From the NCBI GenBank assembly GCA_035601615.1, contig DATNNX010000252.1:1-48495 (forward strand): a stretch of 48,495 nucleotides of DNA, in the 5' to 3' direction. Both the position numbers and the translations under genes were made by a program. The notes below the pieces were generated by a model, which did not search any database, was not told the origin of the DNA, and worked only from the letters and a program-made list of their open reading frames with translations. Positions within the stretch are counted from its first letter, which is position 1. The number at the start of each line of letters is the position of its first letter. This document shows, one piece after another, positions 1 through 48,495 of the stretch. Origin of the DNA: Xanthobacteraceae bacterium. GTDB lineage: Bacteria > Pseudomonadota > Alphaproteobacteria > Rhizobiales > Xanthobacteraceae.

Positions 1-1
1 G

Positions 2-1213
2 GGCGGCCCGGCGCTCATCGAGATTCCCGCCGAGGTGTGGGAGGCAAAGTACGCGGGCGAGCTCGACTACTGGCCCGTGCCGGTGCAGCGCGCAGCTCCC
101 GATCCCGACGCGGTCAAGACGGTGGTGCGCATGCTGCTCAAGGCGAAGGCTCCGTTGCTGTTGGCGGGGCAGGGCGTGCTCTATGCCGAAGCAAGCGACC
201 GTCTCACAGCCTTGGCCGAGCTCATTCCGGCGCCGGTCCTCACCACCAATCCGGGCAAGAGCGCCATTGCCGAAACCCATCCGCTCGCGCTCGGCGCGTC
301 GACGCGCTCGCGGCCGAAAATGGTGACCGACTTCATGGCCAAAGCCGACCTCGTGCTGGCGATTGGATCGAGCCTCACTCGCACCCCGTTCGGCCCTGGC
401 GTACCGCCGGGTAAGACGATCATTCATTCGACCAACGACGCCTCGGATATCAACAAGGAATACCGCGTCGACCATGCGGTGATTGGCGATGCCGCGCTCG
501 TGCTCGACGCCTTCATCGCTGAGGTCGGCCGGCAAAAGGGCGCAGGCGGAGCCAACGCGCTCGCCTCCCTCAAGGAGGACGTGGCCGCCGCCAAGAAAGC
601 CTGGCTCGCGGAATGGGACAAGCAGCTCAATTCCGAGGAAATGCCGATCAACCAGTACCGTGTGATCCGCGATCTCATGCGCAGCGTTGACCGCGACAAC
701 GTCATCATCACTCATGATTCCGGCGGGCCGCGTGAACAGCTCATCCCGTTCTGGGAGACGAGCGCGCCCGGCTCCTACATGGGTTGGGGCAAGTCGACTC
801 AGCTCGGCTACGGGCTGGGCATCACCATGGGGGCAAAGCTCGCCGCGCCGGAGAAGCTTTGCGTCAACATCATGGGAGACGCGTCGATCGGCATGACCGG
901 CATGGACATCGAGACCGCGGCGCGCAATCGCATCGCGATTCTCACCATCGTCTTCAACAACGGCGTGATGGCCGCCGAGCGCGACGTGCTCCAAGTATCG
1001 ACCAAGAAATACGGCGCGCTGACCGTCGGCGGCAACTACGCGAAAGTGGCCGAGGGCCTCAACGTCGCCGCGATGCGGATCGAGAAGCCCGGCGATATCG
1101 CGCCGGCAATCAAGGACGCCGTGCGTGTCACCGAAGGCGGCGCGCCGTTTTTGCTCGAAGTCGTCGTCAAGGAAGGCTACGACTTCTCGCGCTATCCGCT
1201 GGAGGGGTTGTAG
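2..1213 (+). CDS. Thiamine-diphosphate-dependent enzyme (acetolactate-synthase-like), 5' end outside the window
   Basis: The frame is open to the window edge (GGPALIEIPAEVWEAKY...); the ORF track lists 35..1213. It has the central and C-terminal TPP-binding domains, with the GD..NN motif (NIMGDASIGMTGMDIETAARNRIAILTIVFNNG). Confidence 0.85.
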   Translation, partial: GGPALIEIPAEVWEAKYAGELDYWPVPVQRAAPDPDAVKTVVRMLLKAKAPLLLAGQGVLYAEASDRLTALAELIPAPVLTTNPGKSAIAETHPLALGASTRSRPKMVTDFMAKADLVLAIGSSLTRTPFGPGVPPGKTIIHSTNDASDINKEYRVDHAVIGDAALVLDAFIAEVGRQKGAGGANALASLKEDVAAAKKAWLAEWDKQLNSEEMPINQYRVIRDLMRSVDRDNVIITHDSGGPREQLIPFWETSAPGSYMGWGKSTQLGYGLGITMGAKLAAPEKLCVNIMGDASIGMTGMDIETAARNRIAILTIVFNNGVMAAERDVLQVSTKKYGALTVGGNYAKVAEGLNVAAMRIEKPGDIAPAIKDAVRVTEGGAPFLLEVVVKEGYDFSRYPLEGL

Positions 1214-1340
1214 GGTGAGCAAAATCGCATGCCGTGTCGCGAGGCAGTAACCGAGACTGTGGGCGATTTTGCCCACGCGGTATGGACACGTGTAGGCACG
1301 GCGGCGGGTTCGAGCCCCGTGCCGCGCCTTTGCCCACCCG
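1213..1340. repeat. REP-like intergenic palindromic element, family A, copy 1
   Basis: GGGTGAGCAAAATCGC (1213-1228) is roughly the reverse complement of GCGATTTTGCCCAC (1263-1276). CGCGCCTTTGCCCACCC (1323-1339) is the exact reverse complement of 14937-14953. The element lies between two convergent genes. Confidence 0.6.
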
Positions 1341-1355
1341 ACAGGGCCGTCGAAC

Positions 1356-2126
1356 TCACTCCGTCTTCCACGGCACGGCTTTGCGCTCGATTTCCTGGAA
1401 CAGCACCGATGTGATCAGCCCGAGGATGCCGATGGTCACGATGCCCACGAACATCACGTCCACCTGGAGCAGCTCCCACGAATTCCAGATCAGGTAGCCA
1501 ATCCCGCTCTTGGTGGCGACGAATTCTGACGCGACCAGAACGATGAACGAGACTGCGAGCGCAATGCGAAGCCCGGCGAAAATCGTCGGCAACGCGCCGA
1601 AGAATACGATGCGGCTGAATATCACGGTCTGGCTCGCGCCGTAATTCTTCGCCACGTCCCAGTAGATCCGCTCGATATTCGCGCCCCCGACATAAGTGTT
1701 CACGACCACGGGGAAGAACACGGCGATGGCGACGAGGGCGACTTTCGAGGCGTCGCCGAATCCGAACGCGAGCAGCAGAAGCGGCATCAGGGCGATCTTG
1801 GGGATCGGAAACAGCGCGGCGATCAGCGGATCGACGGCGATGCGCACCGGCTTGAACATGGCCATGAGCAGCCCGATCGCCACCGCCGGCACCGCGCCGA
1901 TGATATAGCCGAGAAAGACGCGATAGAGGGTCACGCCCACGTGCCATTCGAGCTCGCCGGTTCCCGCGAGCGTGATGAAACGCTGCGCGATATCGCTGGG
2001 CGCAGGCACGAAGCGGCGGTCGCCGATCCCGGCCATCAGCAGGATTTGCCAGATCACGAGAAAAGCGATTGGCGAGATCAGATAAAGGAATCGCTCGCGC
2101 GTCTTGCTGGACATCTCGATCGTCAT
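1356..2126 (-). CDS. ABC transporter permease, NitT/TauT (nitrate/sulfonate/taurine) type
   Basis: Multi-TM protein with a typical binding-protein-dependent permease core (ALFPIPKIALMPLLLLAFGFGDASKV). I take the start at ATG 2126 (MTIEMSSK), which is preceded by GAGGAG. Confidence 0.85.
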   Translation of the reverse strand: MTIEMSSKTRERFLYLISPIAFLVIWQILLMAGIGDRRFVPAPSDIAQRFITLAGTGELEWHVGVTLYRVFLGYIIGAVPAVAIGLLMAMFKPVRIAVDPLIAALFPIPKIALMPLLLLAFGFGDASKVALVAIAVFFPVVVNTYVGGANIERIYWDVAKNYGASQTVIFSRIVFFGALPTIFAGLRIALAVSFIVLVASEFVATKSGIGYLIWNSWELLQVDVMFVGIVTIGILGLITSVLFQEIERKAVPWKTE

Positions 2127-2245
2127 GAGGGCTCCTCTTTCCAATCCCTGAGGATGCGTTGAGCGCGCACTTTGCGCGCGAAACCCATCGACCCAGCGTT
2201 GACGAGAGACCATGGGTTTCGCTTACGCTCAAGCCATCCTACGGT

Positions 2246-3043
2246 TCATTTCTCCTCGTCGCGGCGCGCGCGTGTGACCTCGTCCTCCAACACCCGCCAG
2301 ATGTCGAGCTTGAGGCGTCCAAACTCCGGCGAGGCCGACAAGGTCATGGGATCTCGCGGCCGCGCAAAGGGCACGTCCACGATCTGCTTGATGCGGCCGG
2401 GCTGGGCGGTCATCACCACGGTGCGATCGCCGAGCAACAACGCTTCCTCGATCGAATGGGTGACGTAGATCACGGTTTTGCGGGTCTGCTCCCAGATGCG
2501 CAGCAGCTCGGCCTGAAGGATGGTGCGGTTCTGGGCATCGAGCGCGGCAAACGGCTCGTCCATCAGCAGCATGCCCGGGTCGGTCACGAAGGCGCGGGCA
2601 ATCGCGCTTCTTTGCCGCATCCCGCCCGAGAGCTGGTGCGGATAGTGCCGGCGGAACTTGGTGAGCCCGACGAGCTTCAGCGCGGCCTCGACCCGTGCGG
2701 CCGCTTCGCCAGCGGGAACGCCGCGCGTCATGAGGCCGAATCTGACATTGGCCTCGACGCTCATCCAGGGAAACAGGCCGCTCTCCTGGAACACCATGGC
2801 GTTCTCGACCGCCCAGCCCGGTGCGTCGACTCTAATCGTGCCACCGCTCGGCGGCGTAAGACCGGCGAGGATGCGCAGCAGGGTCGACTTGCCGCAGCCC
2901 GAGGGACCGACGATGCAGACGAATTCGCCCGGCGCAATGCGCAGGTCGATGTCGTCGAGCGCAAGGACGCGCGCGGAGCCGCTCAGGTAAACCTTGCGCA
3001 AGCCTGCGATGTCGATTGCCGCGCCGCGCCGCTCGCCGGGCAT
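2246..3043 (-). CDS. ABC transporter ATP-binding protein, NitT/TauT type
   Basis: Walker A GPSGCGKST, ABC signature LSGGMRQR and Walker B LLMDEPF are present. Confidence 0.92.
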   Translation of the reverse strand: MPGERRGAAIDIAGLRKVYLSGSARVLALDDIDLRIAPGEFVCIVGPSGCGKSTLLRILAGLTPPSGGTIRVDAPGWAVENAMVFQESGLFPWMSVEANVRFGLMTRGVPAGEAAARVEAALKLVGLTKFRRHYPHQLSGGMRQRSAIARAFVTDPGMLLMDEPFAALDAQNRTILQAELLRIWEQTRKTVIYVTHSIEEALLLGDRTVVMTAQPGRIKQIVDVPFARPRDPMTLSASPEFGRLKLDIWRVLEDEVTRARRDEEK

Positions 3044-3072
3044 TCGTTGTCTCTCCCGCGGGGCGTGTTGCG

Positions 3073-4110
3073 TCAGCGGCAGCCGGCGAGCGTGCTCTCC
3101 TTATTCTCGAGCACGAATGGGTGAAGCTTGCGCAGCGCGTAGTCGACGTAGCTTTTGTCCACCACCCGATCGGCCGGAAACTCGGCATTGCTCATCTTGC
3201 TCCTGTGGAACCAGGCCTGCATGTCGAGCATGCTCGCGATATTGATTTCGCCGTTGGGGCTGCGGGCCGGCCAGGGATATTTGTGCAGCAATTCGGGGCG
3301 AGTTTCGGTGCCGCTGCGGATTGCGAGCTCGATGAAGGCGGCGCGGACCGAGCCGCCGTGATAGGCCTGGCAATAATCGCGGATGGCGCGCAGATAGGCG
3401 AGGTAGTAGTTGCGCATGAGGTCCTGATTGGCGCTGGCGAAATCGGTGTTGATCATGCTCACGGCGATGGTGAGTGGATACGGCTTTACCACGTCGTCGG
3501 GGTCCTTGAAGTTCACGGCATGCCCGCCGTCGAGCAGCTGCGCGGTGAATGGCGGAATCGTGATTGCAGCGTCGATCGCTCTGTTGTTGAAGGCGACGGC
3601 GTATTGTGTGAAGGGAATGACCTTGATCTCGACGTCGTCGAGAGTGAGCCCGTCGCTCTCGAGGAGCTTGCCGACCTCATAGGTCGACACCGCGCCCTGG
3701 CCGTTGGTGGCGATGGTCTTACCCTTGAGCTGCCGCAACCGGGTGATCTGGCCTTTGAGGTCGGGGCGCAGCATCAGGTTGTGGCCGAGCGGGCTCGAGA
3801 CGCGATCGAGCACCATCGTGACCGGCAAATTCTTTTCCAGCGCGTTGAAATAGCCGGCGGAAATCCCTCCCTCTACGAGCTGCAGCTGGTTCTGCGCCAA
3901 AAGCGCGATCGAGTTGGCGGCGGTGTCGAGGTTTTCGGTGACAACCTTGATGCCATGCTCCTTGAAGTAGCCCTTTTCCACGCCCCACAGAATGGTGGCG
4001 GTGGAAATCGAGCGCACCGTGCCGACTTTAACCGTGACCTCCTGCGCATTGGCCGCGAGGGCGGTGGCAACGATGGCGAAAGAGGCGAACAGAGTGCGCC
4101 GAAGCCTCAT
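3073..4110 (-). CDS. ABC transporter periplasmic substrate-binding protein (NMT1/SsuA-like)
   Basis: Sec signal peptide MRLRRTLFASFAIVATALAANAQE. It sits first in an operon with the ATPase and permease, 29 nt upstream of the ATPase. Confidence 0.8.
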   Translation of the reverse strand: MRLRRTLFASFAIVATALAANAQEVTVKVGTVRSISTATILWGVEKGYFKEHGIKVVTENLDTAANSIALLAQNQLQLVEGGISAGYFNALEKNLPVTMVLDRVSSPLGHNLMLRPDLKGQITRLRQLKGKTIATNGQGAVSTYEVGKLLESDGLTLDDVEIKVIPFTQYAVAFNNRAIDAAITIPPFTAQLLDGGHAVNFKDPDDVVKPYPLTIAVSMINTDFASANQDLMRNYYLAYLRAIRDYCQAYHGGSVRAAFIELAIRSGTETRPELLHKYPWPARSPNGEINIASMLDMQAWFHRSKMSNAEFPADRVVDKSYVDYALRKLHPFVLENKESTLAGCR

Positions 4111-4316
4111 GCAGTTTCTCCCTTGGCGCGGATGAACGCGCTCATGTGATTTGCTGAACCCTCGGCCTCGTGTCCGTCACGCGGCGGCGCAGTGGATTAT
4201 AGCGGAAAGTGTTCGGCCGACCACAAATGGCCGCCGCGGCCGATTGGCAACGGCATGCACGCTTGGATAGGGTCGATCGCAGAACAGATGGACTGCTGCA
4301 GCAGGGCGATCGTGCA

Positions 4317-6722
4317 ATGCTGACCAAAGCTTCGGCTCACGCCGGTTCCTTCATCGGGCGCCCCTTGCCGCGGTTCGAGGATCTGCGCTTTGTCCGCGGG
4401 AGCGGCAATTACACCGACGACGTCTCGCTGCCGGATCAGACCTACGCCGTATTCGTGCGCGCTCCGCACGCGCATGCCCGTATCGTGTCGATCGACACGT
4501 CGGCGGCGCGCCGCCGTCCAGGCGTGATCGCCGCGCTCGTCGGAGAGGATTATCTCGCCGACGGCCATATCGGTATGGCGCATCTTCCCAATCCGGCCGA
4601 CGCCCACGACGTGACGATGCCGAGCTTCCAGCCCACGCCGGAGCGCGAGGTCCTCGACCTGCTGCACTTGCCGCTTGCTAACGATTGCGTGCGCTTTGTC
4701 GGCGAGGCGGTCGCAATGGTGGTTGCCGAAACGCTTGCCGCCGCGCGCGATGCTGCCGAGGCGGTCGCGGTCGAGTACCAAGTCCTGCCGGCGGTAACCG
4801 ACGTCATGGAAGCGCTCGCGGACGACGCGCCCAGCATCTGGCCGCAGGCGCCCGGCAACGTCGCACTCGATTGCGCTTTCGGCGACCGCGCCGCCGTCGA
4901 GGCCGTCATGACCTCCGCGCACCTCGTCGTCCACGCGACGATCCGCAATCAGCGTACTTGCAGCGCGTTTATGGAGCCGCGTGCGGCGATCGGCAGCTAC
5001 GAGGCGACGGCAGCACGATATACGTTGATCTCGGGATGCCAGGGCGCGCATCGCCTGCGACACGCGCTGGCCGGCTGCCTCAAAGTGCCGCAAGATCACG
5101 TGCACGTGCTCTGTCCCGATGTGGGCGGCGCGTTCGGCTCGCGATTCAATATTTATCCCGAGCAGGTCGCAGTGGTGTGGGCGGCACGCCGTCTCGGTCG
5201 TCCGGTGAAATGGACGGGCGAGCGCGGCGAAGCGTTCCTCACCGACTATACCGCGCGCGACGTCGTCACTCGCGCGCAGCTCGCTTTCAATCGCCGCGGC
5301 CGCATGCTCGCGCTGGCGCTCGAGCTCACCGCCAATACCGGAGCGCACACCGTCTCATACGTTCCACTCAGCAACGGTTATCGCGTTGCCCCGACGGTCT
5401 ATGACGTTCCGACCGCATGGGTGCGCCTGCGCGGCGTGATGACCAACACCGTGCCGACGGCGCCGTTTCGCGGCGCCGGACGGCCCGAAGCTACCACGGT
5501 CATGGAGCGGCTCATCGACATCGCTGCAAGTCGCTTGAACATCAACCGGGTAGAGCTACGCCGGCGCAATCTGATCCGGCACGAGAACCTGCCCCACCGC
5601 ACGGCAACCGGGCTCACTTACGACAGCGGCGATTTTGCCGGCAATCTCGCCCGCGCGCTTGAAGCTGCCGACTGGGACGGCTTTCCGGCGCGTCGCAAGG
5701 AGGCGAAGAAGCGAGGCCGGCTGCTAGGAATCGGTGTAGCCAATTACGTCGAGACGCCGGTCGGCATGCCGCACGAGCGTGTCGCCATCAAGGTCTCGCC
5801 CGCGGGCCATGTCGCGCTCGTCGTCGGGACCCAGTCGAGTGGGCAGGGCCACGAGACGAGTTTCAGGCAGGTCGTGGCGGATCAGCTCGGCATCGACCCA
5901 CAGGCGATCGAATTCATCAGCGGTGACAGCGCGGCGCTTGCTTCCGGCGGCGGGACTCACTCCGACCGTTCCATGCGGCTCGCCGGATCGCTGATGGTCG
6001 AGACGTCGCGGGCGGTGATCGAAAAGGCTCGCCGCATCGCCGCGGTCGTGCTCGAGGTCGCCGCAGGCGACATTTCCTTCGCGGACGGCCTGTTCGTGGC
6101 GCCGAACAGCAATCGCCGGCTGAGCCTGTTCGATATTGCGCGCGCCGCTGACGAGCTCGCCTCGCTGCCCGACGATCTGCGCGGTCCGCTCGCGGCGGAA
6201 GCGAGCTTTACCGGGCGGATTCCCGCCTATCCGACTGGAGCCGCCGTCTGTGAGGCCGAGGTCGATCCGCAAACCGGCGCCATCGAAATCCGCCGCTACA
6301 CCTCGATCGACGACGGCGGACAGCCGATCAACCCGCTCATTCTGCATGGCCAGGTGCATGGCGGGGTGGCGCAAGGCGTGGGCCAAGCGATGCTGGAGGC
6401 AGCCGTCTACGAGCCCGGATCGGGCCAGCTCATCTCCGCAAGCTTTCTCGACTATGCTGTCCCGCGCGCAGATCACTTTCCGCATCTCGAGGTCGCGCTG
6501 ACGGAAGATCCGACCAAGGGCAACGCGCTGCGCGTCAAGGGCGGCGGCGAGGCCGGCATCACGCCGAGCTCGGCCGTGCTCCTGAATGCCGTCATCGACG
6601 CGCTCTCGGGGCTCGGCATCGAGCACATGGACCCGCCCGCCACGCCGCAGCGCGTGTGGCAGGCGATCCGCGCTGCGCGGGAGACAAAGCGCCTCAGCGC
6701 GGATTCCACGGATTCCAATTGA
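4317..6722 (+). CDS. Xanthine-dehydrogenase-family molybdopterin-binding large subunit (CoxL-like, not a form-I CO dehydrogenase)
   Basis: N-terminal FIGRPLPRFEDLRFVRGSGNYTDD and active-site-loop region TAPFRGAGRPEAT, roughly 800 aa. I take the start at ATG 4317 (MLTKASAH). Confidence 0.85.
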   Translation: MLTKASAHAGSFIGRPLPRFEDLRFVRGSGNYTDDVSLPDQTYAVFVRAPHAHARIVSIDTSAARRRPGVIAALVGEDYLADGHIGMAHLPNPADAHDVTMPSFQPTPEREVLDLLHLPLANDCVRFVGEAVAMVVAETLAAARDAAEAVAVEYQVLPAVTDVMEALADDAPSIWPQAPGNVALDCAFGDRAAVEAVMTSAHLVVHATIRNQRTCSAFMEPRAAIGSYEATAARYTLISGCQGAHRLRHALAGCLKVPQDHVHVLCPDVGGAFGSRFNIYPEQVAVVWAARRLGRPVKWTGERGEAFLTDYTARDVVTRAQLAFNRRGRMLALALELTANTGAHTVSYVPLSNGYRVAPTVYDVPTAWVRLRGVMTNTVPTAPFRGAGRPEATTVMERLIDIAASRLNINRVELRRRNLIRHENLPHRTATGLTYDSGDFAGNLARALEAADWDGFPARRKEAKKRGRLLGIGVANYVETPVGMPHERVAIKVSPAGHVALVVGTQSSGQGHETSFRQVVADQLGIDPQAIEFISGDSAALASGGGTHSDRSMRLAGSLMVETSRAVIEKARRIAAVVLEVAAGDISFADGLFVAPNSNRRLSLFDIARAADELASLPDDLRGPLAAEASFTGRIPAYPTGAAVCEAEVDPQTGAIEIRRYTSIDDGGQPINPLILHGQVHGGVAQGVGQAMLEAAVYEPGSGQLISASFLDYAVPRADHFPHLEVALTEDPTKGNALRVKGGGEAGITPSSAVLLNAVIDALSGLGIEHMDPPATPQRVWQAIRAARETKRLSADSTDSN

Positions 6723-6742
6723 GTTGTGGGAATCGTTCCGTT

Positions 6743-6836
6743 GTCATTCCGGGCCCGCGCGCAGCGAAGAAGCCTGGAATCCATAACGGCTTGATCATGG
6801 ATTTCAGGTTCGCCGCTTTGCGGCGCCCCGCACGAC
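6743..6836. repeat. Composite palindromic intergenic repeat (family B)
   Basis: The left arm GTCATTCCGGGCCCGCGCGCAGCGAAGAAGCCTGGAATCCAT and the right arm ATGGATTTCAGGTTCGCCGCTTTGCGGCGCCCCGCACGAC are imperfect reverse complements. Each arm can also fold on itself. Confidence 0.55.
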
Positions 6837-6860
6837 CGTGTACTTAAGCGCAGACCGAGA

Positions 6861-7439
6861 TCAGTTTGCGGCGGCGCTGCTGCCCTTCGCAGCGGCGGCG
6901 GGAGTCGGACGCGCGGATGCCGCCGGCGCCCGGCCGGGCAGATACTTGGCGACGACCGAGCGATCGAGCTGCGCCATGGCGCTGTCCGGCAAGCGCTTCC
7001 ACACCTCGTCCATGCCGAGCAGCGGAATGCCGAGATAGCCGCGTACGGTCAGCACCTGGCCGTCCGCGCTCAGTGTCATCATCGCGCGGTAGATGGTCCC
7101 ATCGCGCGGATCGAGGATATTGCCGTTCTCATAGCGCAGCCCGTTGCGCCGCATATCTCGGATGAAGGAGAGGCCGAGCAGCGGTGCATTTCTGCGGTCG
7201 TCGGTGCATCGGTCGCAGGTCGGATGAGGACTATCGCCGGGACGCGCAAACAGCTTCGCAAATGCTCCCTCAACGACGCCGTTGCGCTCCACGAAGATGA
7301 ACCATCCGACCGACTTGCCGGCCTCGTCCTTCTTCTCCCATAGCCCGGCAATAGTCGGCTCTGCGGCTTTGCCGGGAAGGGCAGCGCTCGTGAACGCCAC
7401 CACGCCCGCGATGAGCAATATCGAAATCCGCGTTTTCAA
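6861..7439 (-). CDS. Exported DUF2147-family protein
   Basis: Signal peptide [25 protein letters not shown]. Family hallmarks GLW..., [16 protein letters not shown] and [21 protein letters not shown] are present. Confidence 0.8.
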
Positions 7440-7712
7440 GGCGCAATCCCCCCTGTGAGGCTTAGACCGCCATCGCGCAACAATATGCCCATTTCAGGGC
7501 GCGCCACGGCAGCGCGTTCGCTTGCGCCACGCAGAGAGACGCGATTCTGTCGCAATACCCGCCATGGTCCGGAAAAATCTCGCGTCTGACAGCGATTCCA
7601 CCGCTTTTGCTTGTCGCGGCGCTGGGCCGCAGGTCATGAACTCCACCGCGCGCCTCGCGGCGAATGCGGAGAGAGTGGTAGATTGCTAGGCAAGCCCAGG
7701 CACTACTTCCCC

Positions 7713-8846
7713 ATGTCGCTGATTTACCGACTCGCATCCCGCAACTTATTGCACGACCGGCTGCGTTTCATCGCGACCGTCATCGGCATCGTCTTTTCCG
7801 TGGTGCTCGTGACCATCCAGCTGGGACTCTATTTGGGGTTCGGGCGAATCGTCACCACGATGATCGATCACGCATCCGCCGATTTATGGATCATGCCGCC
7901 TGGAACGAAGTGCTTCGAGGATCCCTCGACACTCGACGAGCGCACGCGATTTCAAGCGCTCTCGATTGAGGGCGTGGCGCAAGCCGCTCCGGTCGTCATC
8001 GGCTATGCCGACTGGCGGATACCCGCGGGCGGAACCTTCCCGGTCTTCATCGTCGCGTCGGACCTGAGAGAGGGGGGATTGCTGCCCTGGAATTTGGTCG
8101 AAGGCAGCCTCGAGGCGCTGGCCATCCCCGGCGCGGTTGCGGTCGACCGGTCCTACTTCGACCGGCTCGGCATCCACGGGATCGGGGCAAACGCGGAGAT
8201 TCGCGGCCAGAAGGTGGAGGTGCGGGCGGTCACGAACGGCATCCGCTCATTCACCACAACGCCTTACGTCTTTACGACGCTCGATCGCGGGCGCGCCTTT
8301 ACCGCAACGCCAGCGAATAAAGTCACGTATTTTCTGGTGCGCGTCTCTCCTGGCGCCGACGTGGAGAGCGTGCGCCGTCGCCTCACGGCGAATCTCTCCG
8401 ACGTCGATGTCCTCACGACCGCCGACTTTCGCGACCGCAGCCGCTCCTTCTGGCTGTTCGGCACCGGCGCCGGCTTCGCGCTGTTCGCGGGCGCGTTGCT
8501 CGGGATGGTCGTGGGTACTGTCATCGTCGCACAGACGCTCTATTCCAGCACCAAGGATCACATCAACGAGTTCGCGACGCTGCGTGCCATCGGCTCCTCG
8601 CGGCTCTATATCCACAAGGTCATCGTCTGCCAGGCGCTGATCAGTGCGGTGATCGGATTCTGTCTCGCTGCCGGCGTGGGATTGGTCGTGGTCGCCGCGA
8701 CCGCGGATACCGCGTTGCCCATCGTGATGACGCCCGCACTCACTTTGGTGCTGTTCCTGCTGACGCTTCTGATGTGCGTCATCTCGGCGGTCGCCGCGAT
8801 CGTGCAGGTGACGCGCATCGATCCTGTGATGGTGTTCACGCGATGA
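7713..8846 (+). CDS. FtsX-fold ABC exporter permease (DevC-like)
   Basis: N-terminal MSLIYRLASRNLLHDRLRFIATVIGIVFSV, a large periplasmic loop and a C-terminal 3-TM FtsX domain. Its stop overlaps the next start (ATGA at 8843-8846). Confidence 0.8.
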   Translation: MSLIYRLASRNLLHDRLRFIATVIGIVFSVVLVTIQLGLYLGFGRIVTTMIDHASADLWIMPPGTKCFEDPSTLDERTRFQALSIEGVAQAAPVVIGYADWRIPAGGTFPVFIVASDLREGGLLPWNLVEGSLEALAIPGAVAVDRSYFDRLGIHGIGANAEIRGQKVEVRAVTNGIRSFTTTPYVFTTLDRGRAFTATPANKVTYFLVRVSPGADVESVRRRLTANLSDVDVLTTADFRDRSRSFWLFGTGAGFALFAGALLGMVVGTVIVAQTLYSSTKDHINEFATLRAIGSSRLYIHKVIVCQALISAVIGFCLAAGVGLVVVAATADTALPIVMTPALTLVLFLLTLLMCVISAVAAIVQVTRIDPVMVFTR

Positions 8847-9607
8847 TCGAGCCCGTCGTCCAGGCCGTCGATATCGTGAAGTGGCTGGGAAAGGGGGCGG
8901 CGCAGGTGCAAGCTCTCAAGGGTATCAGCTTGGCGCTCCGGGGCGGCGAATTGACGCTGCTGATGGGCCCCTCCGGCAGCGGCAAGACTACGCTTCTCTC
9001 GATCCTCGGATGCATGCTCACGCCGACGCGCGGCACCGTCCGCATGAGGGGCCGTTCGACGGAAGGTGCTGGGCCCGAGGAGCTGGCGAAACTCCGGCGC
9101 GAGCACGTGGGCTTCATCTTCCAGTCCTATCATCTGTTCCCAACCTTGACGGCCACCGACAACGTGCGTTTGGCGCTCGACGTACGCGGGGACAACTCCG
9201 CCCGCGCCATCGCCAAGTCCAAAGACGCCTTGGCGATGGTCGGCCTGGCGGGCAAGGTCAACGCATTTCCGCTCGAGCTCAGCGGCGGCGAGCAACAGCG
9301 CGTCGCCATTGCGCGGGCGATCGTGGGAGAGCCGTCGGCGGTTCTCGCGGACGAGCCCACGGCTTCGCTGGATGGCGAGAACGGCAACGCAATCATGACC
9401 CTCTTGGCCGAGATCGCCAAGGATTCCTCGCGCGGGGTGTTGGTCGTCGCGCACGACCCGCGTATATTGTGCTTTGCTGATCGCGTAGTTCACATCGAGG
9501 ACGGATGCATCATTCGCGAAGAGCGCGGCGATGCCGCGCTCAAGAAAGACCATGGCGAGTGCGCCGCCCATGATCGCGCCGACAAACCTGACCGGATGGA
9601 AAACTAA
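8843..9607 (+). CDS. ABC exporter ATP-binding protein (DevA/LolD/MacB type)
   Basis: Walker A GPSGSGKTT, signature LSGGEQQRVAIARA and Walker B VLADEPT. ATGA coupling to the permease gene. Confidence 0.9.
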   Translation: MIEPVVQAVDIVKWLGKGAAQVQALKGISLALRGGELTLLMGPSGSGKTTLLSILGCMLTPTRGTVRMRGRSTEGAGPEELAKLRREHVGFIFQSYHLFPTLTATDNVRLALDVRGDNSARAIAKSKDALAMVGLAGKVNAFPLELSGGEQQRVAIARAIVGEPSAVLADEPTASLDGENGNAIMTLLAEIAKDSSRGVLVVAHDPRILCFADRVVHIEDGCIIREERGDAALKKDHGECAAHDRADKPDRMEN

Positions 9608-10709
9608 ATCGGCCGTCCTCGGCGCCGTCGCCGTTGCGTTGGCGCTGGCGGTGCTTGCCGCGAGAACCGGCGAGCAGGAAGGCGCGCGCGCGGGGCGGCC
9701 CGAAGCGGCGGATGGCAAGCGCTGGCAAACGGTGGCACCGGGCCGGGTCGAGCCTGCTTCGGGAACGATCAAGATCGCGGCGCCGGTCATGGGCGTGATC
9801 GCCCAGGTATTGATCAAGGTCGATGACAAGGTCTTCGCGGGCGAGCCGCTGGTCCGGCTAGTGGACACTGAAGCCCGGGCGCGGCTTGCCGCAGCCGAGG
9901 CGCAAGTCGCTTTTCGGCTGCGCGCGCGCAACGACGAGAGCGCGCCGGCGGCCTCGGCCGCGAGACCCTCGCGGCCGGCCACGCCGCGGCGGGGCGAAGT
10001 CGTGGCGGCGAATGTCGATAAGGCTGTCGCGCGGCGGCGCGGCGAGGACGCGGTCGCCGATGCCGACAAAGCTGTGATGGAGGCCCAGGCTGCCCTTGAT
10101 AAAGCCGTGGTCGACAGGCGCGCCGGCGCGGCGTCGAACACCCCGATCGAGATGGCGCGCTCAGGCCTGGCACGGGCGCGCGAGCGCCAGCAGCAGCGGA
10201 AAGCCGAGCTGCGCCGCATCGAAGCCGATCCCAGCACGCCGCTGCCGACCTTTGCCGAGGGCCAAGTCAACGTTGCCCGCGCCGAAGCGGCGGGCGCTGC
10301 GGCGGAAATCGAACGATTGATGATCCGCGCACCCATCGCCGGGACGGTGCTGCAGGTCAACGCCAAGCCGGGGGAGCTCGCCGCCCCCTCCAACGCACAG
10401 CCGTTGCTGGTCATCGGCGACGTCTCCGCGCTGCGCGTGCGCGCAGAACTGGACGAGCGCGATCTCGGCGAGATCAAGATCGGCCAGCCGGCCGTCATCC
10501 GCGCCGATGCCTTTCGCGGACGCGAGTTTGCGGGAAAGGTCTCCTTCATCGCCCCCATCGTCGAGCCGGCACGCATCAACAACGCGCGGGGGCAACGCAA
10601 CGTCACCGACGTTGACGTGGTCGAAGTGCTGGTCGATTTGGCGCAGCCGGACCCGCTCGCAGTCGGCATGAAGGTGGATGTCTACTTCCAGCCTAACGGG
10701 CGTCAGTGA
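9531..10709 (+). CDS. HlyD-family periplasmic adaptor (DevB-like)
   Basis: N-terminal TM anchor (SAVLGAVAVALALAVLAA), a lipoyl-like motif (GVIAQVLIKVDDKVFAGEPLVRL), an Ala/Arg-rich coiled coil and a beta-barrel (IRAPIAGTVLQVN). The start is uncertain (ATG at 9531, 9552 or 9570). All three options overlap the ATPase 3' end. Confidence 0.8.
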   Translation: MPRSRKTMASAPPMIAPTNLTGWKTKSAVLGAVAVALALAVLAARTGEQEGARAGRPEAADGKRWQTVAPGRVEPASGTIKIAAPVMGVIAQVLIKVDDKVFAGEPLVRLVDTEARARLAAAEAQVAFRLRARNDESAPAASAARPSRPATPRRGEVVAANVDKAVARRRGEDAVADADKAVMEAQAALDKAVVDRRAGAASNTPIEMARSGLARARERQQQRKAELRRIEADPSTPLPTFAEGQVNVARAEAAGAAAEIERLMIRAPIAGTVLQVNAKPGELAAPSNAQPLLVIGDVSALRVRAELDERDLGEIKIGQPAVIRADAFRGREFAGKVSFIAPIVEPARINNARGQRNVTDVDVVEVLVDLAQPDPLAVGMKVDVYFQPNGRQ

Positions 10710-10837
10710 GGCTGCAGCAACATTCAAGCTCTATCGAAAGTTGATGTCGCGAAATCGGTGCACTCCCTCTCCCGCTGGGAGCCTAACCGGATTGTCGGAT
10801 AAGGCCGAATTGTTAGGAAGTGCGCAGGCGTTGGCCC

Positions 10838-11188
10838 TTACCGCCGGTAAGCACGGTTCGGAAAAACATCCGCGTCAAATTGGGTTCGAGTGGGCGCCGA
10901 ATTCCTTTTCAACTTGATGCTGGTGGCACCCCAGTCGCTGCAATTTAGCGTCGTATACTTGATCCATTTCCTCAGCCCACGGTGATGTCGCAATGCACGG
11001 CGGATTTGCAGCCCGAAAACTCCTGTATTGGTTTTAACAAAACCCGGTGAGATGCCCCGCATCCGGCCGTGGCCGTGGATCAGCCGAAGCTGTGTTTCAC
11101 CCATTTCCCATGCTTGTTGCACTATCCTTGCGAGCGTGCCGTTCCACACGATTTCAGAGGGGCGGTAACCGTGCAGATCAATGGTCAT
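10838..11188 (-). CDS. Stand-alone Smr (small MutS-related) domain protein
   Basis: MTIDLHGYRP...LRLIHGHGRM matches the LDLHG and HGxG Smr motifs, about 116 aa. Local G+C is about 50% by hand count over 10861-11040, against clearly GC-rich flanks. Confidence 0.7.
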   Translation of the reverse strand: MTIDLHGYRPSEIVWNGTLARIVQQAWEMGETQLRLIHGHGRMRGISPGFVKTNTGVFGLQIRRALRHHRGLRKWIKYTTLNCSDWGATSIKLKRNSAPTRTQFDADVFPNRAYRR

Positions 11189-11231
11189 GGGCTCGATATC
11201 CGTCTGTGGTTCGACATCGACCGATGACGCC

Positions 11232-11444
11232 CTACCGCTGCCGGATCGGGCGCATTGGGGGAGGCGGCGTCGTGGTCGCGGTTCTCGGATCGGCGAGTTG
11301 CAGCGCCTGCAGCGGGTCGATAAGGCCGGAGCCGAAATTGTCGTTGCGCTCGCCGGCACCTGGCGGAACGGCCTGTGCGACGGCGGCGAATGAAACGCTC
11401 GCCATCGCCAAAGCCGCCGCGATGACGCGCGCGCTGGCGAGCAT
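11232..11444 (-). CDS. Small predicted secreted protein (70 aa), unknown function
   Basis: Sec-type signal MLASARVIAAALAMASVSFAAVAQA, then a Gly/Asp/Pro-rich mature part. Third codon positions are strongly G/C, as in real genes here. GAGAGG lies upstream of ATG 11444. No homology is recognised. Confidence 0.45.
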   Translation of the reverse strand: MLASARVIAAALAMASVSFAAVAQAVPPGAGERNDNFGSGLIDPLQALQLADPRTATTTPPPPMRPIRQR

Positions 11445-11657
11445 GCTCCTCGACCTCTCGACCAACGGACGTCAAAACTTTACGTCCGGGGCATACGCCG
11501 AGGCAATCGTCGCAGCAGGCTGTCAACCGCCGGCCTTTGGCAATTTTTCCAGATGTTTCAATAAGGTCACACCGCGAAACGGTTTTGGCGCCTTTCGCCC
11601 TCGCATAGGAAGCCGAAAAGCCATCCGTGGGCGGTTCGACCCTCGCCGACACGCATC

Positions 11658-12095
11658 TCAGTAGGTCAACTGCACCGGAAGCTGGAGCGTGCCGCCATTG
11701 TAGGTGAAAGCGGCGCTGTTGAAGCCCGGCGGCCCGAAGGTGGAAGAGGGGTTGTTCGAAAAGCCGTAGCCCTGCTTGGGCTTGCCGAAGAGACCCGTCT
11801 CCATCTGCGTCTCGTTGTGCTCGGCATGGAAAACGGCGACCGCATAAGTGCCCGCCGGCACTCCGCTGAACATGCAGGTGGCGTGGCCGTTTTTGATCGG
11901 CGCGACTGCCCCGCGCATTTCTCGCCCCGGCTCGCGGAAGCCGTCGGCCGAAGAATAAAGGCCGCAGCGGACCGAGCCGCTGTCGTTGCGCACGCCCTCG
12001 ACCGCTACGCTCAATCTTGCCTGCGATTGCGCGCTCGCGAGAGTCGCGGAGCCGAGCGCAAGCGCGATGAGGAAGGGTGAAACCAGCATCCACAT
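11658..12095 (-). CDS. Exported DUF2141-family protein
   Basis: Signal peptide MWMLVSPFLIALALGSATLASA. Family hallmarks GTYAVAVFHAEHNETQMETGLFGKPKQGYGFSNN are present. Confidence 0.8.
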   Translation of the reverse strand: MWMLVSPFLIALALGSATLASAQSQARLSVAVEGVRNDSGSVRCGLYSSADGFREPGREMRGAVAPIKNGHATCMFSGVPAGTYAVAVFHAEHNETQMETGLFGKPKQGYGFSNNPSSTFGPPGFNSAAFTYNGGTLQLPVQLTY

Positions 12096-12114
12096 TGGAG
12101 AGCTCCTGACTGCG

Positions 12115-12648
12115 TTATTTGGCTTTGTCGAAAGCGAGGCCGAAGCCGAGCAGCGGCAGGGTCAGGTCGATCAGTTTCTTGTTGGCGTCCTGCACGGTGA
12201 TTTTGAGTTCGCCACCGGTTCGCATGGCGGCAATGAGCTTGTCGGAGACCGTCATCGCGACGAAGCACCCGACATTTGTGCAGGTCTGGATCGCCTGCCG
12301 CTCGGGAGTGCCGTTGTCGACCTTGACCAATACCGGCTCGGTGAGATTGAGGCCGAGGGGCAGCGTCATCAGCATGGCGCCGCTCTTGCCGTCCGCCGCC
12401 GGACGCACCGCCACGGATACGAGCAACTGCCGCGTCTCGCGGTGGAAGACCTGCTGCACGGCGCGGCAGTCGAGCGTCTTGCCGTCACCCGTGCACTCGA
12501 CCCGCCATGCGGCGGGCGGGTTCTCGGAGGACTGCTGTGCTCGCGCCGATGGCAAGGGCGCAGCGATTGCGATCATCAATGCCATCGCGCCGGCAGTCGT
12601 TGCGGCGCGCTCGCCCGCCCATAAAGAACTCGCAGACATGGGGCTCAC
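12115..12648 (-). CDS. Invasion-associated locus B (IalB)-like periplasmic protein
   Basis: Signal peptide, W.V.C...C pattern (WRVECTGDGKTLDC), CTNVGCFV and a C-terminal LPLLGFGLAF motif. The exact start is uncertain. Confidence 0.75.
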   Translation of the reverse strand: MSPMSASSLWAGERAATTAGAMALMIAIAAPLPSARAQQSSENPPAAWRVECTGDGKTLDCRAVQQVFHRETRQLLVSVAVRPAADGKSGAMLMTLPLGLNLTEPVLVKVDNGTPERQAIQTCTNVGCFVAMTVSDKLIAAMRTGGELKITVQDANKKLIDLTLPLLGFGLAFDKAK

Positions 12649-12896
12649 TCCTCGCGATTGGGCTTAAAGCACGCCGATCCCGCCCGCGCTATGCCCATGA
12701 ATCCAGCAACCACCTTTAAACGACAGGACAAAACGCGAGATGTGCACTGCGGTCGAAAACAGCCGGACGTGGACTCCTCTTGTGCCAAGAACGCCGGAAC
12801 GACGTTGCGCCGCGCGGGTTGGCGCCATAAACTCGCCGCTGAACACGGGAACCGATCGACCGGAATTACCCGAATCGATCAACGCAGGGTGGAAAC

Positions 12897-14144
12897 ATGA
12901 ATATCCGCGAAACCGCGCCTCGGATTACCGAGCTCGAGAAGATTTCCACGCGTACCGACACCCGCGACTATCTGGCCAAAGCCGCGCCGACCAAGGAGAA
13001 GCTGAAGGACTGGCTCATCGTCGACGTCGATGCCCACGTCAACGAGACTGCGTTCTGGTCGGAAGTCACTGACCGCATCGATAACGAGGTTCTGCGTTAC
13101 ATCGCCGAGGCGTTCCGCGACCGCGGCCCGTTTCCCGGCTTGTTGAACGCCAACGGGCCGCTCTACCAGGACGTGGCCGGCCGCATCATGCACCAGCAGA
13201 AGCTCGCCGAGGCGACGCCGCCCGGACTGCACCGCCAAGTGCAGCTCACCCAACGCGCCATGGACGCGCTCGGCATCGATTACATGGTGGTGTTTCCAAC
13301 CCCGATGCTCTCGCTCGGCATGCACCCGCAGACCGATGCCGAAGTGGCGCTCGGCAATGCGTATAACCGCTGGTTGATCGAGGAGATCCTGCCCCAGGAC
13401 AAGCGCCAGAAGGCGCTGCTCTATCTACCGTTCAACGATCCCGACGCCTGCGTGGAGACGGTCGAGCGTTTCGCCGACGCGCCCGGCGTGGTCGGCTTCT
13501 CCGTCACCTCCACGCGCCACAAGCCGGTTTGGCACAATTCCTATATGCGGCTTTACGCGGCGCTGCAGGAGACGGGCAAGCCGCTCGGCTTCCATGCGGG
13601 CTTCAGCTGGGCCGATCCGTCGTTCCAGCAGCTCAACCGCTTCATCGGCATGCACTCGCTCTCGTTCGTGCACTTCAACATGATCCACATGACCAACTGG
13701 GTGCTCAACGGCCTGCCCGAGCGGTTTCCCAAGCTCAAGGTGATCTGGATCGAGAGCGGGCTTGCTTGGGTTCCTTTCGTCATGCAGCGGCTCGACTCCG
13801 AATACATGATGCGCACCTCGGAGTGCCCGCTGCTCAAGCGCAAGCCGAGCGAGTACATTCAGGAGATGTACTTCACCAGCCAGCCGCTCGAGCGCAGCAA
13901 CATGAAGCTCACCCAAGCCACCTTCGAGGCGATCAGCGCCGACACGCAACTGCTCTACGCTTCGGACTGGCCGCATTGGGATTTCGACGCGCCGAGCTCG
14001 ATCATCAAGCTGCCGTTCCTCAAAGAGGACGCCAAGCGCAACATTCTTGGGCTCAACGCCGCGCGGCTGTTCGGGCTCGAAGTGCCGGCGGCGAAGTCGG
14101 GCGTGAAGGCCTCGCCGCAGCGCGTCGCCGTGCCGGCCGAATGA
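12897..14144 (+). CDS. Amidohydrolase-2 (ACMSD/LigW-type metal-dependent hydrolase/decarboxylase) family protein, paralog 1
   Basis: N-terminal metal motif LIVDVDAHVNE and C-terminal YASDWPHWD, 415 aa. It is clearly paralogous to 24581-25831. Confidence 0.85.
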   Translation: MNIRETAPRITELEKISTRTDTRDYLAKAAPTKEKLKDWLIVDVDAHVNETAFWSEVTDRIDNEVLRYIAEAFRDRGPFPGLLNANGPLYQDVAGRIMHQQKLAEATPPGLHRQVQLTQRAMDALGIDYMVVFPTPMLSLGMHPQTDAEVALGNAYNRWLIEEILPQDKRQKALLYLPFNDPDACVETVERFADAPGVVGFSVTSTRHKPVWHNSYMRLYAALQETGKPLGFHAGFSWADPSFQQLNRFIGMHSLSFVHFNMIHMTNWVLNGLPERFPKLKVIWIESGLAWVPFVMQRLDSEYMMRTSECPLLKRKPSEYIQEMYFTSQPLERSNMKLTQATFEAISADTQLLYASDWPHWDFDAPSSIIKLPFLKEDAKRNILGLNAARLFGLEVPAAKSGVKASPQRVAVPAE

Positions 14145-14175
14145 TGGCCGGGCCAAGCGACTGCGTGGGGTTCGT

Positions 14176-14481
14176 ATGAGTTCATCCGCGGCCACGGATG
14201 CCGGTAGCGAATCCGGTGCGGCGTTCTGCGCATCGGTCGAGGATGCGCTCAAGAACGGCAGGCCGGATGCCGTGCCGGATGAAGCGCTGCAGCGCGTGCT
14301 CTCCGCGGCCGTGCGGCTCTATGCCGCCAAGTCGGAAGACCGCGCGCGAGAGCTTGCGCCATTCGGCGAGCAGCCGGTGAACGCGACCGAGGCGGTGACG
14401 GCGATCTGCGCGATCATGCGCGCGGCCGATCTCAACTTCTTCGATCTGCAAATGTGGTACCGCCGCGGCGAGCGCGAATGA
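14176..14481 (+). CDS. Small conserved hypothetical protein (cassette partner, copy 1)
   Basis: 101 aa with no domain I recognise. It is homologous by eye to 25892-26299 (EALQRVLSAAVRLYAA...ATEAV...AADLNFFDLQMW vs EALQALMAAVCKTYAA...ATEVM...AANLAVFELGMW). It is tightly packed between the amidohydrolase and Rieske genes. Confidence 0.65.
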   Translation: MSSSAATDAGSESGAAFCASVEDALKNGRPDAVPDEALQRVLSAAVRLYAAKSEDRARELAPFGEQPVNATEAVTAICAIMRAADLNFFDLQMWYRRGERE

Positions 14482-14503
14482 TTTACTAGATTCGGGTGAA
14501 GCG

Positions 14504-14878
14504 ATGAACGAGATCATGGTGGGCGAGCTCAGCGAGTTCGCGGAGGGTGGCTACCGCGTGCTGCGGGTCGATAGCTTCGAGTTCGGCATTTTTCGCCAAG
14601 GCGACCGCCTCGTGGCATACGAGAATCATTGCCCCCACGACGGCGGGCCGGTCTGCCAGGGCAAGGTGATCCCGCGCGTCGAGGAAGAGCTCGCGCCGGA
14701 TCAGACCACCCGCGGACTTCGTTTCTCCAAGAAGCGCAACATCGTCTGTCCTTGGCACGGCTGGGAATTCGACATTGAGACCGGCCGCCACTGCGGCGAC
14801 CCGAAATATCGCTTGCGTCCCGTCGACGTGAAGGTGCGTGACAACCGCGTTTATGTCAGCGTCCCGCCGGCAGCCTGA
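14504..14878 (+). CDS. Small Rieske [2Fe-2S] domain protein (124 aa), copy 1
   Basis: Ligand motifs CPH and CPWHG are present. There is no oxygenase catalytic domain. Confidence 0.88.
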   Translation: MNEIMVGELSEFAEGGYRVLRVDSFEFGIFRQGDRLVAYENHCPHDGGPVCQGKVIPRVEEELAPDQTTRGLRFSKKRNIVCPWHGWEFDIETGRHCGDPKYRLRPVDVKVRDNRVYVSVPPAA

Positions 14879-14934
14879 GATCGGCTTCATGCTCGCGACC
14901 GGCCTCATGCCGAGGAGCATCGCGCCGCCGGGCG

Positions 14935-15037
14935 TAGGGTGGGCAAAGGCGCGCTCCGTACCATTACGCGTGGCCAAAATCGCACCGCGCCTTTGCCCGT
15001 GCGGCGACGGTACGCAAAGCGATTTTGCCCACCCTAC
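14935..15037. repeat. REP-like intergenic palindromic element, family A, copy 2
   Basis: GGGTGGGCAAAGGCGCG (14937-14953), GGCCAAAATCGC (14972-14983), CGCGCCTTTGCCCGT (14986-15000) and GCGATTTTGCCCACCCTAC (15019-15037) form interleaved inverted repeats. They share 14-17-nt blocks with 1213-1340. Confidence 0.65.
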
Positions 15038-15049
15038 TGTCGTCCACGC

Positions 15050-16048
15050 ATGACTACGTCCCTGCTTGAGCTGAGCATCGCCCTGTCGGACAACGAGCGC
15101 ACGCGGCCGTTGATCGAAGGCCGCGTCGTTCCGCAAGGAATCAAGCCGGTCGTCACGGTCGTGCATCCCTCCGAGATGTTCTGGCGGCAGCTGCGCTTCG
15201 CCGAATTCGACGTATCGGAAATGTCGATGTCCTCGCTCATCATCGCGACGTCGCGCGGCGATACCCGCTGGGTGGCGATCCCGGTCTTCACCATGCGCAA
15301 GTTCTTCCATACCAGCGTCATCGTGCGCAGGGATTCCGGCATTGCGGCGCCGGCGGACTTGCGCGGCAAGCGCATCGGCGTGCCGGAATATCAGCAGACC
15401 TGGGCGATCTGGTCGCGCGGCGTGCTGCAGGACGAATTCGGCGTGCATGCCCGCGACATCGAATGGTTCATGGAACGCAATCCGGAGAAAAGTCACGGCG
15501 GAGCGACGGGCTTTAACCCGCCGCCGGGCGTGCGGCTGCACCACATCCCCCCCAGCACGAATATCGGCGACATGCTGCTGCGCGGCGAGCTCGACGGGGC
15601 GCTGCTTTATCTCGTCCATCCCAATCTGATCGATCGCAGTACGGTCGATGTGTCGGGGGTGACGCGTCACCTCTTCCCCGATCCCGCGGCCGAAGGCCGG
15701 CGCTTCTACGCCAAGACCGGCTTGTTTCCGATCAACCATACCGTCGTGGTGCGCCGCTCGCTGCTCGAGCGCCATCCCTGGATCGCGCTCAATCTTTATT
15801 CCGCGTTCGTGGGGGCGAAGGAGGAAATCGCGCGCTGCGGCCAATCCCACCTGCAATGGTATTTCGAAACGGGATTGCTCGACGAGAGCGTCAACCGCAC
15901 GCTGGCGGACAACGATCCGCTGGCTTACGGCTTCAAGGCATCCCGCGCCGTGCTCGAAACCATCGCCCAATACGTGCACGAGCAGGGGTTGAGCGTTCGG
16001 CAGGTGAAGCTCGAGGAATTGTTCGCCGCCAGCACGCTCGACATGTGA
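15050..16048 (+). CDS. 4,5-dihydroxyphthalate decarboxylase-like protein (cytoplasmic PBP-fold)
   Basis: No signal peptide. The N-terminus (LSIALSDNERTRPLIEGRVVPQGI...FWRQLRFAEFDVSEMSMSS) matches my recollection of the PhtD-type family. Confidence 0.65.
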   Translation: MTTSLLELSIALSDNERTRPLIEGRVVPQGIKPVVTVVHPSEMFWRQLRFAEFDVSEMSMSSLIIATSRGDTRWVAIPVFTMRKFFHTSVIVRRDSGIAAPADLRGKRIGVPEYQQTWAIWSRGVLQDEFGVHARDIEWFMERNPEKSHGGATGFNPPPGVRLHHIPPSTNIGDMLLRGELDGALLYLVHPNLIDRSTVDVSGVTRHLFPDPAAEGRRFYAKTGLFPINHTVVVRRSLLERHPWIALNLYSAFVGAKEEIARCGQSHLQWYFETGLLDESVNRTLADNDPLAYGFKASRAVLETIAQYVHEQGLSVRQVKLEELFAASTLDM

Positions 16049-16088
16049 TTTGGCCGCGGATGAATCGTCTCATAAACGAGCGGCACGC

Positions 16089-17720
16089 ATGGGCGTGAGC
16101 AAAGGCTACGACTATGTGATCGTCGGCGGCGGCTCGGCCGGCTGCGTGCTGGCCAATCGCCTGAGCGAGGACGGCGCCGGGCGCGTGCTCTTGATCGAAG
16201 CTGGCGGCCGCGACCTCAATCCGCTCATCCATGTCCCGCTCGGTATGGGCAAGATGCACGAATACGACATGTTCAACTGGGGCTATTCCACCGAGCCCGA
16301 GCCGAACATGAACGGCCGCCGGATCGAAGCCATGCGCGGCAAAGTGCTGGGCGGATCGTCCTCGATCAATGTGATGGCCTATACGCGCGGCCATCGCGGC
16401 GACTATGACCGCTGGGCGCAGAAAGGCGCGCGCGGCTGGTCCTATGCCGACGTGCTGCCCTACTTCAAGCGCTGCGAGCGGTGGGAAGCCAGCGAGGATC
16501 GTTGGCGCGGCGGCGCGGGGCCGGTCGGCACGGAATTCGCCAGAACGGCCGACCCGCTCTACGACGCGTGGATCCAAGCGGCGCTCGCGGCCGGCTTCCC
16601 CGTGACCGACGACTATAACGGCAAGCAGCAGGAAGGTTTTGGCCGCGGCCAATACACCATCCGCGACGGATACCGCTCCTCGGCCGCAAGCGCCTATCTC
16701 AGGCCGGCGCGCAAGCGACCAAATCTCGAGGTTGCGACACGGGCGCATGCGACCCGCGTGCTGATGCGAGGGACCCGCGCGAGCGGTGTCGAATACCGCA
16801 AAGGTGGCCGCCTGGTGAGGGCCGAAGCCGAGCGGGAGGTGATCCTCTCGGCTGGCGCGTTCAACACGCCACCGCTGCTCATGCTGTCAGGAATCGGTCC
16901 GGCCGCGCATCTGCGCGAAATGGGCATCGAGCCGGTGATCGATTTGCCGGTCGGCAAGAACCTGCAGGATCACCTCGCGGTCATCGTCTTCTTCCGGCGC
17001 TTGGACGAAAGCACGTTCATCAAGCAGATGCGGTTCGACCGTATGGCGGTCAGCATGATCCGTGCCTACCTCTTCGGCACCGGCCCCGGTACGGTGGTGC
17101 CCGGCGGCTTGCACGCCTTCGTCAAGACGCGGCCGGAGTTTGCGGTGCCGGACATCGAGTTCATGTTCCGCGGCGCGCCGGCGGCGCCGCATTTGTGGTT
17201 TCCACTCATCCGCGCGGCCTATCTCGACGGCTACGGCATCCGCCCCACGCTCTTGCATCCCGACAGCCGCGGCGAAATCCTGCTGCGCTCGGCCGATCCG
17301 CGCGAGCCGCCGCGCATCGTCTACAAGTTCTTCTCCGCGCCGGACGACCTCCCCCGCCTGCGCGAAGGGTTCAAGCGCGCCCGCGATGTCGCCTATCAGA
17401 AGCCGATGATGCCCTATCGCGGCGCCGAGACCGCGCCCGGCGACAAGGTCAAGAGCGATGCTGAGATCGACGCCTGGATCAGGAATACTGCGATCACCGC
17501 GCATCATCCCTGCGGCACCTGTGCCATGGGAATGGGACCCAACACGGTCACCGACCCGCAGCTGCGGGTGCGTGGGATCGAGCACCTGCGCGTCGTCGAC
17601 GCCTCCGTCATGCCCGATCTCATCTCGGCGCACATCAATGCTTGCGTGCTGATGATTGCCGAGAAGGCGGCCGACCTGATCCGCAATAAGCCAGCGCTGC
17701 CGGCCGACTATGACGCATAG
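16089..17720 (+). CDS. GMC-family FAD oxidoreductase (choline/alcohol dehydrogenase-like)
   Basis: FAD fingerprint YDYVIVGGGSAGCVLANRLSED, GMC signature region and a C-terminal catalytic His region (HHPCGTCAMG). Confidence 0.9.
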   Translation: MGVSKGYDYVIVGGGSAGCVLANRLSEDGAGRVLLIEAGGRDLNPLIHVPLGMGKMHEYDMFNWGYSTEPEPNMNGRRIEAMRGKVLGGSSSINVMAYTRGHRGDYDRWAQKGARGWSYADVLPYFKRCERWEASEDRWRGGAGPVGTEFARTADPLYDAWIQAALAAGFPVTDDYNGKQQEGFGRGQYTIRDGYRSSAASAYLRPARKRPNLEVATRAHATRVLMRGTRASGVEYRKGGRLVRAEAEREVILSAGAFNTPPLLMLSGIGPAAHLREMGIEPVIDLPVGKNLQDHLAVIVFFRRLDESTFIKQMRFDRMAVSMIRAYLFGTGPGTVVPGGLHAFVKTRPEFAVPDIEFMFRGAPAAPHLWFPLIRAAYLDGYGIRPTLLHPDSRGEILLRSADPREPPRIVYKFFSAPDDLPRLREGFKRARDVAYQKPMMPYRGAETAPGDKVKSDAEIDAWIRNTAITAHHPCGTCAMGMGPNTVTDPQLRVRGIEHLRVVDASVMPDLISAHINACVLMIAEKAADLIRNKPALPADYDA

Positions 17721-17972
17721 AGAACGAGGCTCCGTGCATTCTCGCTCGAAGCACGCTAGCGCCTTCTCGGGGCTCTGCGGGATCGTTATCGTTAAGTCGG
17801 ATGCAACCCATGCTTGCGCTCCGGAACGACGTTTCTTGCAGGCTGTTAACGCCGTCTATACGGCGCCCAAGGCTTTGCCCCGTGCCGCCGCGAGGATAGT
17901 ATTCACGCAAGCGTTCGCGTCAGCCGACATAGACCGCACGCCACCGCGGCCGACGATTGAGGGAGAAACGTT

Positions 17973-19937
17973 ATGGCGAAAAAACATCTGCCGGTGAGCC
18001 GGCGCAAGTTCCTGGCGGGAGTGGCAGTGGCAGGTGCGGCGTCCGCGGTGCCGCCGGCGCAAGCTGCGACCACGGCCTCTGCGAGCGCTGCGCCCAGACG
18101 GCCCTCCGCGCTGCCGCCCACGGCGCATGTGGCGGCGGCGGAAAGCGGAACCCCGAACGAATTGTCGACATCGCGCATCGGCGGCACTCCCGGCTCCGAT
18201 TTCATGGTCGACGTTATCAAGACGCTCGATATCAAATATGCGCCGTCGAACTGCGCTTCCAGTTACCGGGGCATTCATGAATCCTTGATCAATTACGGCG
18301 GCAACAAGATGCCGGAGTTCCTCACTTGCACGCATGAGGAATCCGGGGTCGGCATGGCGCATGGCTACTTCAAGGCCGCCGGCAAGCCGCTGATGACGTT
18401 CTGCCACGGGACGGTCGGGCTGCAGCACGCGACGATGGCCGTCTACAACGCGTGGTGCGACCGCGTGCCCGTGATCATCGTCGGCGGCAACGATCTCGAC
18501 GCCGCACATCGGCCGCCGGGCGTGCCGACCATCCATTCCGCGCAGGACATCAACGCGTTGGTGCGCGACTTCACCAAGTGGGACGACACGCCTGTTTCGC
18601 TCCAGCATTTCGCGCAATCCTTCGTGCGCGCATACAAGATCGCGATGACGCCGCCCTACGGTCCGGTCGCCATCTCGCTCGATGCTGGCTTGCAGCAAGA
18701 GGCCATGCGCGACCATGGCGAGAAACTCTATATCCCGCGTTACGTTCCGAGCTCGCCGCCGCAGGGCGATTCGGGCGCCGTGAAAGAGGCGGCGCGGCTG
18801 CTTGCCAACGCGCAGAACCCGGTGATCGTCGTGGATCGCGCTGCCCGAGGTGAGAATGGCATTCGACTCCTGGTCGAATTGGCCGAGTTGCTGCAGGCGC
18901 AGGTAGTCGATCAGGGCAGTCGAATGAACTTCCCCAAGACCCACTATCTCGGCCGCCCGCCTACCGCCGTGAACAATGGCGATGTCATCATCGGCCTGGA
19001 GGTGACCGACTTCTGGGGCACGGTGAATGCCTGGATCGACAATGGTGAACGCGGCATCGGCATCAATACGAGCAGGATCAAGCCCGAAACCAAGCTGATC
19101 AGCATCAGCTCCTCCGAACTTCTGACCAAGGCGAATTACCAGGATTTCCAGCGGTTCCAGTCCGTCGACGTATCGATGCCTGCGGACGCCGAAGCGACCT
19201 TGCCTGCGCTGGTCGAGGCGGTGAAGGCGGCAACCCCCACTGATCGCAAAGCTGCGATCGACAAACGCGGCGAGGCGGCGAAGAAAGCTTATGCCGAGCA
19301 GCGCGTGCGCACAAAGCAGGCCGCGGCCCTCGCCTGGGATGCAAGCCCGGTCAGCACCGCTCGTCTCACCATGGAGACGTGGGCGCACATCAAAGATCTC
19401 GATTGGTCCCTGGTCGCCTCTTCAGGCGACATGAGCAATTGGCCGCAGAGGCTCTGGCCGATGGAAAGATACTACCATTGGCTTGGGAGATCGGGCGGCT
19501 CTGGCGAGGGATACGGCGCGCCCGCGTCCATCGGCGCGGCGCTCGCCAATCGCGATCTCGGCCGTTTTTCCGTGAGCATTCAGGCCGACGGCGACCTCAT
19601 GTATGCGCCGGGCGTGCTGTGGACCGCGGCGCGGCACAAAATCCCGCTGCTCGCGGTGATGCACAACAACCGCGGCTATCACCGAGAAGTCATGCACCTC
19701 CAGCGCCTCTCGAATTTCCGCAATCGTGTGGCAAGCCTCGGCGGCGACTTGGGTCCGATCGGCACCCGCATCGAAAATCCCGACATCGAATATCACAAGC
19801 TCGCGGAGTCCATGGGCTGGTGGGCGAAAGGTCCGATCAACGATCCGGCGCAGCTCGGGCCGGCGCTTAAGGAAGCGGTCGCGGTGGTGAAATCGGGACA
19901 GCCCGCGCTCCTCAATGTGTGGACGCAGCCGCGTTAG
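17973..19937 (+). CDS. Tat-exported thiamine-diphosphate-dependent enzyme
   Basis: Twin-arginine signal MAKKHLPVSRRKFLAGVAVAGAASAVPPAQA. Catalytic-Glu region THEESGVGMAHGY and TPP motif ADGDLMYAPGVLWTAARHKIPLLAVMHNNRGY. RBS GAGGGAG lies upstream. Confidence 0.85.
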   Translation: MAKKHLPVSRRKFLAGVAVAGAASAVPPAQAATTASASAAPRRPSALPPTAHVAAAESGTPNELSTSRIGGTPGSDFMVDVIKTLDIKYAPSNCASSYRGIHESLINYGGNKMPEFLTCTHEESGVGMAHGYFKAAGKPLMTFCHGTVGLQHATMAVYNAWCDRVPVIIVGGNDLDAAHRPPGVPTIHSAQDINALVRDFTKWDDTPVSLQHFAQSFVRAYKIAMTPPYGPVAISLDAGLQQEAMRDHGEKLYIPRYVPSSPPQGDSGAVKEAARLLANAQNPVIVVDRAARGENGIRLLVELAELLQAQVVDQGSRMNFPKTHYLGRPPTAVNNGDVIIGLEVTDFWGTVNAWIDNGERGIGINTSRIKPETKLISISSSELLTKANYQDFQRFQSVDVSMPADAEATLPALVEAVKAATPTDRKAAIDKRGEAAKKAYAEQRVRTKQAAALAWDASPVSTARLTMETWAHIKDLDWSLVASSGDMSNWPQRLWPMERYYHWLGRSGGSGEGYGAPASIGAALANRDLGRFSVSIQADGDLMYAPGVLWTAARHKIPLLAVMHNNRGYHREVMHLQRLSNFRNRVASLGGDLGPIGTRIENPDIEYHKLAESMGWWAKGPINDPAQLGPALKEAVAVVKSGQPALLNVWTQPR

Positions 19938-19948
19938 GAGACCCCCCG

Positions 19949-20296
19949 ATGCGCATGCTTCACGTATTCGGGCCGGTGGCGTTTGCCGCCGGCCTACTCT
20001 TGACCTGCGGTGGCGCGTACGCGGCCTCGGCCGAGAAGGGCAAGGCGGCCTACCTGCAGCACGGCTGCTGGCAATGTCACGGCACGCAAGGTCAAGGCGC
20101 CGTCACCGGCCCCAAGCTCGCGCCGGACCCCATGCCGATCGAGACATTCACGGCTTTCGTGCGCACCAGCAATCGCGCCATGCCGCCGTACTCCGAGGCC
20201 ATCTTGTCGAACGACGACCTCGCGGACATTCACGCTTATCTGGAGACGATTCCGAAGCCGGCGGATTACAAGAGCATTCCGTTGCTCAACCAGTAG
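19949..20296 (+). CDS. Monoheme c-type cytochrome (class I), exported
   Basis: Signal peptide, haem motif CWQCH and a distal Met region (NRAMPPY). AGGAG RBS. It starts 11 nt after the TPP enzyme stop. Confidence 0.85.
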   Translation: MRMLHVFGPVAFAAGLLLTCGGAYAASAEKGKAAYLQHGCWQCHGTQGQGAVTGPKLAPDPMPIETFTAFVRTSNRAMPPYSEAILSNDDLADIHAYLETIPKPADYKSIPLLNQ

Positions 20297-20318
20297 CATC
20301 GAATCCAGCTCATGTAAT

Positions 20319-20390
20319 GGTCGTCCCCGCGCAACGGGGACCCATATCCCAGACTCGGTGGTTATGGGTCCTCGCATTCGCGAGGACGAC
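20319..20390. repeat. Composite palindromic repeat / bidirectional terminator-like hairpins (family C)
   Basis: Hairpin 1 is GTCCCCG-cgcaa-CGGGGAC (20323-20341). Hairpin 2 is GTCCTCGC-attc-GCGAGGAC (20368-20387). The two arms are imperfect reverse complements of each other. The element lies between convergent genes. Confidence 0.6.
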
Positions 20391-20393
20391 AGC

Positions 20394-21320
20394 TTACAAA
20401 TCCAGCACCAGCCGCTCGCTCTTGCAGCCGGCGCAGCAGATCATGACCTTGGTGTTGGAGGCCTGCTCCTCCTCGGTGAGGATGGCGTCGTGGTGCTCGG
20501 GGACCCCGGAGATCACCCGCTGCTCGCACGCGCCGCAGATGCCGAGTTCGCAGGAATAGTCGACGTCGACGCCGGCATCCAGCAGCACCTGCAGGATGCT
20601 CTTGCCCTCGGGGATGACGAATTCCTGTCCCGAGCGCGCGAGTTCGACCACGAACCCGCCCTTCTTGTCGGCCCCTTGCTTGGGCGTGAAATATTCGACG
20701 TGGATCTGCGCGCGCGGCCAATCCGCGGTCGCCGCCTCGAATGCCTTGAGCATCGGGGTGGGTCCGCAGCAATAGAGGTGTGCCTCACGTGGCGCCTCGG
20801 TGACGATCGAGTTGACGTCGAGGACTTTGCCGCAGTGCTCGTCGTCGAAATGGAAGTGCGTATGGCCGATCGCTTCGAGCGCTTGCAAGAAGGCCATGTC
20901 GGCGCGCGAGCGACAGGCATAGTAGAGCTGCCAGGAGCGTCCGAGCTTGTGCAAGCGCTGCACCATGCACCAGATCGGGGTGATGCCGATGCCGCCGGCC
21001 AGGAGCACGACATGGCCGGCGTCCTCCCCCAGCGGGAAATTGTTGCGCGGCGCGCTGATCTTGAGCGTCCTGCCGACGCGCAGCTCGTCGTGCACACAGC
21101 GCGAGCCGCCGCGGCTTGCCGGATCGCGCTTGACGGTGACGGTGTAGCTTAAAGGATCGGGCTCCGGCTCGATCAACGAGTACTGACGGATGAGCCCATT
21201 CGGCAAGTGCAGGTCGATATGGGCGCCGGGGTCATAGGGCGGCAACGGCTTTCCGTCCACTGGCGCAAACTCATAGGCGTTTGTGTCGCGCGCCGCGTAG
21301 CGGATCGCGCTCACACGCAT
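20394..21320 (-). CDS. PDR/VanB-family oxidoreductase (FMN/NAD-binding domains plus C-terminal plant-type [2Fe-2S])
   Basis: RQYSL flavin motif, GGIGITP NAD motif and a C-terminal CELGICGACE cluster. I take the start at ATG 21320 (MRVSAIRY, 308 aa). The longer GTG 21449 start is possible. Confidence 0.85.
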   Translation of the reverse strand: MRVSAIRYAARDTNAYEFAPVDGKPLPPYDPGAHIDLHLPNGLIRQYSLIEPEPDPLSYTVTVKRDPASRGGSRCVHDELRVGRTLKISAPRNNFPLGEDAGHVVLLAGGIGITPIWCMVQRLHKLGRSWQLYYACRSRADMAFLQALEAIGHTHFHFDDEHCGKVLDVNSIVTEAPREAHLYCCGPTPMLKAFEAATADWPRAQIHVEYFTPKQGADKKGGFVVELARSGQEFVIPEGKSILQVLLDAGVDVDYSCELGICGACEQRVISGVPEHHDAILTEEEQASNTKVMICCAGCKSERLVLDL

Positions 21321-21604
21321 CTCGATGAGGCCACCCGCCGTGTGTGCCGGCCTCGCCTCGCCCGCTGCGGCCGTCGTTCTATTCACCGATGTGTCTCCCG
21401 CGGCAGCGCCAGCCTCATCGGGCACCGAAGCTCGTTTGTCAATTATCACACCTCAGATATGCTTGCTTCGCGCGCAATCCAACGCGCAGAGAATCGAGTG
21501 GATGCGCGGCGCCGCCCCCGCGCGCTCGAGCACGGCTTCCTCGCGGCGAGGCAAGAGCTGAGCGAAAATGTGACGGGACCCGCCCAGCCCCAAGAGAGAA
21601 GAAA

Positions 21605-22651
21605 TTGAAAGGCTCTCCCAAAGCCATATCCCTCCGAGTTCTGGCGCTTTCTCTGTCGCTCGTTCCGGTTCTTAGAGCCGGACCGGCTGGCGCGCAGGCG
21701 CCGCCCTCTTGGCTCGACCCGGCCTTGCTCACGGCGGCGAAAGCGGAAGGCTCGCTGATCGTCTATTCCTCGACCAACGAGCAAGAGGGTCTGCCGTTGT
21801 TCAAACTGTTCACCGAGGCGACCGGCATCGCGGTCGAATATGTGCGCGCATCGGACGCGGTGCTGATGTCGCGCATGGGAATCGAGTTTCGTGCCGGGCA
21901 GCGGTCCTACGATATCGTGCAGACCGCGACCATCAACAAGATGCCGCCGCAGATGCTGGCGCAATACGAGCCGCCCGAGGCGACCAACATCTCTTCGCAG
22001 GCGCGAGATCCGGGCAAACGCTGGTGGGGCGTTTATGCCAATTACAATTCGCCGGCTTACAACACCGAACGCGTGAAAGCCTCCGAGCTGCCACGCGGCT
22101 ACGAGGAGTTTGCGCAGCGCAAGGAGTGGGCTGGCAAGGTCGCAATCGACGGCACCGACAACGAATGGCTCAAGGCGATGATCGAGCATTTCGGTGAGGG
22201 CGAGGGCGCCGAGCTCGTCAAACGCATCGTGGCAACGCTGCGGCCCGTCGTCACCGACGGCCACCTCGCCATGGCGCGAGCGACCGGCGCTGGCGAATAT
22301 TGGGTGTCGCTGAACAATTACGTGAACCTGTCGATGAACGTCAAACTTGGTGGCGCCCCGATCGACGTCTGGCCTCTCGACCCGGTCACGCTGTTCTTCG
22401 GACAGGTCGGGGTGAATGCGAGGGCGCCGCATCCGAGCGCGGCCCGCCTTGCCGCCAATTTCATGCTCAGCCGCGAATGCCAAGCGTTTCTCGCCAAGTT
22501 TGGACGATTGCCGACGCGTCAGGACGTGCAGTCGAACCCGCCGGGTGTCATCGCGGCGCTGACCCAGAAGAAAGTCATCACCGTGCTGATGAGCCCCGAC
22601 GAGGAGCGCAAATGGCAGCGGCGTTTCGATCAGCTGTTCAAGGGGCGGTGA
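21605..22651 (+). CDS. ABC transporter periplasmic substrate-binding protein (family 1, Fe(III)/polyamine-like)
   Basis: Signal peptide KGSPKAISLRVLALSLSLVPVLRAGPAGAQA, then LIVYSSTNEQE. There is no in-frame ATG before the signal peptide, so I infer a TTG start at 21605 after a purine-rich stretch. Confidence 0.75.
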   Translation: MKGSPKAISLRVLALSLSLVPVLRAGPAGAQAPPSWLDPALLTAAKAEGSLIVYSSTNEQEGLPLFKLFTEATGIAVEYVRASDAVLMSRMGIEFRAGQRSYDIVQTATINKMPPQMLAQYEPPEATNISSQARDPGKRWWGVYANYNSPAYNTERVKASELPRGYEEFAQRKEWAGKVAIDGTDNEWLKAMIEHFGEGEGAELVKRIVATLRPVVTDGHLAMARATGAGEYWVSLNNYVNLSMNVKLGGAPIDVWPLDPVTLFFGQVGVNARAPHPSAARLAANFMLSRECQAFLAKFGRLPTRQDVQSNPPGVIAALTQKKVITVLMSPDEERKWQRRFDQLFKGR

Positions 22652-22703
22652 GTTTTTCTTCTCCTTACCTCGTCTTGCCTCTCCCCGCCTGCCGGGAGCG
22701 CAT

Positions 22704-22727
22704 CCTCTCCCCGCAAGCGGGGAGAGG
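22704..22727. repeat. GC-rich perfect hairpin (CCTCTCCCCGC-aa-GCGGGGAGAGG) within a short repeat-like spacer
   Basis: An 11-bp perfect inverted repeat. A second CTCTCCCCGC half-site lies about 25 nt upstream. The hairpin sits between the SBP and permease genes. Confidence 0.55.
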
Positions 22728-22745
22728 GAGATCGGAGCGTGCTGT

Positions 22746-24512
22746 TTGAGTATTGCCAACGGCCGTCTAGACGATCTACCCGGCGTAGCGGCTGTCGGCC
22801 GCTTGGCTGCTGTCGCGAGCCTGCCAAACCTCATGCTCGTCGGGTGCGTTGTCGTCGTGGTTTGGCTCGTTTTCGTTCCGCTCTCGGCGCTCCTCTACAA
22901 CGCCTTCACTGAGGATACCGGATTCGGGCCGGGCGGCTTGTCGCTCGATAATTTTGTCGAGGCTTATTCGAGTTGGCACATTCCGGGACTGCTCTGGAAT
23001 TCCGTGGTCTTTGCGCTCGGCACGGCCCTGGCGACATTCGTGATGGGCGCGCTCGTCGCCTGGGTTGTCGAGCGCACCGACGCGCCGGGCGGAAGCCTGT
23101 TTCACGTCATGTCGCTGCTGTCTTTCGCGGTGCCCGGATTATTGATGGCGATGGCCTGGATCTTCGTCCTCAGCCCGAACATCGGCTGGGGCAACGCGGC
23201 CCTCAAAACGGCCTTCGGGCTGAGCGAAGCGCCGCTCAATATCTATTCGATGACCGGCATGATTTGGGCGCTGGCAAGCCACTATTTTCCGCTCGCTTAT
23301 CTCATGCTGGGGCCGGCCTTGCGCGCGCTCGACCTGCGCATGGAGGAGGCCGCGCTCATGGCCGGCGCAAGTTACCTGCAAGTCTTCATCAAGGTCACGC
23401 TGCCGTTGCTGCGGCCCGCGATTCTTTCCGCGCTGCTGCTGCTGTTCGTGATGGGCATGGCCTCCTACGAGGTCCCGCGCCTCATCGGCCGGCCGGCGCG
23501 CATCGACGTGTTTACCACAGACATCCAGGGCGCCATCATCGCCGCGCCGCCGGCTTTCGGAGTGGCAAGCGCGCTTGGCCTCGCGCTGCTCGCGATCTGC
23601 GTGCTTGCCGTATTCTTCTATCGTCGCGTCACCCAGCACGCGGAAGCTTTCGCCACTATAACCGGTAAAGGGTACCGGCCGGCGCGTATCAAGCTCGGGC
23701 GCGCCCGCTGGCCCATCGCGCTGGGGGTCGGCGCGATGTTCGTCTTCGCGCTCGGCCTGCCGCTCGTCACGCTCCTTTGGCAGTCCTTCTTCCGCAATCT
23801 GGCGCAGCCGTTCGTCTTCACAGCCGCGCGGGCGACGCTCGAGAACTACGAGTTCATCCTGAGCTATCCGATATTTCTCGCGGCGGTGAAAACGAGCGTG
23901 CTGCTCGCGGCAATGGCCGCGACTATCGTTGCCGGCCTCACCTTCGTCATGGCCTGGATCGCGCAGCGGTCGCTGCCGCGCTACGCCCTCATCCTCGACG
24001 TGCTCGCCTTTGCGCCGATCGCCATACCGGGGGTCATTGTCGGCGCCGGAATCCTCATCGCCTATCTCATGCTGCCGATTCCCATCTACAACACGATCTG
24101 GATCCTGCTGGTTGCCTATGTGACGTTGTATCTTCCCTACGGGATGCGGTTTGCGTCGAGCGGGATCGCGCAAATTCATCGCGAGCTCGAGGAGATGGCG
24201 GCGGTCTCGGGTGCCGGGCTCGCCCAGACTTTCACGCGCATCTTGCTCCCGCTTCTCGCGCCGGTGCTGCTGGCAGGCTGGATCTACGTCTTCGTGCTGG
24301 CGGTGCGCGAGCTCGGCGCGTCGATCTTCTTGGTCGGCCCCGGCACGCACGTGCTGGGCACCATCAGTTTGACGATGTGGGAGGAGGGCGGCAGCTATGG
24401 CGCGGTCGCGGCGCTAGGTGTGATTCAGATCGTTCCCCTCGTCGTGATCGTCGCAGGACTACGATCGATCGAGCTGCGCATCCAGCGGCGCGCGCAAGTA
24501 CAGTCATCGTAG
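22746..24512 (+). CDS. Fused two-domain ABC transporter permease (FbpB/iron(III)-type)
   Basis: About 12 TM segments and two binding-protein-dependent permease modules (EAALMAGASYLQVFIKVTLPLLRPA and EMAAVSGAGLAQTFTRILLPLLAPV). The start is uncertain (TTG 22746, TTG 22803 or ATG 22833). Confidence 0.85.
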   Translation: MSIANGRLDDLPGVAAVGRLAAVASLPNLMLVGCVVVVVWLVFVPLSALLYNAFTEDTGFGPGGLSLDNFVEAYSSWHIPGLLWNSVVFALGTALATFVMGALVAWVVERTDAPGGSLFHVMSLLSFAVPGLLMAMAWIFVLSPNIGWGNAALKTAFGLSEAPLNIYSMTGMIWALASHYFPLAYLMLGPALRALDLRMEEAALMAGASYLQVFIKVTLPLLRPAILSALLLLFVMGMASYEVPRLIGRPARIDVFTTDIQGAIIAAPPAFGVASALGLALLAICVLAVFFYRRVTQHAEAFATITGKGYRPARIKLGRARWPIALGVGAMFVFALGLPLVTLLWQSFFRNLAQPFVFTAARATLENYEFILSYPIFLAAVKTSVLLAAMAATIVAGLTFVMAWIAQRSLPRYALILDVLAFAPIAIPGVIVGAGILIAYLMLPIPIYNTIWILLVAYVTLYLPYGMRFASSGIAQIHRELEEMAAVSGAGLAQTFTRILLPLLAPVLLAGWIYVFVLAVRELGASIFLVGPGTHVLGTISLTMWEEGGSYGAVAALGVIQIVPLVVIVAGLRSIELRIQRRAQVQSS

Positions 24513-24580
24513 CGCCAAGCGCGGGTCCGCCCTATTCGGTCGCCGACCGAGTTCGCGCGCGCCGGCCGCTACTCCGATGG

Positions 24581-25831
24581 CTAAGCCGCGGCGGCGAGAT
24601 TGCCGAAGCGCTTCAGGTTCTCCCGCTGCTTTTCATTGCGCGGCGGCAGCTTGAACAGCCGCGCGGCGGTGCCGCCGAGAATGTTGTGCTTGCCCTTCTC
24701 CGAGAGGAACGGCAAGTCGTAGATCGTGGCCGGCAGGTCGAAGTCCCAGTGCGGATAATCCGACGAGTAGAGGAGCTGCGTCTCGGCGTTGATCATGCGG
24801 AACGTGCATTCCAGCGCCTGGCGGTCCTGGATCTCGATCGGCTGCGAGGAATAGTACATGTCGCGCATATAGTCGGACGGCTTCTTCTTGAGGAGCGGTG
24901 CCTCCGACGGGCGCATCATGAATTCGTGATCGAGCCGCTGCATCAAGAACGGAACCCAAGCGAGCCCGGATTCGATCCAGATCACCGGCAGTTTGGGGAA
25001 GCGCTCGCCCATGCCGTTGATCACCCAATTGGTGCAGTGAAGGATGTTGTAGAAGGTGAAGCCGAGCGCGTGCACCGACAGGAAGCGGTTGCAGGCGCGG
25101 AACACCGGCTCGTTCCAGTTCGGCCCGGAGTGGAATGCGAGCGCGAGCCCGCGCTCCTCCAGCATGCGGTAGAGCCGCATATAGGCGTTATCGTTGACTT
25201 GCAGGTGGCGCACCGTCGTGACCATGAAGCCGGTCACGTGCTTGCGGCTGCCGAAGGTCTCGACCTGGCGCACGCAGGCGGCTGGATCAGAGAACGGCAG
25301 GCACAGCATGGAATACATGCGCCCGTCCGCCTCGGGCAGCACCTTCTCGGTGACCCAGCGGTTGTAGGCCCAGCAGAGGTCCGCCTCCATCTCCTTCTGC
25401 GGATGCATGCCGATGTTGAGCATGCCGGTCGGGAACAGGCAGGAGTAGTCCACGCTCATCGCATCCATCCAGCGCTCGCCGAGCTGCACGTCGCGATGCT
25501 TGCCGTTTTGCTCCGTCTTCTCGGAGCGCCGCAGCGGATAGCGGGTCACGCGCCCGCCCATGTCCTGGATGAAGCCCGCGTTGGTCGGCACGACCGAGCC
25601 GCGATCGGTCAGGCCGCGGCCGCCCATGGTCCACTGCCGGAACACGTCGTTTTCCATGTAGGGCAGGATGTCGCTGTAGTGCTCGTTTTCGTAGTGGTGC
25701 GCGTCCACATCGACGATGAGAATATCGTCGAGCTTGCGCCGCACCGCCTGCTTGCGGGCGTGGGCGAGAAGTCTGCTGGTGTTCAACTCATCGACAGAGA
25801 CGCGTCGACCGCGTTCAGCGAGGAGGTCCAT
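24581..25831 (-). CDS. Amidohydrolase-2 family protein, paralog 2
   Basis: LIVDVDAHHYE and YSSDYPHWD motifs, 416 aa. AGGAGA RBS. Collinear similarity to 12897-14144. Confidence 0.85.
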   Translation of the reverse strand: MDLLAERGRRVSVDELNTSRLLAHARKQAVRRKLDDILIVDVDAHHYENEHYSDILPYMENDVFRQWTMGGRGLTDRGSVVPTNAGFIQDMGGRVTRYPLRRSEKTEQNGKHRDVQLGERWMDAMSVDYSCLFPTGMLNIGMHPQKEMEADLCWAYNRWVTEKVLPEADGRMYSMLCLPFSDPAACVRQVETFGSRKHVTGFMVTTVRHLQVNDNAYMRLYRMLEERGLALAFHSGPNWNEPVFRACNRFLSVHALGFTFYNILHCTNWVINGMGERFPKLPVIWIESGLAWVPFLMQRLDHEFMMRPSEAPLLKKKPSDYMRDMYYSSQPIEIQDRQALECTFRMINAETQLLYSSDYPHWDFDLPATIYDLPFLSEKGKHNILGGTAARLFKLPPRNEKQRENLKRFGNLAAAA

Positions 25832-25891
25832 GGTTCGTCTCCTGGGTTTTCCAAATCCTGCTTGCGTCCTGCAGGCAAAGCCGCGTTCGGC

Positions 25892-26299
25892 CTAACGGCC
25901 GGTCCAGCTCTGCCACATGCCGAGTTCGAATACGGCGAGATTGGCAGCCTTGAGCAGCCCGCTCGCGGTGATCATGACTTCGGTGGCGGTGGCGCCGCCA
26001 CGCTGCGGAAGCGGCAGCACCTCATCGCCCGCCTCGACTTGTGCCGCGTAGGTCTTACACACGGCGGCCATGAGCGCCTGCAGCGCCTCGGTGCTCAGTG
26101 CATCGCGCCGGCCGCTGGCAAGCGCCCGCTCGAGCTCGGCGGCAAGCCGCTTCGCCTGTCCGGAGCCGGCACCGTTCGCGGTTTCACCCGCCGGTTTTGG
26201 TTCTCGCTCGACCGACTTGGCGCCTCTGGTGCGCTTTGCGGCCGGCCGCGCCGTCACTGCCGCGCGCCGCGCGGCCTTTGCCGCCCTAGGTGAGGACAT
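25892..26299 (-). CDS. Small conserved hypothetical protein (cassette partner, copy 2) with a basic Ala/Lys/Arg-rich N-terminal extension
   Basis: The C-terminal 80 aa are homologous to 14176-14481. ATG 26299 overlaps the Rieske gene 3' end by 14 nt. An alternative GTG lies at 26257. Confidence 0.6.
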   Translation of the reverse strand: MSSPRAAKAARRAAVTARPAAKRTRGAKSVEREPKPAGETANGAGSGQAKRLAAELERALASGRRDALSTEALQALMAAVCKTYAAQVEAGDEVLPLPQRGGATATEVMITASGLLKAANLAVFELGMWQSWTGR

Positions 26300-26651
26300 A
26301 AACTTCGTCGCCTTTCTCCAGCACCTTGTACTTGCGCAGCTTGAGCTTGCGATCCGACACGCATTCGCCGGTCTTCATGTCGTATTCGTAGCCGTGCCAC
26401 GGACAGACGAAATGCATTTCGTTCTCGGAGAAGTAGAGTCCCTGCGAGGTCTTGTCGGGCAACAGCCGCTCCTCGACTTTGGCGATGGTGAGGCCTTCGC
26501 AAGCGGGGCCGCCCTGGTGCAGGCAGAAATTGCTGTAGGCGTAGAATTGGCCCTCATGCCGGAAGATGCCGATCTCGTTGTCTCCGGCGAAGATGATCCG
26601 GCGGTCGCCGTCCTTGAACTCGGCGATCTTGCCGACATACTGCTCGGCCAT
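26286..26651 (-). CDS. Small Rieske [2Fe-2S] domain protein (121 aa), copy 2
   Basis: CLH and CPWHG ligand motifs. AAGGAGG RBS before ATG 26651 (MAEQYVGKIAEF). Confidence 0.88.
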   Translation of the reverse strand: MAEQYVGKIAEFKDGDRRIIFAGDNEIGIFRHEGQFYAYSNFCLHQGGPACEGLTIAKVEERLLPDKTSQGLYFSENEMHFVCPWHGYEYDMKTGECVSDRKLKLRKYKVLEKGDEVYVLT

Positions 26652-26739
26652 GCTGCGACGCCTCCTTGACGTTTCCTGCGATTGGTTCGCTTGACTTTGG
26701 GATACCCCTTGTGGCGGCGGAATCGGCATCCATCCGAAT

Positions 26740-26752
26740 TTGTATAATACAA
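26740..26752. promoter_or_regulatory. AT-rich inverted repeat TTGTAT-A-ATACAA (candidate operator / -10-like box)
   Basis: Perfect 6+6 inverted repeat with a 1-nt spacer. It is strikingly AT-rich for this genome and lies about 90 nt upstream of Rieske copy 2. Confidence 0.4.
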
Positions 26753-26831
26753 TTGCTGGAACAGAACCAGCGCCAAGGCGTGGTCCGGCATGTCGAACGG
26801 CATGCCTTTGCGAGGCCGAAGCGCCGCGCAA

Positions 26832-27758
26832 TCACGCCATCTTATTGGTCAGCGTTCCGATTTTCTCGATCCAGATTTTGACGACGTCGCCCGCCTTGAG
26901 GAATTCCCCGCGCGCCGCGCCGACCCCGGCGGGCGTGCCGGTGAGAATGATGTCGCCCGGATGGAGCGTCATCCCGCTCGATAATTGCGCGATCTGCTCG
27001 GCCAGATTGAAGATCATATTCTTGCTGTGGGAGTCCTGCTTGAGGACGTCGTTCACCCACAGCTTGAGGCTGAGCTTTTGCGGGTTGCCGATGTCGCGCG
27101 CCGGCACGATCCAAGGGCCCAGCGGGCAGGACCCGTCGAAGGTCTTGTGCTTGGTCCAATCGGACTTGAACGGGGAGGTGTCGCTGATGTTCGCCCGCCG
27201 CCCGCGGTCGCGCGCGGACAGGTCATTTGCCGCGGTATAGCCGGCAACGTAATCGAGCGCCTTGTCCTGGGGCACGTTTTTGGCCGCTCTGCCGATCACC
27301 GCCGCAAGCTCGACCTCCCAATCCATCTCGCTCGAGTACCCGGAAATCTTCACCGTCGCGCTGGGGTCGGCGAGCGTTCGCGCCGCCTTGATGAAATGCC
27401 ATGCCTTGAGGCCTTGGGTGTGCGGATCTGGCTCGGGCGGCCGGTTCATGCGCCGGGCCATTTCCGCGGCATGATCGGCATAGTTGGCGCCGGCGCAATA
27501 GATCGCCGATGGCCAGCGCACGGGTGCCAATAATTTCGCGCGTCCGAGCGGCAGCGGCTTGATGCGGCTCTTGCCCGCCGCCGCAGCCGCCTTGCGCAGG
27601 ACGCCTTGCGCCGTTCTCCAGTCCTCGAGGATGCCGAGCACCGTTGCATAGGCGGCTTTGCCGGTGAGTTTGGCGGCATCGAACACCTTGTCGTCGATCA
27701 CCAGCCCCGCGCGCGCGCCATCGGAGGCTTGGTAGGTCGCGAGCTTGTAGCCGTCCAT
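26832..27758 (-). CDS. Fumarylacetoacetate hydrolase (FAH) family protein
   Basis: The C-terminal FAH fold matches (DWEVELAAVIG, NDLSARD, GDIILTGTPAGVG). I take the start at ATG 27758 (MDGYKLATY), preceded by GGGGAGA. Confidence 0.88.
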   Translation of the reverse strand: MDGYKLATYQASDGARAGLVIDDKVFDAAKLTGKAAYATVLGILEDWRTAQGVLRKAAAAAGKSRIKPLPLGRAKLLAPVRWPSAIYCAGANYADHAAEMARRMNRPPEPDPHTQGLKAWHFIKAARTLADPSATVKISGYSSEMDWEVELAAVIGRAAKNVPQDKALDYVAGYTAANDLSARDRGRRANISDTSPFKSDWTKHKTFDGSCPLGPWIVPARDIGNPQKLSLKLWVNDVLKQDSHSKNMIFNLAEQIAQLSSGMTLHPGDIILTGTPAGVGAARGEFLKAGDVVKIWIEKIGTLTNKMA

Positions 27759-27789
27759 GTGTGTTTCTCCCCCTGTTCCCTCGGCCGCC

Positions 27790-27805
27790 GGCGAAAGCTT
27801 TCGCC
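27790..27805. promoter_or_regulatory. Perfect 16-bp palindrome GGCGAAAGCTTTCGCC in a divergent promoter region
   Basis: The sequence is self-complementary. It lies 32 nt upstream of the FAH start and about 210 nt upstream of the dioxygenase start. Confidence 0.35.
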
Positions 27806-28013
27806 CAATATATCGATCTTGTCGAGCGCGTCGAACTCCCTCCATCTCATCCGTGCATACATCGGCTACCTGGAGCGCGTGTTGCAGGGCTGGCGAGGAC
27901 GAGCCGAAGGGGTAGGATAAAGCGCGGCGAGAGCCGGCATAGCAGCCATCAGCGGCGATATCACGAGGCTTGGTCCGGCGTGCACGCTCGGAGGACAAAA
28001 AGGAGAAAACGTC

Positions 28014-28901
28014 ATGGTCAAAGCGAGACGCGTCGGTCACGCGACCTTCGAGACGCCCGATCTGGAAAAGGCCATCACTTATTACGGCGAGTTCATGGGA
28101 CTGATCGTCGCCGAGCGCGAAAAGGATCGCGCCTTTCTCGCCACCAAGATCGGGCAGCTGGTGATCGAGCTCAACAAGGCGGATCGGGCCCACTGCATCA
28201 AGCTGTCTTTCGAGGTCGCGGCCAATTCCGATTTCGGCGAATTGGCGCGCGAGCTATCCAAGGACGGCGTACGCAGCGAACTGCGCAACGATTCCGTTCC
28301 CGGCATGGGCCAAGTCCTGTCGTTCAAGGACGACAAAGGAACCATTATCGACCTGTTCAAAGACTGGAGCTATCTCGCCAAGCACGCGCAGGTCGCCGGC
28401 GTCGGGCCGCTCAAGCTCGGGCATGTCGCTTTCTTCACGCCCGACATCCAGCGCACGGTTGCGTTCTACGAGCGGGTCCTCGGCTTTCGCGTCTCCGATT
28501 GGATCGGGGATTTTTTCTGCTTCATGCGCTGCAACACGGATCATCACACCGTGAATTTCTTCACCGGGCCCGACGTGAAGCTGCATCACATCGCCTTCGA
28601 GCTCAAGGATTTCATGCATCTCCAGAACTCTTGCGACGTTATGGGCCAGAAACAGGTGCCGATCATCTGGGGTCCCTTGCGGCATGGGCCGGGGCACAAC
28701 GTCGCCACCTACCATCGCAATCCGGATGACCAGGTCGTTGAATTTTTCTCCGAGCTCGATCAAATGATCGACGAGGAGCTCGGCTATTTCGAGCCGCGGC
28801 CCTGGCACCGCGACACGCCGCAGCGGCCCAAGCGCTGGACGCCGGGCAAGACCAACGTGTGGGGCCCCTCGCCGGAGGAGGATTTCCACCGGACACAGTG
28901 A
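28014..28901 (+). CDS. Two-domain VOC-superfamily extradiol ring-cleavage dioxygenase
   Basis: Two glyoxalase-like modules. Candidate Fe ligands are LGHVAF, LHHIAF and VVEFFSE. AAAGGAGAA RBS. Confidence 0.85.
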   Translation: MVKARRVGHATFETPDLEKAITYYGEFMGLIVAEREKDRAFLATKIGQLVIELNKADRAHCIKLSFEVAANSDFGELARELSKDGVRSELRNDSVPGMGQVLSFKDDKGTIIDLFKDWSYLAKHAQVAGVGPLKLGHVAFFTPDIQRTVAFYERVLGFRVSDWIGDFFCFMRCNTDHHTVNFFTGPDVKLHHIAFELKDFMHLQNSCDVMGQKQVPIIWGPLRHGPGHNVATYHRNPDDQVVEFFSELDQMIDEELGYFEPRPWHRDTPQRPKRWTPGKTNVWGPSPEEDFHRTQ

Positions 28902-28938
28902 TGCCGAGCGGAGCGACTCACAATTTTGGCGATTGCCG

Positions 28939-29715
28939 CTAAGGGCGCACCGCCGGCGTTTCGACCGGCATGCCGCGCGCGCGCCACATCAGGTAAAGCT
29001 CGAGATCGACAAGTTCGCTCGCTCCGTAGGGATAAGAGACCGCGCGCATGCCGAACAGACAGTTGCGCAGCCGCCGCTGCAGCGATCCGAGCGTTTGCCA
29101 CTCGAGGCGATAGAGCGGATATCCGGTCGGATGGCCCTGCGGGATCGCCGCGCCGGCAAGCTTTTGGCCCCAATTGTCGTCGTGGCACTGCGCGCAGGCG
29201 AGATTGAGCTGGCCTTGGCGCTCTATGAACATCGCGCGGCCGGCTTCCAGAAAAGGCCTTATCCGCGCGTCATCCGCGATGTCGATCGGCATGCCGCGCG
29301 ATTGCTCCCCGATATAGGCTGTGAGCGCCAGCAGCTCCTTGCTTTCGAAGGCAAGCGGGGTCGCGCGCTGCTGTTGAGTGCGGCACATATTGATCCGCTG
29401 TTCGAGATCGACCGGGCGGCCGCGCACCGCGTTGAATGCGGGATAGCGCGCCGCCACGCCTTTCATGCTCGTGCCCGCGTCGCCGTGGCAGTCCGCGCAT
29501 GATTTGCCGGCAGAACCCTCCTTACGCTGCCAGAGGGTCTCGCCGTCGAGCACCCACAACGTGGCGGGATTGGCGCTATCGTCGTCCTGCATCGCGCGTG
29601 TCTCTCGCGCCATGAAGTCGTAACCCGACTTGCGCTCCGAAAACGGAATGTCCGCCGCAGCCGCCGCAGCGCCCAAGGCGGCAAGCATGAAAACAGCAGC
29701 GGCCGCCCGCGTCAT
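28939..29715 (-). CDS. soxA: Dihaem cytochrome c SoxA
   Basis: Signal peptide, two haem motifs (CADCH and CAQCH) and the conserved GYPLYRLEWQTLGSLQRRLRNC region. ATGA overlap with soxZ. Confidence 0.9.
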   Translation of the reverse strand: MTRAAAAVFMLAALGAAAAAADIPFSERKSGYDFMARETRAMQDDDSANPATLWVLDGETLWQRKEGSAGKSCADCHGDAGTSMKGVAARYPAFNAVRGRPVDLEQRINMCRTQQQRATPLAFESKELLALTAYIGEQSRGMPIDIADDARIRPFLEAGRAMFIERQGQLNLACAQCHDDNWGQKLAGAAIPQGHPTGYPLYRLEWQTLGSLQRRLRNCLFGMRAVSYPYGASELVDLELYLMWRARGMPVETPAVRP

Positions 29716-30032
29716 TCGACCGTGATATTGACGGACTCGGCCGCCGTAAAGCCGTTGTCGCCGGTCCATTCGAAGCTCAGCGTGCCGCTTTCGCCGGCAA
29801 CGGTGAAAAAGGTCAGAAACGGATTGGCGGCGATAGCCGGGAACAGCTCGGCGCGGAAAATTTCCTCTCCATTATATTTGCAGGTGAATTCGGTGATGAT
29901 GTCGCGCGGCACCGGCTTCCCGGTACTGTCAGGGCGAAAGCCGGTCTCCATGACATGCGAGATCAGCGTCTTGATCTCGATCACTTCGCCGCGCTTGGCC
30001 TTCGCCGGCGCATTGATGAGGGCGCGCGCCAT
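29712..30032 (-). CDS. soxZ: Sulfur-carrier complex subunit SoxZ
   Basis: 106 aa. KRGEVIEIKTLISHVMETGFRPDSTGKPVPRDII matches my recollection of SoxZ closely. Confidence 0.88.
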   Translation of the reverse strand: MARALINAPAKAKRGEVIEIKTLISHVMETGFRPDSTGKPVPRDIITEFTCKYNGEEIFRAELFPAIAANPFLTFFTVAGESGTLSFEWTGDNGFTAAESVNITVE

Positions 30033-30034
30033 GC

Positions 30035-30523
30035 TCAGCTCCCTTCGAGACACGCGGCAAGGGTGACGACAACCTCGACCTCGTCCGACCAGAACGAGCC
30101 GTCGCTCATCTGCGCCACGGCAACGACCTTCTGGGTATCGGCGAGGCGAATGCGGGTCGAGAAGCTCGCCCGCCCGGCGCGTGGGCCGAAACCAGCGCCG
30201 ATGACGTTCGGCTGCGGATTTTTCTCGGTGAAGACGTGGATCGCCTTGACGTGGTCGTCTTGCGTCATCGGGCTTTCGCAGGACACCGTGAGCGGAACGG
30301 CATTGCCGTTCTCGATCAATGCGGGCACGTCGATCTTGACCTTGCCCTTCTTGAGCGGCGCCTCGCCGACGACGTTTCGGATCGCGGCGTGCATCGATGC
30401 CGGCGTGGCGGAGCTTTGCTCGACCGCAAGCGGCAACACGATGCCTGTGGCGCCGGCGAGCGCTGCCGTCTCGAGCAAGAAGCGGCGCCGTGTCCTCTGC
30501 AGCGTGCCGTCGTCGCGGGTCAT
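30035..30523 (-). CDS. soxY: SoxY-related carrier protein with variant C-terminal arm (...VTLAACLEGS instead of ...GGCGG)
   Basis: Tat signal QRTRRRFLLETAALAGA. The SoxY core matches (ENGNAVPLTVS, VKAIHVFTEKNP). I verified the C-terminus by hand translation of 30035-30076. GAGGAG RBS before ATG 30523. Confidence 0.85.
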   Translation of the reverse strand: MTRDDGTLQRTRRRFLLETAALAGATGIVLPLAVEQSSATPASMHAAIRNVVGEAPLKKGKVKIDVPALIENGNAVPLTVSCESPMTQDDHVKAIHVFTEKNPQPNVIGAGFGPRAGRASFSTRIRLADTQKVVAVAQMSDGSFWSDEVEVVVTLAACLEGS

Positions 30524-30528
30524 GGTGC

Positions 30529-31029
30529 TCACTCCTCGCGCAGCGTCGCGAGATAGGCGACGACATCCTCGATCTGTTCCGCGCTCAGCACCGGCTTGCC
30601 TTGAAACGCCGGGGCGACGCGCGTGAGACCATCGACTCGATAATAGGGCGGCATGATCGTGTTCGGGTTGAGCCGGCTCGCATCCACGATCCGCAGCCGC
30701 AGCTGACCTTCAGACCAGCGCGCTCCGCTTCCTTTGAGGTCTGGTGCGAGTGTGCCCTGGAACTTCTCCTTCGGGAAGGGCCCGTTGTGGCAGAGCAGGC
30801 AGAGCCCCTCCTGCCGGTTAACGACGATACTGCGCCCGCGTTCCACATCGCCCTTTGCGCCGGTCAACGAATGCGGGATTGCGTCTCCAACGACGGTATA
30901 AGGACGCAGTTGCTCTTCGGCCCGCGCGCCATCGCATGCTGCGATCATCGCGGCGAGCGCGATCGCCGCGATGCGCGCGCCGCAACGCTCAGCCAAAAAC
31001 TTCGGTGGTGATCGTTTTGAACCAGGCAT
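30529..31029 (-). CDS. soxX: Monohaem cytochrome c SoxX
   Basis: Haem motif CLLCH and the conserved MPPYYR and [13 protein letters not shown] regions. The ATG 31029 start overlaps soxF by 41 nt. A TTG at 30996 is an alternative. Confidence 0.85.
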
Positions 31030-32254
31030 TCGCGAAAGTGGCTTCTAGCGCGCGCGTGGCGTTCGGCGCATCGAGCGGGCTCACGCCGGCCGTCCCTTCG
31101 ATGTCCTTGATCTGACCATCCGCCGGCCGGTACACGCCTTCGATCGAGATGCCGTAGTCGGGCGCCACCAAGCTGTAGCAGGTGTTGATGAGCCTCGGCT
31201 CATCCGGCGTGCCGCCGGCAAGAAGCTTCGCCACCGCGGCGGCGCAGACCTTGGCCTGGGCATTGGCCGAGAACGCGGATTTCGGCATCGCGCCTGCGAT
31301 CGAGGCGTCGCCGACGACGTGGATATTGGGCTGCAATTTGGATTCGAACGTGACAGCGTCGATCGGGCACCAACCGGTGCGATCGGCGACGCCGACGATC
31401 TCGGCGATGCGGCCCGCCTTCTGCGGCGGAATGACGTTTGCGACATCGGCCTTGTGGCGGTCGAAATCCGTGATCAGCGTCATCGCACCAACGTCGACCG
31501 AAGTAACCTTGCCGCCCTTCGATAACGATACCCATTCGAGATTGGGATAGAGCGCTTTCCACGCGTTCTCGAACAGGCGCTGCTTGGAGAAGGCGTCCTT
31601 GGCATCGAGGATGATCAGCTTCGATTTCGGCTTCTTGGTTTTGAGGTAGTAGGCGATCAGGCTTGCCCGCTCGTAAGGACCTGGCGGGCAGCGGAAGGGA
31701 TTGGCGGGCGCCGAGATCACGACGGTGCCGCCGTCCTCCATCGCCTCGAGCTGCCGGCGCAGTAGCAGCGTCTGCTCGCCGGCTTTCCAGGCATGCGGCA
31801 TGCGTTCGGCGGCCGTCTCGGTATAGCCGGGCAGGGCGTCCCAGCGGATGTCGATGCCAGGCGAGAGCACTAGGCGGTCATAGGCAAGCTCCGCGCCATT
31901 GCCAAGCGTCACCGTCCGTCGCTGGGGATCGATGGCGGTCGCGGGCGAAAACTGGACGGCCACCTGATCGGTCGCGAACCGATCGTAGCCGAATTGTTGT
32001 GCGGCGAGCTCACGCAACCCGGCGATCACCAAGTTGCTGAACGGGCAGGCGATGAACGTGCGGTTCGCCTCGACCAGGGTCACGCTGATGCGCGGATCGA
32101 TGCGTTTGATGAAACGGGCGCAGGTCGCGCCCCCAAATCCGCCGCCCACCACGACGACGCGAGCGCCTGCGCCTTGCGCAATGGCCGGGAGCGGCAACAA
32201 GGCCGCGCCGGCAGTGACGGTTTTGAGGAATTCACGCCGGTTTGTGCGCCTCAT
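30989..32254 (-). CDS. fccB: Flavocytochrome c sulfide dehydrogenase flavoprotein subunit (FccB/SoxF)
   Basis: Tat signal [14 protein letters not shown] fingerprint [14 protein letters not shown] and the conserved [13 protein letters not shown] region. GGAGG RBS. Confidence 0.9.
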
Positions 32255-32270
32255 GATCGGCCTCCATTCC

Positions 32271-32576
32271 TCAATCTTTTTGCGCGCCGTACCAGGCTGC
32301 GATTGCTTTGACCTCGTCTTCGGAAAATCCTTTGGCGATTCGCTCCATCACGGTCGATGGAAGCTGTCCCGTCTTGAACGCCTGCATGGCCGCGACGATG
32401 TCCGCGGGATTGCGGCCGATCAGTCCTGGCACGGCGGTGTCCGCCGCGGGCGTACTCGAATGACAGCCGGAACAGGAGAGCGCGCCGGGCGGTGCTTCGG
32501 TCAATCCGGCCGCCGAAACATGACCGGCAAAGATAAATCCTAAGGCGGCAACACTCCCGATGCGTGTGGCGTTCAT
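32271..32576 (-). CDS. Small monohaem c-type cytochrome (FccA/SoxE-like single domain)
   Basis: Signal peptide [23 protein letters not shown], haem motif CSGCH and MQAFKTG...MERIAKG. It ends 16 nt upstream of fccB. Confidence 0.85.
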
Positions 32577-32620
32577 GCCGGGGGCTCCCGATGCGAAGGG
32601 GTGCCGATTGCGCCCGCTCG

Positions 32621-34774
32621 TTATGCGCTGCTGAGATCGTGGTTCTTGAGCGGCAGGGACCGGATGCGCTTGCCGGTCGCCGCGAAGAGGGCGTTGCACA
32701 AGGCGGGGGCGAGCGGCGGCACGGCGGTTTCGCCGATCCCGCCCCAGCCCTCGCCCGGGACGATGACGGTTTCGATCCGCGGCATGTCCGCCAGACGCAG
32801 CATCGGATAGTCGTGGAAATTCGCCTGCTCGACCCGTCCGTCCCTGATGGTGATCTCGCCGTAAAGCGCCGCCGTCAGCGCGAACACGACTGCGCTCTCG
32901 GTCTGCATTTCGATGGTGAGCGGGTTGACCACGTGCCCGGCGTCAATCGCAGAGACGACGCGGTGCACGCGCACTTTGCCGTCGCTGGCGACAGAGGCCT
33001 CGACCACCTGCGCGCAGATGCTGTTTTGCGAGTTATGGAACGCGATGCCGCGGAATGCGCCCCCCGGCGGCGACGTGCCCCATCCGGCACGGGTCGCAAC
33101 GGCGTTGAGCACCGCAAGCTCTCTCGGCTTTCCCGCCAACAGCTTGCGCCTGAACAGATAGGGATCGGCACCGGCCGCAAAGGCCATCTCGTCGACGAAG
33201 CTTTCCTTGAAGAACGCGTTCTGCGAATGGTTGACGCTGCGCCAGACCCCGACAGGAACGTGGGTGTTGCGCATCGCGAAATCGAGGCGATAGTTCGGCA
33301 CGCCATAAGGCATGTCTTCCAAAAGGCCTTGGAGAAAATTCCTGTCGACCCCGAACTGCATCACGCGCGGAGATACCGCCGCAATGATGGACTGGCCGGC
33401 GATGCGGATTGACCAGGCGATCGGCGTGCCGGCGGCGTCGAGCCCGGCGACGAGCCTTGCCATTGCCACCGGACGATAAAAGTCGTGGCGGATGTCCTCT
33501 TCGCGCGTCCAGACGAGCTTCACCGGCTGGCCGACCTCTTTCGCGATCAGCACCGCTTGGCGCACGAAGTCCTGAAAGATCCCCCGTCGGCCGAAGCCCC
33601 CGCCGAGCATCATTTTGTGAATCACGACTTTGCTCGGCGGCACGCCGGCGGCATCGGCCGCGATCGCGAGCGCGGTCTCGCCGTCCTGGGTCGGCGCCCA
33701 GACCTCGACCACATCCGCTGTCACCTGCGCGGTGCAGTTCTGCGGCTCCATCGTGGCGTGAGCGAGAAAGGGCACCTCGTAATCCGCTTCGACCCGCTTG
33801 ATCGTATGCGCGAGCGCGCGCTCGACATCGCCGTCGTTGCGGCCGACGCGCGCATCCGTGGCGGTAAGCCCGGCTTGCAGGTGCGCGCGAATGCTGCCGC
33901 TGGAGACGGTGGAGTTCTCACCAAAATCCCAGCTCACCGGCAGCGCCTGCGCCGCCCGTTGCGCCTGCCACCAGCTGTCTGCGATCACGGCGACAGCATC
34001 CGCGAGCTTCACCACGCGGCGGACGCCTTTCATGCCCGACATCTTGCTCTCGTCGACCCATCTGAGCGAACCCTTGAACACCGGGCATTGGATGATCGCC
34101 GCGTAGAGCATGTTCGGCAGCTGAACGTCGATGGCGTAGATCGGCTTGCCCGCAACCTTGTCGGGAACATCGAGACGCCTTTGCCGCGTGCCGATCAGCT
34201 TCCAGTCCTTCGGGTCCTTCAAGGCGACCTGCGTGGGGGGAGCGATATCGGCCGCCGCCGCTGCGATCCGGCCGAACGTGATCCTGCGGCCGCTCGGGCG
34301 GTGGGTGATCACGCCTTGCGCGGCGGTGCATTCGGCATCGGGTACGTTCCAGCGCGCGGCGGCGGCCGCGATCAGCAACGCGCGCGCGGTAGCGCCGGCG
34401 CGGCGCAAATCATTCTGGGAGGCGCTGACGGAGCGGCTCGCGCCCGTCGACATGTTGCCCCAGACGCGGTCCCGCTTGCGATTCTCGTGCGGTGGCGCAA
34501 ACTCGGCCTTCACCTTGCTCCAGTCGCATTCGAGCTCTTCCGCCACCAGCATCGGCAAGGCGGTAAAGCTGCCTTGACCCATCTCCGATTTGGCGACGCG
34601 GATGATCACGGTCTCGTCGGGCTCGATCACGATCCAGGCGGTGATCTCGCGCGCGGAGGTTGCGGCGTGCGTGGCGCGCGGGCCGAACGGAATGTCGAAG
34701 CCGAGTACCAGCGAGCCGCCGACCGCGGCCACGCTGGCGAGAAAGGAGCGGCGGTCGAGGCGAACGCGGCTCAC
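32621..34774 (-). CDS. Tat-exported molybdopterin-binding large subunit, IorB/aldehyde-oxidoreductase-like (pair 1)
   Basis: Inferred GTG start at 34774, forming a GTGA overlap with the small-subunit stop. Tat motif [16 protein letters not shown]. The family region [40 protein letters not shown] is present. Confidence 0.85.
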
Positions 34775-35244
34775 GGCAGTCTCGCTCCGCTCACGCGCCG
34801 GCCCGCGACGGCGTGGATCGCGGCGCGGATGCGCTGGTAGGTGCCGCAGCGGCAGATATTCGTGATGGCGGCGTCGATCTCCGCGTCGCTCGGATGAGGC
34901 TTCTCCTCGAGCAACGCGGCCACCGCCATCATCATTCCGCTCTGGCAATAGCCGCATTGCGGAACCTCGAGATCGAGCCACGCCTGCTGCACGGGATGGA
35001 GCGCGCCGTTTCGTCCCAGGCCTTCGATGGTGGTGATGTGCTTGTCAGCGGCCGTGCTCACCGGAACCGAACAAGAACGGATCGGCGCGCGGTCGATGTG
35101 GACCGTGCAGGCCCCGCATTGCGCGATCCCGCAGCCGTATTTGGTGCCGAGGAGCCCGAGCGTGTCCCGCAGCACCCAGAGCAGCGGCGTCTCCGGATCG
35201 ACATCGACGTCGTGGGCCCGTCCATTCACTGTAAGACGCGCCAT
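34771..35244 (-). CDS. [2Fe-2S]-binding small subunit, IorA/CoxS-like (pair 1)
   Basis: The two cluster motifs are [12 protein letters not shown] and [10 protein letters not shown]...CRCGTY. GGGAGAG RBS before ATG 35244. Confidence 0.9.
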
Positions 35245-35391
35245 GGGTCTCTCCCGACCGAGCTTCAAAACGGCGGTTCGATCGACCTGAGATTAGTTCA
35301 AAAAAATCGCGCGCGCAAAATTTGCCGACGCGAACGTAAGCGTCAACGCCTCGGGCGCGGGCCGCGCGTCTGAATATCTTTCCACGATGAA

Positions 35392-35416
35392 AGCGGCGGC
35401 CGCATCGGCCGCCGCT
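35392..35416 (-). terminator. GC-rich hairpin between the two IorAB-like pairs (possible terminator or processing site)
   Basis: AGCGGCGGCCG-cat-CGGCCGCCGCT, an 11-bp perfect stem starting 10 nt after the pair-2 large-subunit stop. The downstream U-tract is poor. Confidence 0.45.
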
Positions 35417-35425
35417 TCGTTCTCG

Positions 35426-37606
35426 TTACGCGAACGAGATGTTGTGGCTCTTGAGCGGCATCGAGCGGATGCGCTGGCCCGTGGCGGCAAAGTACGCGTT
35501 GAGCACGGCCGGCGCGGCGACGCAGATCGTCGGCTCGCCGACGCCGCCCCAGAAGCCGCCCGACGGTATGAGGACCGTTTCCACCTTCGGCATCTCGGCA
35601 ATCCGCATGATGTCGTAGCTGTCGAAGTTCTGCTGCTCGATGCGTCCATCCTTGACGGTGCAGACGCCGTTGAATAGCGCGGTCAGCCCATACGCCGCGG
35701 AGCCCGCAACCTGCCGTTCGATTTGGGCCGGATTGACGGCGTATCCCGGGTCGGTGGCGGCAACGATGCGGTGGATCTTGATCTTGCTGCCGCTCACCAC
35801 CGAGATTTCCGCCGCCCCGGCCACATAGCTGCCATAGGCCATCTGCTGGGCAAGCCCGCGATAGACGCCTTGCGGGGCAGGCTGTCCCCAGCCGATCTTC
35901 TCGGCCACGGCATTGAGCACCGCGAGGTGCTTGGGATATTTCGCCATCAGCTTGCGGCGAAACTCGAGCGGATCCTCTCCGGCCGCGTGCGCGAGCTCAT
36001 CCATGAAGCACTCGAGATAGATCGCGTTTTGATTGTTGTTGACGCCGCGCCAGAAGCCCGGCGTGACGTGCGGGTTTCGCATGGCATGATCGATCAGCAG
36101 ATTGGGAACGTCGTAACCGAACGCGCCTTCGGAGCCGCCGGGATTGAGCCCCTGGAAGGTCGCGGGGTCGCGACCGTTCTGCAGCCGCGCAGGAGCGAGG
36201 GTGGCCAGGATCGACTGGCCGGAAATCCGCATGTGCAAGCCGGTGAGATTGCCGTTGGCATCGAGCGCACCGGTGAGCTTGCACTGCGTGATCGGATGGT
36301 ACGTGTCCTGCGTCATATCCTCTTCGCGCGACCAGAGAAGCTTGATCGGGGTGCCCGGCACCTGCTTTGCGATCAGCACCGCTTGGGTGACGTAATCGGT
36401 CCGTCCGCGCCGGCCGAAACCGCCGCCGAGCAGGAACTTGTGCACGTCGCACTTCGCGATCGGCAGCCCCGACGCCTCGGAGGTCGCGGCCAACGCCGCT
36501 TCCGCATTCTGCGAGCTCGTCCACACCTCACATTTGTCGGGCGTGTAGACCGCGGTTGCGTTCATCGGCTCCATGCACGCATGCGCCTGGTACGGATAGC
36601 CGTAGACTGCCTCGACCTTCTTCGCCGCGCCGGCGATCGCTGCTTTCACGTCGCCCTTTTGGTTGCCGACGAAAGCTTCCTGCGCATCGAGTCCGGCCTT
36701 GAGCAGCTCGCCGATCGAGGCGCTGCTGACCTTGGCGTTCTCGCCCTCGTCCCACACGATCGGTAGCGCTTCGAGCGCGGTCTTGGCCCGCCACCAGCTG
36801 TCGCCGACGACGGCGACGGCGGTCTGACCGACCTGCACGACGTGCTTCACGCCCTTGTTGCCGGCGATCTTGGCGGCGTCGAAGCTTTTCACTTTGCCGC
36901 CGTGAACGGGGCACGCCTTCACCGCGGCATACAACATGCCGGGCAGCCTCACGTCGATCGCGTAAGGCGCCTTGCCGGTCAGCTTGTCCGGCGTATCGAG
37001 CCGCTTGGCCGGCTTGCCGGCGATCTTCCAGTCCTTGGGATCCTTGAGCTTGACCTCGGCGGGCGGCTCGAGCTTTGCCGCGGCCTCGGCTACCTTGCCA
37101 TAGGTGGTGGTGCGCCCGGACGGCTTGTGCGTGATGACGCTATTCTCGGCCGTGCACTCGGCGGTCGGCACGTTCCACGTATTGGCGGCGGCCTGGATCA
37201 GCATCATGCGCGCGGCAGCGCCGCCCTTGCGCACGTATTCGTTCGACTCGCGGATGCCGCGGCTGCCGGTAGTCGAGAAATCGCCCCACACGCGCTTGCG
37301 GGCGACGTTCTGGCCCGGCGTCGGCTGATCGGCTGTGACCTTCGACCAGTCGCATTCGAGCTCCTCGGCGACGAGCTGCGCGAGCCCCGTCAGCGTGCCT
37401 TGGCCCATCTCGGCCCGGGCGATGCGAATGGCCACGGTGTCGTCGGGGCGGATCACCACCCAGGCATTGATCTCGGGCGTCGCGTCCTGCGCGCGCGCGA
37501 CCGGCGGGCCAGCGAAGGGAAGCTCGAAGCCGAGCGTCAAGCCGCCGCCCAAGGCGGCTGCGCTCACGACGAAACTGCGGCGATCGATGTTCGCTACGTG
37601 ATTCAT
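35426..37606 (-). CDS. Tat-exported molybdopterin-binding large subunit, IorB-like (pair 2)
   Basis: ATG 37606 (MNHVANIDRRSFVVSAAALGG, Tat motif) is preceded by GGGAGG. Collinear similarity to pair 1 ([40 protein letters not shown]). Confidence 0.87.
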   Translation of the reverse strand: MNHVANIDRRSFVVSAAALGGGLTLGFELPFAGPPVARAQDATPEINAWVVIRPDDTVAIRIARAEMGQGTLTGLAQLVAEELECDWSKVTADQPTPGQNVARKRVWGDFSTTGSRGIRESNEYVRKGGAAARMMLIQAAANTWNVPTAECTAENSVITHKPSGRTTTYGKVAEAAAKLEPPAEVKLKDPKDWKIAGKPAKRLDTPDKLTGKAPYAIDVRLPGMLYAAVKACPVHGGKVKSFDAAKIAGNKGVKHVVQVGQTAVAVVGDSWWRAKTALEALPIVWDEGENAKVSSASIGELLKAGLDAQEAFVGNQKGDVKAAIAGAAKKVEAVYGYPYQAHACMEPMNATAVYTPDKCEVWTSSQNAEAALAATSEASGLPIAKCDVHKFLLGGGFGRRGRTDYVTQAVLIAKQVPGTPIKLLWSREEDMTQDTYHPITQCKLTGALDANGNLTGLHMRISGQSILATLAPARLQNGRDPATFQGLNPGGSEGAFGYDVPNLLIDHAMRNPHVTPGFWRGVNNNQNAIYLECFMDELAHAAGEDPLEFRRKLMAKYPKHLAVLNAVAEKIGWGQPAPQGVYRGLAQQMAYGSYVAGAAEISVVSGSKIKIHRIVAATDPGYAVNPAQIERQVAGSAAYGLTALFNGVCTVKDGRIEQQNFDSYDIMRIAEMPKVETVLIPSGGFWGGVGEPTICVAAPAVLNAYFAATGQRIRSMPLKSHNISFA

Positions 37607-37620
37607 GGCTGCCTCCCCGC

Positions 37621-38073
37621 TCACGCGCTCGCGGCAGCGGCGTGGATCGCCGCGCGCACCTGCTGGTAGGTGCCGCAGCGGCAGATATTGGTGATGTTGC
37701 TGTCGATGTCGGCGTCGGTCGGTTTCGGCTTGTCCTTGAGCAGCGCCGCCACCGCCATGATCATGCCGCACTGGCAATAACCGCATTGCGGCACGTCGTG
37801 ATCGAGCCAGGCCTGCTGCACCTTGTGCAGCACGCCGTTCTGCGCCAATCCCTCGATGGTAGTGATCTGACGGCCCTCGACTGCGCTCAACGGCACCGAG
37901 CACGAGCGCATCGCAATGCCGTCGACATGCACGCTGCAGGCGCCGCACTGGGCGATGCCGCAGCCATATTTGGTGCCGGTCAGTCCAAGCGTGTCGCGCA
38001 ACACCCACAGCAGCGGGGTCTCGGGGTCGACATCGACCTGGTGAGTCCTTCCATTGACGGTGAGTTCAGCCAT
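37621..38073 (-). CDS. [2Fe-2S]-binding small subunit, IorA-like (pair 2)
   Basis: [48 protein letters not shown] is near-identical in its N-terminal third to pair 1. GGAGG RBS. Confidence 0.9.
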
Positions 38074-38372
38074 TTTGCAAACCTCCATGAATCGCCGGCA
38101 TGAAGAGGTAATGATTCGTCCGGCGACCCCTCGGCCCCGCCGCGCATCTTGGGGGAAACCTGTCCGTAGGAACACCGCGCATGGTAGCAAAGTTCCATGG
38201 TGACATGGACCCCTTACCACGAGCGCAGCGGGGCCGCCGCGTAAAATCTGAATAAACTGCGAGCGGTCGCCAATCGCCGCCGATCGAGAGATGCGCGGCG
38301 CCAGAAACCGTTTGAGCCGTCTGCGAACGTCCCCTACCTTTTCGGGGCGGCGGTGGGACGGCAGATTGGATC

Positions 38373-39146
38373 ATGGAGTTTGCTCGGCAGACGATCGAGA
38401 TTAATGGCTGCAAGCTCAGCCTGGCGCGTGGCGGCAAGGGCGCGCCGTTGATCTACCTGCACGGCACCGACGGGCTTGCGGACTGGCCGGGCCTTCTCGA
38501 TACATTGGCAGAGCGCTTCGACGTCATTGCCCCCGATCATCCCGGCTTCGGCGGCTCGGAGGCGCCGGCCTGGATCGATGACATTTCCGATCTCGCCTAT
38601 TGCTATCTCGATGCCATCGAGGTTCTTGGCCTCTCCGGCGTTCACATCGTCGGGCAATCGCTGGGCGGTTGGATTGCGCTTGAAATGGCGGTGCGCTCGA
38701 CGCAGCGCCTGCGCAGCTTGACGCTGGTCTCGGCCGCCGGCATCCACGTCAAGGGCGTAGGCAAGGCTGATATTTTCATCATCGATCCGGAGGAGCAGGC
38801 GCGCCTCGCCTATGCCGACCCCAAGCTCGGCGAGGAAGCGGCGGCTCGCGCCGCCACGGACAAATATCAGGATCTCGCAATCCTCAACCGCATCGCTAGC
38901 GCGCGCTTCGGGTGGCAGCCCCGCTTCTTCAACCCGCGGCTCGAGCGCTGGCTGCACCGGGTGAATGTCCCCACGCACATCGTCTGGGGTGACGACGATC
39001 GCATCATTCCGCCGGCTTACGCCGAGGCGTTCCACCGCCTGATCCCGGGCTCCACGCTGACCATGATTCCCAATGCCGGGCACCTGCCGCACATCGAGCG
39101 CGCCGCCGCCGTCACCGAGGCGATCCGAGGCTTCCTGCGGAACTGA
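38373..39146 (+). CDS. Alpha/beta-fold hydrolase (meta-cleavage-product hydrolase-like)
   Basis: Oxyanion HGT, nucleophile elbow GQSLGG and a C-terminal catalytic His region (NAGHLPHIE). Confidence 0.85.
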   Translation: MEFARQTIEINGCKLSLARGGKGAPLIYLHGTDGLADWPGLLDTLAERFDVIAPDHPGFGGSEAPAWIDDISDLAYCYLDAIEVLGLSGVHIVGQSLGGWIALEMAVRSTQRLRSLTLVSAAGIHVKGVGKADIFIIDPEEQARLAYADPKLGEEAAARAATDKYQDLAILNRIASARFGWQPRFFNPRLERWLHRVNVPTHIVWGDDDRIIPPAYAEAFHRLIPGSTLTMIPNAGHLPHIERAAAVTEAIRGFLRN

Positions 39147-39201
39147 TGTGCCCGCCGTGAAGGTAGTGCGCTTTGCGTGAACTCACGTCCAGGAGACAAC
39201 A

Positions 39202-40041
39202 ATGACAACGAAGAAATACGAGACCGTCCTGATCGAGAAGCAGGATGGCATCACTTGGCTGATCATGAACCGGCCGGACAAGCGCAACGCCATGAGCCCG
39301 CAGCTCCACCTCGAGATGGACGACGCGCTGGCCGAGCTCGCGGTCGATCCGCAGACCCAGGTCCTCGTGCTCACCGGTGCGGGCGATGCCTTCTGCGCGG
39401 GGCAAGACATCAAGCTTTATTTCCGCGCCAACGACGATGCGCCGGCGGCGAGGGCCAAAGCCCGCTACGCCTCCAATCAGTGGCGCTGGCACAGGCTCTC
39501 GAACTTTCCGCAGCCGACCATCGCCATGGTCAACGGCTACTGCTTCGGCGGCGGCTTCACGCAAGTCTGTGCCTGCGATTTCGCGCTGGCAGCCGACGAA
39601 GCGCCGTTCGGCCTTTCAGAGGTCAACTGGGGCATTCTGCCCGGCGGCATCGTGTCATGGAACGTCGCGCAGACATTGAACTTCCGCGACGGCATGTATT
39701 ACGCGCTCACCGGCGACACGTTCGACGGTAAGAAGGCCAAGGAGATCGGATTCGTGAACTTCTCCTATCCCAAGGAGAAGCTGAAAGAGGAGACGATCAA
39801 GCTCGCTAAAAAACTGATGGAGAAGAGCCCGGCCGTGCTGCGCTACACTAAAGAGGCGCTGCGCGCCGTGCGGTTCATGAACGAGCCGCAGGCCGCCGAC
39901 TACCTCAACGCCAAGAGCGATGCCTTGCGTTTCGTCGATAAGGAAGACAGCCGCACGCAAGGCATGAAGCAGTTTCTCGATGAGAAGACCTATCGCCCGG
40001 GTTTTGGCGCCTTCAAACGCCAGAAGGCGGCGCGTCCGTAG
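39202..40041 (+). CDS. Crotonase-superfamily enoyl-CoA hydratase/lyase, hydroxycinnamoyl-CoA hydratase-lyase (HCHL)-like
   Basis: Collinear by-eye similarity to my recollection of Pseudomonas HCHL (NRPDKRNAMSP, VLVLTGAGDAFCAGQDIK, PTIAMVNGYCFGGGF, FGLSEVNWGILPGG, GMKQFLDEKTYRPG). AGGAGA RBS. Confidence 0.72.
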   Translation: MTTKKYETVLIEKQDGITWLIMNRPDKRNAMSPQLHLEMDDALAELAVDPQTQVLVLTGAGDAFCAGQDIKLYFRANDDAPAARAKARYASNQWRWHRLSNFPQPTIAMVNGYCFGGGFTQVCACDFALAADEAPFGLSEVNWGILPGGIVSWNVAQTLNFRDGMYYALTGDTFDGKKAKEIGFVNFSYPKEKLKEETIKLAKKLMEKSPAVLRYTKEALRAVRFMNEPQAADYLNAKSDALRFVDKEDSRTQGMKQFLDEKTYRPGFGAFKRQKAARP

Positions 40042-40098
40042 TAGACGATCCGGCTGATCGGCTTGGGTATCGCCGGCGCACGGCACGGCGTACGCCTA

Positions 40099-41859
40099 CT
40101 ATCGCGGCGCATTCTTGGCCTTCTCGGCCCTCAACTGCGCACGGCGCGCCTGCGTGGCCGCCACATCGATCGCCCATGATCGCCCGGCCGGCCGCAGGAT
40201 CACGCCATAGTCGCGCTCCGCCGCCTCTTTGGAAACGGCGCCCTCGCACACGTCGGCCAGCACGCGTTCGGCCTCGCGCGCGAGCGGATCGCCATATCCG
40301 CCGCCGCCCGGGGTATCGAGTCGAAAGGTGTCTTGCGCCCGCAAGGGATAATCGGCGTAGCGGGTCGGCAAGCGCTTCGCCGCCGCGCGCTCCGGGTTGA
40401 TCCAGATATCGCCGGCACGCCCGCTCTCGCCGCCGACGCAGCCGTTCGGGGGGATTGCATGCTTCATCGAGCGGATGGAGAAGCGCGCATCGGCGAGGTT
40501 GAGATATTCGCGGCGGATGCCGAGCCCGCCGCGGAACTCGCCCGCGCCGCCGGAATCGGTGATCAGCTCGAAGCGGGTGATGCGAGTGGGAAATTCGCTC
40601 TCAATGATCTCCACGGGCGCGATCTTGGCATTGCTTTGATTGACCGTGATGCCGGAGGCCCCATCCTTGCCCACCCGCGCGCCGGCGCCGCCGGCGATGA
40701 TCTCGTATTGCACATAGCCCTTGCCGGTATAGGTGTTGCGCCCGCCTAGGATGATGGAGCGGCTGCCGCTGCCGTCGGCGCGCGCCTTGCCCGGCACGAC
40801 GTGGCTCACGGCGGCGAAGATGGCGTCCACAAGCGCATGGATGGTGGGATTGTAGGTGTTGACCGGGGCGGGAAACCGCGGGTTTAGCACGCTGCCCTCG
40901 CGTGCCGTCATGGTGAAGCCGCGAAGAAGCCCGCTCGATACATACATGTTCGGATCGATCAGCGAGATCAGCGCGTAGGCGCAGGCTGCTTGCACCAAGG
41001 GCGGGCGGATATTCGCGGGGCCCTTGGTTTGGTCCGCCGAGCCGCTGAAATCGAAATGAAGCGCGTCTCCTCTCTTTTCGATGACCACGTGGATGCGCAC
41101 CGGCCGCTCGAGCTCGACGCCGTCGTCGTCGACGAAACGCTCCGCCTCGAAACGGCCGTCCTTCCATTCGGCGATTGCCTGCTTGACCTTTACTTCCGAC
41201 ATTTCGAGTAGGCGATCGAAGCAGGCGAGGATTTCCCGTTTGCCGAATTTGCCGACGAGCTCTCCGAGCCGCCTCTCGCCCAGCCGGTCGGCGCCGAGTT
41301 GGCCGCGGATGTCGCCCAGCACGAGTTCCGGGGTGCGGCTGTTGGCGCCGATCAGCCGCTCGATGTCGCCGTGGCGGCGATAGGCCGTCTCGTAGCGCAC
41401 GGCGGGCAGGTGCAGCCCCTCGTTGAAGATTTCCCGCGCTTGGCCCGAGCAGCTTCCCGGTACCGGGCCGCCGATGTCGCTCTTGTGCGCGATCGAGCCG
41501 CAGAAGCCGAACAGCTCGCCGTCCGCGAAGAACGGCGTAAGGACGGCAATGTCGGGCGCGTGCGGACTGCCGCCCTGGTAGGGATGATTGATCAGGAAGG
41601 CGTCCCCTTGCGCCATGCCGCCGCCGAATGCGTCGATGACGGCGGCGGTAGAGGCCGGGAAGGCGCCGATGTGTAGCGGCAACACCACGTGCTGAGCCAC
41701 CACCTCGCCGCGCGCGTTCATCAGCGCACAGGACGCATCCTGCGACTCCCGCACGATGGTAGAAAAGCCGGTGCGGAACAGCGAGTTCTGCATCTCCTGC
41801 ACGATGCCGGAGAGACTGGCCTTCACCACTTCGAGATCGACGGGATCGATGGCGTGCAC
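40099..41859 (-). CDS. hyuB: Hydantoinase B/oxoprolinase family protein (HyuB-like)
   Basis: DPVDLEVVKASLSGIVQEMQNSLFRTGFSTIVRESQDASCAL and FLINHPYQGGSPHAPDI. I infer a GTG start at 41859 with GGAGAA upstream, 5 nt after the hyuA stop. Confidence 0.85.
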   Translation of the reverse strand: MHAIDPVDLEVVKASLSGIVQEMQNSLFRTGFSTIVRESQDASCALMNARGEVVAQHVVLPLHIGAFPASTAAVIDAFGGGMAQGDAFLINHPYQGGSPHAPDIAVLTPFFADGELFGFCGSIAHKSDIGGPVPGSCSGQAREIFNEGLHLPAVRYETAYRRHGDIERLIGANSRTPELVLGDIRGQLGADRLGERRLGELVGKFGKREILACFDRLLEMSEVKVKQAIAEWKDGRFEAERFVDDDGVELERPVRIHVVIEKRGDALHFDFSGSADQTKGPANIRPPLVQAACAYALISLIDPNMYVSSGLLRGFTMTAREGSVLNPRFPAPVNTYNPTIHALVDAIFAAVSHVVPGKARADGSGSRSIILGGRNTYTGKGYVQYEIIAGGAGARVGKDGASGITVNQSNAKIAPVEIIESEFPTRITRFELITDSGGAGEFRGGLGIRREYLNLADARFSIRSMKHAIPPNGCVGGESGRAGDIWINPERAAAKRLPTRYADYPLRAQDTFRLDTPGGGGYGDPLAREAERVLADVCEGAVSKEAAERDYGVILRPAGRSWAIDVAATQARRAQLRAEKAKNAPR

Positions 41860-41864
41860 GGCGA

Positions 41865-43928
41865 TCAGTTCTCCTGCGTCACGATCAGGTTCTTCCACTC
41901 GTCCACGCGCGCGATATGCCCGGGGCGCACGACGGTCGTGCAATCGAGCTGCTCGAGGATCGCCGGGCCGGCAAAGTTTGCGCCCACATCGAGTTGGTCG
42001 CGCTGATAGATCGGGCAATCACGCTCCGCTCCATCGAAGCGCACGCGCCGCATCCCCCGACGTGCATCCTCGAGTGCCGCGCCGGTGCGCGCGAATTTCG
42101 GCATCTCGACAGGCGGCAGGAGCCCGAGGCCGCGCACCCGGTAGGATACAATCTCGACCGGCTCCTCCGGCGCCATATGCCCGAACATGCGCTGGTGCCG
42201 CTGGTCGAAGCTCACGCGCAGCTCTTTCAGATTGCTCGGCCGCAACGGTTCGGCAGGGCAGGGCACGGCGATCTCGTAGCCCTGGCCGGCGTAGCGCATG
42301 TCGAGCGCCCGTTCGATGCGGATGCGATCGGGCGCGAAGCCATCGCCGCGCAGCTCCGTGAACGCCTGCGCCGACAGCTGCTCGAAGATATGATTCATCT
42401 CTTCGGGCGCGACTTCGGTCAGCGGCGCCAGTTTCGAGCGGATGTAGTCGTGCTTCACGTCGGACATCAGCAAACCGATCGCCGAAAACACCCCTGGATA
42501 AAGCGGTACGATGACGCCTGCCATACCGAGCTCGCGGGCGATGCGGGGCGCATGCAGCGGCCCCGCGCCGCCGAAGGCAAGCAGCATGAAATCGCGCAGG
42601 TCGTGCCCGCGCATGGTGGAGATGGCCTTGATCGCCTCCTGCATCTTCACATCGATGATGCGCACGATGCCTTCGGCCGCCTCGATGAGATCAAGGCCGA
42701 GGGGACGCGCGACCTTGGCCATGATTGCGGCGCGCGCTTTGGACGCCTCGAGAGGCATCCGCCCGCCGAGGAAGCCGTCCTCGCCGAGATAGCCCAGCAC
42801 CAGGTTGCAATCGGTGATGGTCGGCATCTCGCCGTCGCGCCCGTAGCAGGCCGGCCCCGGTACCGCGCCGGCGCTCGCCGGTCCGACTTGCAACATACCG
42901 AAGCCGTCGACCGTCGCGATCGTGCCGCCGCCAGCGCTCACCGTGTTGATGTCCAGCATGGGTACGGCGAGATCGCGCTGCGCAACCTGTCCGCGGCTCG
43001 ACAGCAAAGGCTCGCCGTCCTTGATCAGCGCCACGTCGCATGACGTTCCGCCCATGTCGAAGGTGATGATGTTGGGAAGCCGGATCATGCGGCCGGCGAG
43101 CACGCCCGCGGTGACGCCGCCGGCCGGCCCCGACAGCACCGTGGCGACTGCGCGCCGCGCCGCGGCAGCAAAGGTCGCCATCCCGCCGTTCGATTGCATG
43201 ATGTATTTTTGCCGGGTGGCGACGCCGGCACGGTCCAGGCGCCGGTCGAGCTCGGCGATGTAGCGCGTGAGGATCGGCTGCAGATAGGCGTTGATGACGG
43301 TGCTGCTCAGCCGATAGTACTCACGGATCTGCGGTAGCACCTCGCAGGAGAGCGAGACGTCGCAATCGGGGATCTCTTCGCGCACGATCTCGCGCACGCG
43401 CGCTTCGTGCGCGGGATGAAGGAACGAGAACAGCAGACACACGGCGATCGATTCGACGTCCTCTGCGGCGAGCTGGCGCACCGTTTCGCGCAGCGCCGCC
43501 TCGTCGAGCGCCTGGAGCACATTGCCGCGGAAATCGATGCGCTCCTTCACTTCGCCGGTCAGGCTATGTGGCACCAACGGCGCCGGCTTGTCGTACATGA
43601 CGTCGAAGATCGCCGCGCCGTAGGGCCGTGCCTGCTCGCCGACGGGATAGATGCCGCGAAACCCTTCCGTCACCAACAAGCCGGTCTTGGCGCCTTTGCC
43701 CTCGAGTAGTGCGTTGGTCCCGACCGTCGTGCCATGGCAGAAATATCCGATCTCGGTTGACTCACCGGCCGTTGCGATGAGTTGCTCTACCCCAGCAACG
43801 ATCGCGCGCGAGGGATCGTCGGGCGTCGAAGGCAGCTTGGCGATCGAGAGCTTGCCGGTTTCCTCGTTGAGAGCGACGAAATCCGAAAAGGTTCCTCCGG
43901 TGTCGACCGTAACGCGGTAGCGAGCCAT
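41865..43928 (-). CDS. hyuA: Hydantoinase A/oxoprolinase family protein (HyuA-like)
   Basis: N-terminal MARYRVTVDTGGTFSDFV (ASKHA ATPase fold) and FDMGGTSCDV. I take the start at ATG 43928. Confidence 0.88.
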   Translation of the reverse strand: MARYRVTVDTGGTFSDFVALNEETGKLSIAKLPSTPDDPSRAIVAGVEQLIATAGESTEIGYFCHGTTVGTNALLEGKGAKTGLLVTEGFRGIYPVGEQARPYGAAIFDVMYDKPAPLVPHSLTGEVKERIDFRGNVLQALDEAALRETVRQLAAEDVESIAVCLLFSFLHPAHEARVREIVREEIPDCDVSLSCEVLPQIREYYRLSSTVINAYLQPILTRYIAELDRRLDRAGVATRQKYIMQSNGGMATFAAAARRAVATVLSGPAGGVTAGVLAGRMIRLPNIITFDMGGTSCDVALIKDGEPLLSSRGQVAQRDLAVPMLDINTVSAGGGTIATVDGFGMLQVGPASAGAVPGPACYGRDGEMPTITDCNLVLGYLGEDGFLGGRMPLEASKARAAIMAKVARPLGLDLIEAAEGIVRIIDVKMQEAIKAISTMRGHDLRDFMLLAFGGAGPLHAPRIARELGMAGVIVPLYPGVFSAIGLLMSDVKHDYIRSKLAPLTEVAPEEMNHIFEQLSAQAFTELRGDGFAPDRIRIERALDMRYAGQGYEIAVPCPAEPLRPSNLKELRVSFDQRHQRMFGHMAPEEPVEIVSYRVRGLGLLPPVEMPKFARTGAALEDARRGMRRVRFDGAERDCPIYQRDQLDVGANFAGPAILEQLDCTTVVRPGHIARVDEWKNLIVTQEN

Positions 43929-44109
43929 GCGATCGTTCCACCCGAAGCGAGCAGTGTCCGTATAAGGCCATGGCTCGTGGCAAGGGACAATCGCCGGCGC
44001 AAAAGAGCCGAGCCACGACTGCGCGCCTGCGGATATGACGCAAGAGGGCGAGCCGAGAATGCGGTTGTAATGGCGCTGCGATCCATATGACATAGCGGCA
44101 GCCGCAGGA

Positions 44110-45204
44110 GTGGATATGTCAGCAGAGGCCGCCCCCAACCCCACAGCCTCGAGCGATGCGCCGCGTGTCGCGCCGGCGGCACTGTCGGCTTTCATCATGC
44201 GCGCCTTCGAGGCTGCCGGACTTTCCTCCGATGATGCGGAGATTGTCGCGGGGCTGATGGTCGAGGCCGATTTGCGCGGCAGCGACACGCACGGCGTGAT
44301 CCGGCTGCCGCTCTATCTGCGGCGCCTCAAGGCGGGCGGGATCAACGCGCGTCCGCACATCCGGATCGTGGAGGAGCGTCCGGCCACCGCGCTTGTCGAC
44401 GGCGATAACGGCATGGGCCATCTGGTCATGCGTTTTGCCGCCATGACGGCGATCGAGAAGGCCAAAGCCGCAGGCCTCGCCTGGGTGGGCGCGCGAATGA
44501 GCAACCATGCCGGCCCGGCGGCGCTCTACGCCATGATGCCGCTCGCCCATGACATGATCGGGCTCTATCTCGCCGTCGGCAGCAACAATCACCTGCCGCC
44601 CTGGGGCTCGACCGAGAACTTGCTCGGCACCAACCCGATCGCAATCGCCGTCCCGGCCCAAGACGAGGCGCCGGTCGTCCTCGACATGGCGCCGACCGTT
44701 GCTGCCTTCGGCAAGGTGCGTCTGAAGATGCAGCGCGGAGAAGAGTTGCCGGTCGGCTGGATGATCGGCCGCGACGGCAAGCCGCTCACCGACCCCAAAC
44801 GCGCGGAGCAAGGGCTGCTGCTGCCGATCGGCGATTACAAGGGCTACGGGCTGAGCCTGATGGTGGGACTGCTGGCGGGTGCGCTCAACCAGGCGGCGTT
44901 CGGACGCGAGGTCGTCGATTTCGTCAAGGAGCAGGGCAAGGTCACCAATACCGGCCACGCCATCGTTGCGCTGTCGATCGACGCTTTCGCGCCGGCGGCG
45001 GCATTCAAGCGCCAGGTCGATGCTGCGGTGCGCGTCATGCGCGGCGCCGAGCGATTGCCCGGGGTCGAACGCATCTGGCTGCCCGGAGAGCAGAGCCATC
45101 GCAAGCGGCAGGACCGCACGAAGAACGGCATCCCCGTATCCAAGGCGTTGCGCGAGAGTCTTGACGCGGCCGCGCGCGAACTTGCCATCGCGCCGCTCGG
45201 TTGA
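44110..45204 (+). CDS. Ldh_2-family (malate/L-lactate/sulfolactate dehydrogenase type 2) oxidoreductase
   Basis: EADLRGSDTHGVIRLPLYLRRL, NHAGPAALYA and GTNPIAIAVP are family hallmarks. Confidence 0.85.
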   Translation: MDMSAEAAPNPTASSDAPRVAPAALSAFIMRAFEAAGLSSDDAEIVAGLMVEADLRGSDTHGVIRLPLYLRRLKAGGINARPHIRIVEERPATALVDGDNGMGHLVMRFAAMTAIEKAKAAGLAWVGARMSNHAGPAALYAMMPLAHDMIGLYLAVGSNNHLPPWGSTENLLGTNPIAIAVPAQDEAPVVLDMAPTVAAFGKVRLKMQRGEELPVGWMIGRDGKPLTDPKRAEQGLLLPIGDYKGYGLSLMVGLLAGALNQAAFGREVVDFVKEQGKVTNTGHAIVALSIDAFAPAAAFKRQVDAAVRVMRGAERLPGVERIWLPGEQSHRKRQDRTKNGIPVSKALRESLDAAARELAIAPLG

Positions 45205-45267
45205 TGTCCGCCGCACCGGCCCTTGGGATAAAGTGAACGCTGCTATCGCAGGAACAACAAGCGCCGA

Positions 45268-46155
45268 GTGAGGCTCGTGACACAATCTGTCGGCGTGGTT
45301 GGGCTCGGCCTGCTAGGCCAGGCATTCGTGAGCCGTTTGCTTGGCGCGGGGTTCGAGGTCGTGGGCTTCGACATCGACCGCGCCAAGAATATCAAGCTCG
45401 TGGAGCGAGGCGGCCATCCGGCTGACTCCGTTGGCGATCTCGCGCGGCGCTGCGATCCCATCGTGCTTGCGGTGTTCAGCACCGATCAGGTCGAGGACGT
45501 GATCGAGCGGGAGCTGTTGCCGGCCGCGGGCGACGGCTCCGCCAAAATCGTGCTTTGCGCGAGCACTTGCGACCCAGAGCGTATCGCTCGCTTGGCGCAG
45601 CGCGTCGGCAAGCGCGGGCTGCGCCTTCTGGAAACGCCGGTTTCGGGAGCAAGCGGCCAGGTTGCCCGCGGCGAGGGCGTCGGGCTGATCGGCGGCGATG
45701 CCGAGGTTATCCGCGCAGTGGAAGGCGTATTGCGCGCGCTGTTTGCGCGCCACTTCCACATCGGCAAAATTGGAGATGCCGGGCGCGCCAAACTTGCGAT
45801 CAACCTCATTCTCGGGCTCAACCGCTTGGCCATGGCCGAAGGCCTGGTGTTTGCGGAGCGGCTCGGACTTGATCCGGAGGCGTTTCTCAACCTCGCGCGC
45901 AGCTCGGCGGCTTATTCGCAGGTCATGGACACCAAGGGCGCGAAGATGATCCACGGCGAATTCGCCGCAGAGGGCCGCATCACCCAGCATCTCAAGGACG
46001 TCGACCTCATGCTCGAGCAAGCGCAACGGGCGAAGCAGCAGCTTCCGCTCGCCGAAATTCATGCCGACGTCTTGCGAGCCTGCGTGCGGCAAGGCGAGGG
46101 AGACTTGGACAACAGCGCCGTGATCAAGGAGATCAGGCGGCGCAGACGCAGTTGA
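45268..46155 (+). CDS. NAD(P)-dependent beta-hydroxyacid dehydrogenase-like oxidoreductase (HIBADH/6PGDH-NAD-binding family)
   Basis: GTG start. Rossmann motif VGVVGLGLLGQAFVSRLLGAGFEVVGFD and downstream GKIGDAGRAKLAINL. Confidence 0.82.
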   Translation: MRLVTQSVGVVGLGLLGQAFVSRLLGAGFEVVGFDIDRAKNIKLVERGGHPADSVGDLARRCDPIVLAVFSTDQVEDVIERELLPAAGDGSAKIVLCASTCDPERIARLAQRVGKRGLRLLETPVSGASGQVARGEGVGLIGGDAEVIRAVEGVLRALFARHFHIGKIGDAGRAKLAINLILGLNRLAMAEGLVFAERLGLDPEAFLNLARSSAAYSQVMDTKGAKMIHGEFAAEGRITQHLKDVDLMLEQAQRAKQQLPLAEIHADVLRACVRQGEGDLDNSAVIKEIRRRRRS

Positions 46156-46252
46156 ATTGTTGGATTTCAGCCACAACAATCGGAGGAGCGCGATGGCCAA
46201 GGGAAAAGCGCAAGAATGCTTGCGAGGCGGCGAGACCCCGATCGGATAGGCC

Positions 46253-47086
46253 GTGATCGATTCGCATCATCATTTCTGGTGGAGGAGCCGGCACACCTAT
46301 AGTTGGCCGGATCAGGTCGGTGATCGCCTGGCGCGTGATTTCACGCCCGACGACCTGCGGCCGGAGCTCCACCGCTGCGGCATCAAGGGAACGGTGCTGG
46401 TGCAGGTCCTGCATCAGGTCGGCGGCGAAACCGAGGAGTGTCTCGATCTGAGCAATCAGGTCGAGTTCGTGCGCGGCGTGGTCGGCTGGCTGCCCCTTGC
46501 CGATCCCGACGCGACGGCGGGCGCGCTCGAGCGGCTGCGCTCGCGCGGCAAGCTCGTCGGCGTGCGCCATCTCATCAGCAACGAGCCGGATCCGCGCTGG
46601 CTGCTGCAGGATGGCGTGGTCGAATCCCAAAAGCTCCTTGCGGCGGCGGGGCTCGCCTTCGATGCCATCCCTGTCAACGCGGCGCAGTTCGAATCCGTGC
46701 TCGAGCTGGCGGAGCGCCTGCCGGAGCTGAAAATCGTCATCAACCATCTCGGACGGCCGCCGCTTCCCGAGCGGGGCTGGGAGCCCTGGGCGACCCAAGT
46801 TGCCCGCGCTGCCGAGCACCGCAATGTCTCCATCAAGCTCTCGGTCGGGCTCGACATCATCATACGCTGGCGCTGGTCGACCGACGAGCTACGCCGCTAC
46901 AGCGATCACGTGCTCGACCTCTTCACCTCCAATCGGGTGATGGCGGCGAGCAACTGGCCGGTGATCTTGCTCGGCGCCACTTATGCGCAGACCTGGCAGG
47001 GCATCAGCGATCTCGTCGCCGCGCTTCCCGTCGGCGAGCGCCACGCGATCATGGGTGGCACCGCGGAGCGGATCTATGGGCTCTGA
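46253..47086 (+). CDS. Amidohydrolase-2 family protein, lactonase-like subgroup (IDSHHHFW type)
   Basis: GTG start. N-terminal metal motif IDSHHHFW. At 277 aa it belongs to a different subfamily from the two 415-aa paralogs. Confidence 0.8.
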   Translation: MIDSHHHFWWRSRHTYSWPDQVGDRLARDFTPDDLRPELHRCGIKGTVLVQVLHQVGGETEECLDLSNQVEFVRGVVGWLPLADPDATAGALERLRSRGKLVGVRHLISNEPDPRWLLQDGVVESQKLLAAAGLAFDAIPVNAAQFESVLELAERLPELKIVINHLGRPPLPERGWEPWATQVARAAEHRNVSIKLSVGLDIIIRWRWSTDELRRYSDHVLDLFTSNRVMAASNWPVILLGATYAQTWQGISDLVAALPVGERHAIMGGTAERIYGL

Positions 47087-47090
47087 CGGG

Positions 47091-48495
47091 CTAACGTCCC
47101 GCGAGCGATAGCGGCTTCGCAATCGGCCCGCCGGCTCCCGGCTGGCGTTGCGGACGCGCGGCGGCGTCGGGCGGAAAGATCAGCGACTTGATCACGACGG
47201 GCACGGCGCCGGATTGTGGCAGCATGCCGCCGATGTCGATGTAGTCGAATTCTTTGAGTTCGAGACCGTCGACGGAGACGATCGCGTTGTCGATCCCCAT
47301 TTCCTCGCGCAGGTGAATTCCCATCAAGCCGCCGACATCCCCGTCCCCAGCCAATACCAGCGGATGGCCGTCCGCGAGAATCGGCGCAAGCCCGTTCGTC
47401 AGGCCTTGGCAGAATGCATCGAGCCGCCGGAACGTGGCCGAACCTCGCCACGGCACGAACACGCCGACCGGCGTGCCGGCGTCGGCGAGATCGAGCCGCT
47501 TGAGCAGCGCCTTGATCTCCGCCGCCACGGCCGAGGGCTCGATCTCCTCGGCATCGAGCGGAAACGGAGGCGCGATCACCGGCACGTTGCGCAGCGGCAG
47601 GATCGTCAGCGGGGAAACGTAAATGGTGCTGCCGCTCACCTGCGTGGTGTATTGCGACGCGCCGATCACGGTGGCGCGGATGCCTTCGCTCGCGCGCTCG
47701 ACCTTCGGCCCCCACCGTTCCGCGCGGGCCCGAATTTCTTGCGCCAGCAGCGGGCCGAGATCGCCGTAGCTCTGCGCCTCGCGGCCGTAAACGTATTCGG
47801 CGACGCCGCCGGAAAAGGTCAGTTGCCGCACGAGCGCGCGCGGTGACAGCGGCTCGAGCCGCAGCAGGCTGCGCCCGCTGGCCATGGGCGATCCGCCGGC
47901 CATCGCCTCGAACAAGCAATCCGCCATGCACGCGGCCAAGGCTCGCGCGCTCTGCGGGGAAAGCTGCGCGCCGAGCTCGAGGTCGATGCCGAGCTCGGTC
48001 GCGAAGCCGCGCGCGGCCTCCTCGATCCGCACGATGCGGCCGGCCGGATCGAGGCTGATGAGCCGCGCGCCGACATCGAGCGCCGTGAGCTCGCTCACCC
48101 GCCCGTCGGCGCAGATCGCGATCTTCGACGTGCCCCCACCGATGTCGACATTCATGACGGTTGCGCCCTCGCGGATGGAGCGTGCGGCGGCGCCCGAGCC
48201 GTGCGCGGCCATCACCGCCTCGAGACTGTCGCCGGCCGAGACCGCGACCATTTTGCCGGCCTGGCGCGCAAACAGTTCGCCGATATTCCGGGCGTTGCGC
48301 CGGCCGACCGCGACGCCGGTGAGGATCAGCGCGCCGGTATCGATCTCGTCCGGGTCGACTTTGGCGTCGCGGTATTGGCGCTCGATGAAGGCGCCGAGCG
48401 CTGCGGCGTCGATCTGGTCCTCGCCGCAATAGGGCGTGAGCAGGATGTCGGACTGATAGAACGTCTCGCGGATCGTGACCACGTACCGGCTGTCG
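47091..48495 (-). CDS. eutA: Ethanolamine ammonia-lyase reactivase EutA-like protein, 5' end outside the window
   Basis: Collinear by-eye similarity to my recollection of E. coli EutA (NVDIGGGTSKIA, RATVIGASQYTTQVSGSTIY, LPLRNVPV, DYIDIG...VVIKSLIFP). The frame stays open to the window end. Confidence 0.8.
   Translation of the reverse strand, partial: DSRYVVTIRETFYQSDILLTPYCGEDQIDAAALGAFIERQYRDAKVDPDEIDTGALILTGVAVGRRNARNIGELFARQAGKMVAVSAGDSLEAVMAAHGSGAAARSIREGATVMNVDIGGGTSKIAICADGRVSELTALDVGARLISLDPAGRIVRIEEAARGFATELGIDLELGAQLSPQSARALAACMADCLFEAMAGGSPMASGRSLLRLEPLSPRALVRQLTFSGGVAEYVYGREAQSYGDLGPLLAQEIRARAERWGPKVERASEGIRATVIGASQYTTQVSGSTIYVSPLTILPLRNVPVIAPPFPLDAEEIEPSAVAAEIKALLKRLDLADAGTPVGVFVPWRGSATFRRLDAFCQGLTNGLAPILADGHPLVLAGDGDVGGLMGIHLREEMGIDNAIVSVDGLELKEFDYIDIGGMLPQSGAVPVVIKSLIFPPDAAARPQRQPGAGGPIAKPLSLAGR

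Follow-up and report, generated by a model that had tools for sequence, protein, structure and literature searches.

Two three-gene cassettes in the genome of a Xanthobacteraceae bacterium appear to encode the O2-activating components of an amidohydrolase-related dinuclear oxygenase (ARO) system, a multicomponent monooxygenase in which a small protein, here called S, would act as a fourth component beside the oxygenase (A), a Rieske-type [2Fe-2S] ferredoxin (R) and a reductase. We put the probability of this reading at about 0.8. Family membership, recognised from sequence and signature motifs, the strict synteny of the A, S and R genes and the purifying selection acting on S are observed directly. 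A conserved component of about 100 residues encoded between the ARO and Rieske genes, S has not been described before. Both cassettes lie on contig DATNNX010000252.1 (assembly GCA_035601615.1), of which the whole stretch analysed, positions 1 to 48,495, is referred to below as the window.

Cassette 1 is encoded on the forward strand by A1 (12897-14144; 415 aa), the putative catalytic subunit, S1 (14176-14481; 101 aa) and R1 (14504-14878; 124 aa), with intergenic gaps of 31 nt between A1 and S1 and 22 nt between S1 and R1. Cassette 2 lies on the reverse strand and comprises R2 (26286-26651; 121 aa), S2 (25892-26299; 135 aa) and A2 (24581-25831; 416 aa), the start of S2 overlapping the stop of R2 by 14 nt. 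An earlier note on this DNA had located both cassettes, judged all three protein pairs homologous by eye and quoted the motifs DVDAH and SDWPHWD from A1. The reading frames and the gaps of cassette 1 were found exactly where it put them, both motifs are present, and pairwise BLASTP returned identities of 51% for A1 and A2 (E 3e-136), 37% for S1 and S2 (E 5e-15) and 45% for R1 and R2 (E 1e-37). Profile searches of all three proteins, which the note had proposed, assigned the A proteins to PF04909 (Amidohydro_2, cut-off 26.4 bits; A1, E 8e-32; A2, E 3e-21) and the R proteins to PF00355 (R1, E 3e-13; R2, E 1e-14), and no Pfam or NCBIfam model matched S1 or S2. Gene order is A-S-R in cassette 1 and R-S-A in cassette 2, with S central in both, a difference between the copies that the earlier note had missed.

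Because both ARO signature motifs are present and the best structure matches are themselves AROs, A1 and A2 are, on sequence evidence, members of the family that includes AibH2, SfbO, PtmU3 and DitZ. The top PDB matches of A1 are the ARO crystal structures 8SM7 (D3EI84; E 4.6e-42) and 8SM6 (SfbO; E 1.3e-31), together with 8SM9, 6M1W (AibH), 8SM8 and 6OMP (PtmU3). These six solved AROs, four of which (8SM6-8SM9) stem from one study (PMC10811679), match at E 5e-42 to 3e-13 and outrank every decarboxylase in the same search (E 1e-12 or weaker). The family signature consists of an N-terminal D-x-H on the first beta strand and a C-terminal D-x-P-H-x-[D/E] (PMC13154177), for the latter of which, following the definition in that study, at least about 200 preceding residues were required. 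The N-terminal motif of A1 is D45-A-H47, within IVDVDAH, and is the same in A2, relatives having D-A-H or D-S-H; its position on strand 1 was taken from the alignment rather than checked on a structure. The C-terminal motif reads D357-W-P-H360-W-D362 in A1 and D-Y-P-H-W-D in A2, and D-x-P-H-x-D does not vary in the alignment or in any full-length relative across the loci. H233 and E286 (A1 numbering) are constant among AROs both with and without S, align with a conserved H and E of 8SM6 and 8SM7 and, going by their order, match His201 and Glu255 in AibH1.

The gamma4 and gamma5 positions of A1 are aromatic (W361 and F363), as in ferredoxin-partnered AROs, where they have been proposed to dock the Rieske ferredoxin (PMC10811679, PMC13154177). 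A hydrophobic gamma1, a hydrophilic gamma2 and an aromatic gamma4 are needed for the Rieske-partnered, low-potential, Mn-dependent subclass (Table 1, PMC13154177), and the metal-preference markers of A1 are mixed: gamma4 (W361) is L-ARO-like, gamma1 (A46) is ambiguous, and the probable gamma2 (F133), so taken by alignment with SfbO T108, itself a gamma2 residue by inference, is H-ARO-like. S-clade AROs are 405-422 aa long; S-less AROs lack their N-terminal extension, which measures about 25-40 residues.

R1 bears the ligand set C43-P-H45 ... C82-P-W-H85 and R2 the set C-L-H ... C-P-W-H; R also has a 25-residue insert. ARO-associated Rieske proteins were defined by C-x-H ... C-x-x-H in a stand-alone protein of fewer than 250 aa whose gene is no more than three places from a PF04909 gene; R1 and R2 are stand-alone, shorter than 250 aa and separated from such a gene by one other, and they align with Rieske proteins whose genes lie immediately beside an ARO gene in Haloarcula, S. 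meliloti and Pseudomonas. By motif and gene position they are recognisable as ARO-type Rieske ferredoxins, like AibG and SfbR. AROs were originally discovered by the criterion of adjacency to a small Rieske protein. The AibH1H2-AibG-AibF system was described in 2021 (PMC7782822), and SfbO was reported with 3,307 Rieske-linked ARO candidates in 2024 (PMC10811679). The earlier note had tied the TIM-barrel protein to the Rieske protein, and that the former is a redox enzyme served by the latter is supported, but the note's view that this link fits no characterised pathway does not hold, as the pairing of an amidohydrolase-2 protein with a Rieske ferredoxin defines the ARO monooxygenases. A Rieske motif scan of all frames of the window found R1 and R2 to be the sole motifs in plausible genes, so the window encodes no Rieske oxygenase alpha subunit, in agreement with what had been said of this island.

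A PDR-type (FMN/NAD/[2Fe-2S]) candidate NADH:ferredoxin reductase is encoded at 20394-21320 on the reverse strand. Counted from the ATG at 21320 it has 308 aa; PF00175 covers residues 149-237 in the long ORF, and the C-terminal end holds a C-x4-C-x2-C motif and a match to PF00111, while no Pfam model matched the FMN domain. It scores 234 bits against an annotated PDR/VanB protein of Phaeobacter and is, by domain content, of the same class (PDR/VanB/AibF) as AibF, the 322-aa FMN/[2Fe-2S] NADH reductase of Aib hydroxylase (PMC7782822). At one locus (L175) a single gene string unites a PDR-type reductase and an Nramp transporter with the trio, and such a reductase is also found near the trio in Rhodobacterales plasmids; within 6 kb of the trio it occurs in none of the 21 type-1 and two of the 35 type-2 loci. 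That the window's reductase serves both cassettes is plausible, and its identity as their partner is a guess, because such a gene is rarely encoded near the trio. The link between reductase and cassettes that had been suggested is borne out as far as class is concerned, which fits the expected electron-transfer component (AibF), but has no backing from synteny. The suggestion of a three-component enzyme does not hold as it was put: the trio is a unit, but the three components of the known systems are oxygenase, ferredoxin and reductase, to which S is an extra, fourth one.

Recurrence of the trio in other genomes, on which the earlier note had made its status as a functional unit depend, was found throughout. 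The three genes occur together in 80 of 80 genome loci (35 A-S-R, 45 R-S-A) and likewise in all 86 further loci, of which 54 read R-S-A and 21 A-S-R; of the remaining 11, nine are cut by a contig end and two seem misordered only through overlapping called ORFs. Wherever the contig allowed a view, A and R flank S in every one of the approximately 170 loci examined, and three distant S members are also accompanied by the trio, supporting the conclusion that A, S and R form a conserved functional unit. The trio is present in cultured Phaeobacter, Salipiger, Thioclava, Aminobacter, Sinorhizobium and Mesorhizobium, and the large S-carrying ARO clade is mainly alphaproteobacterial but includes at least one MAG from the Burkholderiales. 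Neighbouring genes share 4-14 nt at their junctions, as R2 and S2 do in the window and A and S at L175 and L176, and in the S-less, more distant ARO-Rieske pairs inspected the two genes abut. Promoter and terminator scans gave chance-level counts and no usable operon boundaries.

The S family comprises 986 clusters of stand-alone proteins at 50% identity. The AF2 model of S1 is a three-helix bundle (pLDDT 78), for which a Foldseek search against the PDB returned zero matches. S is under purifying selection, with substitutions enriched at the third codon position both for S1 against 35 orthologues (242, 224 and 743 at positions 1, 2 and 3) and for S2 (1182, 899 and 1992). As conserved Cys and His are absent, S probably has no cofactor; the few polar positions that are conserved hold carboxylates (E54, E72 and D85). 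Its C-terminal helix is conserved, with T71, L81, A83, A84, F89, L91, M93 and W94. S2 has a basic, Ala/Lys/Pro-rich N-terminal tail, which is missing from S1-type and many other members, and its start at 26299 is backed by full-length 135-aa homologues beginning MSSP(R/K). One natural Rieske-S fusion, followed by an ARO gene, was found; each partner is truncated in it, and it may reflect a deletion artefact. DUF7854 was rejected as the family of S, its matches being weak and sub-threshold (19.3 bits against a cut-off of 32) and confined to a few Roseobacter-type S proteins, as was a bridge between S and DUF7854 through a small ORF after a haloarchaeal ARO-Rieske pair, which matches neither.

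The conserved neighbours of both type-1 and type-2 loci point to a setting in aromatic-acid catabolism. Downstream of cassette 1, on the forward strand, lie a homologue of 4,5-dihydroxyphthalate decarboxylase (15050-16048; PDB 9JP7, E 7e-60) and a GMC-family, choline-dehydrogenase-like FAD oxidoreductase (16050-17720; PF00732 and PF05199; NF002550, 602.6 bits). The decarboxylase homologue follows the trio in 18 of the 21 long type-1 loci and was present in three of the five plasmid loci first fetched, namely the three from Rhodobacterales; the GMC gene is found in 16 of the same 21 and also near the Mesorhizobium trio. The first gene of the cassette-2 string, starting at 27758, encodes an HpaG-like FAH-family hydrolase/isomerase (26832-27758, reverse strand; PF01557, E 6e-69), whose HpaG-type NCBIfam matches all fall under the curated cut-off. 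Divergent from that string is a two-domain extradiol ring-cleavage dioxygenase of VOC/glyoxalase fold (28014-28901, forward strand; PF00903 in two stretches), the best NCBIfam matches of which, HpaD and catechol 2,3-dioxygenase, are likewise under cut-off. Every one of the 35 long type-2 loci has both genes.

From these observations we infer the following scheme. In the TIM barrels of A1 and A2, D45, H47, H233, E286, D357, H360 and D362 (A1 numbering) would form a carboxylate-bridged two-metal site, predicted to hold Fe2 or Mn/Fe, that would reduce O2 and hydroxylate a substrate C-H bond. R1 and R2, as dedicated ferredoxins, would pass single electrons to this site after reduction by an NADH-dependent FMN/[2Fe-2S] reductase supplied in trans, for which 20394-21320 is the candidate. 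S, a predicted bundle of three helices and about 90 residues, would bind A, R or both and serve as a structural or coupling subunit that is not itself catalytic, paralleling either AibH1, the essential, non-catalytic partner of AibH2, or the small effector or bridging subunits of other oxygenases. The two paralogous systems may serve different aromatic-acid branches, the product of cassette 1 passing to the GMC alcohol oxidoreductase and the dihydroxyphthalate-type decarboxylase, and cassette 2 making, or acting beside, a catechol that would be cleaved by the extradiol dioxygenase and passed to the FAH-family enzyme. Candidate substrates suggested by this gene context are hydroxybenzoates and phthalates with methyl, methoxy or carboxymethyl substituents for cassette 1, and methoxy- or monohydroxy-phenylacetates and benzoates, from which catechols would arise, for cassette 2.

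The proposed logic, in which an NADH reductase feeds a Rieske protein and this a dinuclear oxygenase, is the same, by analogy only, as that of four-helix-bundle diiron monooxygenases such as toluene-4-monooxygenase, although the oxygenase folds are unrelated (a four-helix bundle there, a TIM barrel here). The subunit genes of toluene-4-monooxygenase include a Rieske ferredoxin and a small, cofactor-less effector, and PaaB of phenylacetyl-CoA epoxidase is a small bridging subunit. Neither in sequence nor in fold could S be matched to effectors of the MmoB/TmoD type or to any PDB entry. The 2-aminoisobutyrate (Aib) hydroxylase of Rhodococcus wratislaviensis, AibH1H2-AibG-AibF (PMC7782822, PMC10401708), shares a PF04909 dinuclear TIM barrel with the same ligand set, a dedicated small Rieske ferredoxin, an FMN/[2Fe-2S] NADH reductase of about 320 aa (here only a candidate) and an essential non-catalytic partner, to which S may correspond in role. 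It differs in that this partner, AibH1, is a second, zinc-binding amidohydrolase-fold protein of 373 aa, whereas S, with about 100 aa and three predicted helices, is unrelated to it; its operon includes the reductase, which here is separate; A1 matches the AibH chains only at E 5e-29; and its substrate is an amino acid, in contrast to the aromatic-acid context found here. The closest solved structures belong to SfbO/SfbR and the L-ARO candidates D3EI84 (8SM7), W7L2Y2 (8SM9) and B6JH23 (8SM8), which share D-x-H, D-x-P-H-W-D and an ARO gene beside a small Rieske gene (PMC10811679, PMC13154177). No accessory small protein is mentioned for them in those studies, A1 and A2 are 40-60 residues longer, with the N-terminal extension, and a Phe stands where SfbO has T108. 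Published AROs (SfbO, AibH1H2) are active without any S-like protein (PMC10811679, PMC7782822), so S is dispensable for ARO chemistry in general, which counts against the scheme proposed here. Two further systems were set aside as relatives, PicB (6-hydroxypicolinate monooxygenase), which a preprint shows to be a standard Rieske alpha/beta oxygenase, and riboflavin catabolism, the published account of which contains no ARO-Rieske system.

That A1 and A2 are instead ordinary non-redox amidohydrolase-2 enzymes, aromatic-acid decarboxylases or hydratases of the LigW, gamma-resorcylate decarboxylase or LigJ type, with R and S serving an oxygenase elsewhere, might be argued from the many such enzymes in PF04909 and from a neighbourhood of aromatic-acid catabolism that holds another decarboxylase. 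However, both D-x-H and D-x-P-H-x-D are reportedly missing from every characterised PF04909 hydrolase and decarboxylase (PMC13154177), and A1 and A2 do not resemble non-redox members of the family (LigW, gamma-resorcylate decarboxylase, ACMSD, LigI and LigJ), which have a mononuclear site or no metal, an N-terminal motif different from D-x-H and no D-x-P-H-x-[D/E]. With ARO structures scoring 30 orders of magnitude better than decarboxylases in the PDB search, a Rieske gene tied to the ARO gene in some 170 loci and no alpha subunit in the window for R to serve, we consider this extremely improbable. Hardly more credible is that S is a small regulator, an anti-activator or sensor partner, merely riding in the operon. 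Small helical proteins are often regulatory and the basic, histone-H1-like tail of S2-type proteins could bind nucleic acid, but a tail that so many members do without is not the conserved function, S matches no DNA-binding domain, and a fixed place between the genes of two enzyme subunits, whichever their order, would be unusual for a regulator.

MmoD and DmpK-type proteins are assembly helpers of diiron monooxygenases, and S could similarly be an assembly factor or metallochaperone that loads Mn/Fe into the ARO or aids its folding, rather than a working subunit. Its small size, clade specificity and conserved carboxylates would suit such a task, one operon (L175) has the Nramp metal importer directly before A-S-R, and metal loading of the characterised AROs in E. 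coli is poor or heterogeneous (PMC10811679). Against this, S conserves no His or Cys and shows no motif recognisable as metal-binding, the invariable placing of its gene between those of A and R and the stop/start overlaps suggest stoichiometric co-production, and S-less AROs assemble without such a factor; we therefore think it unlikely. S as a working component of the ARO monooxygenase is the reading we prefer, and a tentative extension of it, which we hold with less than even confidence, is that S is an obligatory fourth component defining a new ARO class, docking on the N-terminal extension and gating or positioning the ferredoxin. If true, S would be the first effector or coupling subunit for TIM-barrel dinuclear oxygenases, evolved independently of MmoB-type effectors.

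The ARO superfamily is young and counts about 17,000 sequences (2026; PMC13154177), of which only a handful of enzymes are characterised and most are still annotated as amidohydrolases. At loci such as these, 'amidohydrolase family protein' should become oxygenase, 'hypothetical protein' a conserved component, and 'ABC substrate-binding protein' a decarboxylase homologue. Reconstitution of S-clade enzymes would call for co-expression of three genes rather than two, plus a PDR-type reductase, and the clade offers a handle on how the interaction between ferredoxin and oxygenase is organised. Ultimately, the conserved neighbours set these oxygenases in the aromatic-acid catabolism of soil and marine bacteria and narrow the choice of substrates.

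The window carries two copies of a three-gene cassette, each comprising an amidohydrolase-2-fold protein (A1, A2; PF04909), a small protein of about 100 residues (S1, S2) and a Rieske protein (R1, R2; PF00355). On the forward strand, A1 (12897-14144, 415 aa), S1 (14176-14481, 101 aa) and R1 (14504-14878, 124 aa) are separated by gaps of 31 nt and 22 nt, and the second copy occupies the reverse strand as R2 (26651-26286, 121 aa from the start MAEQYVGK), S2 (26299-25892, 135 aa) and A2 (25831-24581, 416 aa). ORFs at these coordinates bear out the tight packing and duplication described in an earlier note, as well as its judgement that all three pairs are homologous, with pairwise identities of 51% for A1/A2 (E 3e-136), 37% for S1/S2 (E 5e-15) and 45% for R1/R2 (E 1e-37). 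Absent from that note was a difference in gene order: copy 1 reads A-S-R and copy 2 R-S-A, S alone retaining its central position. The profile searches that the note had proposed for all three proteins assigned the families named here to the A and R proteins, and left S1 and S2 unmatched in Pfam and NCBIfam. A six-frame scan of the window found Rieske ligand motifs in no real genes other than R1 and R2 and, as the note had held, the window therefore contains no Rieske oxygenase alpha subunit.

In a search against all PDB sequences, A1 matched 8SM7 best (E 4.6e-42), followed in order by 8SM6, 8SM9, 6M1W, 8SM8 and 6OMP. These correspond to amidohydrolase-related dinuclear oxygenases (AROs): 8SM6 is SfbO, 6M1W is AibH1H2 and 6OMP is PtmU3, with the ARO candidates D3EI84, W7L2Y2 and B6JH23 behind 8SM7, 8SM9 and 8SM8, respectively (PMC10811679 and supplement). 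The criterion for their discovery was a PF04909 gene no more than three genes from a small Rieske protein (PMC10811679). The classical PF04909 decarboxylases LigW, gamma-resorcylate decarboxylase and ACMSD trailed these matches at 1e-12 or weaker. The ARO superfamily, of approximately 17,000 sequences, was defined in 2026 by an N-terminal D-x-H and a C-terminal D-x-P-H-x-D/E motif, the latter missing from every characterised PF04909 hydrolase or decarboxylase (PMC13154177). A1 encodes D45-A-H47 and D357-W-P-H360-W-D362, and A2 D-A-H and D-Y-P-H-W-D. With H233 and E286, the A1 ligand set reaches seven residues, none of which varies when A1 and A2 are aligned with six ARO homologues encoded on annotated plasmids (three alongside S and three without it). 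Aromatic residues directly follow the motif His and Asp of A1 (W361 and F363), at positions where the Rieske ferredoxin is proposed to dock (PMC13154177). Given the PDB ranking, both motifs and the full ligand set, A1 and A2 are AROs by every sequence-level test of membership. The amidohydrolase/Rieske link, which the earlier note could not place in any characterised system, is thus that of an already described family, and its guess of a multicomponent redox enzyme gains support.

Among 80 loci from species-representative genomes, 35 were orthologous to cassette 1 (A-S-R) and 45 to cassette 2 (R-S-A), with the trio whole wherever contig extent permitted. A further 86 loci (metagenome loci baited with divergent S proteins, plus five plasmids) comprised 54 R-S-A and 21 A-S-R arrangements, nine interrupted by a contig end and two sorting artefacts from overlapping ORF calls, and the A-S-R order recurred on long contigs in three remoter family members. 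Contig ends and overlap artefacts aside, S lay between A and R throughout; the trio is a real, non-random, conserved unit, as its recurrence in the window had suggested. Cultured carriers included Phaeobacter, Salipiger, Thioclava, Aminobacter, Sinorhizobium mexicanum and Mesorhizobium sp. L-2-11, in which RefSeq labels A, S and R 'amidohydrolase family protein', 'hypothetical protein' and 'Rieske (2Fe-2S) protein', respectively. Near-identical S1-type trios were also assigned to Chthoniobacterales, Croceibacterium and 'Parcubacteria' MAGs (loci L032 and L003; protein P0443), probably through erroneous binning and not because these taxa are hosts.

S is a marker of one ARO clade, since ARO homologues 27-34% identical to A1 are encoded immediately next to their Rieske gene, with no S, in the six genomes inspected (Haloarcula, Halorientalis, Halostagnicola, S. 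meliloti pSymA, Mesorhizobium WSM1497 and Pseudomonas MPC6). In alignment, S-clade oxygenases are 40-60 residues longer than S-less ones, chiefly through an N-terminal extension, and the two ARO papers make no mention of a small accessory protein (PMC10811679, PMC13154177). The S-less pairs of S. meliloti pSymA (L169) and the Pseudomonas sp. MPC6 (L170) and Mesorhizobium WSM1497 (L174) plasmids lie beside a divergent LysR regulator and a 'hybrid-cluster NAD(P)-dependent oxidoreductase', with betB, choX or ABC-transporter genes around them. They look like a different ARO subsystem with its own reductase type, possibly acting on quaternary amines.

Searched with a profile of S1 and S2, the S family amounts to at least 5,936 clusters (90% identity), and an exhaustive HMMER scan of representatives returned 986 clusters at 50% identity, 384 of them at E <= 1e-10. 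The best 150 matches span 64-210 aa, with the conserved core C-terminal in nearly all, and those S proteins that came with annotation all lacked a Pfam domain and any name beyond 'hypothetical'. Differences at codon positions 1/2/3 (242/224/743 between S1 and 35 orthologues; 1182/899/1992 in the S2 core) indicate that the reading frame is under purifying selection. AlphaFold2 predicted S1, from a 56-sequence alignment, as a three-helix bundle (residues 4-26, 35-55 and 70-99; mean pLDDT 78), for which Foldseek found no fold match in the PDB. Invariant or near-invariant residues (E54, A70, T71, L81, A83, A84, F89, L91, M93, W94) fall mostly in the last helix, and a bound cofactor is unlikely because the family alignment contains no conserved Cys or His. 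The N-terminal 45 residues of S2 (26165-26299, reverse strand) form a basic Ala/Lys/Pro-rich tail, probably disordered (pI ~11.9), that reaches ~110 residues in the relatives P0295, P0334, P0336 and P0347; such tails are carried by S2-type proteins, missing from S1-type proteins and unconserved across the family. Weak, sub-threshold matches to Pfam DUF7854 (cut-off 32 bits) occurred in 7 of 56 S proteins, covering most of the core in the Roseobacter-type P0121 (19.3 bits) and P0163 (13.4 bits), and may reflect a remote relative or noise.

We favour S as a subunit with a structural or coupling role, co-produced with A and R and acting on the A-R complex; a purely regulatory role is unlikely. 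Several observations fit this reading: S stays next to both A and R whichever of the two gene orders is present, stop and start codons overlap by 4-14 nt at trio junctions, and S lacks cofactor ligands. So does one ORF (L167, 1639-2199 of NCBI MAG contig WNGQ01041013.1) in which the first 97 Rieske residues, retaining all four ligands, join the S core ahead of an ARO gene, whether by an uncommon natural fusion or by deletion in frame. The family offers a precedent in the non-catalytic AibH1, which AibH2 requires and which was suggested to stabilise the complex or aid electron transfer from the ferredoxin (PMC7782822). The main rival, that S is a metalation or assembly factor, draws on a Burkholderiales MAG contig (L175, JAEUOR010000047.1, 4530-8658) where genes for a PDR-like reductase, a divalent-metal transporter of the Nramp family, ARO, S and Rieske run in a single string on one strand and the Nramp stop abuts the ARO start, hinting at dedicated metal supply. 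A Mn/Fe importer in this operon is compatible with a Mn-containing cofactor. The published metal-preference (gamma) markers are mixed in the S clade (gamma1 Ala, gamma2 probably Phe, gamma4 Trp), so that the site may be either Fe2 or Mn/Fe. At the position of SfbO T108, which is also Thr in the S-less AROs of S. meliloti and Pseudomonas, S-clade AROs share a Phe (A1 F133, 13293-13295); should this be the published gamma2, the clade mixes high- and low-potential markers.

In Aib, the one fully reconstituted ARO system, electrons pass from AibF, a 322-aa FMN/[2Fe-2S] NADH reductase, through the Rieske ferredoxin AibG to AibH1H2 (PMC7782822). The PDR-type reductase at 20394-21320 (reverse strand; 308 aa from the ATG at 21320), with its NAD-binding and C-terminal plant-type [2Fe-2S] domains, is the sole gene of the AibF class between the two cassettes and hence a reasonable, if weakly assigned, candidate donor for both. 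The earlier note's pairing of this reductase with the cassettes is plausible but is not backed by gene neighbourhood: homologues occurred within 6 kb of the trio in none of 21 long type-1 (cassette 1) loci and 2 of 35 long type-2 (cassette 2) loci. Three Rhodobacterales plasmids do encode a homologue near the trio, adjoining a phthalate-type operon. ARO-associated ferredoxins have 36-37 residues between C-x-H and C-x-x-H (14630-14758 and 26394-26525 in the window), approximately twice the spacing usual for Rieske proteins, and an additional invariant Cys (C51 in R1). Rieske partners of S-less AROs have the insert too, though in S. meliloti and Pseudomonas it is reduced by 5 residues.

R1 is followed by a 4,5-dihydroxyphthalate decarboxylase homologue (15050-16048; PDB 9JP7, E 7e-60) and a GMC oxidoreductase (16050-17720). 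Of 21 long type-1 loci, 18 have the former and 16 the latter downstream of the trio. In Pfam, the decarboxylase homologue has only a weak periplasmic-binding-protein match, and the label 'ABC transporter substrate-binding protein' on its plasmid homologues is probably a systematic mis-annotation. All 35 long type-2 loci had a FAH-family gene upstream (best NCBIfam match HpaG) and a facing extradiol dioxygenase (HpaD/catechol 2,3-dioxygenase), each below curated cut-offs. Trio neighbours included aldehyde dehydrogenase, FAD oxidoreductase, protocatechuate 4,5-cleavage genes and pobA in Aminobacter, a phthalate-type operon and alpha-hydroxy-acid oxidase in Rhodobacterales, and a TPP enzyme in both L177 and the window. 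In a tentative reading consistent with these contexts, S-clade AROs would act on aromatic acids, hydroxylating an sp3 C-H (methyl, methoxy or benzylic/alpha carbon), and the resulting alcohol or hemiacetal would be oxidised or collapse before decarboxylation or ring cleavage. The window also encodes three molybdenum-hydroxylase large subunits (4209-6722, 32621-34981, 35426-38008), sulfur-oxidation genes for SoxA, SoxY and flavocytochrome c sulfide dehydrogenase (28939-32254) and a hydantoinase A/B pair (40099-44288). Together these genes form a catabolic and lithotrophic island of broad scope, as is typical of soil Xanthobacteraceae.

The ARO-Rieske core pairing belongs to a known enzyme family; what is new is a fourth, clade-defining small protein, S, and its aromatic-catabolic setting. 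The finding is directly testable and of moderate relevance to metalloenzyme and biodegradation specialists.

Follow-up and report, generated by a model that had tools for sequence, protein, structure and literature searches.

Gene organization of the locus

The window (the whole stretch of 48,495 nucleotides analysed here, contig DATNNX010000252.1 of assembly GCA_035601615.1) originates from a Xanthobacteraceae metagenome-assembled genome (MAG) and contains, on its forward strand, the gene of a thiamine-diphosphate (ThDP) enzyme carrying a putative twin-arginine (Tat) signal, closely followed by that of a small c-type cytochrome (Table 1).

Table 1. Features of the two-gene locus, with positions counted from the first nucleotide of the window.
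Feature	Position	Strand	Basis and remarks
RBS GAGGGAG	17959..17965	+	Read from sequence; spacing to the ThDP-gene ATG is 7 nt
ThDP-enzyme precursor gene	17973..19937	+	ATG start, 654 aa, stop included; ORF, translation, Pfam, homologs
Putative twin-arginine signal peptide, residues 1-31 (S-R10-R11-K-F-L, h-region, A-Q-A / A32)	17973..18065	+	Sequence; clade-wide RRxFL
Mature N-terminal linker, residues 32-70	18066..18182	+	Predicted disordered; conserved motifs R-x-PSALPP and AAAE(T/S)G-P
Pyrimidine-binding (N-terminal) ThDP domain core	18192..18491	+	Pfam PF02776; holds S96, E122, H145
Divergent middle domain	18780..19208	+	PF00205 sub-threshold; PVIVVDRAAR loop after first strand, no Gly-rich loop
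Diphosphate-binding (C-terminal) ThDP domain	19422..19919	+	Pfam PF02775 and Mg motif
AGGAG RBS of the cytochrome gene	19936..19940	+	Sequence; overlaps the ThDP-gene TAG stop (19935-19937)
Monohaem class I cytochrome c gene, 115 aa	19949..20296	+	Translation, Pfam, neighbour-cytochrome consensus
Long GC-rich hairpin	20313..20398		Intergenic, between the cytochrome gene and the reductase gene convergent with it

The ThDP enzyme has hundreds of full-length homologs of 650-670 aa and, judged from its three domains, catalytic glutamate and Mg motif, is a member of the ThDP-dependent decarboxylase (DC / POX-ALS-BFDC) superfamily. TPP_enzyme_N (PF02776; 55.7 bits, residues 74-173) and TPP_enzyme_C (PF02775; 74.2 bits, residues 484-649) scored above their gathering scores and TPP_enzyme_M (PF00205) fell marginally below its cut-off (29.9 against 30.4), while the AlphaFold model (pTM 0.82) matched more than 500 PDB chains of the three-domain ThDP fold at E <= 0.001, in agreement with the three-domain enzyme of 654 aa described in an earlier, sequence-only reading of this DNA. 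The catalytic Glu is E122 (18336-18338), within THEES, and the Mg/diphosphate motif reads A-D539-G-D ... N565-N566 (19587-19670), with Ala replacing the first Gly of GDG; the Glu and the NN pair named in that reading therefore stand, but its literal GDG does not. H121, E122, E123, H145, D539-G-D and N565-N566 are invariant in an alignment of 72 sequences, as are Y569, H570, E572 and M574 after the Mg motif, which are also invariant among clade representatives. Residues 1-66 were modelled by AlphaFold with pLDDT <50; the linker motifs within this region recur across the locus translations, and E57 is nearly invariant in the 72-sequence alignment.

The precursor begins with MAKKHLPVS-RR-KFLAGVAVAGAASAVPPAQA|A, in which S9-R-R-K-F-L-A is followed by 29 uncharged residues after RRK and by an AxA site, A29-Q-A31. 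The features by which Tat substrates are recognized, namely an S/T-R-R-x-F-L-K motif, a moderately hydrophobic h-region and an AxA site, could all be found in the sequence, and the twin-arginine signal that had been called clear from the SRRKFL motif holds up.

An exported monohaem cytochrome c with its own RBS had likewise been proposed 11 nt downstream, and this was borne out. Its ATG (19949) lies 11 nt after the ThDP-gene stop, its Sec-type signal comprises residues 1-25 (19949-20023) and ends in AYA|AS, and its haem motif is C40-W-Q-C-H44 (20066-20080), with Met78 (20180-20182) in M78PPY. A signal, one CxxCH, a distal Met and ~90 mature residues are the marks of a class I c-type cytochrome, and both Cytochrome_CBB3 (PF13442, 47.4 bits) and Cytochrom_C (PF00034, 39.3 bits) scored above their cut-offs. 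The protein ends in a conserved tail, IPLLNQ (20276-20293), of which IPLLN is common to the neighbour cytochromes (consensus, n=82). The genome encodes CcmF and CcmC. The hairpin after the cytochrome gene (RNA fold -48 kcal/mol, z = -5.4, with 0 of 200 shuffles folding as well) is probably the end of the two-gene transcript; it lacks a T run and was not called by the consensus terminator scan, and the promoter and terminator scan of the locus was otherwise uninformative.

Conservation of the signal and the cytochrome c partner

RRxFL was found in 77 of the 78 complete N-termini from 80 genome loci (69-88% identity) of Alpha-, Beta- and Gammaproteobacteria, and in every full-length clade representative down to ~44% identity, with RR invariant in the representatives' alignment. 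The RR-bearing members include sequences source-labelled Acidobacteria, Vicinamibacterales and Bryobacteraceae. Since RRxFL and the hydrophobic stretch after it show protein-level conservation amid variable flanking residues, the N-terminal region is translated, which contradicts a true start downstream of the RR motif. That possibility and a lack of the extension in orthologs had been named in the sequence-only reading as what would undo its finding; the extension is in fact kept by orthologs to ~44% identity.

A homologous cytochrome c gene is adjacent in 78 of the 79 close loci with room for it and in all 10 more distant ones (L081-L085 and L091-L094, L091 having two tandem modules), so that the pair is kept in 88 of 89 loci overall; joint encoding and joint conservation are among the marks of a periplasmic dehydrogenase:cytochrome c pair. 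The cytochrome is absent at L069, which is the second copy in its genome, and lies on the opposite strand at L094. The intergenic gap has a median of ~11 nt (82 loci), with overlaps of 1 or 4 nt in several pairs. This arrangement is far beyond chance. Both the RR motif and the adjacent cytochrome, whose comparison among homologs had been recommended, recur in essentially every relative examined.

A third conserved gene, for example one for a chaperone or for an enzyme supplying the substrate, emerged neither from clustering of the neighbour ORFs nor from a Pfam tally covering the 126 closest neighbours, both of which reflected lineage-specific synteny only (luciferase-like monooxygenase 13, EAL regulator 12, TctC 6). 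With no neighbour conserved besides the cytochrome, the two genes form a self-contained module. The GMC oxidoreductase, Rieske protein, amidohydrolases, binding protein and ferredoxin reductase of the window were considered as partners and rejected, being signal-less and present in only 2-7 of 80 related loci.

The gene neighbourhood yields no substrate; its hints are weak and inconsistent, and point at most to some loose connection with the degradation of aromatic or sugar-acid compounds of plant origin. Of 8 distant loci, 2 carry tannase-family esterases, and of 80 loci, 16 have an extradiol-dioxygenase-like VOC protein no more than 6 kb away. In 9 loci from Burkholderiales, signal-bearing amidohydrolase-2 genes lie immediately upstream; a PL22-like protein was seen near the module once, as was a PQQ sugar dehydrogenase.

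Phylogeny and distribution

The signal-bearing sequences all fall into a single clade (SH-aLRT 100, branch length 0.4). Their next relatives, a sister clade at 31-39% identity, have neither the N-terminal extension nor the cytochrome neighbour, and the signal is absent in the 57 sister representatives; the one apparent exception was explained by a mis-called start codon. Two paralogs from the same genome, 35-36% identical to the enzyme, are also signal-less and have no cytochrome neighbour.

Of 60 other species sampled from the same uncultured soil Xanthobacteraceae genus, 49 carry the module, which is also scattered among Burkholderiales, Steroidobacteraceae, Sphingomonadales and lineages labelled Acidobacteria. 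Its cultured carriers include Caballeronia, Burkholderia (sp. SFA1) and Novosphingobium strains, in which the module is located on plasmids. The gene pair is LDZ23_RS29905/29910 in Caballeronia zhejiangensis A33_M4_a and BSFA1_84730/84740 in Burkholderia sp. SFA1. A natural fusion of the ThDP enzyme with cytochrome c was also looked for, and the sole over-long match (P0004, 767 aa) proved to be an internal duplication or assembly chimera with no CxxCH.

Proposed function and alternative explanations

According to the above analyses, the ThDP enzyme could act in the periplasm as a dehydrogenase, probably one that oxidises a 2-oxoacid with decarboxylation, and reduce the cytochrome c encoded with it, a reading to which we give a probability of roughly 60%. 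The ThDP enzyme, which we infer from its sequence to be exported via Tat, would fold, dimerize and load ThDP and Mg2+ in the cytoplasm and then cross the membrane folded; such folded export would be needed because the cofactor is bound where the two subunits of the dimer meet and cannot be obtained outside the cell. The partner class I cytochrome c would be exported by Sec and receive its haem in the periplasm via the Ccm system. There the usual C2-alpha carbanion/enamine would form on ThDP, most likely by decarboxylation of a 2-oxoacid, or alternatively by aldehyde addition or by cleavage of a 1,2-dicarbonyl or acyloin, and rather than being protonated as in benzoylformate decarboxylase (BFDC), the enamine would be oxidised by the dedicated cytochrome c in two one-electron steps. 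Hydrolysis of the resulting acyl-ThDP would release a carboxylic acid, and the cytochrome, now reduced, would deliver its electrons to the aerobic respiratory chain. The IPLLN tail of the cytochrome and the linker motif in the disordered N-terminus of the enzyme would suit specific docking.

Electron transfer from ThDP to haem, the absence of flavin and the substrate class are the parts of this scheme that we infer. As the enzyme is probably flavin-free by sequence comparison, electrons would reach the haem from ThDP either directly or via aromatic side chains. No ThDP enzyme is known to hand electrons to haem unless a flavin or Fe-S cluster takes part, which counts against the scheme, and ThDP is normally buried deep in the dimer interface, which could leave a docked haem too far away.

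The foremost alternative, which we consider unlikely, is an exported non-oxidative decarboxylase, lyase or carboligase of the BFDC or benzaldehyde lyase (BAL) kind, whose neighbouring cytochrome c would serve another step, for example as acceptor for an aldehyde-oxidising periplasmic dehydrogenase. The non-oxidative BFDC and BAL are indeed the closest solved relatives: in profile searches against the PDB, BFDC scored 1e-40 to 1e-33, BAL 1e-28 and ALS 1e-27, and the structure search returned the same group of nearest relatives. S96, E122 and H145 align opposite BFDC S26, E47 and H70 in the HMMER alignments, and S96 and H145, counterparts of two residues that presumably act on the 2-oxoacid substrate in BFDC, are conserved; the lack of an obvious flavin site would also fit a non-oxidative enzyme. 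Nevertheless, BFDC His281, the residue usually assigned to enamine protonation, has no His counterpart in the realigned BFDC match, where the poorly aligned region reads E343-x-x-D346-x-W348. Furthermore, the cytochrome is the sole conserved partner, with no accompanying aldehyde dehydrogenase or other redox enzyme, and a cytochrome c alone, lacking a dehydrogenase partner, would have no role. The BFDC equivalog of NCBIfam (NF005485) reached 150.8 bits against a cut-off of 493, and no curated NCBIfam model reaches its cut-off for the ThDP enzyme.

A PoxB-like flavo-ThDP dehydrogenase, with a flavin or other cofactor kept in the divergent middle domain and electrons flowing from flavin to cytochrome c, ranks next and is likewise improbable in our view. 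All known ThDP oxidases of this fold (POX, PoxB) use the FAD route, Tat export would suit any cofactor-loaded protein, and the middle domain alone, searched against PDB sequences, had its best match, a weak one (E = 0.018), in the FAD enzyme cyclohexane-1,2-dione hydrolase (CDH). In that alignment, however, the Gly-rich AGGG of CDH is opposite VDRA in this very divergent domain, for which the clade consensus is ADRxAR, the flavin-free BFDC and BAL outscore ALS and CDH in sequence and profile searches, and no PoxB/POX model is among the best 25 NCBIfam matches listed. A flavin would keep the main claim of a periplasmic dehydrogenase and change only its wiring.

That the RR region is not a working export signal but an uncleaved membrane anchor or cytoplasmic extension, with the cytochrome adjacency reflecting co-regulation only, is very improbable. 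In its favour, the Pfam TAT_signal model stays below its cut-off (17.1 against 22.7 bits) and neither TatC nor TatA was found in the incomplete (70%) source MAG. Against it, RR is invariant across a clade whose members come from more than one phylum, and its n-region, h-region and AxA site are arranged in the typical way; NCBI annotates one member as 'twin-arginine translocation signal domain-containing protein'; 11 of 12 sampled genomes of the same genus encode TatC; and the sister clade has neither the extension nor the cytochrome neighbour.

Significance

The periplasmic dehydrogenase reading carries a broader and more tentative one, to which we give somewhat less than even odds: that the protein is the first ThDP enzyme to be exported, founding a new, flavin-free class of respiratory dehydrogenases in which a dedicated periplasmic cytochrome c oxidises the enamine directly. 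Its origin would be a single event, in which a BFDC-like ancestor in the cytoplasm acquired the Tat signal. Textbook accounts place ThDP enzymes of this fold in the cytoplasm. No exported ThDP enzyme was found in a full-text literature search, and as neither that search nor NCBIfam contains a characterised example, the statement of the sequence-only reading that none was known to it still applies. Two seemingly relevant papers (PMC3305326 and PMC6662401) turned out to be unrelated to an exported ThDP enzyme.

If true, ThDP would join Mo, flavin, PQQ and haem among the cofactors of periplasmic respiratory dehydrogenases, and would be able to cross the membrane inside a folded protein. The module would also provide an example from nature of ThDP passing electrons to haem with neither a flavin nor an Fe-S cluster in between, and would show that abundant uncultured soil bacteria could harvest electrons from small carbonyls, such as 2-oxoacids, aldehydes and dicarbonyls, without taking them up. 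Because the module consists of only two genes and is found on plasmids of cultured strains, the proposal is directly testable.

Comparison with known systems

Among solved structures, the best sequence matches of the ThDP enzyme are BFDC (MdlC, EC 4.1.1.7; PDB 1bfd, 4q9d, 6qsi) and BAL (2ag0, 2uz1), with which it has the three-domain ThDP decarboxylase fold in common (Foldseek E ~1e-32, target-normalised TM-score 0.76-0.81). Like them it keeps the catalytic Glu and the Mg motif, retains the equivalents of BFDC Ser26 and His70, and is probably flavin-free. Identity is only ~20%, however, and BFDC and BAL are cytoplasmic and non-oxidative, whereas the enzyme here has a Tat signal, a conserved linker of ~40 residues and an obligate cytochrome c neighbour.

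The best curated model is NCBIfam NF006203 (PRK08327), a 'thiamine pyrophosphate-requiring protein' family without known function, whose match spans the whole catalytic part (residues 75-650) but scores 200.9 bits, below its cut-off of 456; other signal-clade members score 208-236 bits and sister sequences 235-293 bits, all below the same cut-off. The sister clade shares the HEE and GLQH motifs with the enzyme here but has no signal peptide.

In POX/PoxB and PFOR, the hydroxyethyl-ThDP enamine undergoes oxidation instead of protonation, its electrons going to a respiratory or redox carrier, which is established for these enzymes and is the chemistry proposed here. POX/PoxB, however, use FAD and are cytoplasmic or attached to the membrane's inner face, whereas the module here has no recognisable flavin loop, and PFOR uses Fe-S clusters in another fold, whereas the ThDP enzyme here has no Fe-S motif. 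The module differs from all of them in its predicted periplasmic location and its proposed c-type cytochrome acceptor.

The same genetic and cellular logic is found in the sulfite dehydrogenase SorAB, the p-cresol methylhydroxylase PchCF, NicA2-CycN and the PQQ alcohol dehydrogenases with cytochrome c550/cL, in which a cofactor-loaded periplasmic dehydrogenase delivers electrons through an adjacently encoded small soluble cytochrome c to an oxidase. These pairs are unrelated in sequence to the module described here, and their cofactor is Mo, flavin or PQQ, never ThDP.

The gene pair and its cytochrome partner

The sequence-only reading had proposed that a thiamine-diphosphate (ThDP) enzyme is exported to the periplasm and reduces its own cytochrome c; every element that it described of the ThDP gene and the exported cytochrome was found, at matching coordinates, and an exported ThDP dehydrogenase reducing its own cytochrome c has, in our estimate, a probability of about 0.6. 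In the window (48.5 kb, 64.6% G+C), the TAG stop of the ThDP gene overlaps the AGGAG preceding the cytochrome gene, whose product carries a Sec-type signal (...GGAYA/AS), C40WQCH44 and Met78. The cytochrome neighbour proved to be conserved in homologs: in 78 of the 79 close loci with room for one, the next gene on the 3' side of the ThDP gene encodes a homologous monohaem cytochrome c, and all 10 distant loci have a cytochrome. The latter include three contigs whose ThDP protein is 49-51% identical to the window protein and four further subgroups, among them L091 with two tandem modules and L094, whose cytochrome gene lies on the other strand. The one close locus without a cytochrome (L069) is a second copy, and the other copy in the same genome (L064) has one. 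Three plasmid modules complete the distant set, one each from Caballeronia zhejiangensis, from Novosphingobium sp. KACC 22771 and from Burkholderia sp. SFA1, the cytochrome of the last being dihaem. By gene calls that are heuristic in the related loci, the median distance between the two genes is ~11 nt, with an overlap of 1 or 4 nt in several pairs. The cytochrome consensus reads sAEKGK..GCWQCHG..GQGG..MPPY..DLADI.AYL; a C-terminal tail, IPLLN(Q), is conserved as well, distant members included. A non-oxidative decarboxylase or lyase standing beside an unrelated cytochrome is an unlikely explanation, since such exclusive pairing is hard to reconcile with it.

The pair forms a two-gene module that stands on its own. 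When all neighbour ORFs were clustered and the 126 nearest neighbours tallied by Pfam, no further gene proved to be conserved with it and only lineage-specific synteny appeared, and the window's neighbour genes were found again in just 2-7 of the 80 close loci. Amidohydrolase-2, small Rieske, binding-protein-like and GMC oxidoreductase genes lie upstream, and a convergent ferredoxin-NAD reductase gene (Fer2/NAD-binding) and a second amidohydrolase gene lie downstream; these flanks (12897-17720, 20394-25831) encode no signal peptides and are set apart by a 252-nt gap on the 5' side and a strong hairpin on the 3' side. The two amidohydrolase-2 genes, each followed by a small alanine-rich ORF, resemble a catabolic unit that has been duplicated and may serve aromatic compounds; by conservation, this unit has no relation to the ThDP pair. 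Between the convergent cytochrome and ferredoxin-reductase genes, a gap of 97 nt (20297-20398) folds into a long nested hairpin that is rich in GC (-48 kcal/mol, z = -5.4) and lacks a T run; it may act as a bidirectional terminator or represent a REP-like repeat. A second gene group for periplasmic cytochrome-linked oxidation occupies 28939-38008 on the minus strand.

Other neighbours were seen in particular lineages. In nine Burkholderiales loci, including L013 and L039, a signal-bearing amidohydrolase-2 gene, whose product starts MTSRREFVAGAG in L013 and has a leader of KRGFLTG type in L039, precedes the ThDP gene by ~65 nt (in 7 of the 9 on its strand) and may be a lineage-specific third component. 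A tannase-family esterase gene adjoins the tandem modules of L091 (4604-9300 of a metagenomic contig), and in subgroup L093 the module is immediately preceded by an alpha/beta hydrolase gene and one of the tannase family.

Features of the window, with coordinates and strands
Feature	Position	Strand	Remarks
ThDP enzyme ORF	17973-19937	+	ATG 7 nt after GAGGGAG; 654 residues
Class I cytochrome c gene	ATG at 19949	+	115 codons; 11 nt after ThDP stop
Amidohydrolase-2 paralog	12897-14144	+	415 aa
Small alanine-rich ORF	14176-14481	+	after first amidohydrolase
Amidohydrolase-2 paralog	24581-25831	-	415 aa
Small alanine-rich ORF	25892-26299	-	after second amidohydrolase
SoxA/TsdA-type cytochrome c	28939-29769	-	
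Flavocytochrome-c sulfide dehydrogenase flavoprotein	30989-32254	-	
Large protein with molybdopterin-binding MoCoBD_1/2	32621-34981	-	
Large protein with molybdopterin-binding MoCoBD_1/2	35426-38008	-	

Enzyme class and active site

The N- and C-terminal ThDP domains exceed the Pfam gathering scores, and the middle domain falls marginally below its cut-off (29.9 vs 30.4 bits). The catalytic Glu is E122, within THEES; the Mg/diphosphate motif expected as GDG..NN is present with N565-N566, although it reads A-D539-G-D instead of a literal GDG. The AlphaFold model (pLDDT 80, pTM 0.82) has the standard three-domain fold from residue 67 on, with residues 1-66 disordered. Residues 32-70 of the mature N-terminus (18066-18182) are predicted to be disordered, yet the motifs R-x-PSALPP and AAAE(T/S)G-P are kept and E57 is nearly invariant; together with the IPLLN tail of the cytochrome, these motifs may be docking elements.

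By sequence, profile and fold, the best solved structures are benzoylformate decarboxylase (BFDC; 4q9d, 1bfd, 6qsi), benzaldehyde lyase/formolase and 2-hydroxyacyl-CoA lyases, at only ~20% identity, and acetolactate synthases and glyoxylate carboligase rank behind them. The best NCBIfam models score far below their cut-offs (PRK08327, 200.9 vs 456 bits; BFDC, 150.8 vs 493), as they do for the signal-less sister clade, so the enzyme belongs to no named family. In HMMER alignments, S96, E122 and H145 stand opposite Ser26, Glu47 and His70 of BFDC. Because Ser26 and His70 touch the 2-oxoacid substrate in BFDC, a guess at the substrate would tilt to a 2-oxoacid. His281 of BFDC, usually credited with protonation of the enamine, has no His counterpart in the corresponding region (E343-x-x-D346-x-W348), which would fit an enzyme that leaves the enamine unprotonated. 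The middle domain is very divergent and, taken alone, finds no PDB sequence with an E-value below 0.018. The AGGG of the FAD enzyme cyclohexane-1,2-dione hydrolase is replaced by VDRA (clade consensus ADRxAR), and this, with the ranking of relatives, suggests a flavin-free enzyme. The same exported system with a hidden flavin, in which the wiring would be altered and the claim left intact, seems quite improbable.

Conservation and origin of the twin-arginine leader

The ThDP enzyme begins MAKKHLPVS-RR-KFLAGVAVAGAASAVPPAQA/ATT, with a basic n-region, the twin arginine in S-R-R-x-F-L context, a long uncharged h-region and an AxA site; the Pfam TAT_signal model matches weakly (17.1 vs a cut-off of 22.7). 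One genome per species was scanned, which yielded relatives in at least 576 species, and 80 loci (69-88% identity) were retrieved from Xanthobacteraceae, Beijerinckiaceae, Burkholderiales including Comamonadaceae, and Steroidobacteraceae. The pattern [SDNGA]-RR-x-F-[LIM] and, behind it, an uncharged stretch occur in 77 of 78 complete N-termini while the flanking residues vary freely, which argues against translation starting only after the RR motif; the exceptions were truncated (L063) or frame-shifted (L060). Conservation of the N-terminal extension in orthologs was likewise borne out: among 1.84 billion cluster representatives searched, the leader is present in every full-length one at or above ~43% identity, and relatives at 31-39% identity (560-617 aa) all begin directly at the pyrimidine-binding domain. 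A maximum-likelihood tree of 79 sequences unites those with the signal in one clade (SH-aLRT 100, branch 0.4); the sole apparent exception is protein P0301, in which the motif follows a mis-called start. A profile search added members that their sources label Acidobacteria, Vicinamibacterales and Bryobacteraceae, one of them named 'twin-arginine translocation signal domain-containing protein' by NCBI. Given the conserved motif, the sharp identity split and the single clade, the leader is translated and under selection, and it was acquired once. We infer export of the ThDP enzyme, and that its signal is non-functional is very improbable.

The source MAG (3.16 Mb, 297 contigs, 70% complete) encodes both CcmF and CcmC; TatC and TatA were sought in this 70%-complete assembly and not found, and of the genomes sampled from the same genus 11 of 12 encode TatC, as do all 8 other relatives. 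Contigs C106 and C143 of the MAG (loci L087, L088) carry two signal-less ThDP-enzyme paralogs (35-36% identity), one preceded by two cupin-like ORFs.

Proposed mechanism

In enzymes of this fold, ThDP sits at the interface of an obligate dimer, which would demand folding and loading in the cytoplasm, and Tat serves exactly such proteins. The enzyme would therefore fold and take up ThDP and Mg in the cytoplasm before Tat export, and the cytochrome would follow the Sec and Ccm route. In the periplasm, two successive one-electron transfers to the cytochrome could oxidise the ThDP carbanion/enamine, and hydrolysis of the acyl-ThDP would then yield the acid. The enamine would come from 2-oxoacid decarboxylation; an aldehyde or a 1,2-dicarbonyl/acyloin is a less likely source. 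Decarboxylating 2-oxoacid oxidation takes about half of the weight that we place on an exported ThDP dehydrogenase.

Distribution and comparison with known systems

The distribution of the module is patchy, with no ortholog at E <= 1e-140 in an even sample of 300 genomes of the same order. In the window's own, largely uncultured genus, it occurs in 49 of 60 other species (17 of 20 among high-quality genomes), often in two or three copies including a second type ~50% identical. Beyond this genus it is found in Burkholderiales, Steroidobacteraceae, Sphingomonadales and lineages labelled Acidobacteria, and also on conjugative or mobilisable plasmids. This patchy spread and the plasmid occurrence fit a mobile cassette.

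No exported ThDP enzyme or ThDP-cytochrome c system was found in the full-text literature searched, a body outside which most subscription journals lie. The parts, namely the ThDP fold, the Tat signal and the periplasmic dehydrogenase with cytochrome c, are known, and their combination is unprecedented. Periplasmic dehydrogenase and cytochrome c pairs are a known arrangement that the module matches in its gene layout, and a ThDP enzyme would be new in it. Oxidation of the enamine has precedents in POX/PoxB via FAD, in PFOR via Fe-S clusters and with artificial dyes; whereas POX/PoxB and PFOR rely on FAD or Fe-S, the module is proposed to use a haem acceptor, which, if true, would be new for a ThDP enamine.

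Follow-up and report, generated by a model that had tools for sequence, protein, structure and literature searches.

Two cassettes of a predicted ARO-type oxygenase, a Rieske ferredoxin and a small helical protein in a catabolic gene cluster of a Xanthobacteraceae bacterium

Introduction

The amidohydrolase-related dinuclear oxygenases (AROs) were recognised between 2019 and 2026; ~17,000 sequences are predicted to belong to this class, most of them annotated as "amidohydrolases", and fewer than 20 have been studied, so far singly or with a Rieske ferredoxin alone and with native substrates that are mostly unknown. The closest described systems are SfbO/SfbR and the proteins D3EI84, W7L2Y2 and B6JH23 (Liu, Rittle et al., JACS 2024, 2026: PMC10811679, PMC13154177), which share with the oxygenases considered here the PF04909 TIM barrel and the motifs D-x-H and D-x-P-H-x-D. 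The first of these motifs, located on the first β strand, supplies ligands of metal 1, and both it and D-x-P-H-x-D/E, the signature motifs of the AROs, are missing from every PF04909 hydrolase or decarboxylase characterised, the site of these enzymes being either mononuclear or metal-free (PMC13154177). In the low-potential (Mn-capable) AROs the γ1 position is hydrophobic, γ2 hydrophilic and γ4 aromatic (PMC13154177, Table 1), while those having a Rieske partner are characterised by aromatic γ4 and γ5 residues and by a neighbouring Rieske ferredoxin gene (PMC13154177). The pairing of ARO and Rieske ferredoxin has been described (PMC10811679, PMC13154177), and four crystallised AROs fold and bind their metals unaided (PMC10811679).

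A further relative is the 2-aminoisobutyrate hydroxylase AibH1H2/AibG/AibF of Rhodococcus wratislaviensis, likewise a multicomponent system made up of an ARO, a reductase and a small Rieske ferredoxin, in which, however, the oxygenase is paired with another PF04909 subunit, the catalytically silent AibH1 (PMC7782822, PMC10401708). The locus described here has instead a single PF04909 gene per cassette and, next to it, a gene for an unrelated helical core of ~90 aa. LigW, LigI, ACMSD and γ-resorcylate decarboxylase belong to the same Pfam family and have the same TIM-barrel fold as our oxygenases, and it is from this shared family that the database name "amidohydrolase family protein" derives.

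Toluene-4-monooxygenase (T4MO, TmoA-F) consists of a dinuclear-metal hydroxylase, the Rieske ferredoxin TmoC and a reductase of the FNR type that carries a plant-type [2Fe-2S] domain, a small cofactor-less effector, TmoD, being encoded beside the ferredoxin gene; its hydroxylase is a ferritin-like four-helix bundle and its effector an α/β protein of the MmoB/DmpM type. In our case, by contrast, the oxygenase is a TIM barrel and the small protein is all-helical and without a Pfam match, the folds being unrelated, and the likeness to the four-component toluene/alkene diiron monooxygenases would be one of functional analogy, not of homology. The picolinate four-component oxygenase PicB, also considered as a relative, is a classical Rieske oxygenase, and a literature lead on riboflavin catabolism proved irrelevant.

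Organization of the two cassettes

The window, i.e., the whole stretch of DNA that was analysed, comprises 48,495 nt of contig DATNNX010000252.1 (forward strand) from a Xanthobacteraceae bacterium and contains two cassettes (Table 1). An earlier, sequence-only reading had described cassette 2 as running, on the minus strand, Rieske, small protein, amidohydrolase and cassette 1 as running amidohydrolase, small protein, Rieske, with the small gene central in both; the coordinates of the two regions (24581-26651 and 12897-14878) fully bear out this arrangement.

Table 1. Features of the window
Feature	Position	Strand	Details
ARO-type dinuclear oxygenase (predicted), cassette 1	12897-14144	+	415 aa; D-A-H, D-W-P-H-W-D
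Small protein (putative accessory component), cassette 1	14176-14481	+	101 aa; short non-basic tail, core as in copy 2
Rieske-type ferredoxin, cassette 1	14504-14878	+	124 aa; PF00355 E 3e-13
Cytoplasmic PhnD/NMT1-like protein	15050-16048	+	Pfam, NCBIfam; after cassette 1
GMC oxidoreductase	16050-17720	+	Pfam, NCBIfam; after cassette 1
ThDP-dependent enzyme	17973-19937	+	Pfam, NCBIfam; after cassette 1
Candidate shared reductase	20394-21449	-	FNR-type NAD-binding domain, then plant-type [2Fe-2S] domain at the C-terminus; start uncertain
ABC transporter solute-binding protein and permease	21344-24512	+	SBP_bac_6, BPD_transp_1; start of first gene uncertain
ARO-type dinuclear oxygenase (predicted), cassette 2	24581-25831	-	416 aa; PF04909; elsewhere annotated amidohydrolase
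Small protein (putative accessory component), cassette 2	25892-26299	-	135 aa; ATG 26299-26297, stop 25894-25892
14-nt overlap of Rieske gene and small ORF	26286-26299	-	Small-protein ATG 26299-26297 within Rieske TAT-GTC
Rieske-type [2Fe-2S] ferredoxin, cassette 2	26286-26651	-	121 aa; CLH...CPWH; PF00355 E 1.2e-14
AT-rich perfect palindrome TTGTAT-A-ATACAA, candidate operator	26740-26752	.	~90 nt upstream of Rieske 2 ATG
FAH-family protein (HpaG-like hydrolase/isomerase/decarboxylase)	26832-27758	-	PF01557 E 5.6e-69; NCBIfam; putative ATG 27758
Extradiol ring-cleavage dioxygenase (VOC; HpaD / catechol 2,3-dioxygenase-like)	28014-28901	+	Divergent from FAH gene

In cassette 2 the Rieske gene extends from the ATG at 26651, preceded at a distance of 9 nt by the Shine–Dalgarno sequence AAGGAGG (26667-26661), to the TAG at 26288-26286, and its orthologues in other genomes are likewise called at 121 aa; the ATG of the PF04909 gene, at 25831, has AGGAG 7 nt upstream. 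Pairwise BLASTP comparison of copies 1 and 2 yields 51% identity for the PF04909 proteins (E 3e-136), 37% for the small proteins (E 6e-15) and 45% for the Rieske proteins (E 1e-37), a similarity that is far above chance for all three.

As in the SfbO/SfbR-type pairs, the oxygenase has aromatic γ4 and γ5 residues and is accompanied by a Rieske ferredoxin of ~120 aa encoded in the same operon; unlike those pairs, the cassettes of the window have a third gene, coding for the four-helix protein, between the ARO and the Rieske genes. Neither PMC10811679 nor PMC13154177 mentions such a third gene.

Identity of the oxygenase and of the Rieske protein

The PF04909 (Amidohydro_2) TIM-barrel domain is found with E 8.1e-32 in copy 1 and 2.8e-21 in copy 2. 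The sequence-only reading had taken these proteins for amidohydrolases, whereas their motifs and nearest solved relatives point to dinuclear oxygenases. Indeed, the N-terminal D-x-H is contained in VDVDAHV (copy 1) and VDVDAHH (copy 2), to which DvDvH in 8SM7 and DcDvH in SfbO correspond in the alignment, and the C-terminal D-x-P-H-x-[D/E], with at least ~200 residues before it, is present as SDWPHWD in copy 1 and as SDYPHWD, near residue 357 and within SSDYPHWDFD, in copy 2, whose motif is identical to sDyPHwDfD of 8SM7. The His of FHSG/FHAG and the Glu of IWIESG, both putative ligands, align with conserved H and E residues of 8SM7, 8SM6 and 8SM9. Furthermore, the top five PDB matches of the window oxygenases are 8SM7, 8SM9, 8SM6 (SfbO), 6M1W_B (AibH2; E 2e-23 to 5e-29) and 8SM8, the ARO matches (E 1e-22 to 5e-42) being ranked above the LigW and ACMSD decarboxylases, and for either copy the solved structure that comes first is 8SM7 (D3EI84); the PF04909 hydrolases and decarboxylases reach E 1e-7 to 1e-15, as against 1e-36 to 1e-42 among the ARO matches. 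Position γ4 is Trp and γ5 is Phe, with a Rieske neighbour, while γ1 is Ala, ambiguous on the octanol scale, as opposed to the Val/Ile of the SfbO/SfbR-type and other studied Mn-type AROs. Both oxygenases exceed 8SM7 in length by ~65 residues, of which ~33 form an N-terminal extension. By motif and nearest solved relatives, the PF04909 proteins of the window are thus predicted to be dinuclear oxygenases of the ARO type.

It could be argued that the PF04909 protein is a metal-dependent hydrolase or decarboxylase of the LigW, LigI or ACMSD type and that the Rieske protein serves another oxygenase, given that such enzymes belong to this Pfam family, that LigW and ACMSD do appear lower among the PDB matches and that ring-cleavage pathway genes, a setting where decarboxylases are common, are nearby. 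This is, however, very improbable in light of the two signature motifs, which the characterised hydrolases and decarboxylases lack (PMC13154177), of the five best solved relatives, all AROs, of the lack of a Rieske oxygenase large subunit adjoining either cassette and of the co-inheritance of ARO and Rieske genes across orders of Alphaproteobacteria.

The cluster ligands of the Rieske protein are HCPH...CPWH in copy 1 and FCLH...CPWH in copy 2. PF00355 spans nearly the whole protein (121/124 aa), leaving no catalytic domain; what the sequence-only reading had named Rieske is a small ferredoxin and not a Rieske oxygenase.

The small protein

The small protein is real. Its homologues number 5,618, the clusters at 50% identity are 989, and the third-position GC content of its frame is coding-like (GC3 0.78-0.81 vs 0.61-0.72 in the other frames). 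In cassette 2 a basic Ala/Lys/Arg/Pro-rich tail (residues 1-44; 26299-26168), evolving almost neutrally (dN/dS ~0.94), precedes a conserved four-helix core (residues 45-135; 26167-25895), for which dN/dS is 0.27 in the copy 2 type and 0.17 in the copy 1 type. The AF2 model, built on an alignment of 148 sequences, predicts four helices and an all-helical structure with a pLDDT of 93.2, an earlier shallow alignment having given 57. Contigs from soil metatranscriptomes, which can include DNA carry-over, span 24574-26661 and hence the small ORF. Spurious ORFs are plentiful in GC-rich genomes and several of them overlap this region on the opposite strand, but the GC3 pattern, the constraint on the core, the thousands of homologues and the confident fold argue against a chance frame.

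No structural match was obtained by Foldseek in the PDB or BFVD, nor any match by PDB profile search, Pfam or NCBIfam; for Pfam this holds for both small proteins at E ≤ 0.01 and for 24 relatives at E ≤ 1. The family has no conserved Cys or His, the copy 1 protein being devoid of any His, and its conserved acidic positions are two, one in the ATE/ATD motif and the other in FELGMW/FDLQMW; a Tyr, a Thr and a Trp are invariant. The protein evolves about twice as fast as the neighbouring Rieske protein and oxygenase. The tail reaches ~120 aa in some relatives. Among the Rieske-first proteins its composition is histone-H1-like and its net charge has a median of +8, whereas in cassette 1, Aminobacter and Phaeobacter it is short and non-basic, with core and position unchanged.

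The labels HPt domain, given by JGI to some copy 1-type proteins, and DUF2252, also from JGI, were rejected because there is no conserved phospho-accepting His and no Pfam match, nor is there, for HPt, a Foldseek match in the PDB. Membership in the MmoB/DmpM effectors (PF02406, α/β) was likewise discarded, since Pfam gives no match and the model is all-helical. Two proteins of ~500 aa (P0392 and P0393), examined as natural fusions, carry C-terminal frameshift extensions instead; a Rieske-small protein fusion (P0154) does occur, but counts for little because a single 6-kb contig is the only one to have it. The best reading is that the small protein represents an unrecognised accessory component, to which a role may be assigned as discussed below.

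The overlapping start codon

The sequence-only reading had placed the ATG of the small ORF inside the last codons of the Rieske gene, with a 14-nt overlap, and had proposed translational coupling. The overlap is exact (26299-26286; Tyr-Val codons, T-ATG-TC), and an ATG at -14 is present in 66 of 66 complete trios of the Rieske-first lineage, being kept also in Sinorhizobium, Phaeobacter and Neorhizobium. The Rieske Tyr codon housing this ATG is TAT in all 66 loci, as compared with 17 of 190 (~9%) at three other conserved Tyr columns, which shows selection for the overlapping ATG. Of 63 loci, 58 have a Shine–Dalgarno-like motif between -15 and -6, and the tails, in spite of having 22 different lengths, are every one in frame with the overlapping ATG. 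The sole alternative start that retains the core is a GTG at 26257 (codon 15); the N-terminus MSSPRAAK that begins at the overlapping ATG is conserved among close homologues and gene callers choose the identical ATG in other genomes. Conservation of the overlap and selection on codon choice make translational coupling plausible.

A possible relic ORF after the cassette 1 Rieske gene was rejected: the ATG lying within the end of that gene opens nothing conserved, the frame being 1 to 89 codons long. Promoter and terminator scans of both cassettes gave scores at chance level.

Distribution and history of the trio

The small gene lies between the Rieske and ARO genes in all 169 loci, contig permitting, with the exception of one distant haloarchaeal ARO-Rieske pair that lacks it. 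In two samples of 80 loci it occupies the middle in 79 and 73, the remainder being interrupted by contig ends; in the sample of 80 loci related to cassette 1 its position is everywhere the same, contig permitting. It is also central in three distant subgroups and, on plasmids, in five cultured genera (Phaeobacter, Aminobacter, Sinorhizobium, Neorhizobium and Mesorhizobium), and all proteobacterial AROs checked that are at least 47% identical to the window ARO are accompanied by it. Cultured homologues of the trio are PhaeoP75_RS20375, RS20370 and RS20365 of Phaeobacter gallaeciensis P75, AA2016_RS28295, RS28290 and RS28285 of Aminobacter aminovorans KCTC 2477 and QEO92_RS29665, RS29670 and RS29675 of Neorhizobium petrolearium OS53; in all, the analysis brought together over 110 complete trios. 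Since four crystallised AROs and the haloarchaeal pair do without the small protein, the latter is dispensable for AROs in general.

In NJ trees of the three families copies 1 and 2 fall into two clades that coincide with gene order (bootstrap 200/200, 177/200 and 189/200). The PF04909-small-Rieske clade includes window copy 1, its metagenome relatives and plasmid pAA01 of Aminobacter aminovorans, and the Rieske-small-PF04909 clade window copy 2, Xanthobacteraceae MAGs, Bradyrhizobium, Sinorhizobium and Phaeobacter. Distances in the three families are correlated inside either lineage (Mantel r 0.54-0.87, p = 0.001); partial Mantel analysis did not discriminate between the oxygenase and the ferredoxin as the partner followed by the small protein. 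The split of the trees by gene order supports long-term co-inheritance and, together with the correlated distances, indicates that the copies are ancient paralogues or were acquired separately; the sequence-only reading had favoured a long-term three-way association over a recent segmental duplication. A recent duplication followed by shuffling clashes with the modest identities between the copies (51, 37 and 45%) and with the finding that each window copy is nearer to cassettes of other genera than to its sister; its probability, like that of a chance small ORF in GC-rich DNA, is practically nil, this alternative being already refuted by these results. Cassette 1 is best read as an ancient paralogue of all three genes in which the outer two have changed places.

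Neighbouring genes

The candidate reductase matches Pfam Fer2 and NAD_binding_1 and has NCBIfam similarity, always under the curated cut-offs, to PaaE, GbcB, BenC and MmoC. In 8 related loci (e.g., L004 and L010) it directly follows the oxygenase gene of cassette 2 in the same orientation, while in 39 of 62 relatives other genes are found downstream; in the window the two are separated by the ABC transporter genes, which some relatives have at that place and others do not. The FAH gene is immediately upstream of Rieske 2 on the same strand, as in 48/62 related loci, and the extradiol dioxygenase gene is present in 60/80. Downstream of cassette 1 the PhnD/NMT1-like, GMC and ThDP genes are kept in 52/80, 36/80 and 21/80 loci, respectively, figures limited by contig ends. 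In L004 the ThDP and GMC genes are also within 6 kb of cassette 2, and in L004 and L010 the ThDP, GMC and reductase genes connect both cassettes. These neighbourhoods are best read as placing both cassettes within one conserved catabolic supercluster, and an aromatic substrate, as considered in the sequence-only reading, would fit the presence of the extradiol dioxygenase and the FAH-family protein. With the GMC oxidoreductase, the ThDP enzyme and, in Aminobacter, LigK/PobA, these neighbours point to aromatic acids and to aromatics bearing methoxy or methyl groups as candidate substrates.

The palindrome upstream of the Rieske gene occurs once in the window, with 0 occurrences expected by chance, and is found at the equivalent position in 6 close loci. 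Taken with the highly basic, histone-H1-like and at times very long tails of the Rieske-first lineage, it could suggest that the small protein regulates the cassette, for instance as a DNA-binding autoregulator acting through its Lys/Ala/Pro-rich tail, and is extraneous to the enzyme. Yet core and position are retained where the tail is short and non-basic, the core matches neither helix-turn-helix nor other DNA-binding families and separate MarR, LysR or IclR regulators adjoin many cassettes, so that such a role appears highly unlikely.

A possible multicomponent oxygenase

The explanation that we favour, with a probability of about 0.75, is that the supercluster encodes two paralogous multicomponent ARO monooxygenases having the small protein as an accessory partner. 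According to this model, 24581-26651 would be the core of one such enzyme, the 416-aa PF04909 protein being the catalytic oxygenase with a putative two-metal site (Mn/Fe or Fe2) that activates O2 and the 121-aa Rieske ferredoxin supplying it with electrons derived, most likely, from the FNR-type reductase. The cofactor-less 135-aa four-helix protein, presumably produced in step with the ferredoxin by virtue of the 14-nt overlap, would associate stoichiometrically with the oxygenase, the ferredoxin or both, be it as an effector, an adaptor or a small subunit. The two cassettes probably act at two different steps, hydroxylations or dealkylations, in a single pathway.

A different task would be the transient loading or assembly of the Mn/Fe center by a maturation factor that is not a stoichiometric partner in catalysis. 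DmpK and MmoD of the diiron monooxygenases are analogues of such a factor. The set of conserved residues, with two acidic positions, invariant Tyr, Thr and Trp and neither Cys nor His, is consistent with this possibility, as are the roughly twofold faster change of the small protein and the capacity of AROs as a class to fold without it (PMC10811679). Nevertheless, the constant central position and the 14-nt overlap that couples the small gene tightly to that of the ferredoxin suggest equimolar production, two carboxylates constitute no recognisable metal site and Foldseek, profile and family searches gave no similarity to known metallochaperones; we therefore regard a maturation role as unlikely, although less so than a regulatory one.

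Within the favoured model of an accessory partner, a more specific proposal, which we advance tentatively and hold to be somewhat short of an even chance, is that throughout a large proteobacterial ARO clade the small protein is an obligatory effector or adaptor between oxygenase and ferredoxin, gating electron transfer or O2 activation. If this is true, these would be four-component enzymes (oxygenase, small protein, ferredoxin and reductase) of a design convergent with that of toluene-4-monooxygenase, including a fold that has no solved relative.

Significance

Within an enzyme class that is itself a recent discovery, the small protein looks like an additional component not described before. 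The occurrence of two gene orders in one supercluster amounts to a natural experiment in which the small gene stayed central though its neighbours were swapped, and a simple signature for re-annotation is available in the succession of Rieske gene, 14-nt overlap, gene for a small MSS... protein and PF04909 gene. The presence of the module in cultured genera makes the question of the small protein directly testable. A conserved third partner would mark a whole subclade of AROs, and the small protein may be the missing piece needed to reconstitute their native activity and electron transfer.

Conservation of the three-gene association

The ORF map and the sequence bear out every coordinate of the sequence-only reading, including its placement of the small-ORF 2 ATG within the end of Rieske 2 with a 14-nt overlap. 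The gene order is ARO (amidohydrolase-related dinuclear oxygenase, here a PF04909 protein), small protein, Rieske in copy 1 and Rieske, small protein, ARO in copy 2; between the copies the PF04909 proteins are 51% identical (E 3e-136), the Rieske proteins 45% (E 1e-37) and the small proteins 37% (E 6e-15).

Genes of the two cassettes and of the reductase region beside cassette 2
Feature	Coordinates	Strand	Remarks
PF04909 gene 1	12897-14144	+	cassette 1
Small ORF 1	14176-14481	+	cassette 1
Rieske 1	14504-14878	+	cassette 1
Reductase	20394-21449	-	FNR-type NAD-binding and plant-type [2Fe-2S] domains
ABC transporter	21344-24512	opposite strand	solute-binding protein and fused permease; between reductase and oxygenase 2
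PF04909 gene 2	25831-24581	-	416 aa
Small ORF 2	26299-25892	-	135 aa
Small-ORF 2 ATG		-	inside Rieske codons TAT-GTC; Rieske stop TAG 26288-26286; overlap 14 nt
Rieske 2	26651-26286	-	121 aa; AAGGAGG 9 nt before ATG

Among the 80 genome loci that best match the copy 2 small protein, 79 have Rieske, small and ARO genes in this order on one strand and the remaining one is cut by a contig end; of the 80 best-matching metagenome loci of the copy 1 type, 73 have the order ARO, small, Rieske and the other seven are cut. Three members of more distant subgroups likewise have the small gene between genes for a 121-aa Rieske protein and a 418-422-aa PF04909 protein, in neighbourhoods that differ widely (TctC/LysR; aldehyde dehydrogenase; MarR/NMT1). 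Complete plasmids of cultured bacteria contribute 27 records with an oxygenase at least 47% identical to that of copy 2; the middle small gene is directly visible, as sequence or annotation, in five of these plasmid genera and known by a tblastn match alone in two more, and the Neorhizobium and Mesorhizobium small genes belong to the family (hhalign, 98.4-98.7% probability). A haloarchaeal ARO-Rieske pair (~30% identical) has no small gene; such pairs on haloarchaeal plasmids, among them that of Halobellus limi (L169, 2962-4454), overlap by 4 nt, and a nearby gene encodes a CGCGG-family rSAM-modified RiPP protein.

Neighbor-joining trees of 14 trios separate the ARO-small-Rieske from the Rieske-small-ARO order in all three proteins (bootstrap 200/200, 177/200 and 189/200). 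Window copy 1 groups with three metagenome relatives and Aminobacter, and window copy 2 with three MAGs, Sinorhizobium, two subgroup-3 loci, one subgroup-5 locus and Phaeobacter, so that the two copies fall in two lineages by the same split in each tree. By pairwise identity each of the three Aminobacter proteins resembles copy 1 more than copy 2, and the reverse holds for each of the three from Phaeobacter and from Sinorhizobium. The long-term three-way association proposed from the rearranged gene order is supported by these trees, by the pairwise identities and by the gene order across loci. Within each lineage the distance matrices of the three proteins correlate (Mantel r 0.54-0.87, p = 0.001), which indicates co-inheritance and not physical co-adaptation, as any three linked genes would give the same result. 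The evolutionary rate of the small-protein core is roughly double that of its neighbours, and partial correlations single out neither partner for it.

The small protein

The small protein, which has no Pfam or NCBIfam match, is a real, widespread and unnamed protein. Its homologues fill 5,618 clusters at 90% identity, labelled "hypothetical" or with weak names throughout, and an exhaustive profile search yields 989 clusters at 50% identity (E <= 0.001). The frame carries a coding GC3 signal, and the dN/dS estimates for the core (residues 45-135) are 0.27 (copy 2 lineage) and 0.17 (copy 1 lineage), against 0.11-0.18 for oxygenase and ferredoxin. AlphaFold2 with 148 sequences produces a confident four-helix model (pLDDT 93.2, pTM 0.81). 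Foldseek matches this model to no PDB chain at E <= 10 and to no meaningful BFVD entry, and profile searching against PDB sequences is likewise negative. Tyr84, Thr106, Leu121, Phe124 and Trp129 are near-invariant, and because the family conserves no Cys or His the protein is expected to be cofactor-free. The JGI label "HPt domain" borne by some members is ruled out, the copy 1 protein being without histidine. One natural fusion, P0154 (186 aa), consists of a Rieske ferredoxin truncated by ~20 C-terminal residues and the core of the small protein. It forms a singleton cluster from one 5,955-nt contig, and either a genuine deletion-fusion or an assembly artefact would explain it.

In the copy 2 lineage the core is preceded by a tail (residues 1-44) that is rich in Ala, Lys, Arg and Pro (median net charge +8), occurs in 22 different lengths (17-68 aa), all in frame with the overlapping ATG, and evolves almost neutrally (dN/dS ~0.94). 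The preservation of frame argues that the tail is translated, and its variability that the protein's main function resides elsewhere. The copy 1 tail is short and not basic, that of some relatives reaching ~120 aa. Very long Lys/Ala/Pro-rich tails (to ~120 aa) occur in the family members P0191, P0194, P0200, P0211, P0214 and P0217 and in the Sinorhizobium member (L166, 6707-7195); they conserve an internal motif, KAAF-x-KAM...G-I/V...VE-V/I-LR-R/K-I, absent from copies 1 and 2.

The oxygenase and its ferredoxin

No NCBIfam name was found for the PF04909 proteins of either copy. Their closest solved relatives are all AROs, namely 8SM7, 8SM9, 8SM6 (SfbO), 6M1W_B (AibH2) and 8SM8, followed by PtmU3, the decarboxylases LigW and ACMSD ranking below the AROs. 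The class is defined by an N-terminal D-x-H and a C-terminal D-x-P-H-x-D/E motif, which PF04909 hydrolases and decarboxylases do not have (Liu, Rittle and co-workers, PMC13154177). Both copies contain D-A-H, together with D-Y-P-H-W-D in copy 2 and D-W-P-H-W-D in copy 1, all of them aligned with the corresponding motifs in AROs of known crystal structure. Position gamma4, inside the C-terminal motif, is Trp and gamma5, after it, is Phe; aromatic residues at these positions are typical of low-potential, Mn-capable AROs, and gamma5 is a proposed contact to the Rieske ferredoxin (PMC13154177). Gamma1 is Ala in the window oxygenases, as opposed to Val/Ile, so that these three positions leave metal preference ambiguous.

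The Rieske proteins (~120 aa) contain the CxH...CxxH ligands and nothing else, and are ferredoxins of the AibG/SfbR kind and not oxygenase subunits. The pairing of ARO and Rieske protein is already published.

The overlapping start codon

Each of the 66 complete Rieske-first trios places the small-protein ATG 14 nt before the Rieske end. Annotation or sequence shows this arrangement also in Bradyrhizobium sp. dw_411, two other distant subgroups, Phaeobacter, Sinorhizobium and Neorhizobium; the Mesorhizobium overlap is 11 nt. The A and T of the ATG come from a Tyr codon that reads TAT in 66/66 cases; at the other three Tyr columns conserved in these ferredoxins TAT accounts for 17/190. In such GC-rich genomes this bias clearly points to selection for the start codon, although a binomial P, the loci being related, overstates the significance. 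An SD-like purine run is present 6-15 nt upstream in 58/63 loci.

TAT, and hence an embedded ATG, also occupies the same C-terminal Tyr in 40/42 copy 1-type Rieske genes (window 14851-14878; loci L081-L160), where the ensuing ORF shows no conservation (1-89 codons). The codon may have been left over from an ancestor with the Rieske gene first, or may reflect simple inertia within a shallow clade.

Expression and genomic setting

Contigs from four soil metatranscriptomes map to 24574-26661 and none to the flanks, one of them matching exactly inside small ORF 2 (25966-26205). This is weak evidence that cassette 2 is transcribed in situ: contigs from related strains would likewise end at the limits of conservation, and the contigs may represent DNA carry-over.

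The reductase gene directly follows the oxygenase on the same strand in eight related loci, among them L004 and L010, which have no ABC transporter in between; in the window the transporter seems to have entered an operon that predates it. In 39/62 relatives the oxygenase is followed by other genes, so the module does not always include the reductase. A FAH-family gene lies directly upstream of cassette 2 on the same strand in 48/62 loci and a divergent extradiol dioxygenase accompanies it in 60/80. Cassette 1 is followed by a PhnD/NMT1-like protein in 52/80 loci, a GMC oxidoreductase in 36/80 and a ThDP enzyme in 21/80, counts restricted by how far the contigs extend. Just past the cassette 2 reductase of L004 stand the ThDP and GMC genes, which places both cassettes in one conserved supercluster, facing each other.

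Within the 180 nt that separate Rieske 2 from the FAH gene lies a perfect AT-rich palindrome, TTGTAT-A-ATACAA (26740-26752), unique within the window (0 expected by chance) and found at the same relative place in six close loci; it may be an operator. A sulfur-oxidation set (28939-32254, minus strand: SoxA-type cytochrome c, SoxYZ, cytochrome c, flavocytochrome c sulfide dehydrogenase) adjoins the catabolic cluster, and SoxA and SoxYZ also neighbour cassette 2 in 24-28 related loci. Upstream (4209-6722) lies a gene for a molybdopterin-dependent large subunit of the xanthine-dehydrogenase/aldehyde-oxidase family.

On plasmid pAA01 of the cultured Aminobacter aminovorans (L165, 5655-14201), ARO, small and Rieske genes are followed, via 4-nt overlaps, by an FAD-dependent oxidoreductase; further genes encode a second PF04909 protein, two RraA-family proteins, a LigK-type aldolase and PobA. 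This lower pathway, of protocatechuate/gallate type, hints at the substrate class. Together with the extradiol dioxygenase, FAH protein, GMC oxidoreductase and ThDP enzyme, the Aminobacter LigK/PobA suggests aromatic-acid catabolism, in which the two cassettes would perform two different oxidations.

Proposed role of the third component

Electrons would most likely pass from NAD(P)H through an FNR-type reductase to the Rieske ferredoxin and on to the dinuclear site of the oxygenase, where O2 would be activated and a C-H bond hydroxylated; were the bond in a methoxy or N-alkyl group, the outcome would be dealkylation, for which SfbO is a precedent. The small protein would be made together with the ferredoxin. 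Because of this joint synthesis, of the lack of cofactor ligands and of a gene position fixed between the two partners despite their swap, a stoichiometric partner, be it an effector/adaptor or a small subunit, is the favoured reading, its main rival being a transient metal-loading factor. In four-component toluene monooxygenases the gene of the Rieske ferredoxin is followed by that of a small cofactor-less effector; the component design is alike but the folds are unrelated, so that the stoichiometric partner envisaged here would be analogous and not homologous to that effector.

The literature searched, including two ARO papers and one supplement, makes no mention of a third small component, which other papers may describe. 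Relative to the published ARO-Rieske pairs, the apparent novelty is a further conserved component whose fold matches no recognised family.

Follow-up and report, generated by a model that had tools for sequence, protein, structure and literature searches.

What does a Sox-like gene set do if neither SoxB nor SoxCD is encoded beside it? Such a set lies on the minus strand of the 48,495-nucleotide stretch of Xanthobacteraceae DNA analyzed here (the window). An earlier note had described it as six tightly packed genes between positions 28939 and 32576, and all six were found there; they are the downstream part of a ten-gene same-strand array that runs from 38073 to 28939 (Table 1).

The gene array and its products

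The small cytochrome c gene ends 16 nt before fccB, and fccB overlaps soxX by 8 or 41 nt, depending on whether soxX starts with a TTG at 30996 or with the ATG used in Table 1. The soxX stop and the soxY' ATG, claimed earlier to be neighbors, are indeed only 5 nt apart, soxY' and soxZ are separated by 2 nt, and soxZ and soxA overlap in ATGA at 29712-29715, also as described. The gene 3' of soxA is, as reported before, convergent and belongs to the VOC/extradiol-dioxygenase family (28014-28901, plus strand). All ten reading frames of the array are intact and have a strong GC3 codon bias.

Table 1. Features of the array and its upstream region (., no strand assigned)
Feature	Position	Strand	Remarks
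Intergenic region	38074..38372	.	299 nt, between array and divergent alpha/beta-hydrolase gene; presumed promoter
iorA2, two-[2Fe-2S] small subunit	37621..38073	-	150 aa; Fer2 and Fer2_2 type matches (Pfam/NCBIfam)
iorB2, xanthine-dehydrogenase-family molybdopterin large subunit	35426..37606	-	726 aa; Tat signal DRRSFVV; MoCoBD_1, MoCoBD_2
Hairpin	35391..35417	.	perfect, 12 bp, GC rich; within the iorB2-iorA1 spacer
iorA1, second [2Fe-2S] small subunit	34771..35244	-	157 aa; Fer2 and Fer2_2 domains
iorB1, paralogous molybdopterin large subunit	32621..34774	-	717 aa; Tat signal DRRSFLA
FccA/SoxE-like monoheme cytochrome c	32271..32576	-	101 aa; CSGCH motif; Sec signal
FccB/SoxF flavoprotein, flavocytochrome c sulfide dehydrogenase	30989..32254	-	421 aa; Tat signal
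SoxX monoheme cytochrome	30529..31029	-	166 aa, counted from ATG 31029
SoxY' carrier	30035..30523	-	Tat signal (RRRF); variant arm
SoxZ	29712..30032	-	106 aa; no signal peptide; TIGR04490 and Pfam SoxZ
SoxA diheme cytochrome	28939..29715	-	258 aa; Sec signal

Profile scores and matches to solved structures agreed with the identities given before to SoxX, SoxZ, SoxA, FccB and the FccA-like cytochrome. On the NCBIfam equivalog profiles, SoxX scored 81.9 bits (TIGR04485, cut-off 61), SoxZ 91 bits (TIGR04490, cut-off 76) and SoxA 240.8 bits (TIGR04484, cut-off 110). SoxX matched the solved SoxX 2C1D_B with 94 bits, and its CLLCH and TIMPPYY motifs are invariant among homologues. SoxA matched 1H31_A with 170 bits, and both CXXCH motifs and both Cys heme ligands (INMCRT and RLRNC) of the Cys-ligated SoxXA active site are aligned. 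FccB has the domains FCSD_central (PF21706, 162.6 bits) and FCSD-flav_bind (PF09242, 88 bits) and aligned over its full length with the FCSD flavoprotein 5N1T_A (483 bits; 435 bits with 1FCD_A); its cysteine motifs (TCYSLV and one 18-letter stretch) are aligned with those of the solved flavoproteins. The top solved match of the small cytochrome c was 5N1T_B, the monoheme cytochrome subunit of flavocytochrome c sulfide dehydrogenase, so that flavoprotein and c-type cytochrome of an FccAB/SoxEF pair are encoded side by side.

The upstream molybdoenzymes belong to the xanthine-dehydrogenase family according to their domain matches, as had been claimed. Among solved structures, IorB2 matched best with 8GY3_C, the large subunit of a membrane-bound aldehyde dehydrogenase; the alignment scored 271 bits and included the GEP motif with the catalytic Glu. 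Together with the two-[2Fe-2S] small subunit, this makes the enzyme IorAB type. In most of the other lineages the IorB next to the Sox genes is the orthologue of IorB2, with 64 to 76% identity, but in the window's own clade the copy in this place is iorB1, whose product is 51.5% identical to IorB2. The GTG that starts iorB1 shares a GTGA with the stop codon of iorA1. Judged by gene content, the iorAB pair is duplicated in this organism's clade, giving the ten-gene array; two or three pairs are found in the clade, but one in the Bradyrhizobium and Telmatospirillum loci.

The three-subunit periplasmic or membrane-bound aldehyde dehydrogenases of the IorAB type (Gluconobacter, 8GY3) share with the window the two-[2Fe-2S] subunit, the molybdopterin subunit with a Tat signal and the lack of an FAD subunit. 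The 8GY3 enzyme is described as having a separate cytochrome c subunit. In the array, a gene for a dedicated multiheme cytochrome c subunit is missing, and soxX, soxY', soxZ and soxA are there instead; by gene order, soxX sits where the cytochrome subunit gene would be expected. The IorAB of the cassette, predicted to be Tat exported, is thus without a cytochrome subunit of its own, and the only cytochromes of the array are FccA, SoxX and SoxA. An XdhC/PaoD-type chaperone gene was not seen in the window.

A ribosome-binding site (GGAGG) lies 8 nt upstream of iorA2. A sigma-70 consensus scan of the intergenic region in front of it gave no site, and a promoter there is therefore only presumed. 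A spacer of 181 nt with a strong hairpin splits iorA2B2 from the rest of the array, which counts against a partnership of IorAB and the carrier; because of spacer and hairpin, the array may not be one transcript. As a canonical terminator the hairpin was rejected, since the coding strand shows no T-run after it.

A variant carrier without SoxB and SoxCD

The variant carrier arm proposed earlier was borne out. SoxY' scored 204.5 bits on TIGR04487, "SoxY-related AACIE arm protein" (cut-off 172), but only 114.9 bits on TIGR04488, the profile for true SoxY (cut-off 125), and is thus predicted not to be a true SoxY. The GGCGG swinging arm is absent from SoxY', whose C terminus reads VTLAACLEGS: aligned, the arm is VVVTLAAC-LEGS and that of canonical SoxY VTIGGC-GG. 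Cys158 (codon at 30050-30052) falls on the carrier Cys in the alignment with Paracoccus SoxY (2OX5), and AACLE fits the TIGR04487 pattern A-A-C-[ILVT]-[ED]. The motif is kept across related loci, where the arms read [AS]-A-C-x-[ED] in place of GGCGG. The family of carriers with an AAC arm is large: among the best 150 representatives at 50% identity, the arm is other than GGC in about 95, in most cases [AGS]AC with an acidic residue at +2, and GGC in 14. The arm itself is already known from the curated family TIGR04487, to which the window carrier belongs by score and by its A-A-C-x-E arm; the model names the protein only, gives no function and apparently states no partner enzymes. The quinoprotein-dehydrogenase-associated SoxYZ-like carrier (TIGR04557) is also derived from SoxYZ and goes with a periplasmic dehydrogenase rather than SoxB, but it is a SoxY-SoxZ fusion, is paired with a PQQ enzyme and occurs without SoxXA. 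SoxY' and SoxZ matched this profile weakly, with 63 and 41 bits, far below the cut-off of 140.

The claim that SoxB and SoxCD are missing held for the whole window: neither was detected when 44 ORFs, including every long high-GC3 ORF, were scanned with Pfam and NCBIfam, and no sulfite-oxidase-family (Oxidored_molyb-type) protein was found, all molybdoenzymes of the window being of the xanthine-dehydrogenase family. The suggested gene-neighborhood comparison gave the same picture. In 164 related loci, a crude search found no SoxB-type metallophosphoesterase motif within 8 to 10 kb of the cassette, the triple motif had zero occurrences in the 1.87 Mb of window plus related loci, and clustering of conserved genes in the first 80 loci gave no SoxB-like or SoxCD-like neighbors.

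Canonical Sox systems (Paracoccus pantotrophus, Rhodovulum sulfidophilum) have in common with the window the SoxXA heme motifs and Cys-ligated active site, the SoxY/SoxZ pair with the aligned carrier Cys, the SoxF/FccB flavoprotein, the periplasmic location and the export of the carrier by Tat, which for the window is predicted from the signal. They differ in the GGC arm and in having SoxB, with or without SoxCD, both of which are missing from the window and from the surroundings of the related loci. Moreover, canonical SoxC is of the sulfite-oxidase family, whereas the molybdoenzyme of the cassette is of the xanthine-dehydrogenase family.

Conservation of the cassette across loci

Sox clusters without soxB are not new. 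Telmatospirillum siberiense has soxEFXYZA, reported without other sox genes (PMC5786683), and Bradyrhizobium genomes with the cassette also have a complete soxTRSVWXYZABCD locus (PMC5748708). According to the latter report, B. diazoefficiens has two soxY homologues, of which soxY1 alone is required for oxidizing thiosulfate; a soxY1 mutant with intact soxY2 cannot oxidize thiosulfate, and soxY2 is dispensable. Because there are two soxY homologues in this species and the cassette locus is without soxB and soxCD, we deduce that it is the soxY2 locus, the second sox locus of B. japonicum/diazoefficiens, and the window cassette appears to be its counterpart. Gene set, gene order and AAC-type arm of the Bradyrhizobium and T. 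siberiense loci (L069 and L060) are as in the window, but the small cytochrome is missing from the Bradyrhizobium locus. The iorAB genes go unmentioned in the T. siberiense (PMC5786683) and Bradyrhizobium (PMC5748708) reports.

We retrieved 160 loci through SoxY'. Since most loci were sampled in this way and many are from Bradyrhizobium, the following counts are not independent events. SoxX was present in all 125 loci that had room for it, and SoxZ and SoxA were present in 100 of 101. Of these loci, 80 extended 4.8 kb or more upstream, and among them a same-strand IorB was found in 80/80, IorA in 78/80 and FccB in 74/80. If four loci of a distant subfamily are included (arm AACIDGG, SoxY' 43 to 46% identical), an IorAB-type molybdenum hydroxylase lies upstream on the same strand in 84 of 84 loci with enough sequence, among them Bradyrhizobium, betaproteobacterial MAGs, Telmatospirillum and Enhydrobacter. 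In the distant subfamily the order is IorA-IorB-SoxX-SoxY'-SoxZ-SoxA-FccB; FccB has moved, but IorB and SoxX still adjoin. The stop codon of iorB and the start codon of soxX share a GTGA in L166 to L168 and, by ORF coordinates, the two genes overlap by 4 nt in L020. The betaproteobacterial loci have no FccB, and IorAB is still directly beside SoxX.

The constant core thus comprises IorA/IorB, SoxX/SoxA and SoxY'/SoxZ, usually with FccB and sometimes with FccA, which was found solely in loci that also have FccB. FccB varies in position or is lost, and the flanking genes differ between loci; since the genes outside IorA...SoxA or FccB vary by lineage, the block behaves as a unit. These comparisons show conservation of the cassette in both Alpha- and Betaproteobacteria.

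The earlier note had set the upstream molybdoenzymes aside as irrelevant, yet nothing accompanies this Sox set more constantly. Present in 84 of 84 loci with enough upstream sequence, they probably belong to the system, and the limits of 28939 to 32576 were therefore too narrow; the same-strand array extends to about 38073. As far as the sampled loci go, the association is one-way: the Sox set is always beside IorAB, but IorAB also occurs without it, as in L163 and L164, where IorB homologues 78% identical to IorB2 are found without any Sox genes. This one-way association speaks against IorAB as partner of the carrier. In L161, which comes from a close relative and has flanks like those of the window, the Sox genes may also be missing, but this scaffold is messy.

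A possible role for IorAB and the carrier

Taken together, the evidence tips slightly toward the window holding one copy of a widespread periplasmic IorAB-Sox' cassette in which IorAB would replace SoxB and SoxCD downstream, and not a thiosulfate-to-sulfate pathway. IorAB is favored as the catalytic partner of the carrier system, and the cassette probably does a job other than ordinary thiosulfate oxidation. The earlier suggestion of a Sox-derived system with a different chemistry gains from the carrier not being a true SoxY, from loci free of SoxB and SoxCD and from the dispensability of soxY2 given in the Bradyrhizobium report; the different chemistry itself is something we infer.

In this scheme, sulfide would be oxidized by FccAB, and SoxXA, whose canonical active site is intact, would oxidatively link a sulfur nucleophile to Cys158 of SoxY'; this could be sulfide or persulfide and possibly thiosulfate or a thiol. 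The adduct would then be handled by the molybdenum enzyme and not by SoxB/SoxCD: IorAB may act on the carrier-bound group or at least use SoxX as an electron outlet, and electrons would leave via c-type hemes. The outcome would be a Sox-derived module with changed downstream chemistry. Against this scheme, enzymes of the xanthine-dehydrogenase family hydroxylate activated C-H bonds (in aldehydes and N-heterocycles) or oxidize CO, and we know of none that oxidizes sulfane sulfur or acts on a protein-bound substrate. That the direct substrate of such an enzyme is a group carried by the Cys arm of a SoxY-like protein is a tentative proposal, which we hold to be doubtful.

If the enzyme and the carrier shared nothing but an electron outlet, IorAB would be an ordinary periplasmic aldehyde or heterocycle dehydrogenase with SoxX/SoxA or FccA as acceptor, and FccAB, SoxXA and SoxY'Z would independently oxidize sulfide, or detoxify it, to sulfane sulfur that is free or bound to the carrier, without any contact between carrier and molybdenum enzyme. 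This would fit the aldehyde dehydrogenase subunit as closest solved relative of IorB with its intact catalytic Glu motif, soxX in the place of the absent cytochrome subunit gene, the close IorB homologues without Sox genes and the tandem iorAB paralogues before one Sox set in the window's clade, as expected of several dehydrogenases with one outlet. The constant retention of SoxY'Z and SoxA beside IorAB (84/84 loci) would then have no explanation, nor would an FccB that can be lost when the IorB-SoxX junction cannot, and the carrier adduct would be without a turnover enzyme; we consider this reading rather unlikely. The one-way association and the several iorAB pairs upstream of a single Sox set are also the pattern of an accessory factor and its client, and a SoxY' persulfide might install or restore the catalytically essential Mo=S ligand of exported IorAB. 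In favor of this, the window showed no chaperone gene of the XdhC/PaoD type, and CO dehydrogenase, of the same enzyme family as IorAB, receives its sulfur once assembled, through accessory proteins encoded in its operon. However, Tat substrates normally leave with their cofactor finished, seven genes with two electron-yielding sulfur oxidases among them are heavy for the delivery of trace sulfur, and to our knowledge periplasmic Mo sulfuration has no precedent, all of which makes such a service improbable.

Ordinary thiosulfate oxidation, relying on a SoxB and optionally a SoxCD from other parts of the genome, would agree with SoxX, SoxZ and SoxA passing the cut-offs for true equivalogs, with the canonical active site of SoxA and with the full soxTRSVWXYZABCD of cassette-bearing Bradyrhizobium (PMC5748708). 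This simple split of a canonical system is disfavored, and in our view quite unlikely, because the carrier falls below the true-SoxY cut-off, with bulkier residues flanking the arm Cys, because SoxB and SoxCD are not encoded nearby (SoxB motif in 0/164 related loci) and because the B. diazoefficiens soxY1 mutant is reported to be blocked despite soxY2, which is dispensable (PMC5748708); moreover, T. siberiense has the cassette without any soxB (PMC5786683). The Bradyrhizobium report gives no phenotype for the soxY2 mutant under thiosulfate conditions (PMC5748708), as would be expected of a decaying, presently functionless paralogue of a duplicated sox operon. Such a remnant is hardly credible in view of ten intact, codon-biased reading frames, the retention of heme, Cys, FAD and Mo motifs and the persistence of the cassette across Alpha- and Betaproteobacteria down to a carrier identity of 43 to 46%.

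If IorAB does act on a group tethered to SoxY', common soil heterotrophs would have a periplasmic pathway that is independent of SoxB and SoxCD, its substrates would be sulfide derived or organosulfur compounds, and the SoxY-like carrier would be a periplasmic stand-in for CoA.

Sox-like genes and the molybdenum hydroxylase genes of the window

The earlier note had described six tightly joined Sox-like genes on the minus strand at 28939-32576, and our gene calls and family assignments agree with that description. The genes are separated by 16 nt (cytochrome c to fccB), 5 nt (soxX to soxY', which encodes the variant carrier) and 2 nt (soxY' to soxZ), or they overlap, by 8 or 41 nt according to the start codon in the case of fccB and soxX and as ATGA at 29712-29715 in the case of soxZ and soxA. 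SoxX, SoxZ and SoxA passed their NCBIfam equivalog cut-offs. SoxX matched the structure of Paracoccus SoxX, and its haem motif and Met-ligand motif did not vary among homologues; SoxA aligned with the Rhodovulum structure 1H31, with the two CXXCH motifs and the two cysteine haem ligands all kept. FccB aligned over its full length with the flavoprotein 5N1T_A (483 bits), and the top solved match of the small cytochrome was the cytochrome subunit of the same flavocytochrome c sulfide dehydrogenase. On these matches the family assignments are firm: by sequence, the active site of SoxXA is canonical and the sulfide dehydrogenase is bona fide. In the neighbour tables of the SoxY' loci, the small cytochrome was seen only in loci with FccB. 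Since it occurs only there and best matches cytochrome subunits of such dehydrogenases, we dropped it as the primary candidate for the electron acceptor of the molybdenum hydroxylase IorAB. SoxX was also considered as a lipoprotein (IAAC lipobox), but this was ruled out because the Cys is not conserved among homologues.

Genes of the array in the window
Gene	Position	Strand	Assignment or basis
iorA2	37621-38073	minus (strand of the Sox genes)	two-[2Fe-2S] small subunit
iorB2	35426-37606	minus	molybdopterin large subunit, xanthine-dehydrogenase family, Tat signal
iorA1	34771-35244	minus	two-[2Fe-2S] small subunit
iorB1	32621-34774	minus	molybdopterin large subunit, xanthine-dehydrogenase family, Tat signal
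monohaem cytochrome c	32271-32576	minus	best solved match 5N1T_B
fccB	30989-32254	minus	end-to-end alignment with flavocytochrome c sulfide dehydrogenase flavoproteins
soxX	30529-31029 (alternative TTG start 30996)	minus	NCBIfam equivalog and structure match
soxY'	30035-30523	minus	SoxY-like carrier, NCBIfam TIGR04487
soxZ	29712-30032	minus	NCBIfam equivalog
soxA	28939-29715	minus	NCBIfam equivalog and alignment with 1H31

Upstream of the cytochrome gene, at a spacing of 44 nt, lie two iorAB pairs. The nearest solved relative of IorB2 is 8GY3_C, the large subunit of a membrane-bound aldehyde dehydrogenase (271 bits), with the catalytic-Glu motif aligned; IorB1 is a sister type, 51.5% identical, and is now the Sox-adjacent copy in the clade of the window. 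By sequence, the molybdenum hydroxylase looks catalytically competent, and it has no cytochrome subunit of its own. Tandem amplification of iorAB was seen in this clade, with two pairs in the window (32621-38073) and three in several relatives; examples are L004, L005, L162 and L164, the last a triple array without Sox genes. Other lineages have one pair. iorB2 and iorA1 are separated by 181 nt, and within this spacer lies a perfect 12-bp GC-rich hairpin at 35391-35417 (AAGCGGCGGCCG...CGGCCGCCGCTT), with no T-run after it on the coding strand. The hairpin might serve in mRNA processing or stability, or it might have been left behind by iorA1B1 insertion. Because this spacer splits iorB2 from iorA1, the ten-gene array may be expressed as two transcripts. 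A promoter consensus scan of 28700-38500 found none, and terminator-like sites in the same interval were no commoner than in shuffles.

The earlier note's statement that SoxB and SoxCD are lacking was borne out, as neither was found among the 44 ORFs scanned, a set that takes in every long ORF with codon bias in the 48-kb window. The other genes of the window encode hydantoinases A and B, amidohydrolases, TPP enzymes, ABC transporters, a GMC oxidoreductase and similar catabolic proteins. A third large subunit of the xanthine-dehydrogenase family, of the classical type with an a/b hammerhead domain, is encoded at 4209-6722 on the plus strand, in a position unrelated to the array. Upstream of the array, the block at 38373-48482 (alpha/beta hydrolase, enoyl-CoA hydratase, hydantoinases B and A, Ldh_2, 3-hydroxyisobutyrate-dehydrogenase-like, Amidohydro_2 and EutA-like genes) is syntenic in the close relatives L161 and L162. 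Beyond soxA, at 26286-28901, lie a convergent gene for a VOC extradiol dioxygenase, a FAA-hydrolase (FAH) gene and a Rieske ferredoxin gene. Because these are conserved only in the clade of the window (L001-L016, L090 and L149), they were ruled out as part of the system and are probably an unrelated aromatic-catabolism unit.

The carrier arm

SoxY' ends in ...VVVTLAAC-LEGS, and in the alignment with Paracoccus SoxY (VTIGGC) its arm cysteine falls exactly on the carrier cysteine. The carrier cysteine occupies the canonical position, but on a different arm. SoxY' scored 204.5 bits (cut-off, 172) on TIGR04487, the curated NCBIfam paralogue family "SoxY-related AACIE arm protein," but only 114.9 bits on the NCBIfam model for true SoxY, below the cut-off of 125. 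Among 80 related genome loci, the arm consensus was VT[LI][AS]AC[LTVF][ED][EGD] followed by at most two further residues. When a single carrier sequence was searched against 1.84 billion 50%-identity representatives and the 150 best matches were sorted by arm, about 95 had non-GGC arms, mostly [AGS]AC with an acidic residue at +2, only 14 had a GGC arm, and 35 were truncated or had no Cys in the C-terminal tail. By this non-GGC majority among the 150 best representatives, the variant arm marks an old and sizeable family rather than a peculiarity of this locus.

Two loci have unusual carrier genes. In L012 (10001-10810), SoxY' and SoxZ are apparently in frame with no stop between them, either as a fused SoxY'Z, reminiscent of the SoxYZ-like fusion carriers of TIGR04557, or through a sequencing error. 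A betaproteobacterial MAG (L035, 9995-13120) has two carrier pairs in a single cluster, in the order IorA-IorB-SoxY'(AACLEELA)-SoxZ-SoxX-SoxY''(SACLDADNV)-SoxZ-SoxA.

Conservation of the cassette and its limits

The neighborhood check across genomes that the earlier note had proposed was made on 80 loci from genomes and 80 from metagenomes, all retrieved via SoxY', and the Sox set indeed recurs: SoxX was present in 125/125 loci with room for it, and SoxZ and SoxA were present in 100/101. In a crude motif search, no SoxB-type metallophosphoesterase motif was found in the 1.87 Mb of the window plus loci, and clustering of the conserved neighbors agrees with this negative. Where at least 4.8 kb of upstream sequence was available (80 loci), IorB was encoded on the same strand in all 80 (counts that rest on an in-frame IorB2 query), IorA in 78 and FccB in 74. 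The boundaries drawn by the earlier note were therefore too narrow and left out the most informative genes, the iorAB genes upstream. Hosts include many Bradyrhizobium species, Xanthobacteraceae MAGs, betaproteobacterial MAGs, Enhydrobacter aerosaccus and Telmatospirillum siberiense. The betaproteobacterial loci have no FccB, and IorB directly adjoins SoxX.

For a deeper branch, a 45%-identical representative with an AACIDGG arm was used as the query and four relatives on long contigs were looked up, among them one from Oceanibaculum pacificum and one from a Rhodomicrobiaceae MAG. The order IorA-IorB-SoxX-SoxY'-SoxZ-SoxA-FccB was found in 4/4, and in three of these loci the stop codon of iorB and the start codon of soxX share the sequence GTGA, an overlap also present in L020 by ORF coordinates. 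In these four loci (L165-L168), an AraC-type regulator or an OmpR/HisKA two-component pair precedes the cassette, along with a divergent small cytochrome c, and in two of them a gene of the GFA family (glutathione-dependent formaldehyde-activating enzyme family) directly follows fccB. Genes beyond the cassette block vary between lineages, and no flanking regulator or hydrolase common to the other lineages was found. IorAB, SoxX, SoxY', SoxZ and SoxA form the constant core; FccB is usually there but can change position, and FccA turns up occasionally.

The association is one-way. Four relatives were looked up from the IorB side (L161-L164). In L162, three iorAB pairs stand ahead of the complete Sox set. 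Sox genes are absent from L163 and L164, both of which are 78% identical to IorB2. The close relative L161 (IorB2 88% identical, flanks as in the window) is apparently without Sox genes on a gapped scaffold, which may reflect misassembly or genuine absence; at 12904-16329, an AraC-like gene apparently follows iorB1 in place of fccA-fccB-sox. In a neighbor-joining tree of 45 IorB sequences, Sox-adjacent copies of all lineages, including the deepest branches, fell into the IorB2-type clade, and non-adjacent copies were nested among sequences of the window's clade. The tree is suggestive only, because sampling favored Sox-linked loci.

Possible function of the cassette

By sequence, the system is fully periplasmic. 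SoxXA would link a sulfur nucleophile to Cys158 of SoxY', and because the arm differs and SoxB and SoxCD are lacking, the adduct would meet a fate different from that in canonical Sox. IorAB, which is invariant and sometimes translationally coupled, would be the partner that sets this fate; as a minimum role, it would hand electrons to SoxX. On balance, and with little more than even confidence, we take the cassette to work as one unit that does not depend on SoxB and of which IorAB is an integral part. If it is such a unit, direct action of IorAB on the carrier-bound group is a tentative idea that we think rather unlikely. The main objection to the favored model is a chemical one and comes from the substrate range of the xanthine-dehydrogenase family: we know of no member that oxidizes sulfane sulfur or uses a protein-bound substrate. 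An arrangement in which IorAB and the Sox proteins have only electron transfer in common is unlikely, though less so than one in which the Sox proteins provide a periplasmic service for sulfuration or repair of the Mo=S group of IorAB, which we regard as improbable. The locus would hardly be a decaying remnant, a reading to which we give almost no credence.

A split canonical Sox system is as improbable as the sulfuration service, and the locus is very probably not part of the ordinary thiosulfate pathway. Bradyrhizobium diazoefficiens is reported to have a complete soxTRSVWXYZABCD locus and a second soxY homologue, and a 2017 paper, in a passage citing earlier knockout work, gives only soxY1 as essential for thiosulfate oxidation (PMC5748708). 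Since a second homologue was reported and no soxB or soxCD lies near the locus of this species in our set (L069), we deduce that its carrier is soxY2. Telmatospirillum siberiense is reported to carry soxEFXYZA as its sole sox genes (PMC5786683); there, at least, the cassette exists without SoxB. The interpretation given in the earlier note is partly supported, but the soxB-less cluster and the variant arm had already been recorded. A 2026 survey left about 1,000 or more paralogues each of soxA, soxX, soxY and soxZ outside sox clusters unexplained (PMC13500833), and a large SoxY survey of 2024 discarded all sequences without the GGC motif (PMC11237559). In the literature, we found nothing on the AACIE arm or on any link between iorAB and sox genes; what seems to be new is that the pairing with the IorAB molybdoenzyme is fixed throughout a large protein family.

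The AAC-arm carriers make up one large class of the extra sox paralogues. They occur in a cassette of fixed make-up that also encodes a molybdenum hydroxylase and, in most cases, a sulfide dehydrogenase, and they are plentiful in soil metagenomes and in Bradyrhizobium. In metagenome surveys, the genes of this cassette should not be counted as thiosulfate-oxidation potential. B. diazoefficiens is a genetically tractable host, which makes the cassette concretely testable, and it could show what role a Sox carrier has without SoxB and whether an enzyme of the xanthine-dehydrogenase family can join in carrier-based sulfur chemistry.

What the first reader, a model, noticed from the sequence alone, without database searches (positions are those of the whole stretch)
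30035..30523. SoxY homolog whose swinging-arm terminus is ...VTLAACLEGS instead of the canonical ...GGCGG
Hand translation of the 3' end gives E-V-V-V-T-L-A-A-C-L-E-G-S-stop. The rest of the protein is collinear with SoxY (Tat signal, ENGNAVPLTVS, VKAIHVF). The carrier cysteine is kept, but the flexible Gly arm is replaced by Ala-Ala-Cys-Leu-Glu. From memory, protein-family catalogues list a functionally uncharacterised 'SoxY-related AACIE arm' group, and AACLE looks like that class. A different arm implies different partner enzymes or a different covalently carried species.
Basis: partly seen in the sequence, partly recalled or inferred. Interest (0 to 1): 0.65.

Follow-up and report, generated by a model that had tools for sequence, protein, structure and literature searches.

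The report
SoxY carrier with AACLE arm
This gene encodes an ordinary member of a named but never-tested family of periplasmic sulfur-carrier proteins whose cysteine arm reads AACLE instead of GGCGG; the family sits beside its own SoxXA cytochromes and a molybdenum enzyme, not beside the usual thiosulfate-oxidation partners.

Summary
ORF 30035-30523 (-) encodes a 162-aa, Tat-signalled SoxY homologue ending ...VVVTLAACLEGS. No frameshift restores GGCGG, and 118 of the 120 closest database homologues carry AACLE, the other two AACVE and SACLE.

It scores 204.5 bits on NCBIfam TIGR04487 'SoxY-related AACIE arm protein' (cut-off 172). It fails the true-SoxY model (114.9 against 125).

The gene lies in a tightly packed minus-strand cluster: IorA2-IorB2, IorA1-IorB1, cytochrome c, FCSD flavoprotein, SoxX, SoxY', SoxZ, SoxA.
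- Of 63 related loci with full flanks, 62 keep IorAB, 62 FCSD and 62 SoxX+Z+A. None has SoxB.
- All 14 more distant loci (39-62% identity) keep IorAB-SoxXY'ZA.
- Twelve of 20 congeners with the module, and a whole other family (f34), lack SoxB and true SoxY.

The cluster type was described in Starkeya novella in 2013 (not induced by thiosulfate). Of the two B. diazoefficiens soxY homologues only soxY1 is needed for thiosulfate oxidation. This scan has already logged the same module at least nine times on other genomes.

Verdict: a new member of a known, functionally untested kind. The most likely role is carrier for a SoxB-independent periplasmic sulfur oxidation in which the molybdenum enzyme is the partner. 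That mechanism is inferred, not shown.

The parts
30035..30523 (-). soxY' : 162-aa SoxY-family carrier subunit with an AACLE arm (the finding)
   Evidence: ORF and translation. TIGR04487 scores 204.5 bits against cut-off 172, and PF13501 gives E 4e-33. The AF2 model of residues 41-159 has pLDDT about 90 and matches Paracoccus SoxY 2OXH_D with target TM 0.86.
30473..30496 (-). Twin-arginine export motif (R-T-R-R-R-F-L-L, residues 10-17)
   Evidence: Read directly from the translation. R12 and R13 are invariant in alignment A3.
30038..30061 (-). C-terminal carrier arm L-A-A-C-L-E-G-S, with Cys158 at 30050-30052
   Evidence: Cys158 aligns with the carrier Cys of P. pantotrophus SoxY (VTIGGC against VTLAAC). 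Cys is invariant in 58 diverse family members. pLDDT drops from 94 to 42 after the last strand, which ends at residue 154, so the tail is predicted flexible.
29712..30032 (-). soxZ partner, starting 2 nt after the soxY' stop
   Evidence: TIGR04490 scores 91 bits (cut-off 76) and PF08770 gives E 4.6e-29. Present in all related loci.
28939..29715 (-). soxA, a dihaem cytochrome; its ATG overlaps the soxZ stop (ATGA)
   Evidence: TIGR04484 scores 240.5 bits (cut-off 110). It aligns full length to Rhodovulum SoxA 1H31 (E 7e-49), with both CxxCH motifs and the haem-ligand Cys (RLRNC against RFRGC) conserved.
30529..31029 (-). soxX, a monohaem cytochrome (CLLCH); its stop lies 5 nt before the soxY' ATG; the exact start is uncertain
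   Evidence: TIGR04485 scores 81.7 bits (cut-off 61).
30989..32254 (-). Flavocytochrome-c sulfide dehydrogenase flavoprotein (FccB/SoxF-like), Tat-signalled
   Evidence: Pfam FCSD_central and FCSD-flav_bind. E 6e-144 to 5N1T_A, and E about 1e-129 to 3VRD_B and 1FCD_A. Present in 62 of 63 full-flank loci but missing from 5 of 14 distant loci.
32271..32576 (-). Small monohaem cytochrome c (101 aa, Sec signal) between IorB1 and FCSD
   Evidence: Translation. Only a weak Cytochrome_CBB3 hit. A recognisable homologue occurs in 23 of 63 loci.
32621..34774 (-). IorB1: Tat-exported molybdopterin-binding large subunit of a xanthine-oxidase-family enzyme; its GTG start overlaps the IorA1 stop (GTGA)
   Evidence: Pfam MoCoBD_1 and MoCoBD_2. 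The nearest solved structure is 8GY3_C, the aldehyde dehydrogenase large subunit (E 7e-65, full length). The start was read. A C-terminal GIGET motif sits at the position of the family's catalytic Glu (the assignment is from my own knowledge).
34771..35244 (-). IorA1: [2Fe-2S] small subunit
   Evidence: Pfam Fer2_2 and Fer2. It reaches no NCBIfam equivalog cut-off.
35426..37606 (-). IorB2: second Tat-exported Mo large subunit, 52% identical to IorB1; this copy is the orthologue of the single IorB in most related loci
   Evidence: In single-copy loci the IorB is 64-79% identical to IorB2 but only about 50% to IorB1.
37621..38073 (-). IorA2: second [2Fe-2S] small subunit
35391..35417 (-). 12-bp GC-rich hairpin directly after the IorB2 stop, followed by a 180-nt gap; a possible boundary between two transcription units
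   Evidence: This is a pattern match only.

Best explanation
The ORF encodes SoxY', the cysteine-bearing subunit of a periplasmic SoxY'Z' carrier. The carrier belongs to a self-contained, SoxB-independent module. Its core is IorA-IorB (a Tat-exported xanthine-oxidase-family molybdoenzyme) plus SoxX-SoxY'-SoxZ-SoxA. In this lineage the module also has an FCSD flavoprotein, a small cytochrome c and a second IorAB pair.

Shown here:
- Family membership.
- The SoxY fold with a flexible C-terminal tail carrying an invariant Cys.
- A SoxA that keeps both haem motifs and the Cys haem ligand.
- Periplasmic targeting signals.
- Tight gene packing.
- Near-obligate linkage to IorAB across at least 90 species-level loci.
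- Independence from SoxB and true SoxY.

Inferred:
1. SoxXA oxidatively couples a reduced sulfur species to Cys158. Where FCSD is present, FCSD supplies sulfane sulfur from sulfide.
2. The AAC[ILVT][ED] arm then presents the bound sulfur to the molybdoenzyme instead of to SoxB/SoxCD.
3. The molybdoenzyme oxidises it by oxygen-atom transfer from water and passes the electrons through its [2Fe-2S] clusters to c-type cytochromes.
4. A four-electron oxidation of the outer sulfur to the sulfite level would give an unstable Cys-S-SO2- adduct. That adduct could release sulfite without a hydrolase, which would explain why SoxB is dispensable. This last step is chemical speculation.
For: Family: TIGR04487 scores 204.5 against 172; TIGR04488 scores 114.9 against 125. 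The arm is conserved in 120 of 120 close homologues. In 58 diverse members Cys is invariant. GGC-arm and AAC-arm proteins fall on opposite sides of a supported branch (15 of 16 GGC in one clade).

Fold: TM 0.86 to Paracoccus SoxY, with Cys aligned to the carrier Cys.

Loading enzyme: SoxA E 7e-49 to 1H31, with the haem Cys ligand conserved. FCSD E 6e-144 to a solved sulfide dehydrogenase.

Linkage: of 63 full-flank loci, 62 have IorA+IorB, 62 have SoxX+Z+A and 0 have SoxB. All 14 loci at 39-62% identity from other families keep IorAB-SoxXY'ZA. Unbiased clustering of neighbours finds no other conserved gene.

Independence from the canonical system: 12 of 20 congeners with the module lack SoxB and true SoxY, five of them 95-100% complete. 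In family f34, 7 of 9 genomes have the module, 0 of 9 have SoxB, and three tested have no SoxC.

Literature: of the two B. diazoefficiens soxY homologues only soxY1 is essential for thiosulfate oxidation (PMC5748708). The second sox cluster of S. novella, with its XO-family enzyme, is not induced by thiosulfate (PMC3797975).

Selection: dN/dS 0.24-0.31.
Against: No experiment exists on any member. Xanthine-oxidase-family enzymes are not known to act on sulfur or on protein-bound substrates. The nearest solved relative of IorB is an aldehyde dehydrogenase, and IorA/IorB reach no functional equivalog cut-off. In S. novella the SoxXA and SoxYZ proteins of the second cluster were not detected under any condition tested (PMC3797975), so the inducing substrate is unknown. 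The window's own MAG is only 70% complete, so absence of SoxB in this organism itself is not shown. One full-flank locus (L041) lacks IorAB. The acidic residue after the Cys is not universal: family f34 ends in AACVVL, AACVIG or AACLIG. Any role assigned to the Glu is therefore weak.
Confidence: 0.55

Rival explanations
1. The module is a spare or isoenzyme set for ordinary thiosulfate oxidation. SoxX'A' and SoxY'Z' would widen the substrate range and rely on SoxB/SoxCD encoded elsewhere.
For: SoxX, SoxZ and SoxA all pass the NCBIfam 'true Sox' cut-offs. All Bradyrhizobium-like genomes of the phylum sample that have the module also have SoxB elsewhere. The idea was raised in the literature cited by PMC3797975.
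Against: Twelve of 20 module-bearing congeners lack SoxB and true SoxY. All seven module-bearing f34 genomes lack SoxB. SoxB is never within 10 kb of the module. Only soxY1 is essential for thiosulfate oxidation in B. diazoefficiens (PMC5748708). The S. novella cluster is not induced by thiosulfate (PMC3797975). The idea does not explain the near-obligate IorAB linkage.
Confidence: 0.1
2. The molybdoenzyme oxidises an ordinary small molecule such as an aldehyde or N-heterocycle. SoxXA would serve mainly as its cytochrome electron acceptor, and SoxY'Z' as an accessory or regulatory thiol protein. The module would then not be a sulfur-oxidation pathway.
For: The nearest solved IorB relative is the large subunit of a three-subunit aldehyde dehydrogenase (8GY3_C); that its third subunit is a multihaem cytochrome c is from my own knowledge, not from the search. 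In the five FCSD-less loci (L098-L101, L108) SoxX and SoxA were the only cytochromes detected with my query set. In the closest relatives the module neighbours aromatic-degradation genes.
Against: SoxA keeps the Cys haem ligand that is specific to sulfur-coupling SoxA/TsdA enzymes. The carrier Cys is invariant. A genuine sulfide dehydrogenase is present in 62 of 63 close loci. The aromatic-degradation neighbours are confined to the closest lineage.
Confidence: 0.15
3. SoxY'Z', loaded by FCSD or SoxXA, is a periplasmic persulfide donor. It would install or repair the terminal sulfido ligand (Mo=S) that xanthine-oxidase-family cofactors need.
For: The pairing with XO-family enzymes is strict. 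Those enzymes need a labile Mo=S ligand (my own knowledge). An earlier scan note reports loci with only IorAB plus SoxY'Z' (not checked here).
Against: Other exported XO-family enzymes manage without such a system. By my own knowledge sulfuration normally happens in the cytoplasm before Tat export. Four to six dedicated redox proteins is a heavy cost for cofactor repair.
Confidence: 0.1
4. The gene is a decaying, non-functional duplicate of soxY.
For: The S. novella cluster shows very low expression (PMC3797975).
Against: dN/dS is 0.24-0.31. The arm and the Cys are conserved across thousands of homologues. Genes are coupled with overlapping stop and start codons. In f34 genomes it is the only SoxY present.
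Confidence: 0.03

Closest known systems
NCBIfam TIGR04487 'SoxY-related AACIE arm protein' (SoxY_para_1, model type 'exception')
   Same: The protein matches the full model (positions 2-146 of 146) above the curated cut-off. It has the same length, Tat signal and ...VTLAAC[ILV]E terminus. NCBI already gives this name to near-identical Xanthobacteraceae MAG proteins.
   Different: Nothing of substance. Leu replaces Ile after the Cys, as in 118 of the 120 closest homologues. The family has a name but no tested function.
Canonical SoxY of the thiosulfate-oxidising Sox system (Paracoccus pantotrophus SoxYZ, PDB 2OX5/2OXG/2OXH; TIGR04488)
   Same: Same fold (target TM 0.86) and about 35% identity. 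It has a Tat signal, a SoxZ partner gene immediately downstream, and a Cys at the same position near the end of a flexible C-terminal tail.
   Different: The arm reads AACLEGS, not GGCGG. The score is below the equivalog cut-off. It falls in a separate clade. It is encoded with IorAB and never with SoxB. The SoxB-linked SoxY of a congener is only 39% identical.
Second sox cluster of Starkeya novella: soxX2Y2Z2A2F2 (Snov_1982-1977) plus XO-family Mo enzyme Snov_1975/1976 (Kappler and Nouwens 2013, PMC3797975)
   Same: The gene content is the same: SoxXA, SoxYZ, a flavocytochrome c and a xanthine-oxidase-family molybdoenzyme, with no SoxB or SoxCD. The paper treats it as one operon of unknown role.
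   Different: Gene order differs: here the order is IorAB - cyt c - FCSD - X - Y - Z - A, and IorAB is duplicated. I could not retrieve the S. novella SoxY2 sequence, so its arm type is untested.
soxY2 of Bradyrhizobium diazoefficiens (Masuda et al. 2010, as cited in PMC5748708)
   Same: B. diazoefficiens SZCCT0423 carries an AAC-arm soxY' (60% identical) in the same IorAB-FCSD-SoxXY'ZA cluster (L090). It also has a canonical SoxB-linked soxY.
   Different: That genome has a third SoxY-domain gene, a fused SoxYZ, and the 2010 paper is not held. The equation soxY2 = AAC-arm gene is therefore probable, not verified.
Membrane-bound aldehyde dehydrogenase complex (PDB 8GY3), as the nearest solved relative of the partner IorB
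   Same: Full-length similarity of the Mo subunit (E 7e-65) and a separate [2Fe-2S] small subunit. That it lacks an FAD subunit and hands its electrons to cytochrome c is from my own knowledge.
   Different: Here the cytochromes next door are SoxXA and a monohaem cytochrome c, and a cysteine carrier protein is co-encoded. The substrate is unknown.

Membership tests
TIGR04487 SoxY-related AACIE-arm protein | Whole-protein score above the curated cut-off (172 bits) | tested here: met
   204.5 bits, E 6.2e-61, model positions 2-146 of 146.
TIGR04487 SoxY-related AACIE-arm protein | C-terminal A-A-C-[ILV]-E type arm in place of GGCGG | tested here: met
   The terminus is ...VTLAACLEGS. The same arm occurs in 118 of 120 closest homologues.
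SoxY superfamily (Pfam PF13501) | SoxY domain and fold, with a carrier Cys near the C-terminus | tested here: met
   PF13501 scores 114.4 bits. Cys158 aligns with the Paracoccus carrier Cys. Foldseek gives TM 0.86 to 2OXH_D.
SoxY superfamily (Pfam PF13501) | Tat signal peptide and an adjacent soxZ partner | tested here: met
   RRRFLL motif. soxZ starts 2 nt after the stop; TIGR04490 scores 91 against 76.
True thiosulfate-oxidation SoxY (TIGR04488) | Score above the 125-bit cut-off and a GGCGG arm | tested here: not met
   114.9 bits. The arm is AACLE. No frame gives GGCGG.
True thiosulfate-oxidation SoxY (TIGR04488) | Genomic association with soxB (and soxCD) | tested here: not met
   No SoxB within 10 kb in 63 full-flank loci or in 14 distant loci. 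Twelve of 20 module-bearing congeners have no SoxB. The own MAG has none, but it is only 70% complete.
Any SoxY-type carrier | Covalent sulfur adducts on the arm cysteine | not testable with these tools
   Needs purified protein and mass spectrometry.
IorAB-SoxXY'ZA module (as in the second sox cluster of S. novella) | Co-encoded XO-family molybdoenzyme, SoxXA and SoxYZ without SoxB/SoxCD | tested here: met
   Window gene map. The same content is described in PMC3797975.
TIGR04557 quinoprotein-dehydrogenase-associated fused SoxYZ carrier | Fused SoxY-SoxZ polypeptide scoring above 140 bits | tested here: not met
   63 bits, with SoxY and SoxZ on separate genes.

The most novel reading that the evidence does not exclude
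The AAC-arm SoxY'Z' delivers cysteine-bound sulfane sulfur into a periplasmic xanthine-oxidase-family molybdoenzyme. That enzyme would replace both SoxCD and SoxB. This would be a third, undescribed way of finishing carrier-based sulfur oxidation. It would also be the first xanthine-oxidase-family enzyme shown to act on a sulfur atom held by a protein. The module is widespread in soil Xanthobacteraceae and in freshwater Burkholderiales.
Probability: 0.3. Interest if true: 0.8.

Novelty: new member of a known kind. Interest (0 to 1): 0.4.

Why it matters
Annotation pipelines label these proteins 'sulfur-oxidizing protein SoxY', SoxZ, SoxA and SoxX. Soil and freshwater MAGs that carry only this module can therefore be scored as thiosulfate oxidisers with no supporting evidence. 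The family is very common: 8000 or more hits in the protein collection. It is present in 20 of 24 sampled congeners, in Bradyrhizobium, and in small-genome freshwater Burkholderiales-like genomes.

At least one large SoxY phylogeny discarded every sequence without a GGC motif (PMC11237559), so the family has fallen outside recent surveys. Working out its substrate would fill a real gap in periplasmic sulfur metabolism of abundant soil bacteria. It would also test whether a molybdenum hydroxylase can work on a carrier-bound substrate. For this particular window, however, the gene is a routine instance of something already named and already logged repeatedly.

Tried and rejected
- **Frameshift or sequencing error at the 3' end:** rejected. 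The other frames give no GGCGG, and the homologues agree.
- **SoxB or true SoxY elsewhere in the own genome:** none found, but the MAG is 70% complete, so this is not decisive. I used congeners and a phylum-wide sample instead.
- **Further conserved neighbours (regulator, transporter, hydrolase, cofactor chaperone):** all-against-all clustering of ORFs from 21 diverse loci found only IorA, IorB, FCSD, SoxX/cyt c, SoxY', SoxZ, SoxA and their antisense shadows.
- **Functional naming of IorAB:** no NCBIfam equivalog cut-off is reached.
- **Literature:** the string 'AACIE' appears in no relevant paper. Searches for soxY with isoquinoline oxidoreductase, and for soxX2/Y2/Z2/A2, gave only unrelated hits. 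Masuda et al. 2010 is not held.
- **First attempt to scan genomes with the 58-sequence alignment:** failed for lack of a conserved stretch. A 12-sequence alignment worked.
- **Promoter scan:** no sigma-70-like site in the operon region.
- **Role for SoxC-like paralogues:** the own genome has one and SoxB-less congeners have several, but f34 genomes with the module have none. They are therefore not an obligate partner.
Full report
**1. The observation**

The minus-strand ORF at 30035-30523 is real. It translates to 162 aa:
MTRDDGTLQRTRRRFLLETAALAG...ENGNAVPLTVSCESPMTQDDHVKAIHVF...SDEVEVVVTLAACLEGS*

- The ATG at 30523 lies 5 nt after the soxX stop and has a GGAG 8 nt upstream. A GTG three codons further up is the only alternative start.
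- Residues 11-17 form a twin-arginine export motif.
- The other two frames of the 3' end contain nothing like GGCGG.
- Of the 120 closest proteins in a 5.8-billion-sequence collection (75-91% identity), 118 end in AACLE, one in AACVE and one in SACLE.
- Pairwise dN/dS against four related loci is 0.24-0.31.

The terminus is therefore a conserved feature, not an error.

**2. What the protein is**

Against NCBIfam the protein scores 204.5 bits on TIGR04487, 'SoxY-related AACIE arm protein' (cut-off 172). It scores 114.9 bits on the true-SoxY equivalog TIGR04488 (cut-off 125). Pfam PF13501 (SoxY) gives E 4e-33. NCBI already uses the TIGR04487 name for near-identical Xanthobacteraceae MAG proteins, whereas JGI calls them 'sulfur-oxidizing protein SoxY'.

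The protein aligns to Paracoccus pantotrophus SoxY (2OX5, E 8e-14), with Cys158 on the carrier cysteine (VTLAAC against VTIGGC). An AlphaFold2 model has pLDDT of about 90 over residues 41-159. It superposes on 2OXH_D with a target-normalised TM-score of 0.86. Confidence falls to 42 after the last strand, which ends at residue 154, so the arm is still predicted to be a flexible tail.

I searched representatives of 50%-identity clusters (1.8 billion proteins).
- 2027 had E ≤ 0.001.
- Among the best 150, about 76 of the sequences I could score had an [AGS][AS]C arm, mostly AAC[ILVT][ED]. Fourteen had GGC.
- In a maximum-likelihood tree, 15 of 16 GGC proteins form one supported clade (97/82). That clade includes the SoxB-linked SoxY of a congener and of B. 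diazoefficiens. Seventy-three of 76 AAC-type proteins lie on the other side.

**3. Surroundings in the window**

The gene sits in a packed minus-strand cluster.

| Gene | Coordinates | Note |
|---|---|---|
| IorA2 | 37621-38073 | [2Fe-2S] small subunit |
| IorB2 | 35426-37606 | Tat motif IDRRSF |
| Hairpin and gap | 35391-35417 | 12-bp GC hairpin, then a 180-nt gap |
| IorA1 | 34771-35244 | [2Fe-2S] small subunit |
| IorB1 | 32621-34774 | GTGA overlap with IorA1; Tat motif LDRRSF; 52% identical to IorB2 |
| Cytochrome c | 32271-32576 | monohaem |
| FCSD flavoprotein | 30989-32254 | E 6e-144 to the solved sulfide dehydrogenase 5N1T_A |
| SoxX | 30529-31029 | |
| SoxY' | 30035-30523 | the finding |
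| SoxZ | 29712-30032 | |
| SoxA | 28939-29715 | ATGA overlap with SoxZ |

SoxX, SoxZ and SoxA pass the NCBIfam equivalog cut-offs. SoxA aligns over its full length to Rhodovulum SoxA (1H31, E 7e-49). Both CxxCH motifs and the cysteine haem ligand are conserved (RLRNC against RFRGC), so the coupling enzyme looks competent.

The closest solved relative of IorB1 is the large subunit of an aldehyde dehydrogenase complex (8GY3_C, E 7e-65). Neither IorA nor IorB reaches any functional equivalog cut-off. Every product has a Tat or Sec signal, or a signal-bearing partner, so the whole set is periplasmic. This last point is read from the sequences and is an inference.

**4. Is the neighbourhood conserved?**

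A scan of one genome per prokaryotic species returned 600 or more matches. I kept the best 80 loci: Bradyrhizobium, Pseudolabrys, other Xanthobacteraceae, and a few MAGs labelled Rokubacteria, Methylomirabilota or Burkholderiales.

Of the 63 loci with at least 5 kb on both sides:
- 62 contain SoxX+SoxZ+SoxA.
- 62 contain IorA+IorB.
- 62 contain FCSD.
- 23 contain a recognisable copy of the small cytochrome.
- None contains SoxB.

The one exception for IorAB is L041.

I then took 14 more distant loci (SoxY' 39-62% identical) from an even sample of 400 high-quality genomes of the phylum. All 14 have IorA-IorB next to SoxX-SoxY'-SoxZ-SoxA. FCSD is missing from five of them. The arms read SACTE, AACTE, AACIE, SACID, AACLIG, AACVIG and AACVVL. 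The constant core is therefore IorAB plus SoxXY'ZA. FCSD and the small cytochrome are optional, and the acidic residue after the Cys is common but not universal. All-against-all clustering of ORFs from 21 diverse loci found no further conserved neighbour.

**5. Relation to the canonical Sox system**

In 24 congeners:
- 20 have a TIGR04487-grade gene.
- 10 have a true SoxY. Exactly those 10 have SoxB, intact or broken, beside it.
- 12 have the AAC-arm module with neither SoxB nor true SoxY. Five of these genomes are 95-100% complete.

In the phylum sample, family f34 has the module in 7 of 9 genomes and SoxB in 0 of 9. The module's SoxY' is their only SoxY-family gene. Three genomes tested have no SoxC. 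Bradyrhizobium-like genomes and small Burkholderiales-like genomes have both systems, at unlinked loci.

The window's own MAG has no SoxB or true SoxY, but it is only 70% complete. The module therefore does not depend on SoxB in general.

**6. Literature**

[quoted passage not shown] Its SoxAX and SoxYZ proteins were not detected, and transcripts were very low on thiosulfate, methanol or glucose.
- Masuda et al. (2017, PMC5748708) state that B. diazoefficiens has two soxY homologues and that only soxY1 is essential for thiosulfate oxidation.
- A B. diazoefficiens genome in my set has three SoxY-domain genes: a SoxB-linked GGCGG soxY, the AAC-arm gene in the IorAB cluster (L090), and a fused SoxYZ of the quinoprotein-associated type. 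soxY2 is therefore probably, but not verifiably, the AAC-arm gene. The 2010 paper is not held.
- A 2024 SoxY phylogeny removed all sequences without a GGC motif (PMC11237559).
- A 2026 survey counted more than 1000 'insulated' soxX/Y/Z/A paralogues without characterising them (PMC13500833).
- This scan's own notebook lists at least nine earlier notes on the same module in other genomes, plus notes on this window's operon and its tandem IorAB. I used one of them as a lead to the S. novella paper and read that paper myself.

**7. How it most likely works**

Shown:
- A SoxY-fold carrier with an invariant cysteine on a flexible tail.
- Its own SoxZ.
- A SoxXA with an intact active-site signature.
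- A genuine sulfide dehydrogenase flavoprotein.
- One or two exported XO-family molybdoenzymes.
- Translational coupling of the genes.
- Independence from SoxB.

Inferred:
1. SoxXA, helped by FCSD where present, loads a reduced sulfur species on Cys158.
2. The AAC-type arm is tuned to a different active-site channel, that of the molybdoenzyme.
3. The molybdoenzyme oxidises the bound sulfur with water-derived oxygen and sends electrons to c-type cytochromes.
4. Oxidation to the sulfite level would give a labile Cys-S-SO2- adduct that can release sulfite without a hydrolase. This would account for the missing SoxB. It is my chemical reasoning, not a result.

I give about 0.55 to the general statement: a dedicated carrier of a SoxB-independent periplasmic sulfur-oxidising module that partners with the Mo enzyme. 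I give about 0.3 to the specific Mo-on-carrier chemistry.

Rivals:
- A thiosulfate isoenzyme set that uses SoxB in trans (0.1).
- A small-molecule dehydrogenase with SoxXA as its cytochrome (0.15).
- A periplasmic donor of the Mo=S ligand (0.1).
- A decaying duplicate (0.03).

**8. Verdict**

The protein is a routine member of a curated, named family. Its gene cluster type has been in the literature since 2013. What remains unknown is the function. This particular window adds only a lineage-specific tandem duplication of the IorAB pair. Novelty: a new member of a known kind. Interest is moderate (0.4). It rests on the open biochemical question and on the risk of over-calling thiosulfate oxidation in metagenomes, not on anything unusual in this sequence.

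Noticed in passing
window 32621-38073 (-): There are two tandem IorAB pairs. IorB2, the upstream copy, is the orthologue of the single IorB in most related loci (64-79% identity). IorB1, the copy fused into the sox-like operon, is only about 50% identical to them and 52% to IorB2. Two copies were seen in 11 of 83 loci, mostly the closest relatives. A GC-rich hairpin at 35391-35417 and a 180-nt gap separate the pairs.
   Followed up: partly
G000 contig C76:11319-12563 (L112 5311-6630), and congeners G018 and G011: The own genome encodes a Tat-signalled SoxC-like molybdoenzyme (505 bits, cut-off 420) followed by a small cytochrome c, with no other sox gene nearby. SoxB-less congeners G018 and G011 each carry 5-7 such SoxC-like paralogues above the cut-off.
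   Followed up: partly
L096 6116-6937 (-) (B. diazoefficiens SZCCT0423): This is a third SoxY-domain gene in B. diazoefficiens. It is a 273-aa fused SoxY-SoxZ with an internal ...KASGGCSAP arm, next to a metallo-beta-lactamase-fold gene and a periplasmic binding protein. It looks like the TIGR04557 quinoprotein-associated carrier type.
   Followed up: partly
L103-L107 and L109 (family f34 genomes): These module SoxY' proteins end in AACVVL, AACVIG or AACLIG. They have no acidic residue after the Cys and score 153-170 bits, just under the TIGR04487 cut-off. Yet they sit in the same IorAB-cyt c-FCSD-SoxXY'ZA cluster, so the curated cut-off misses part of the family.
   Followed up: partly
window 24581-28901: An aromatic-degradation-like set lies just downstream of soxA: an extradiol dioxygenase (28014-28901, +), a fumarylacetoacetate-hydrolase-family gene, a Rieske ferredoxin and an amidohydrolase-fold gene. 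It is syntenic with the module only in the closest relatives (L012, L013, L015-L017, L019, L026, L032, L033, L093-L095).
   Followed up: no
L041 and L051: L041 has full 10-kb flanks with FCSD-SoxXY'ZA but no IorAB. It is the single exception among 63 loci. L051, labelled Burkholderiales, has a rearranged order: SoxY'-SoxZ-IorA-IorB-SoxX-SoxA, without FCSD.
   Followed up: no
window 30529-31029 (-): The SoxX N-terminus contains ...AAMIAAC..., which resembles a lipoprotein signal-peptidase II site. SoxX may therefore be membrane-anchored. The true start codon is uncertain because the ORF overlaps the FCSD stop by 40 nt.
   Followed up: no
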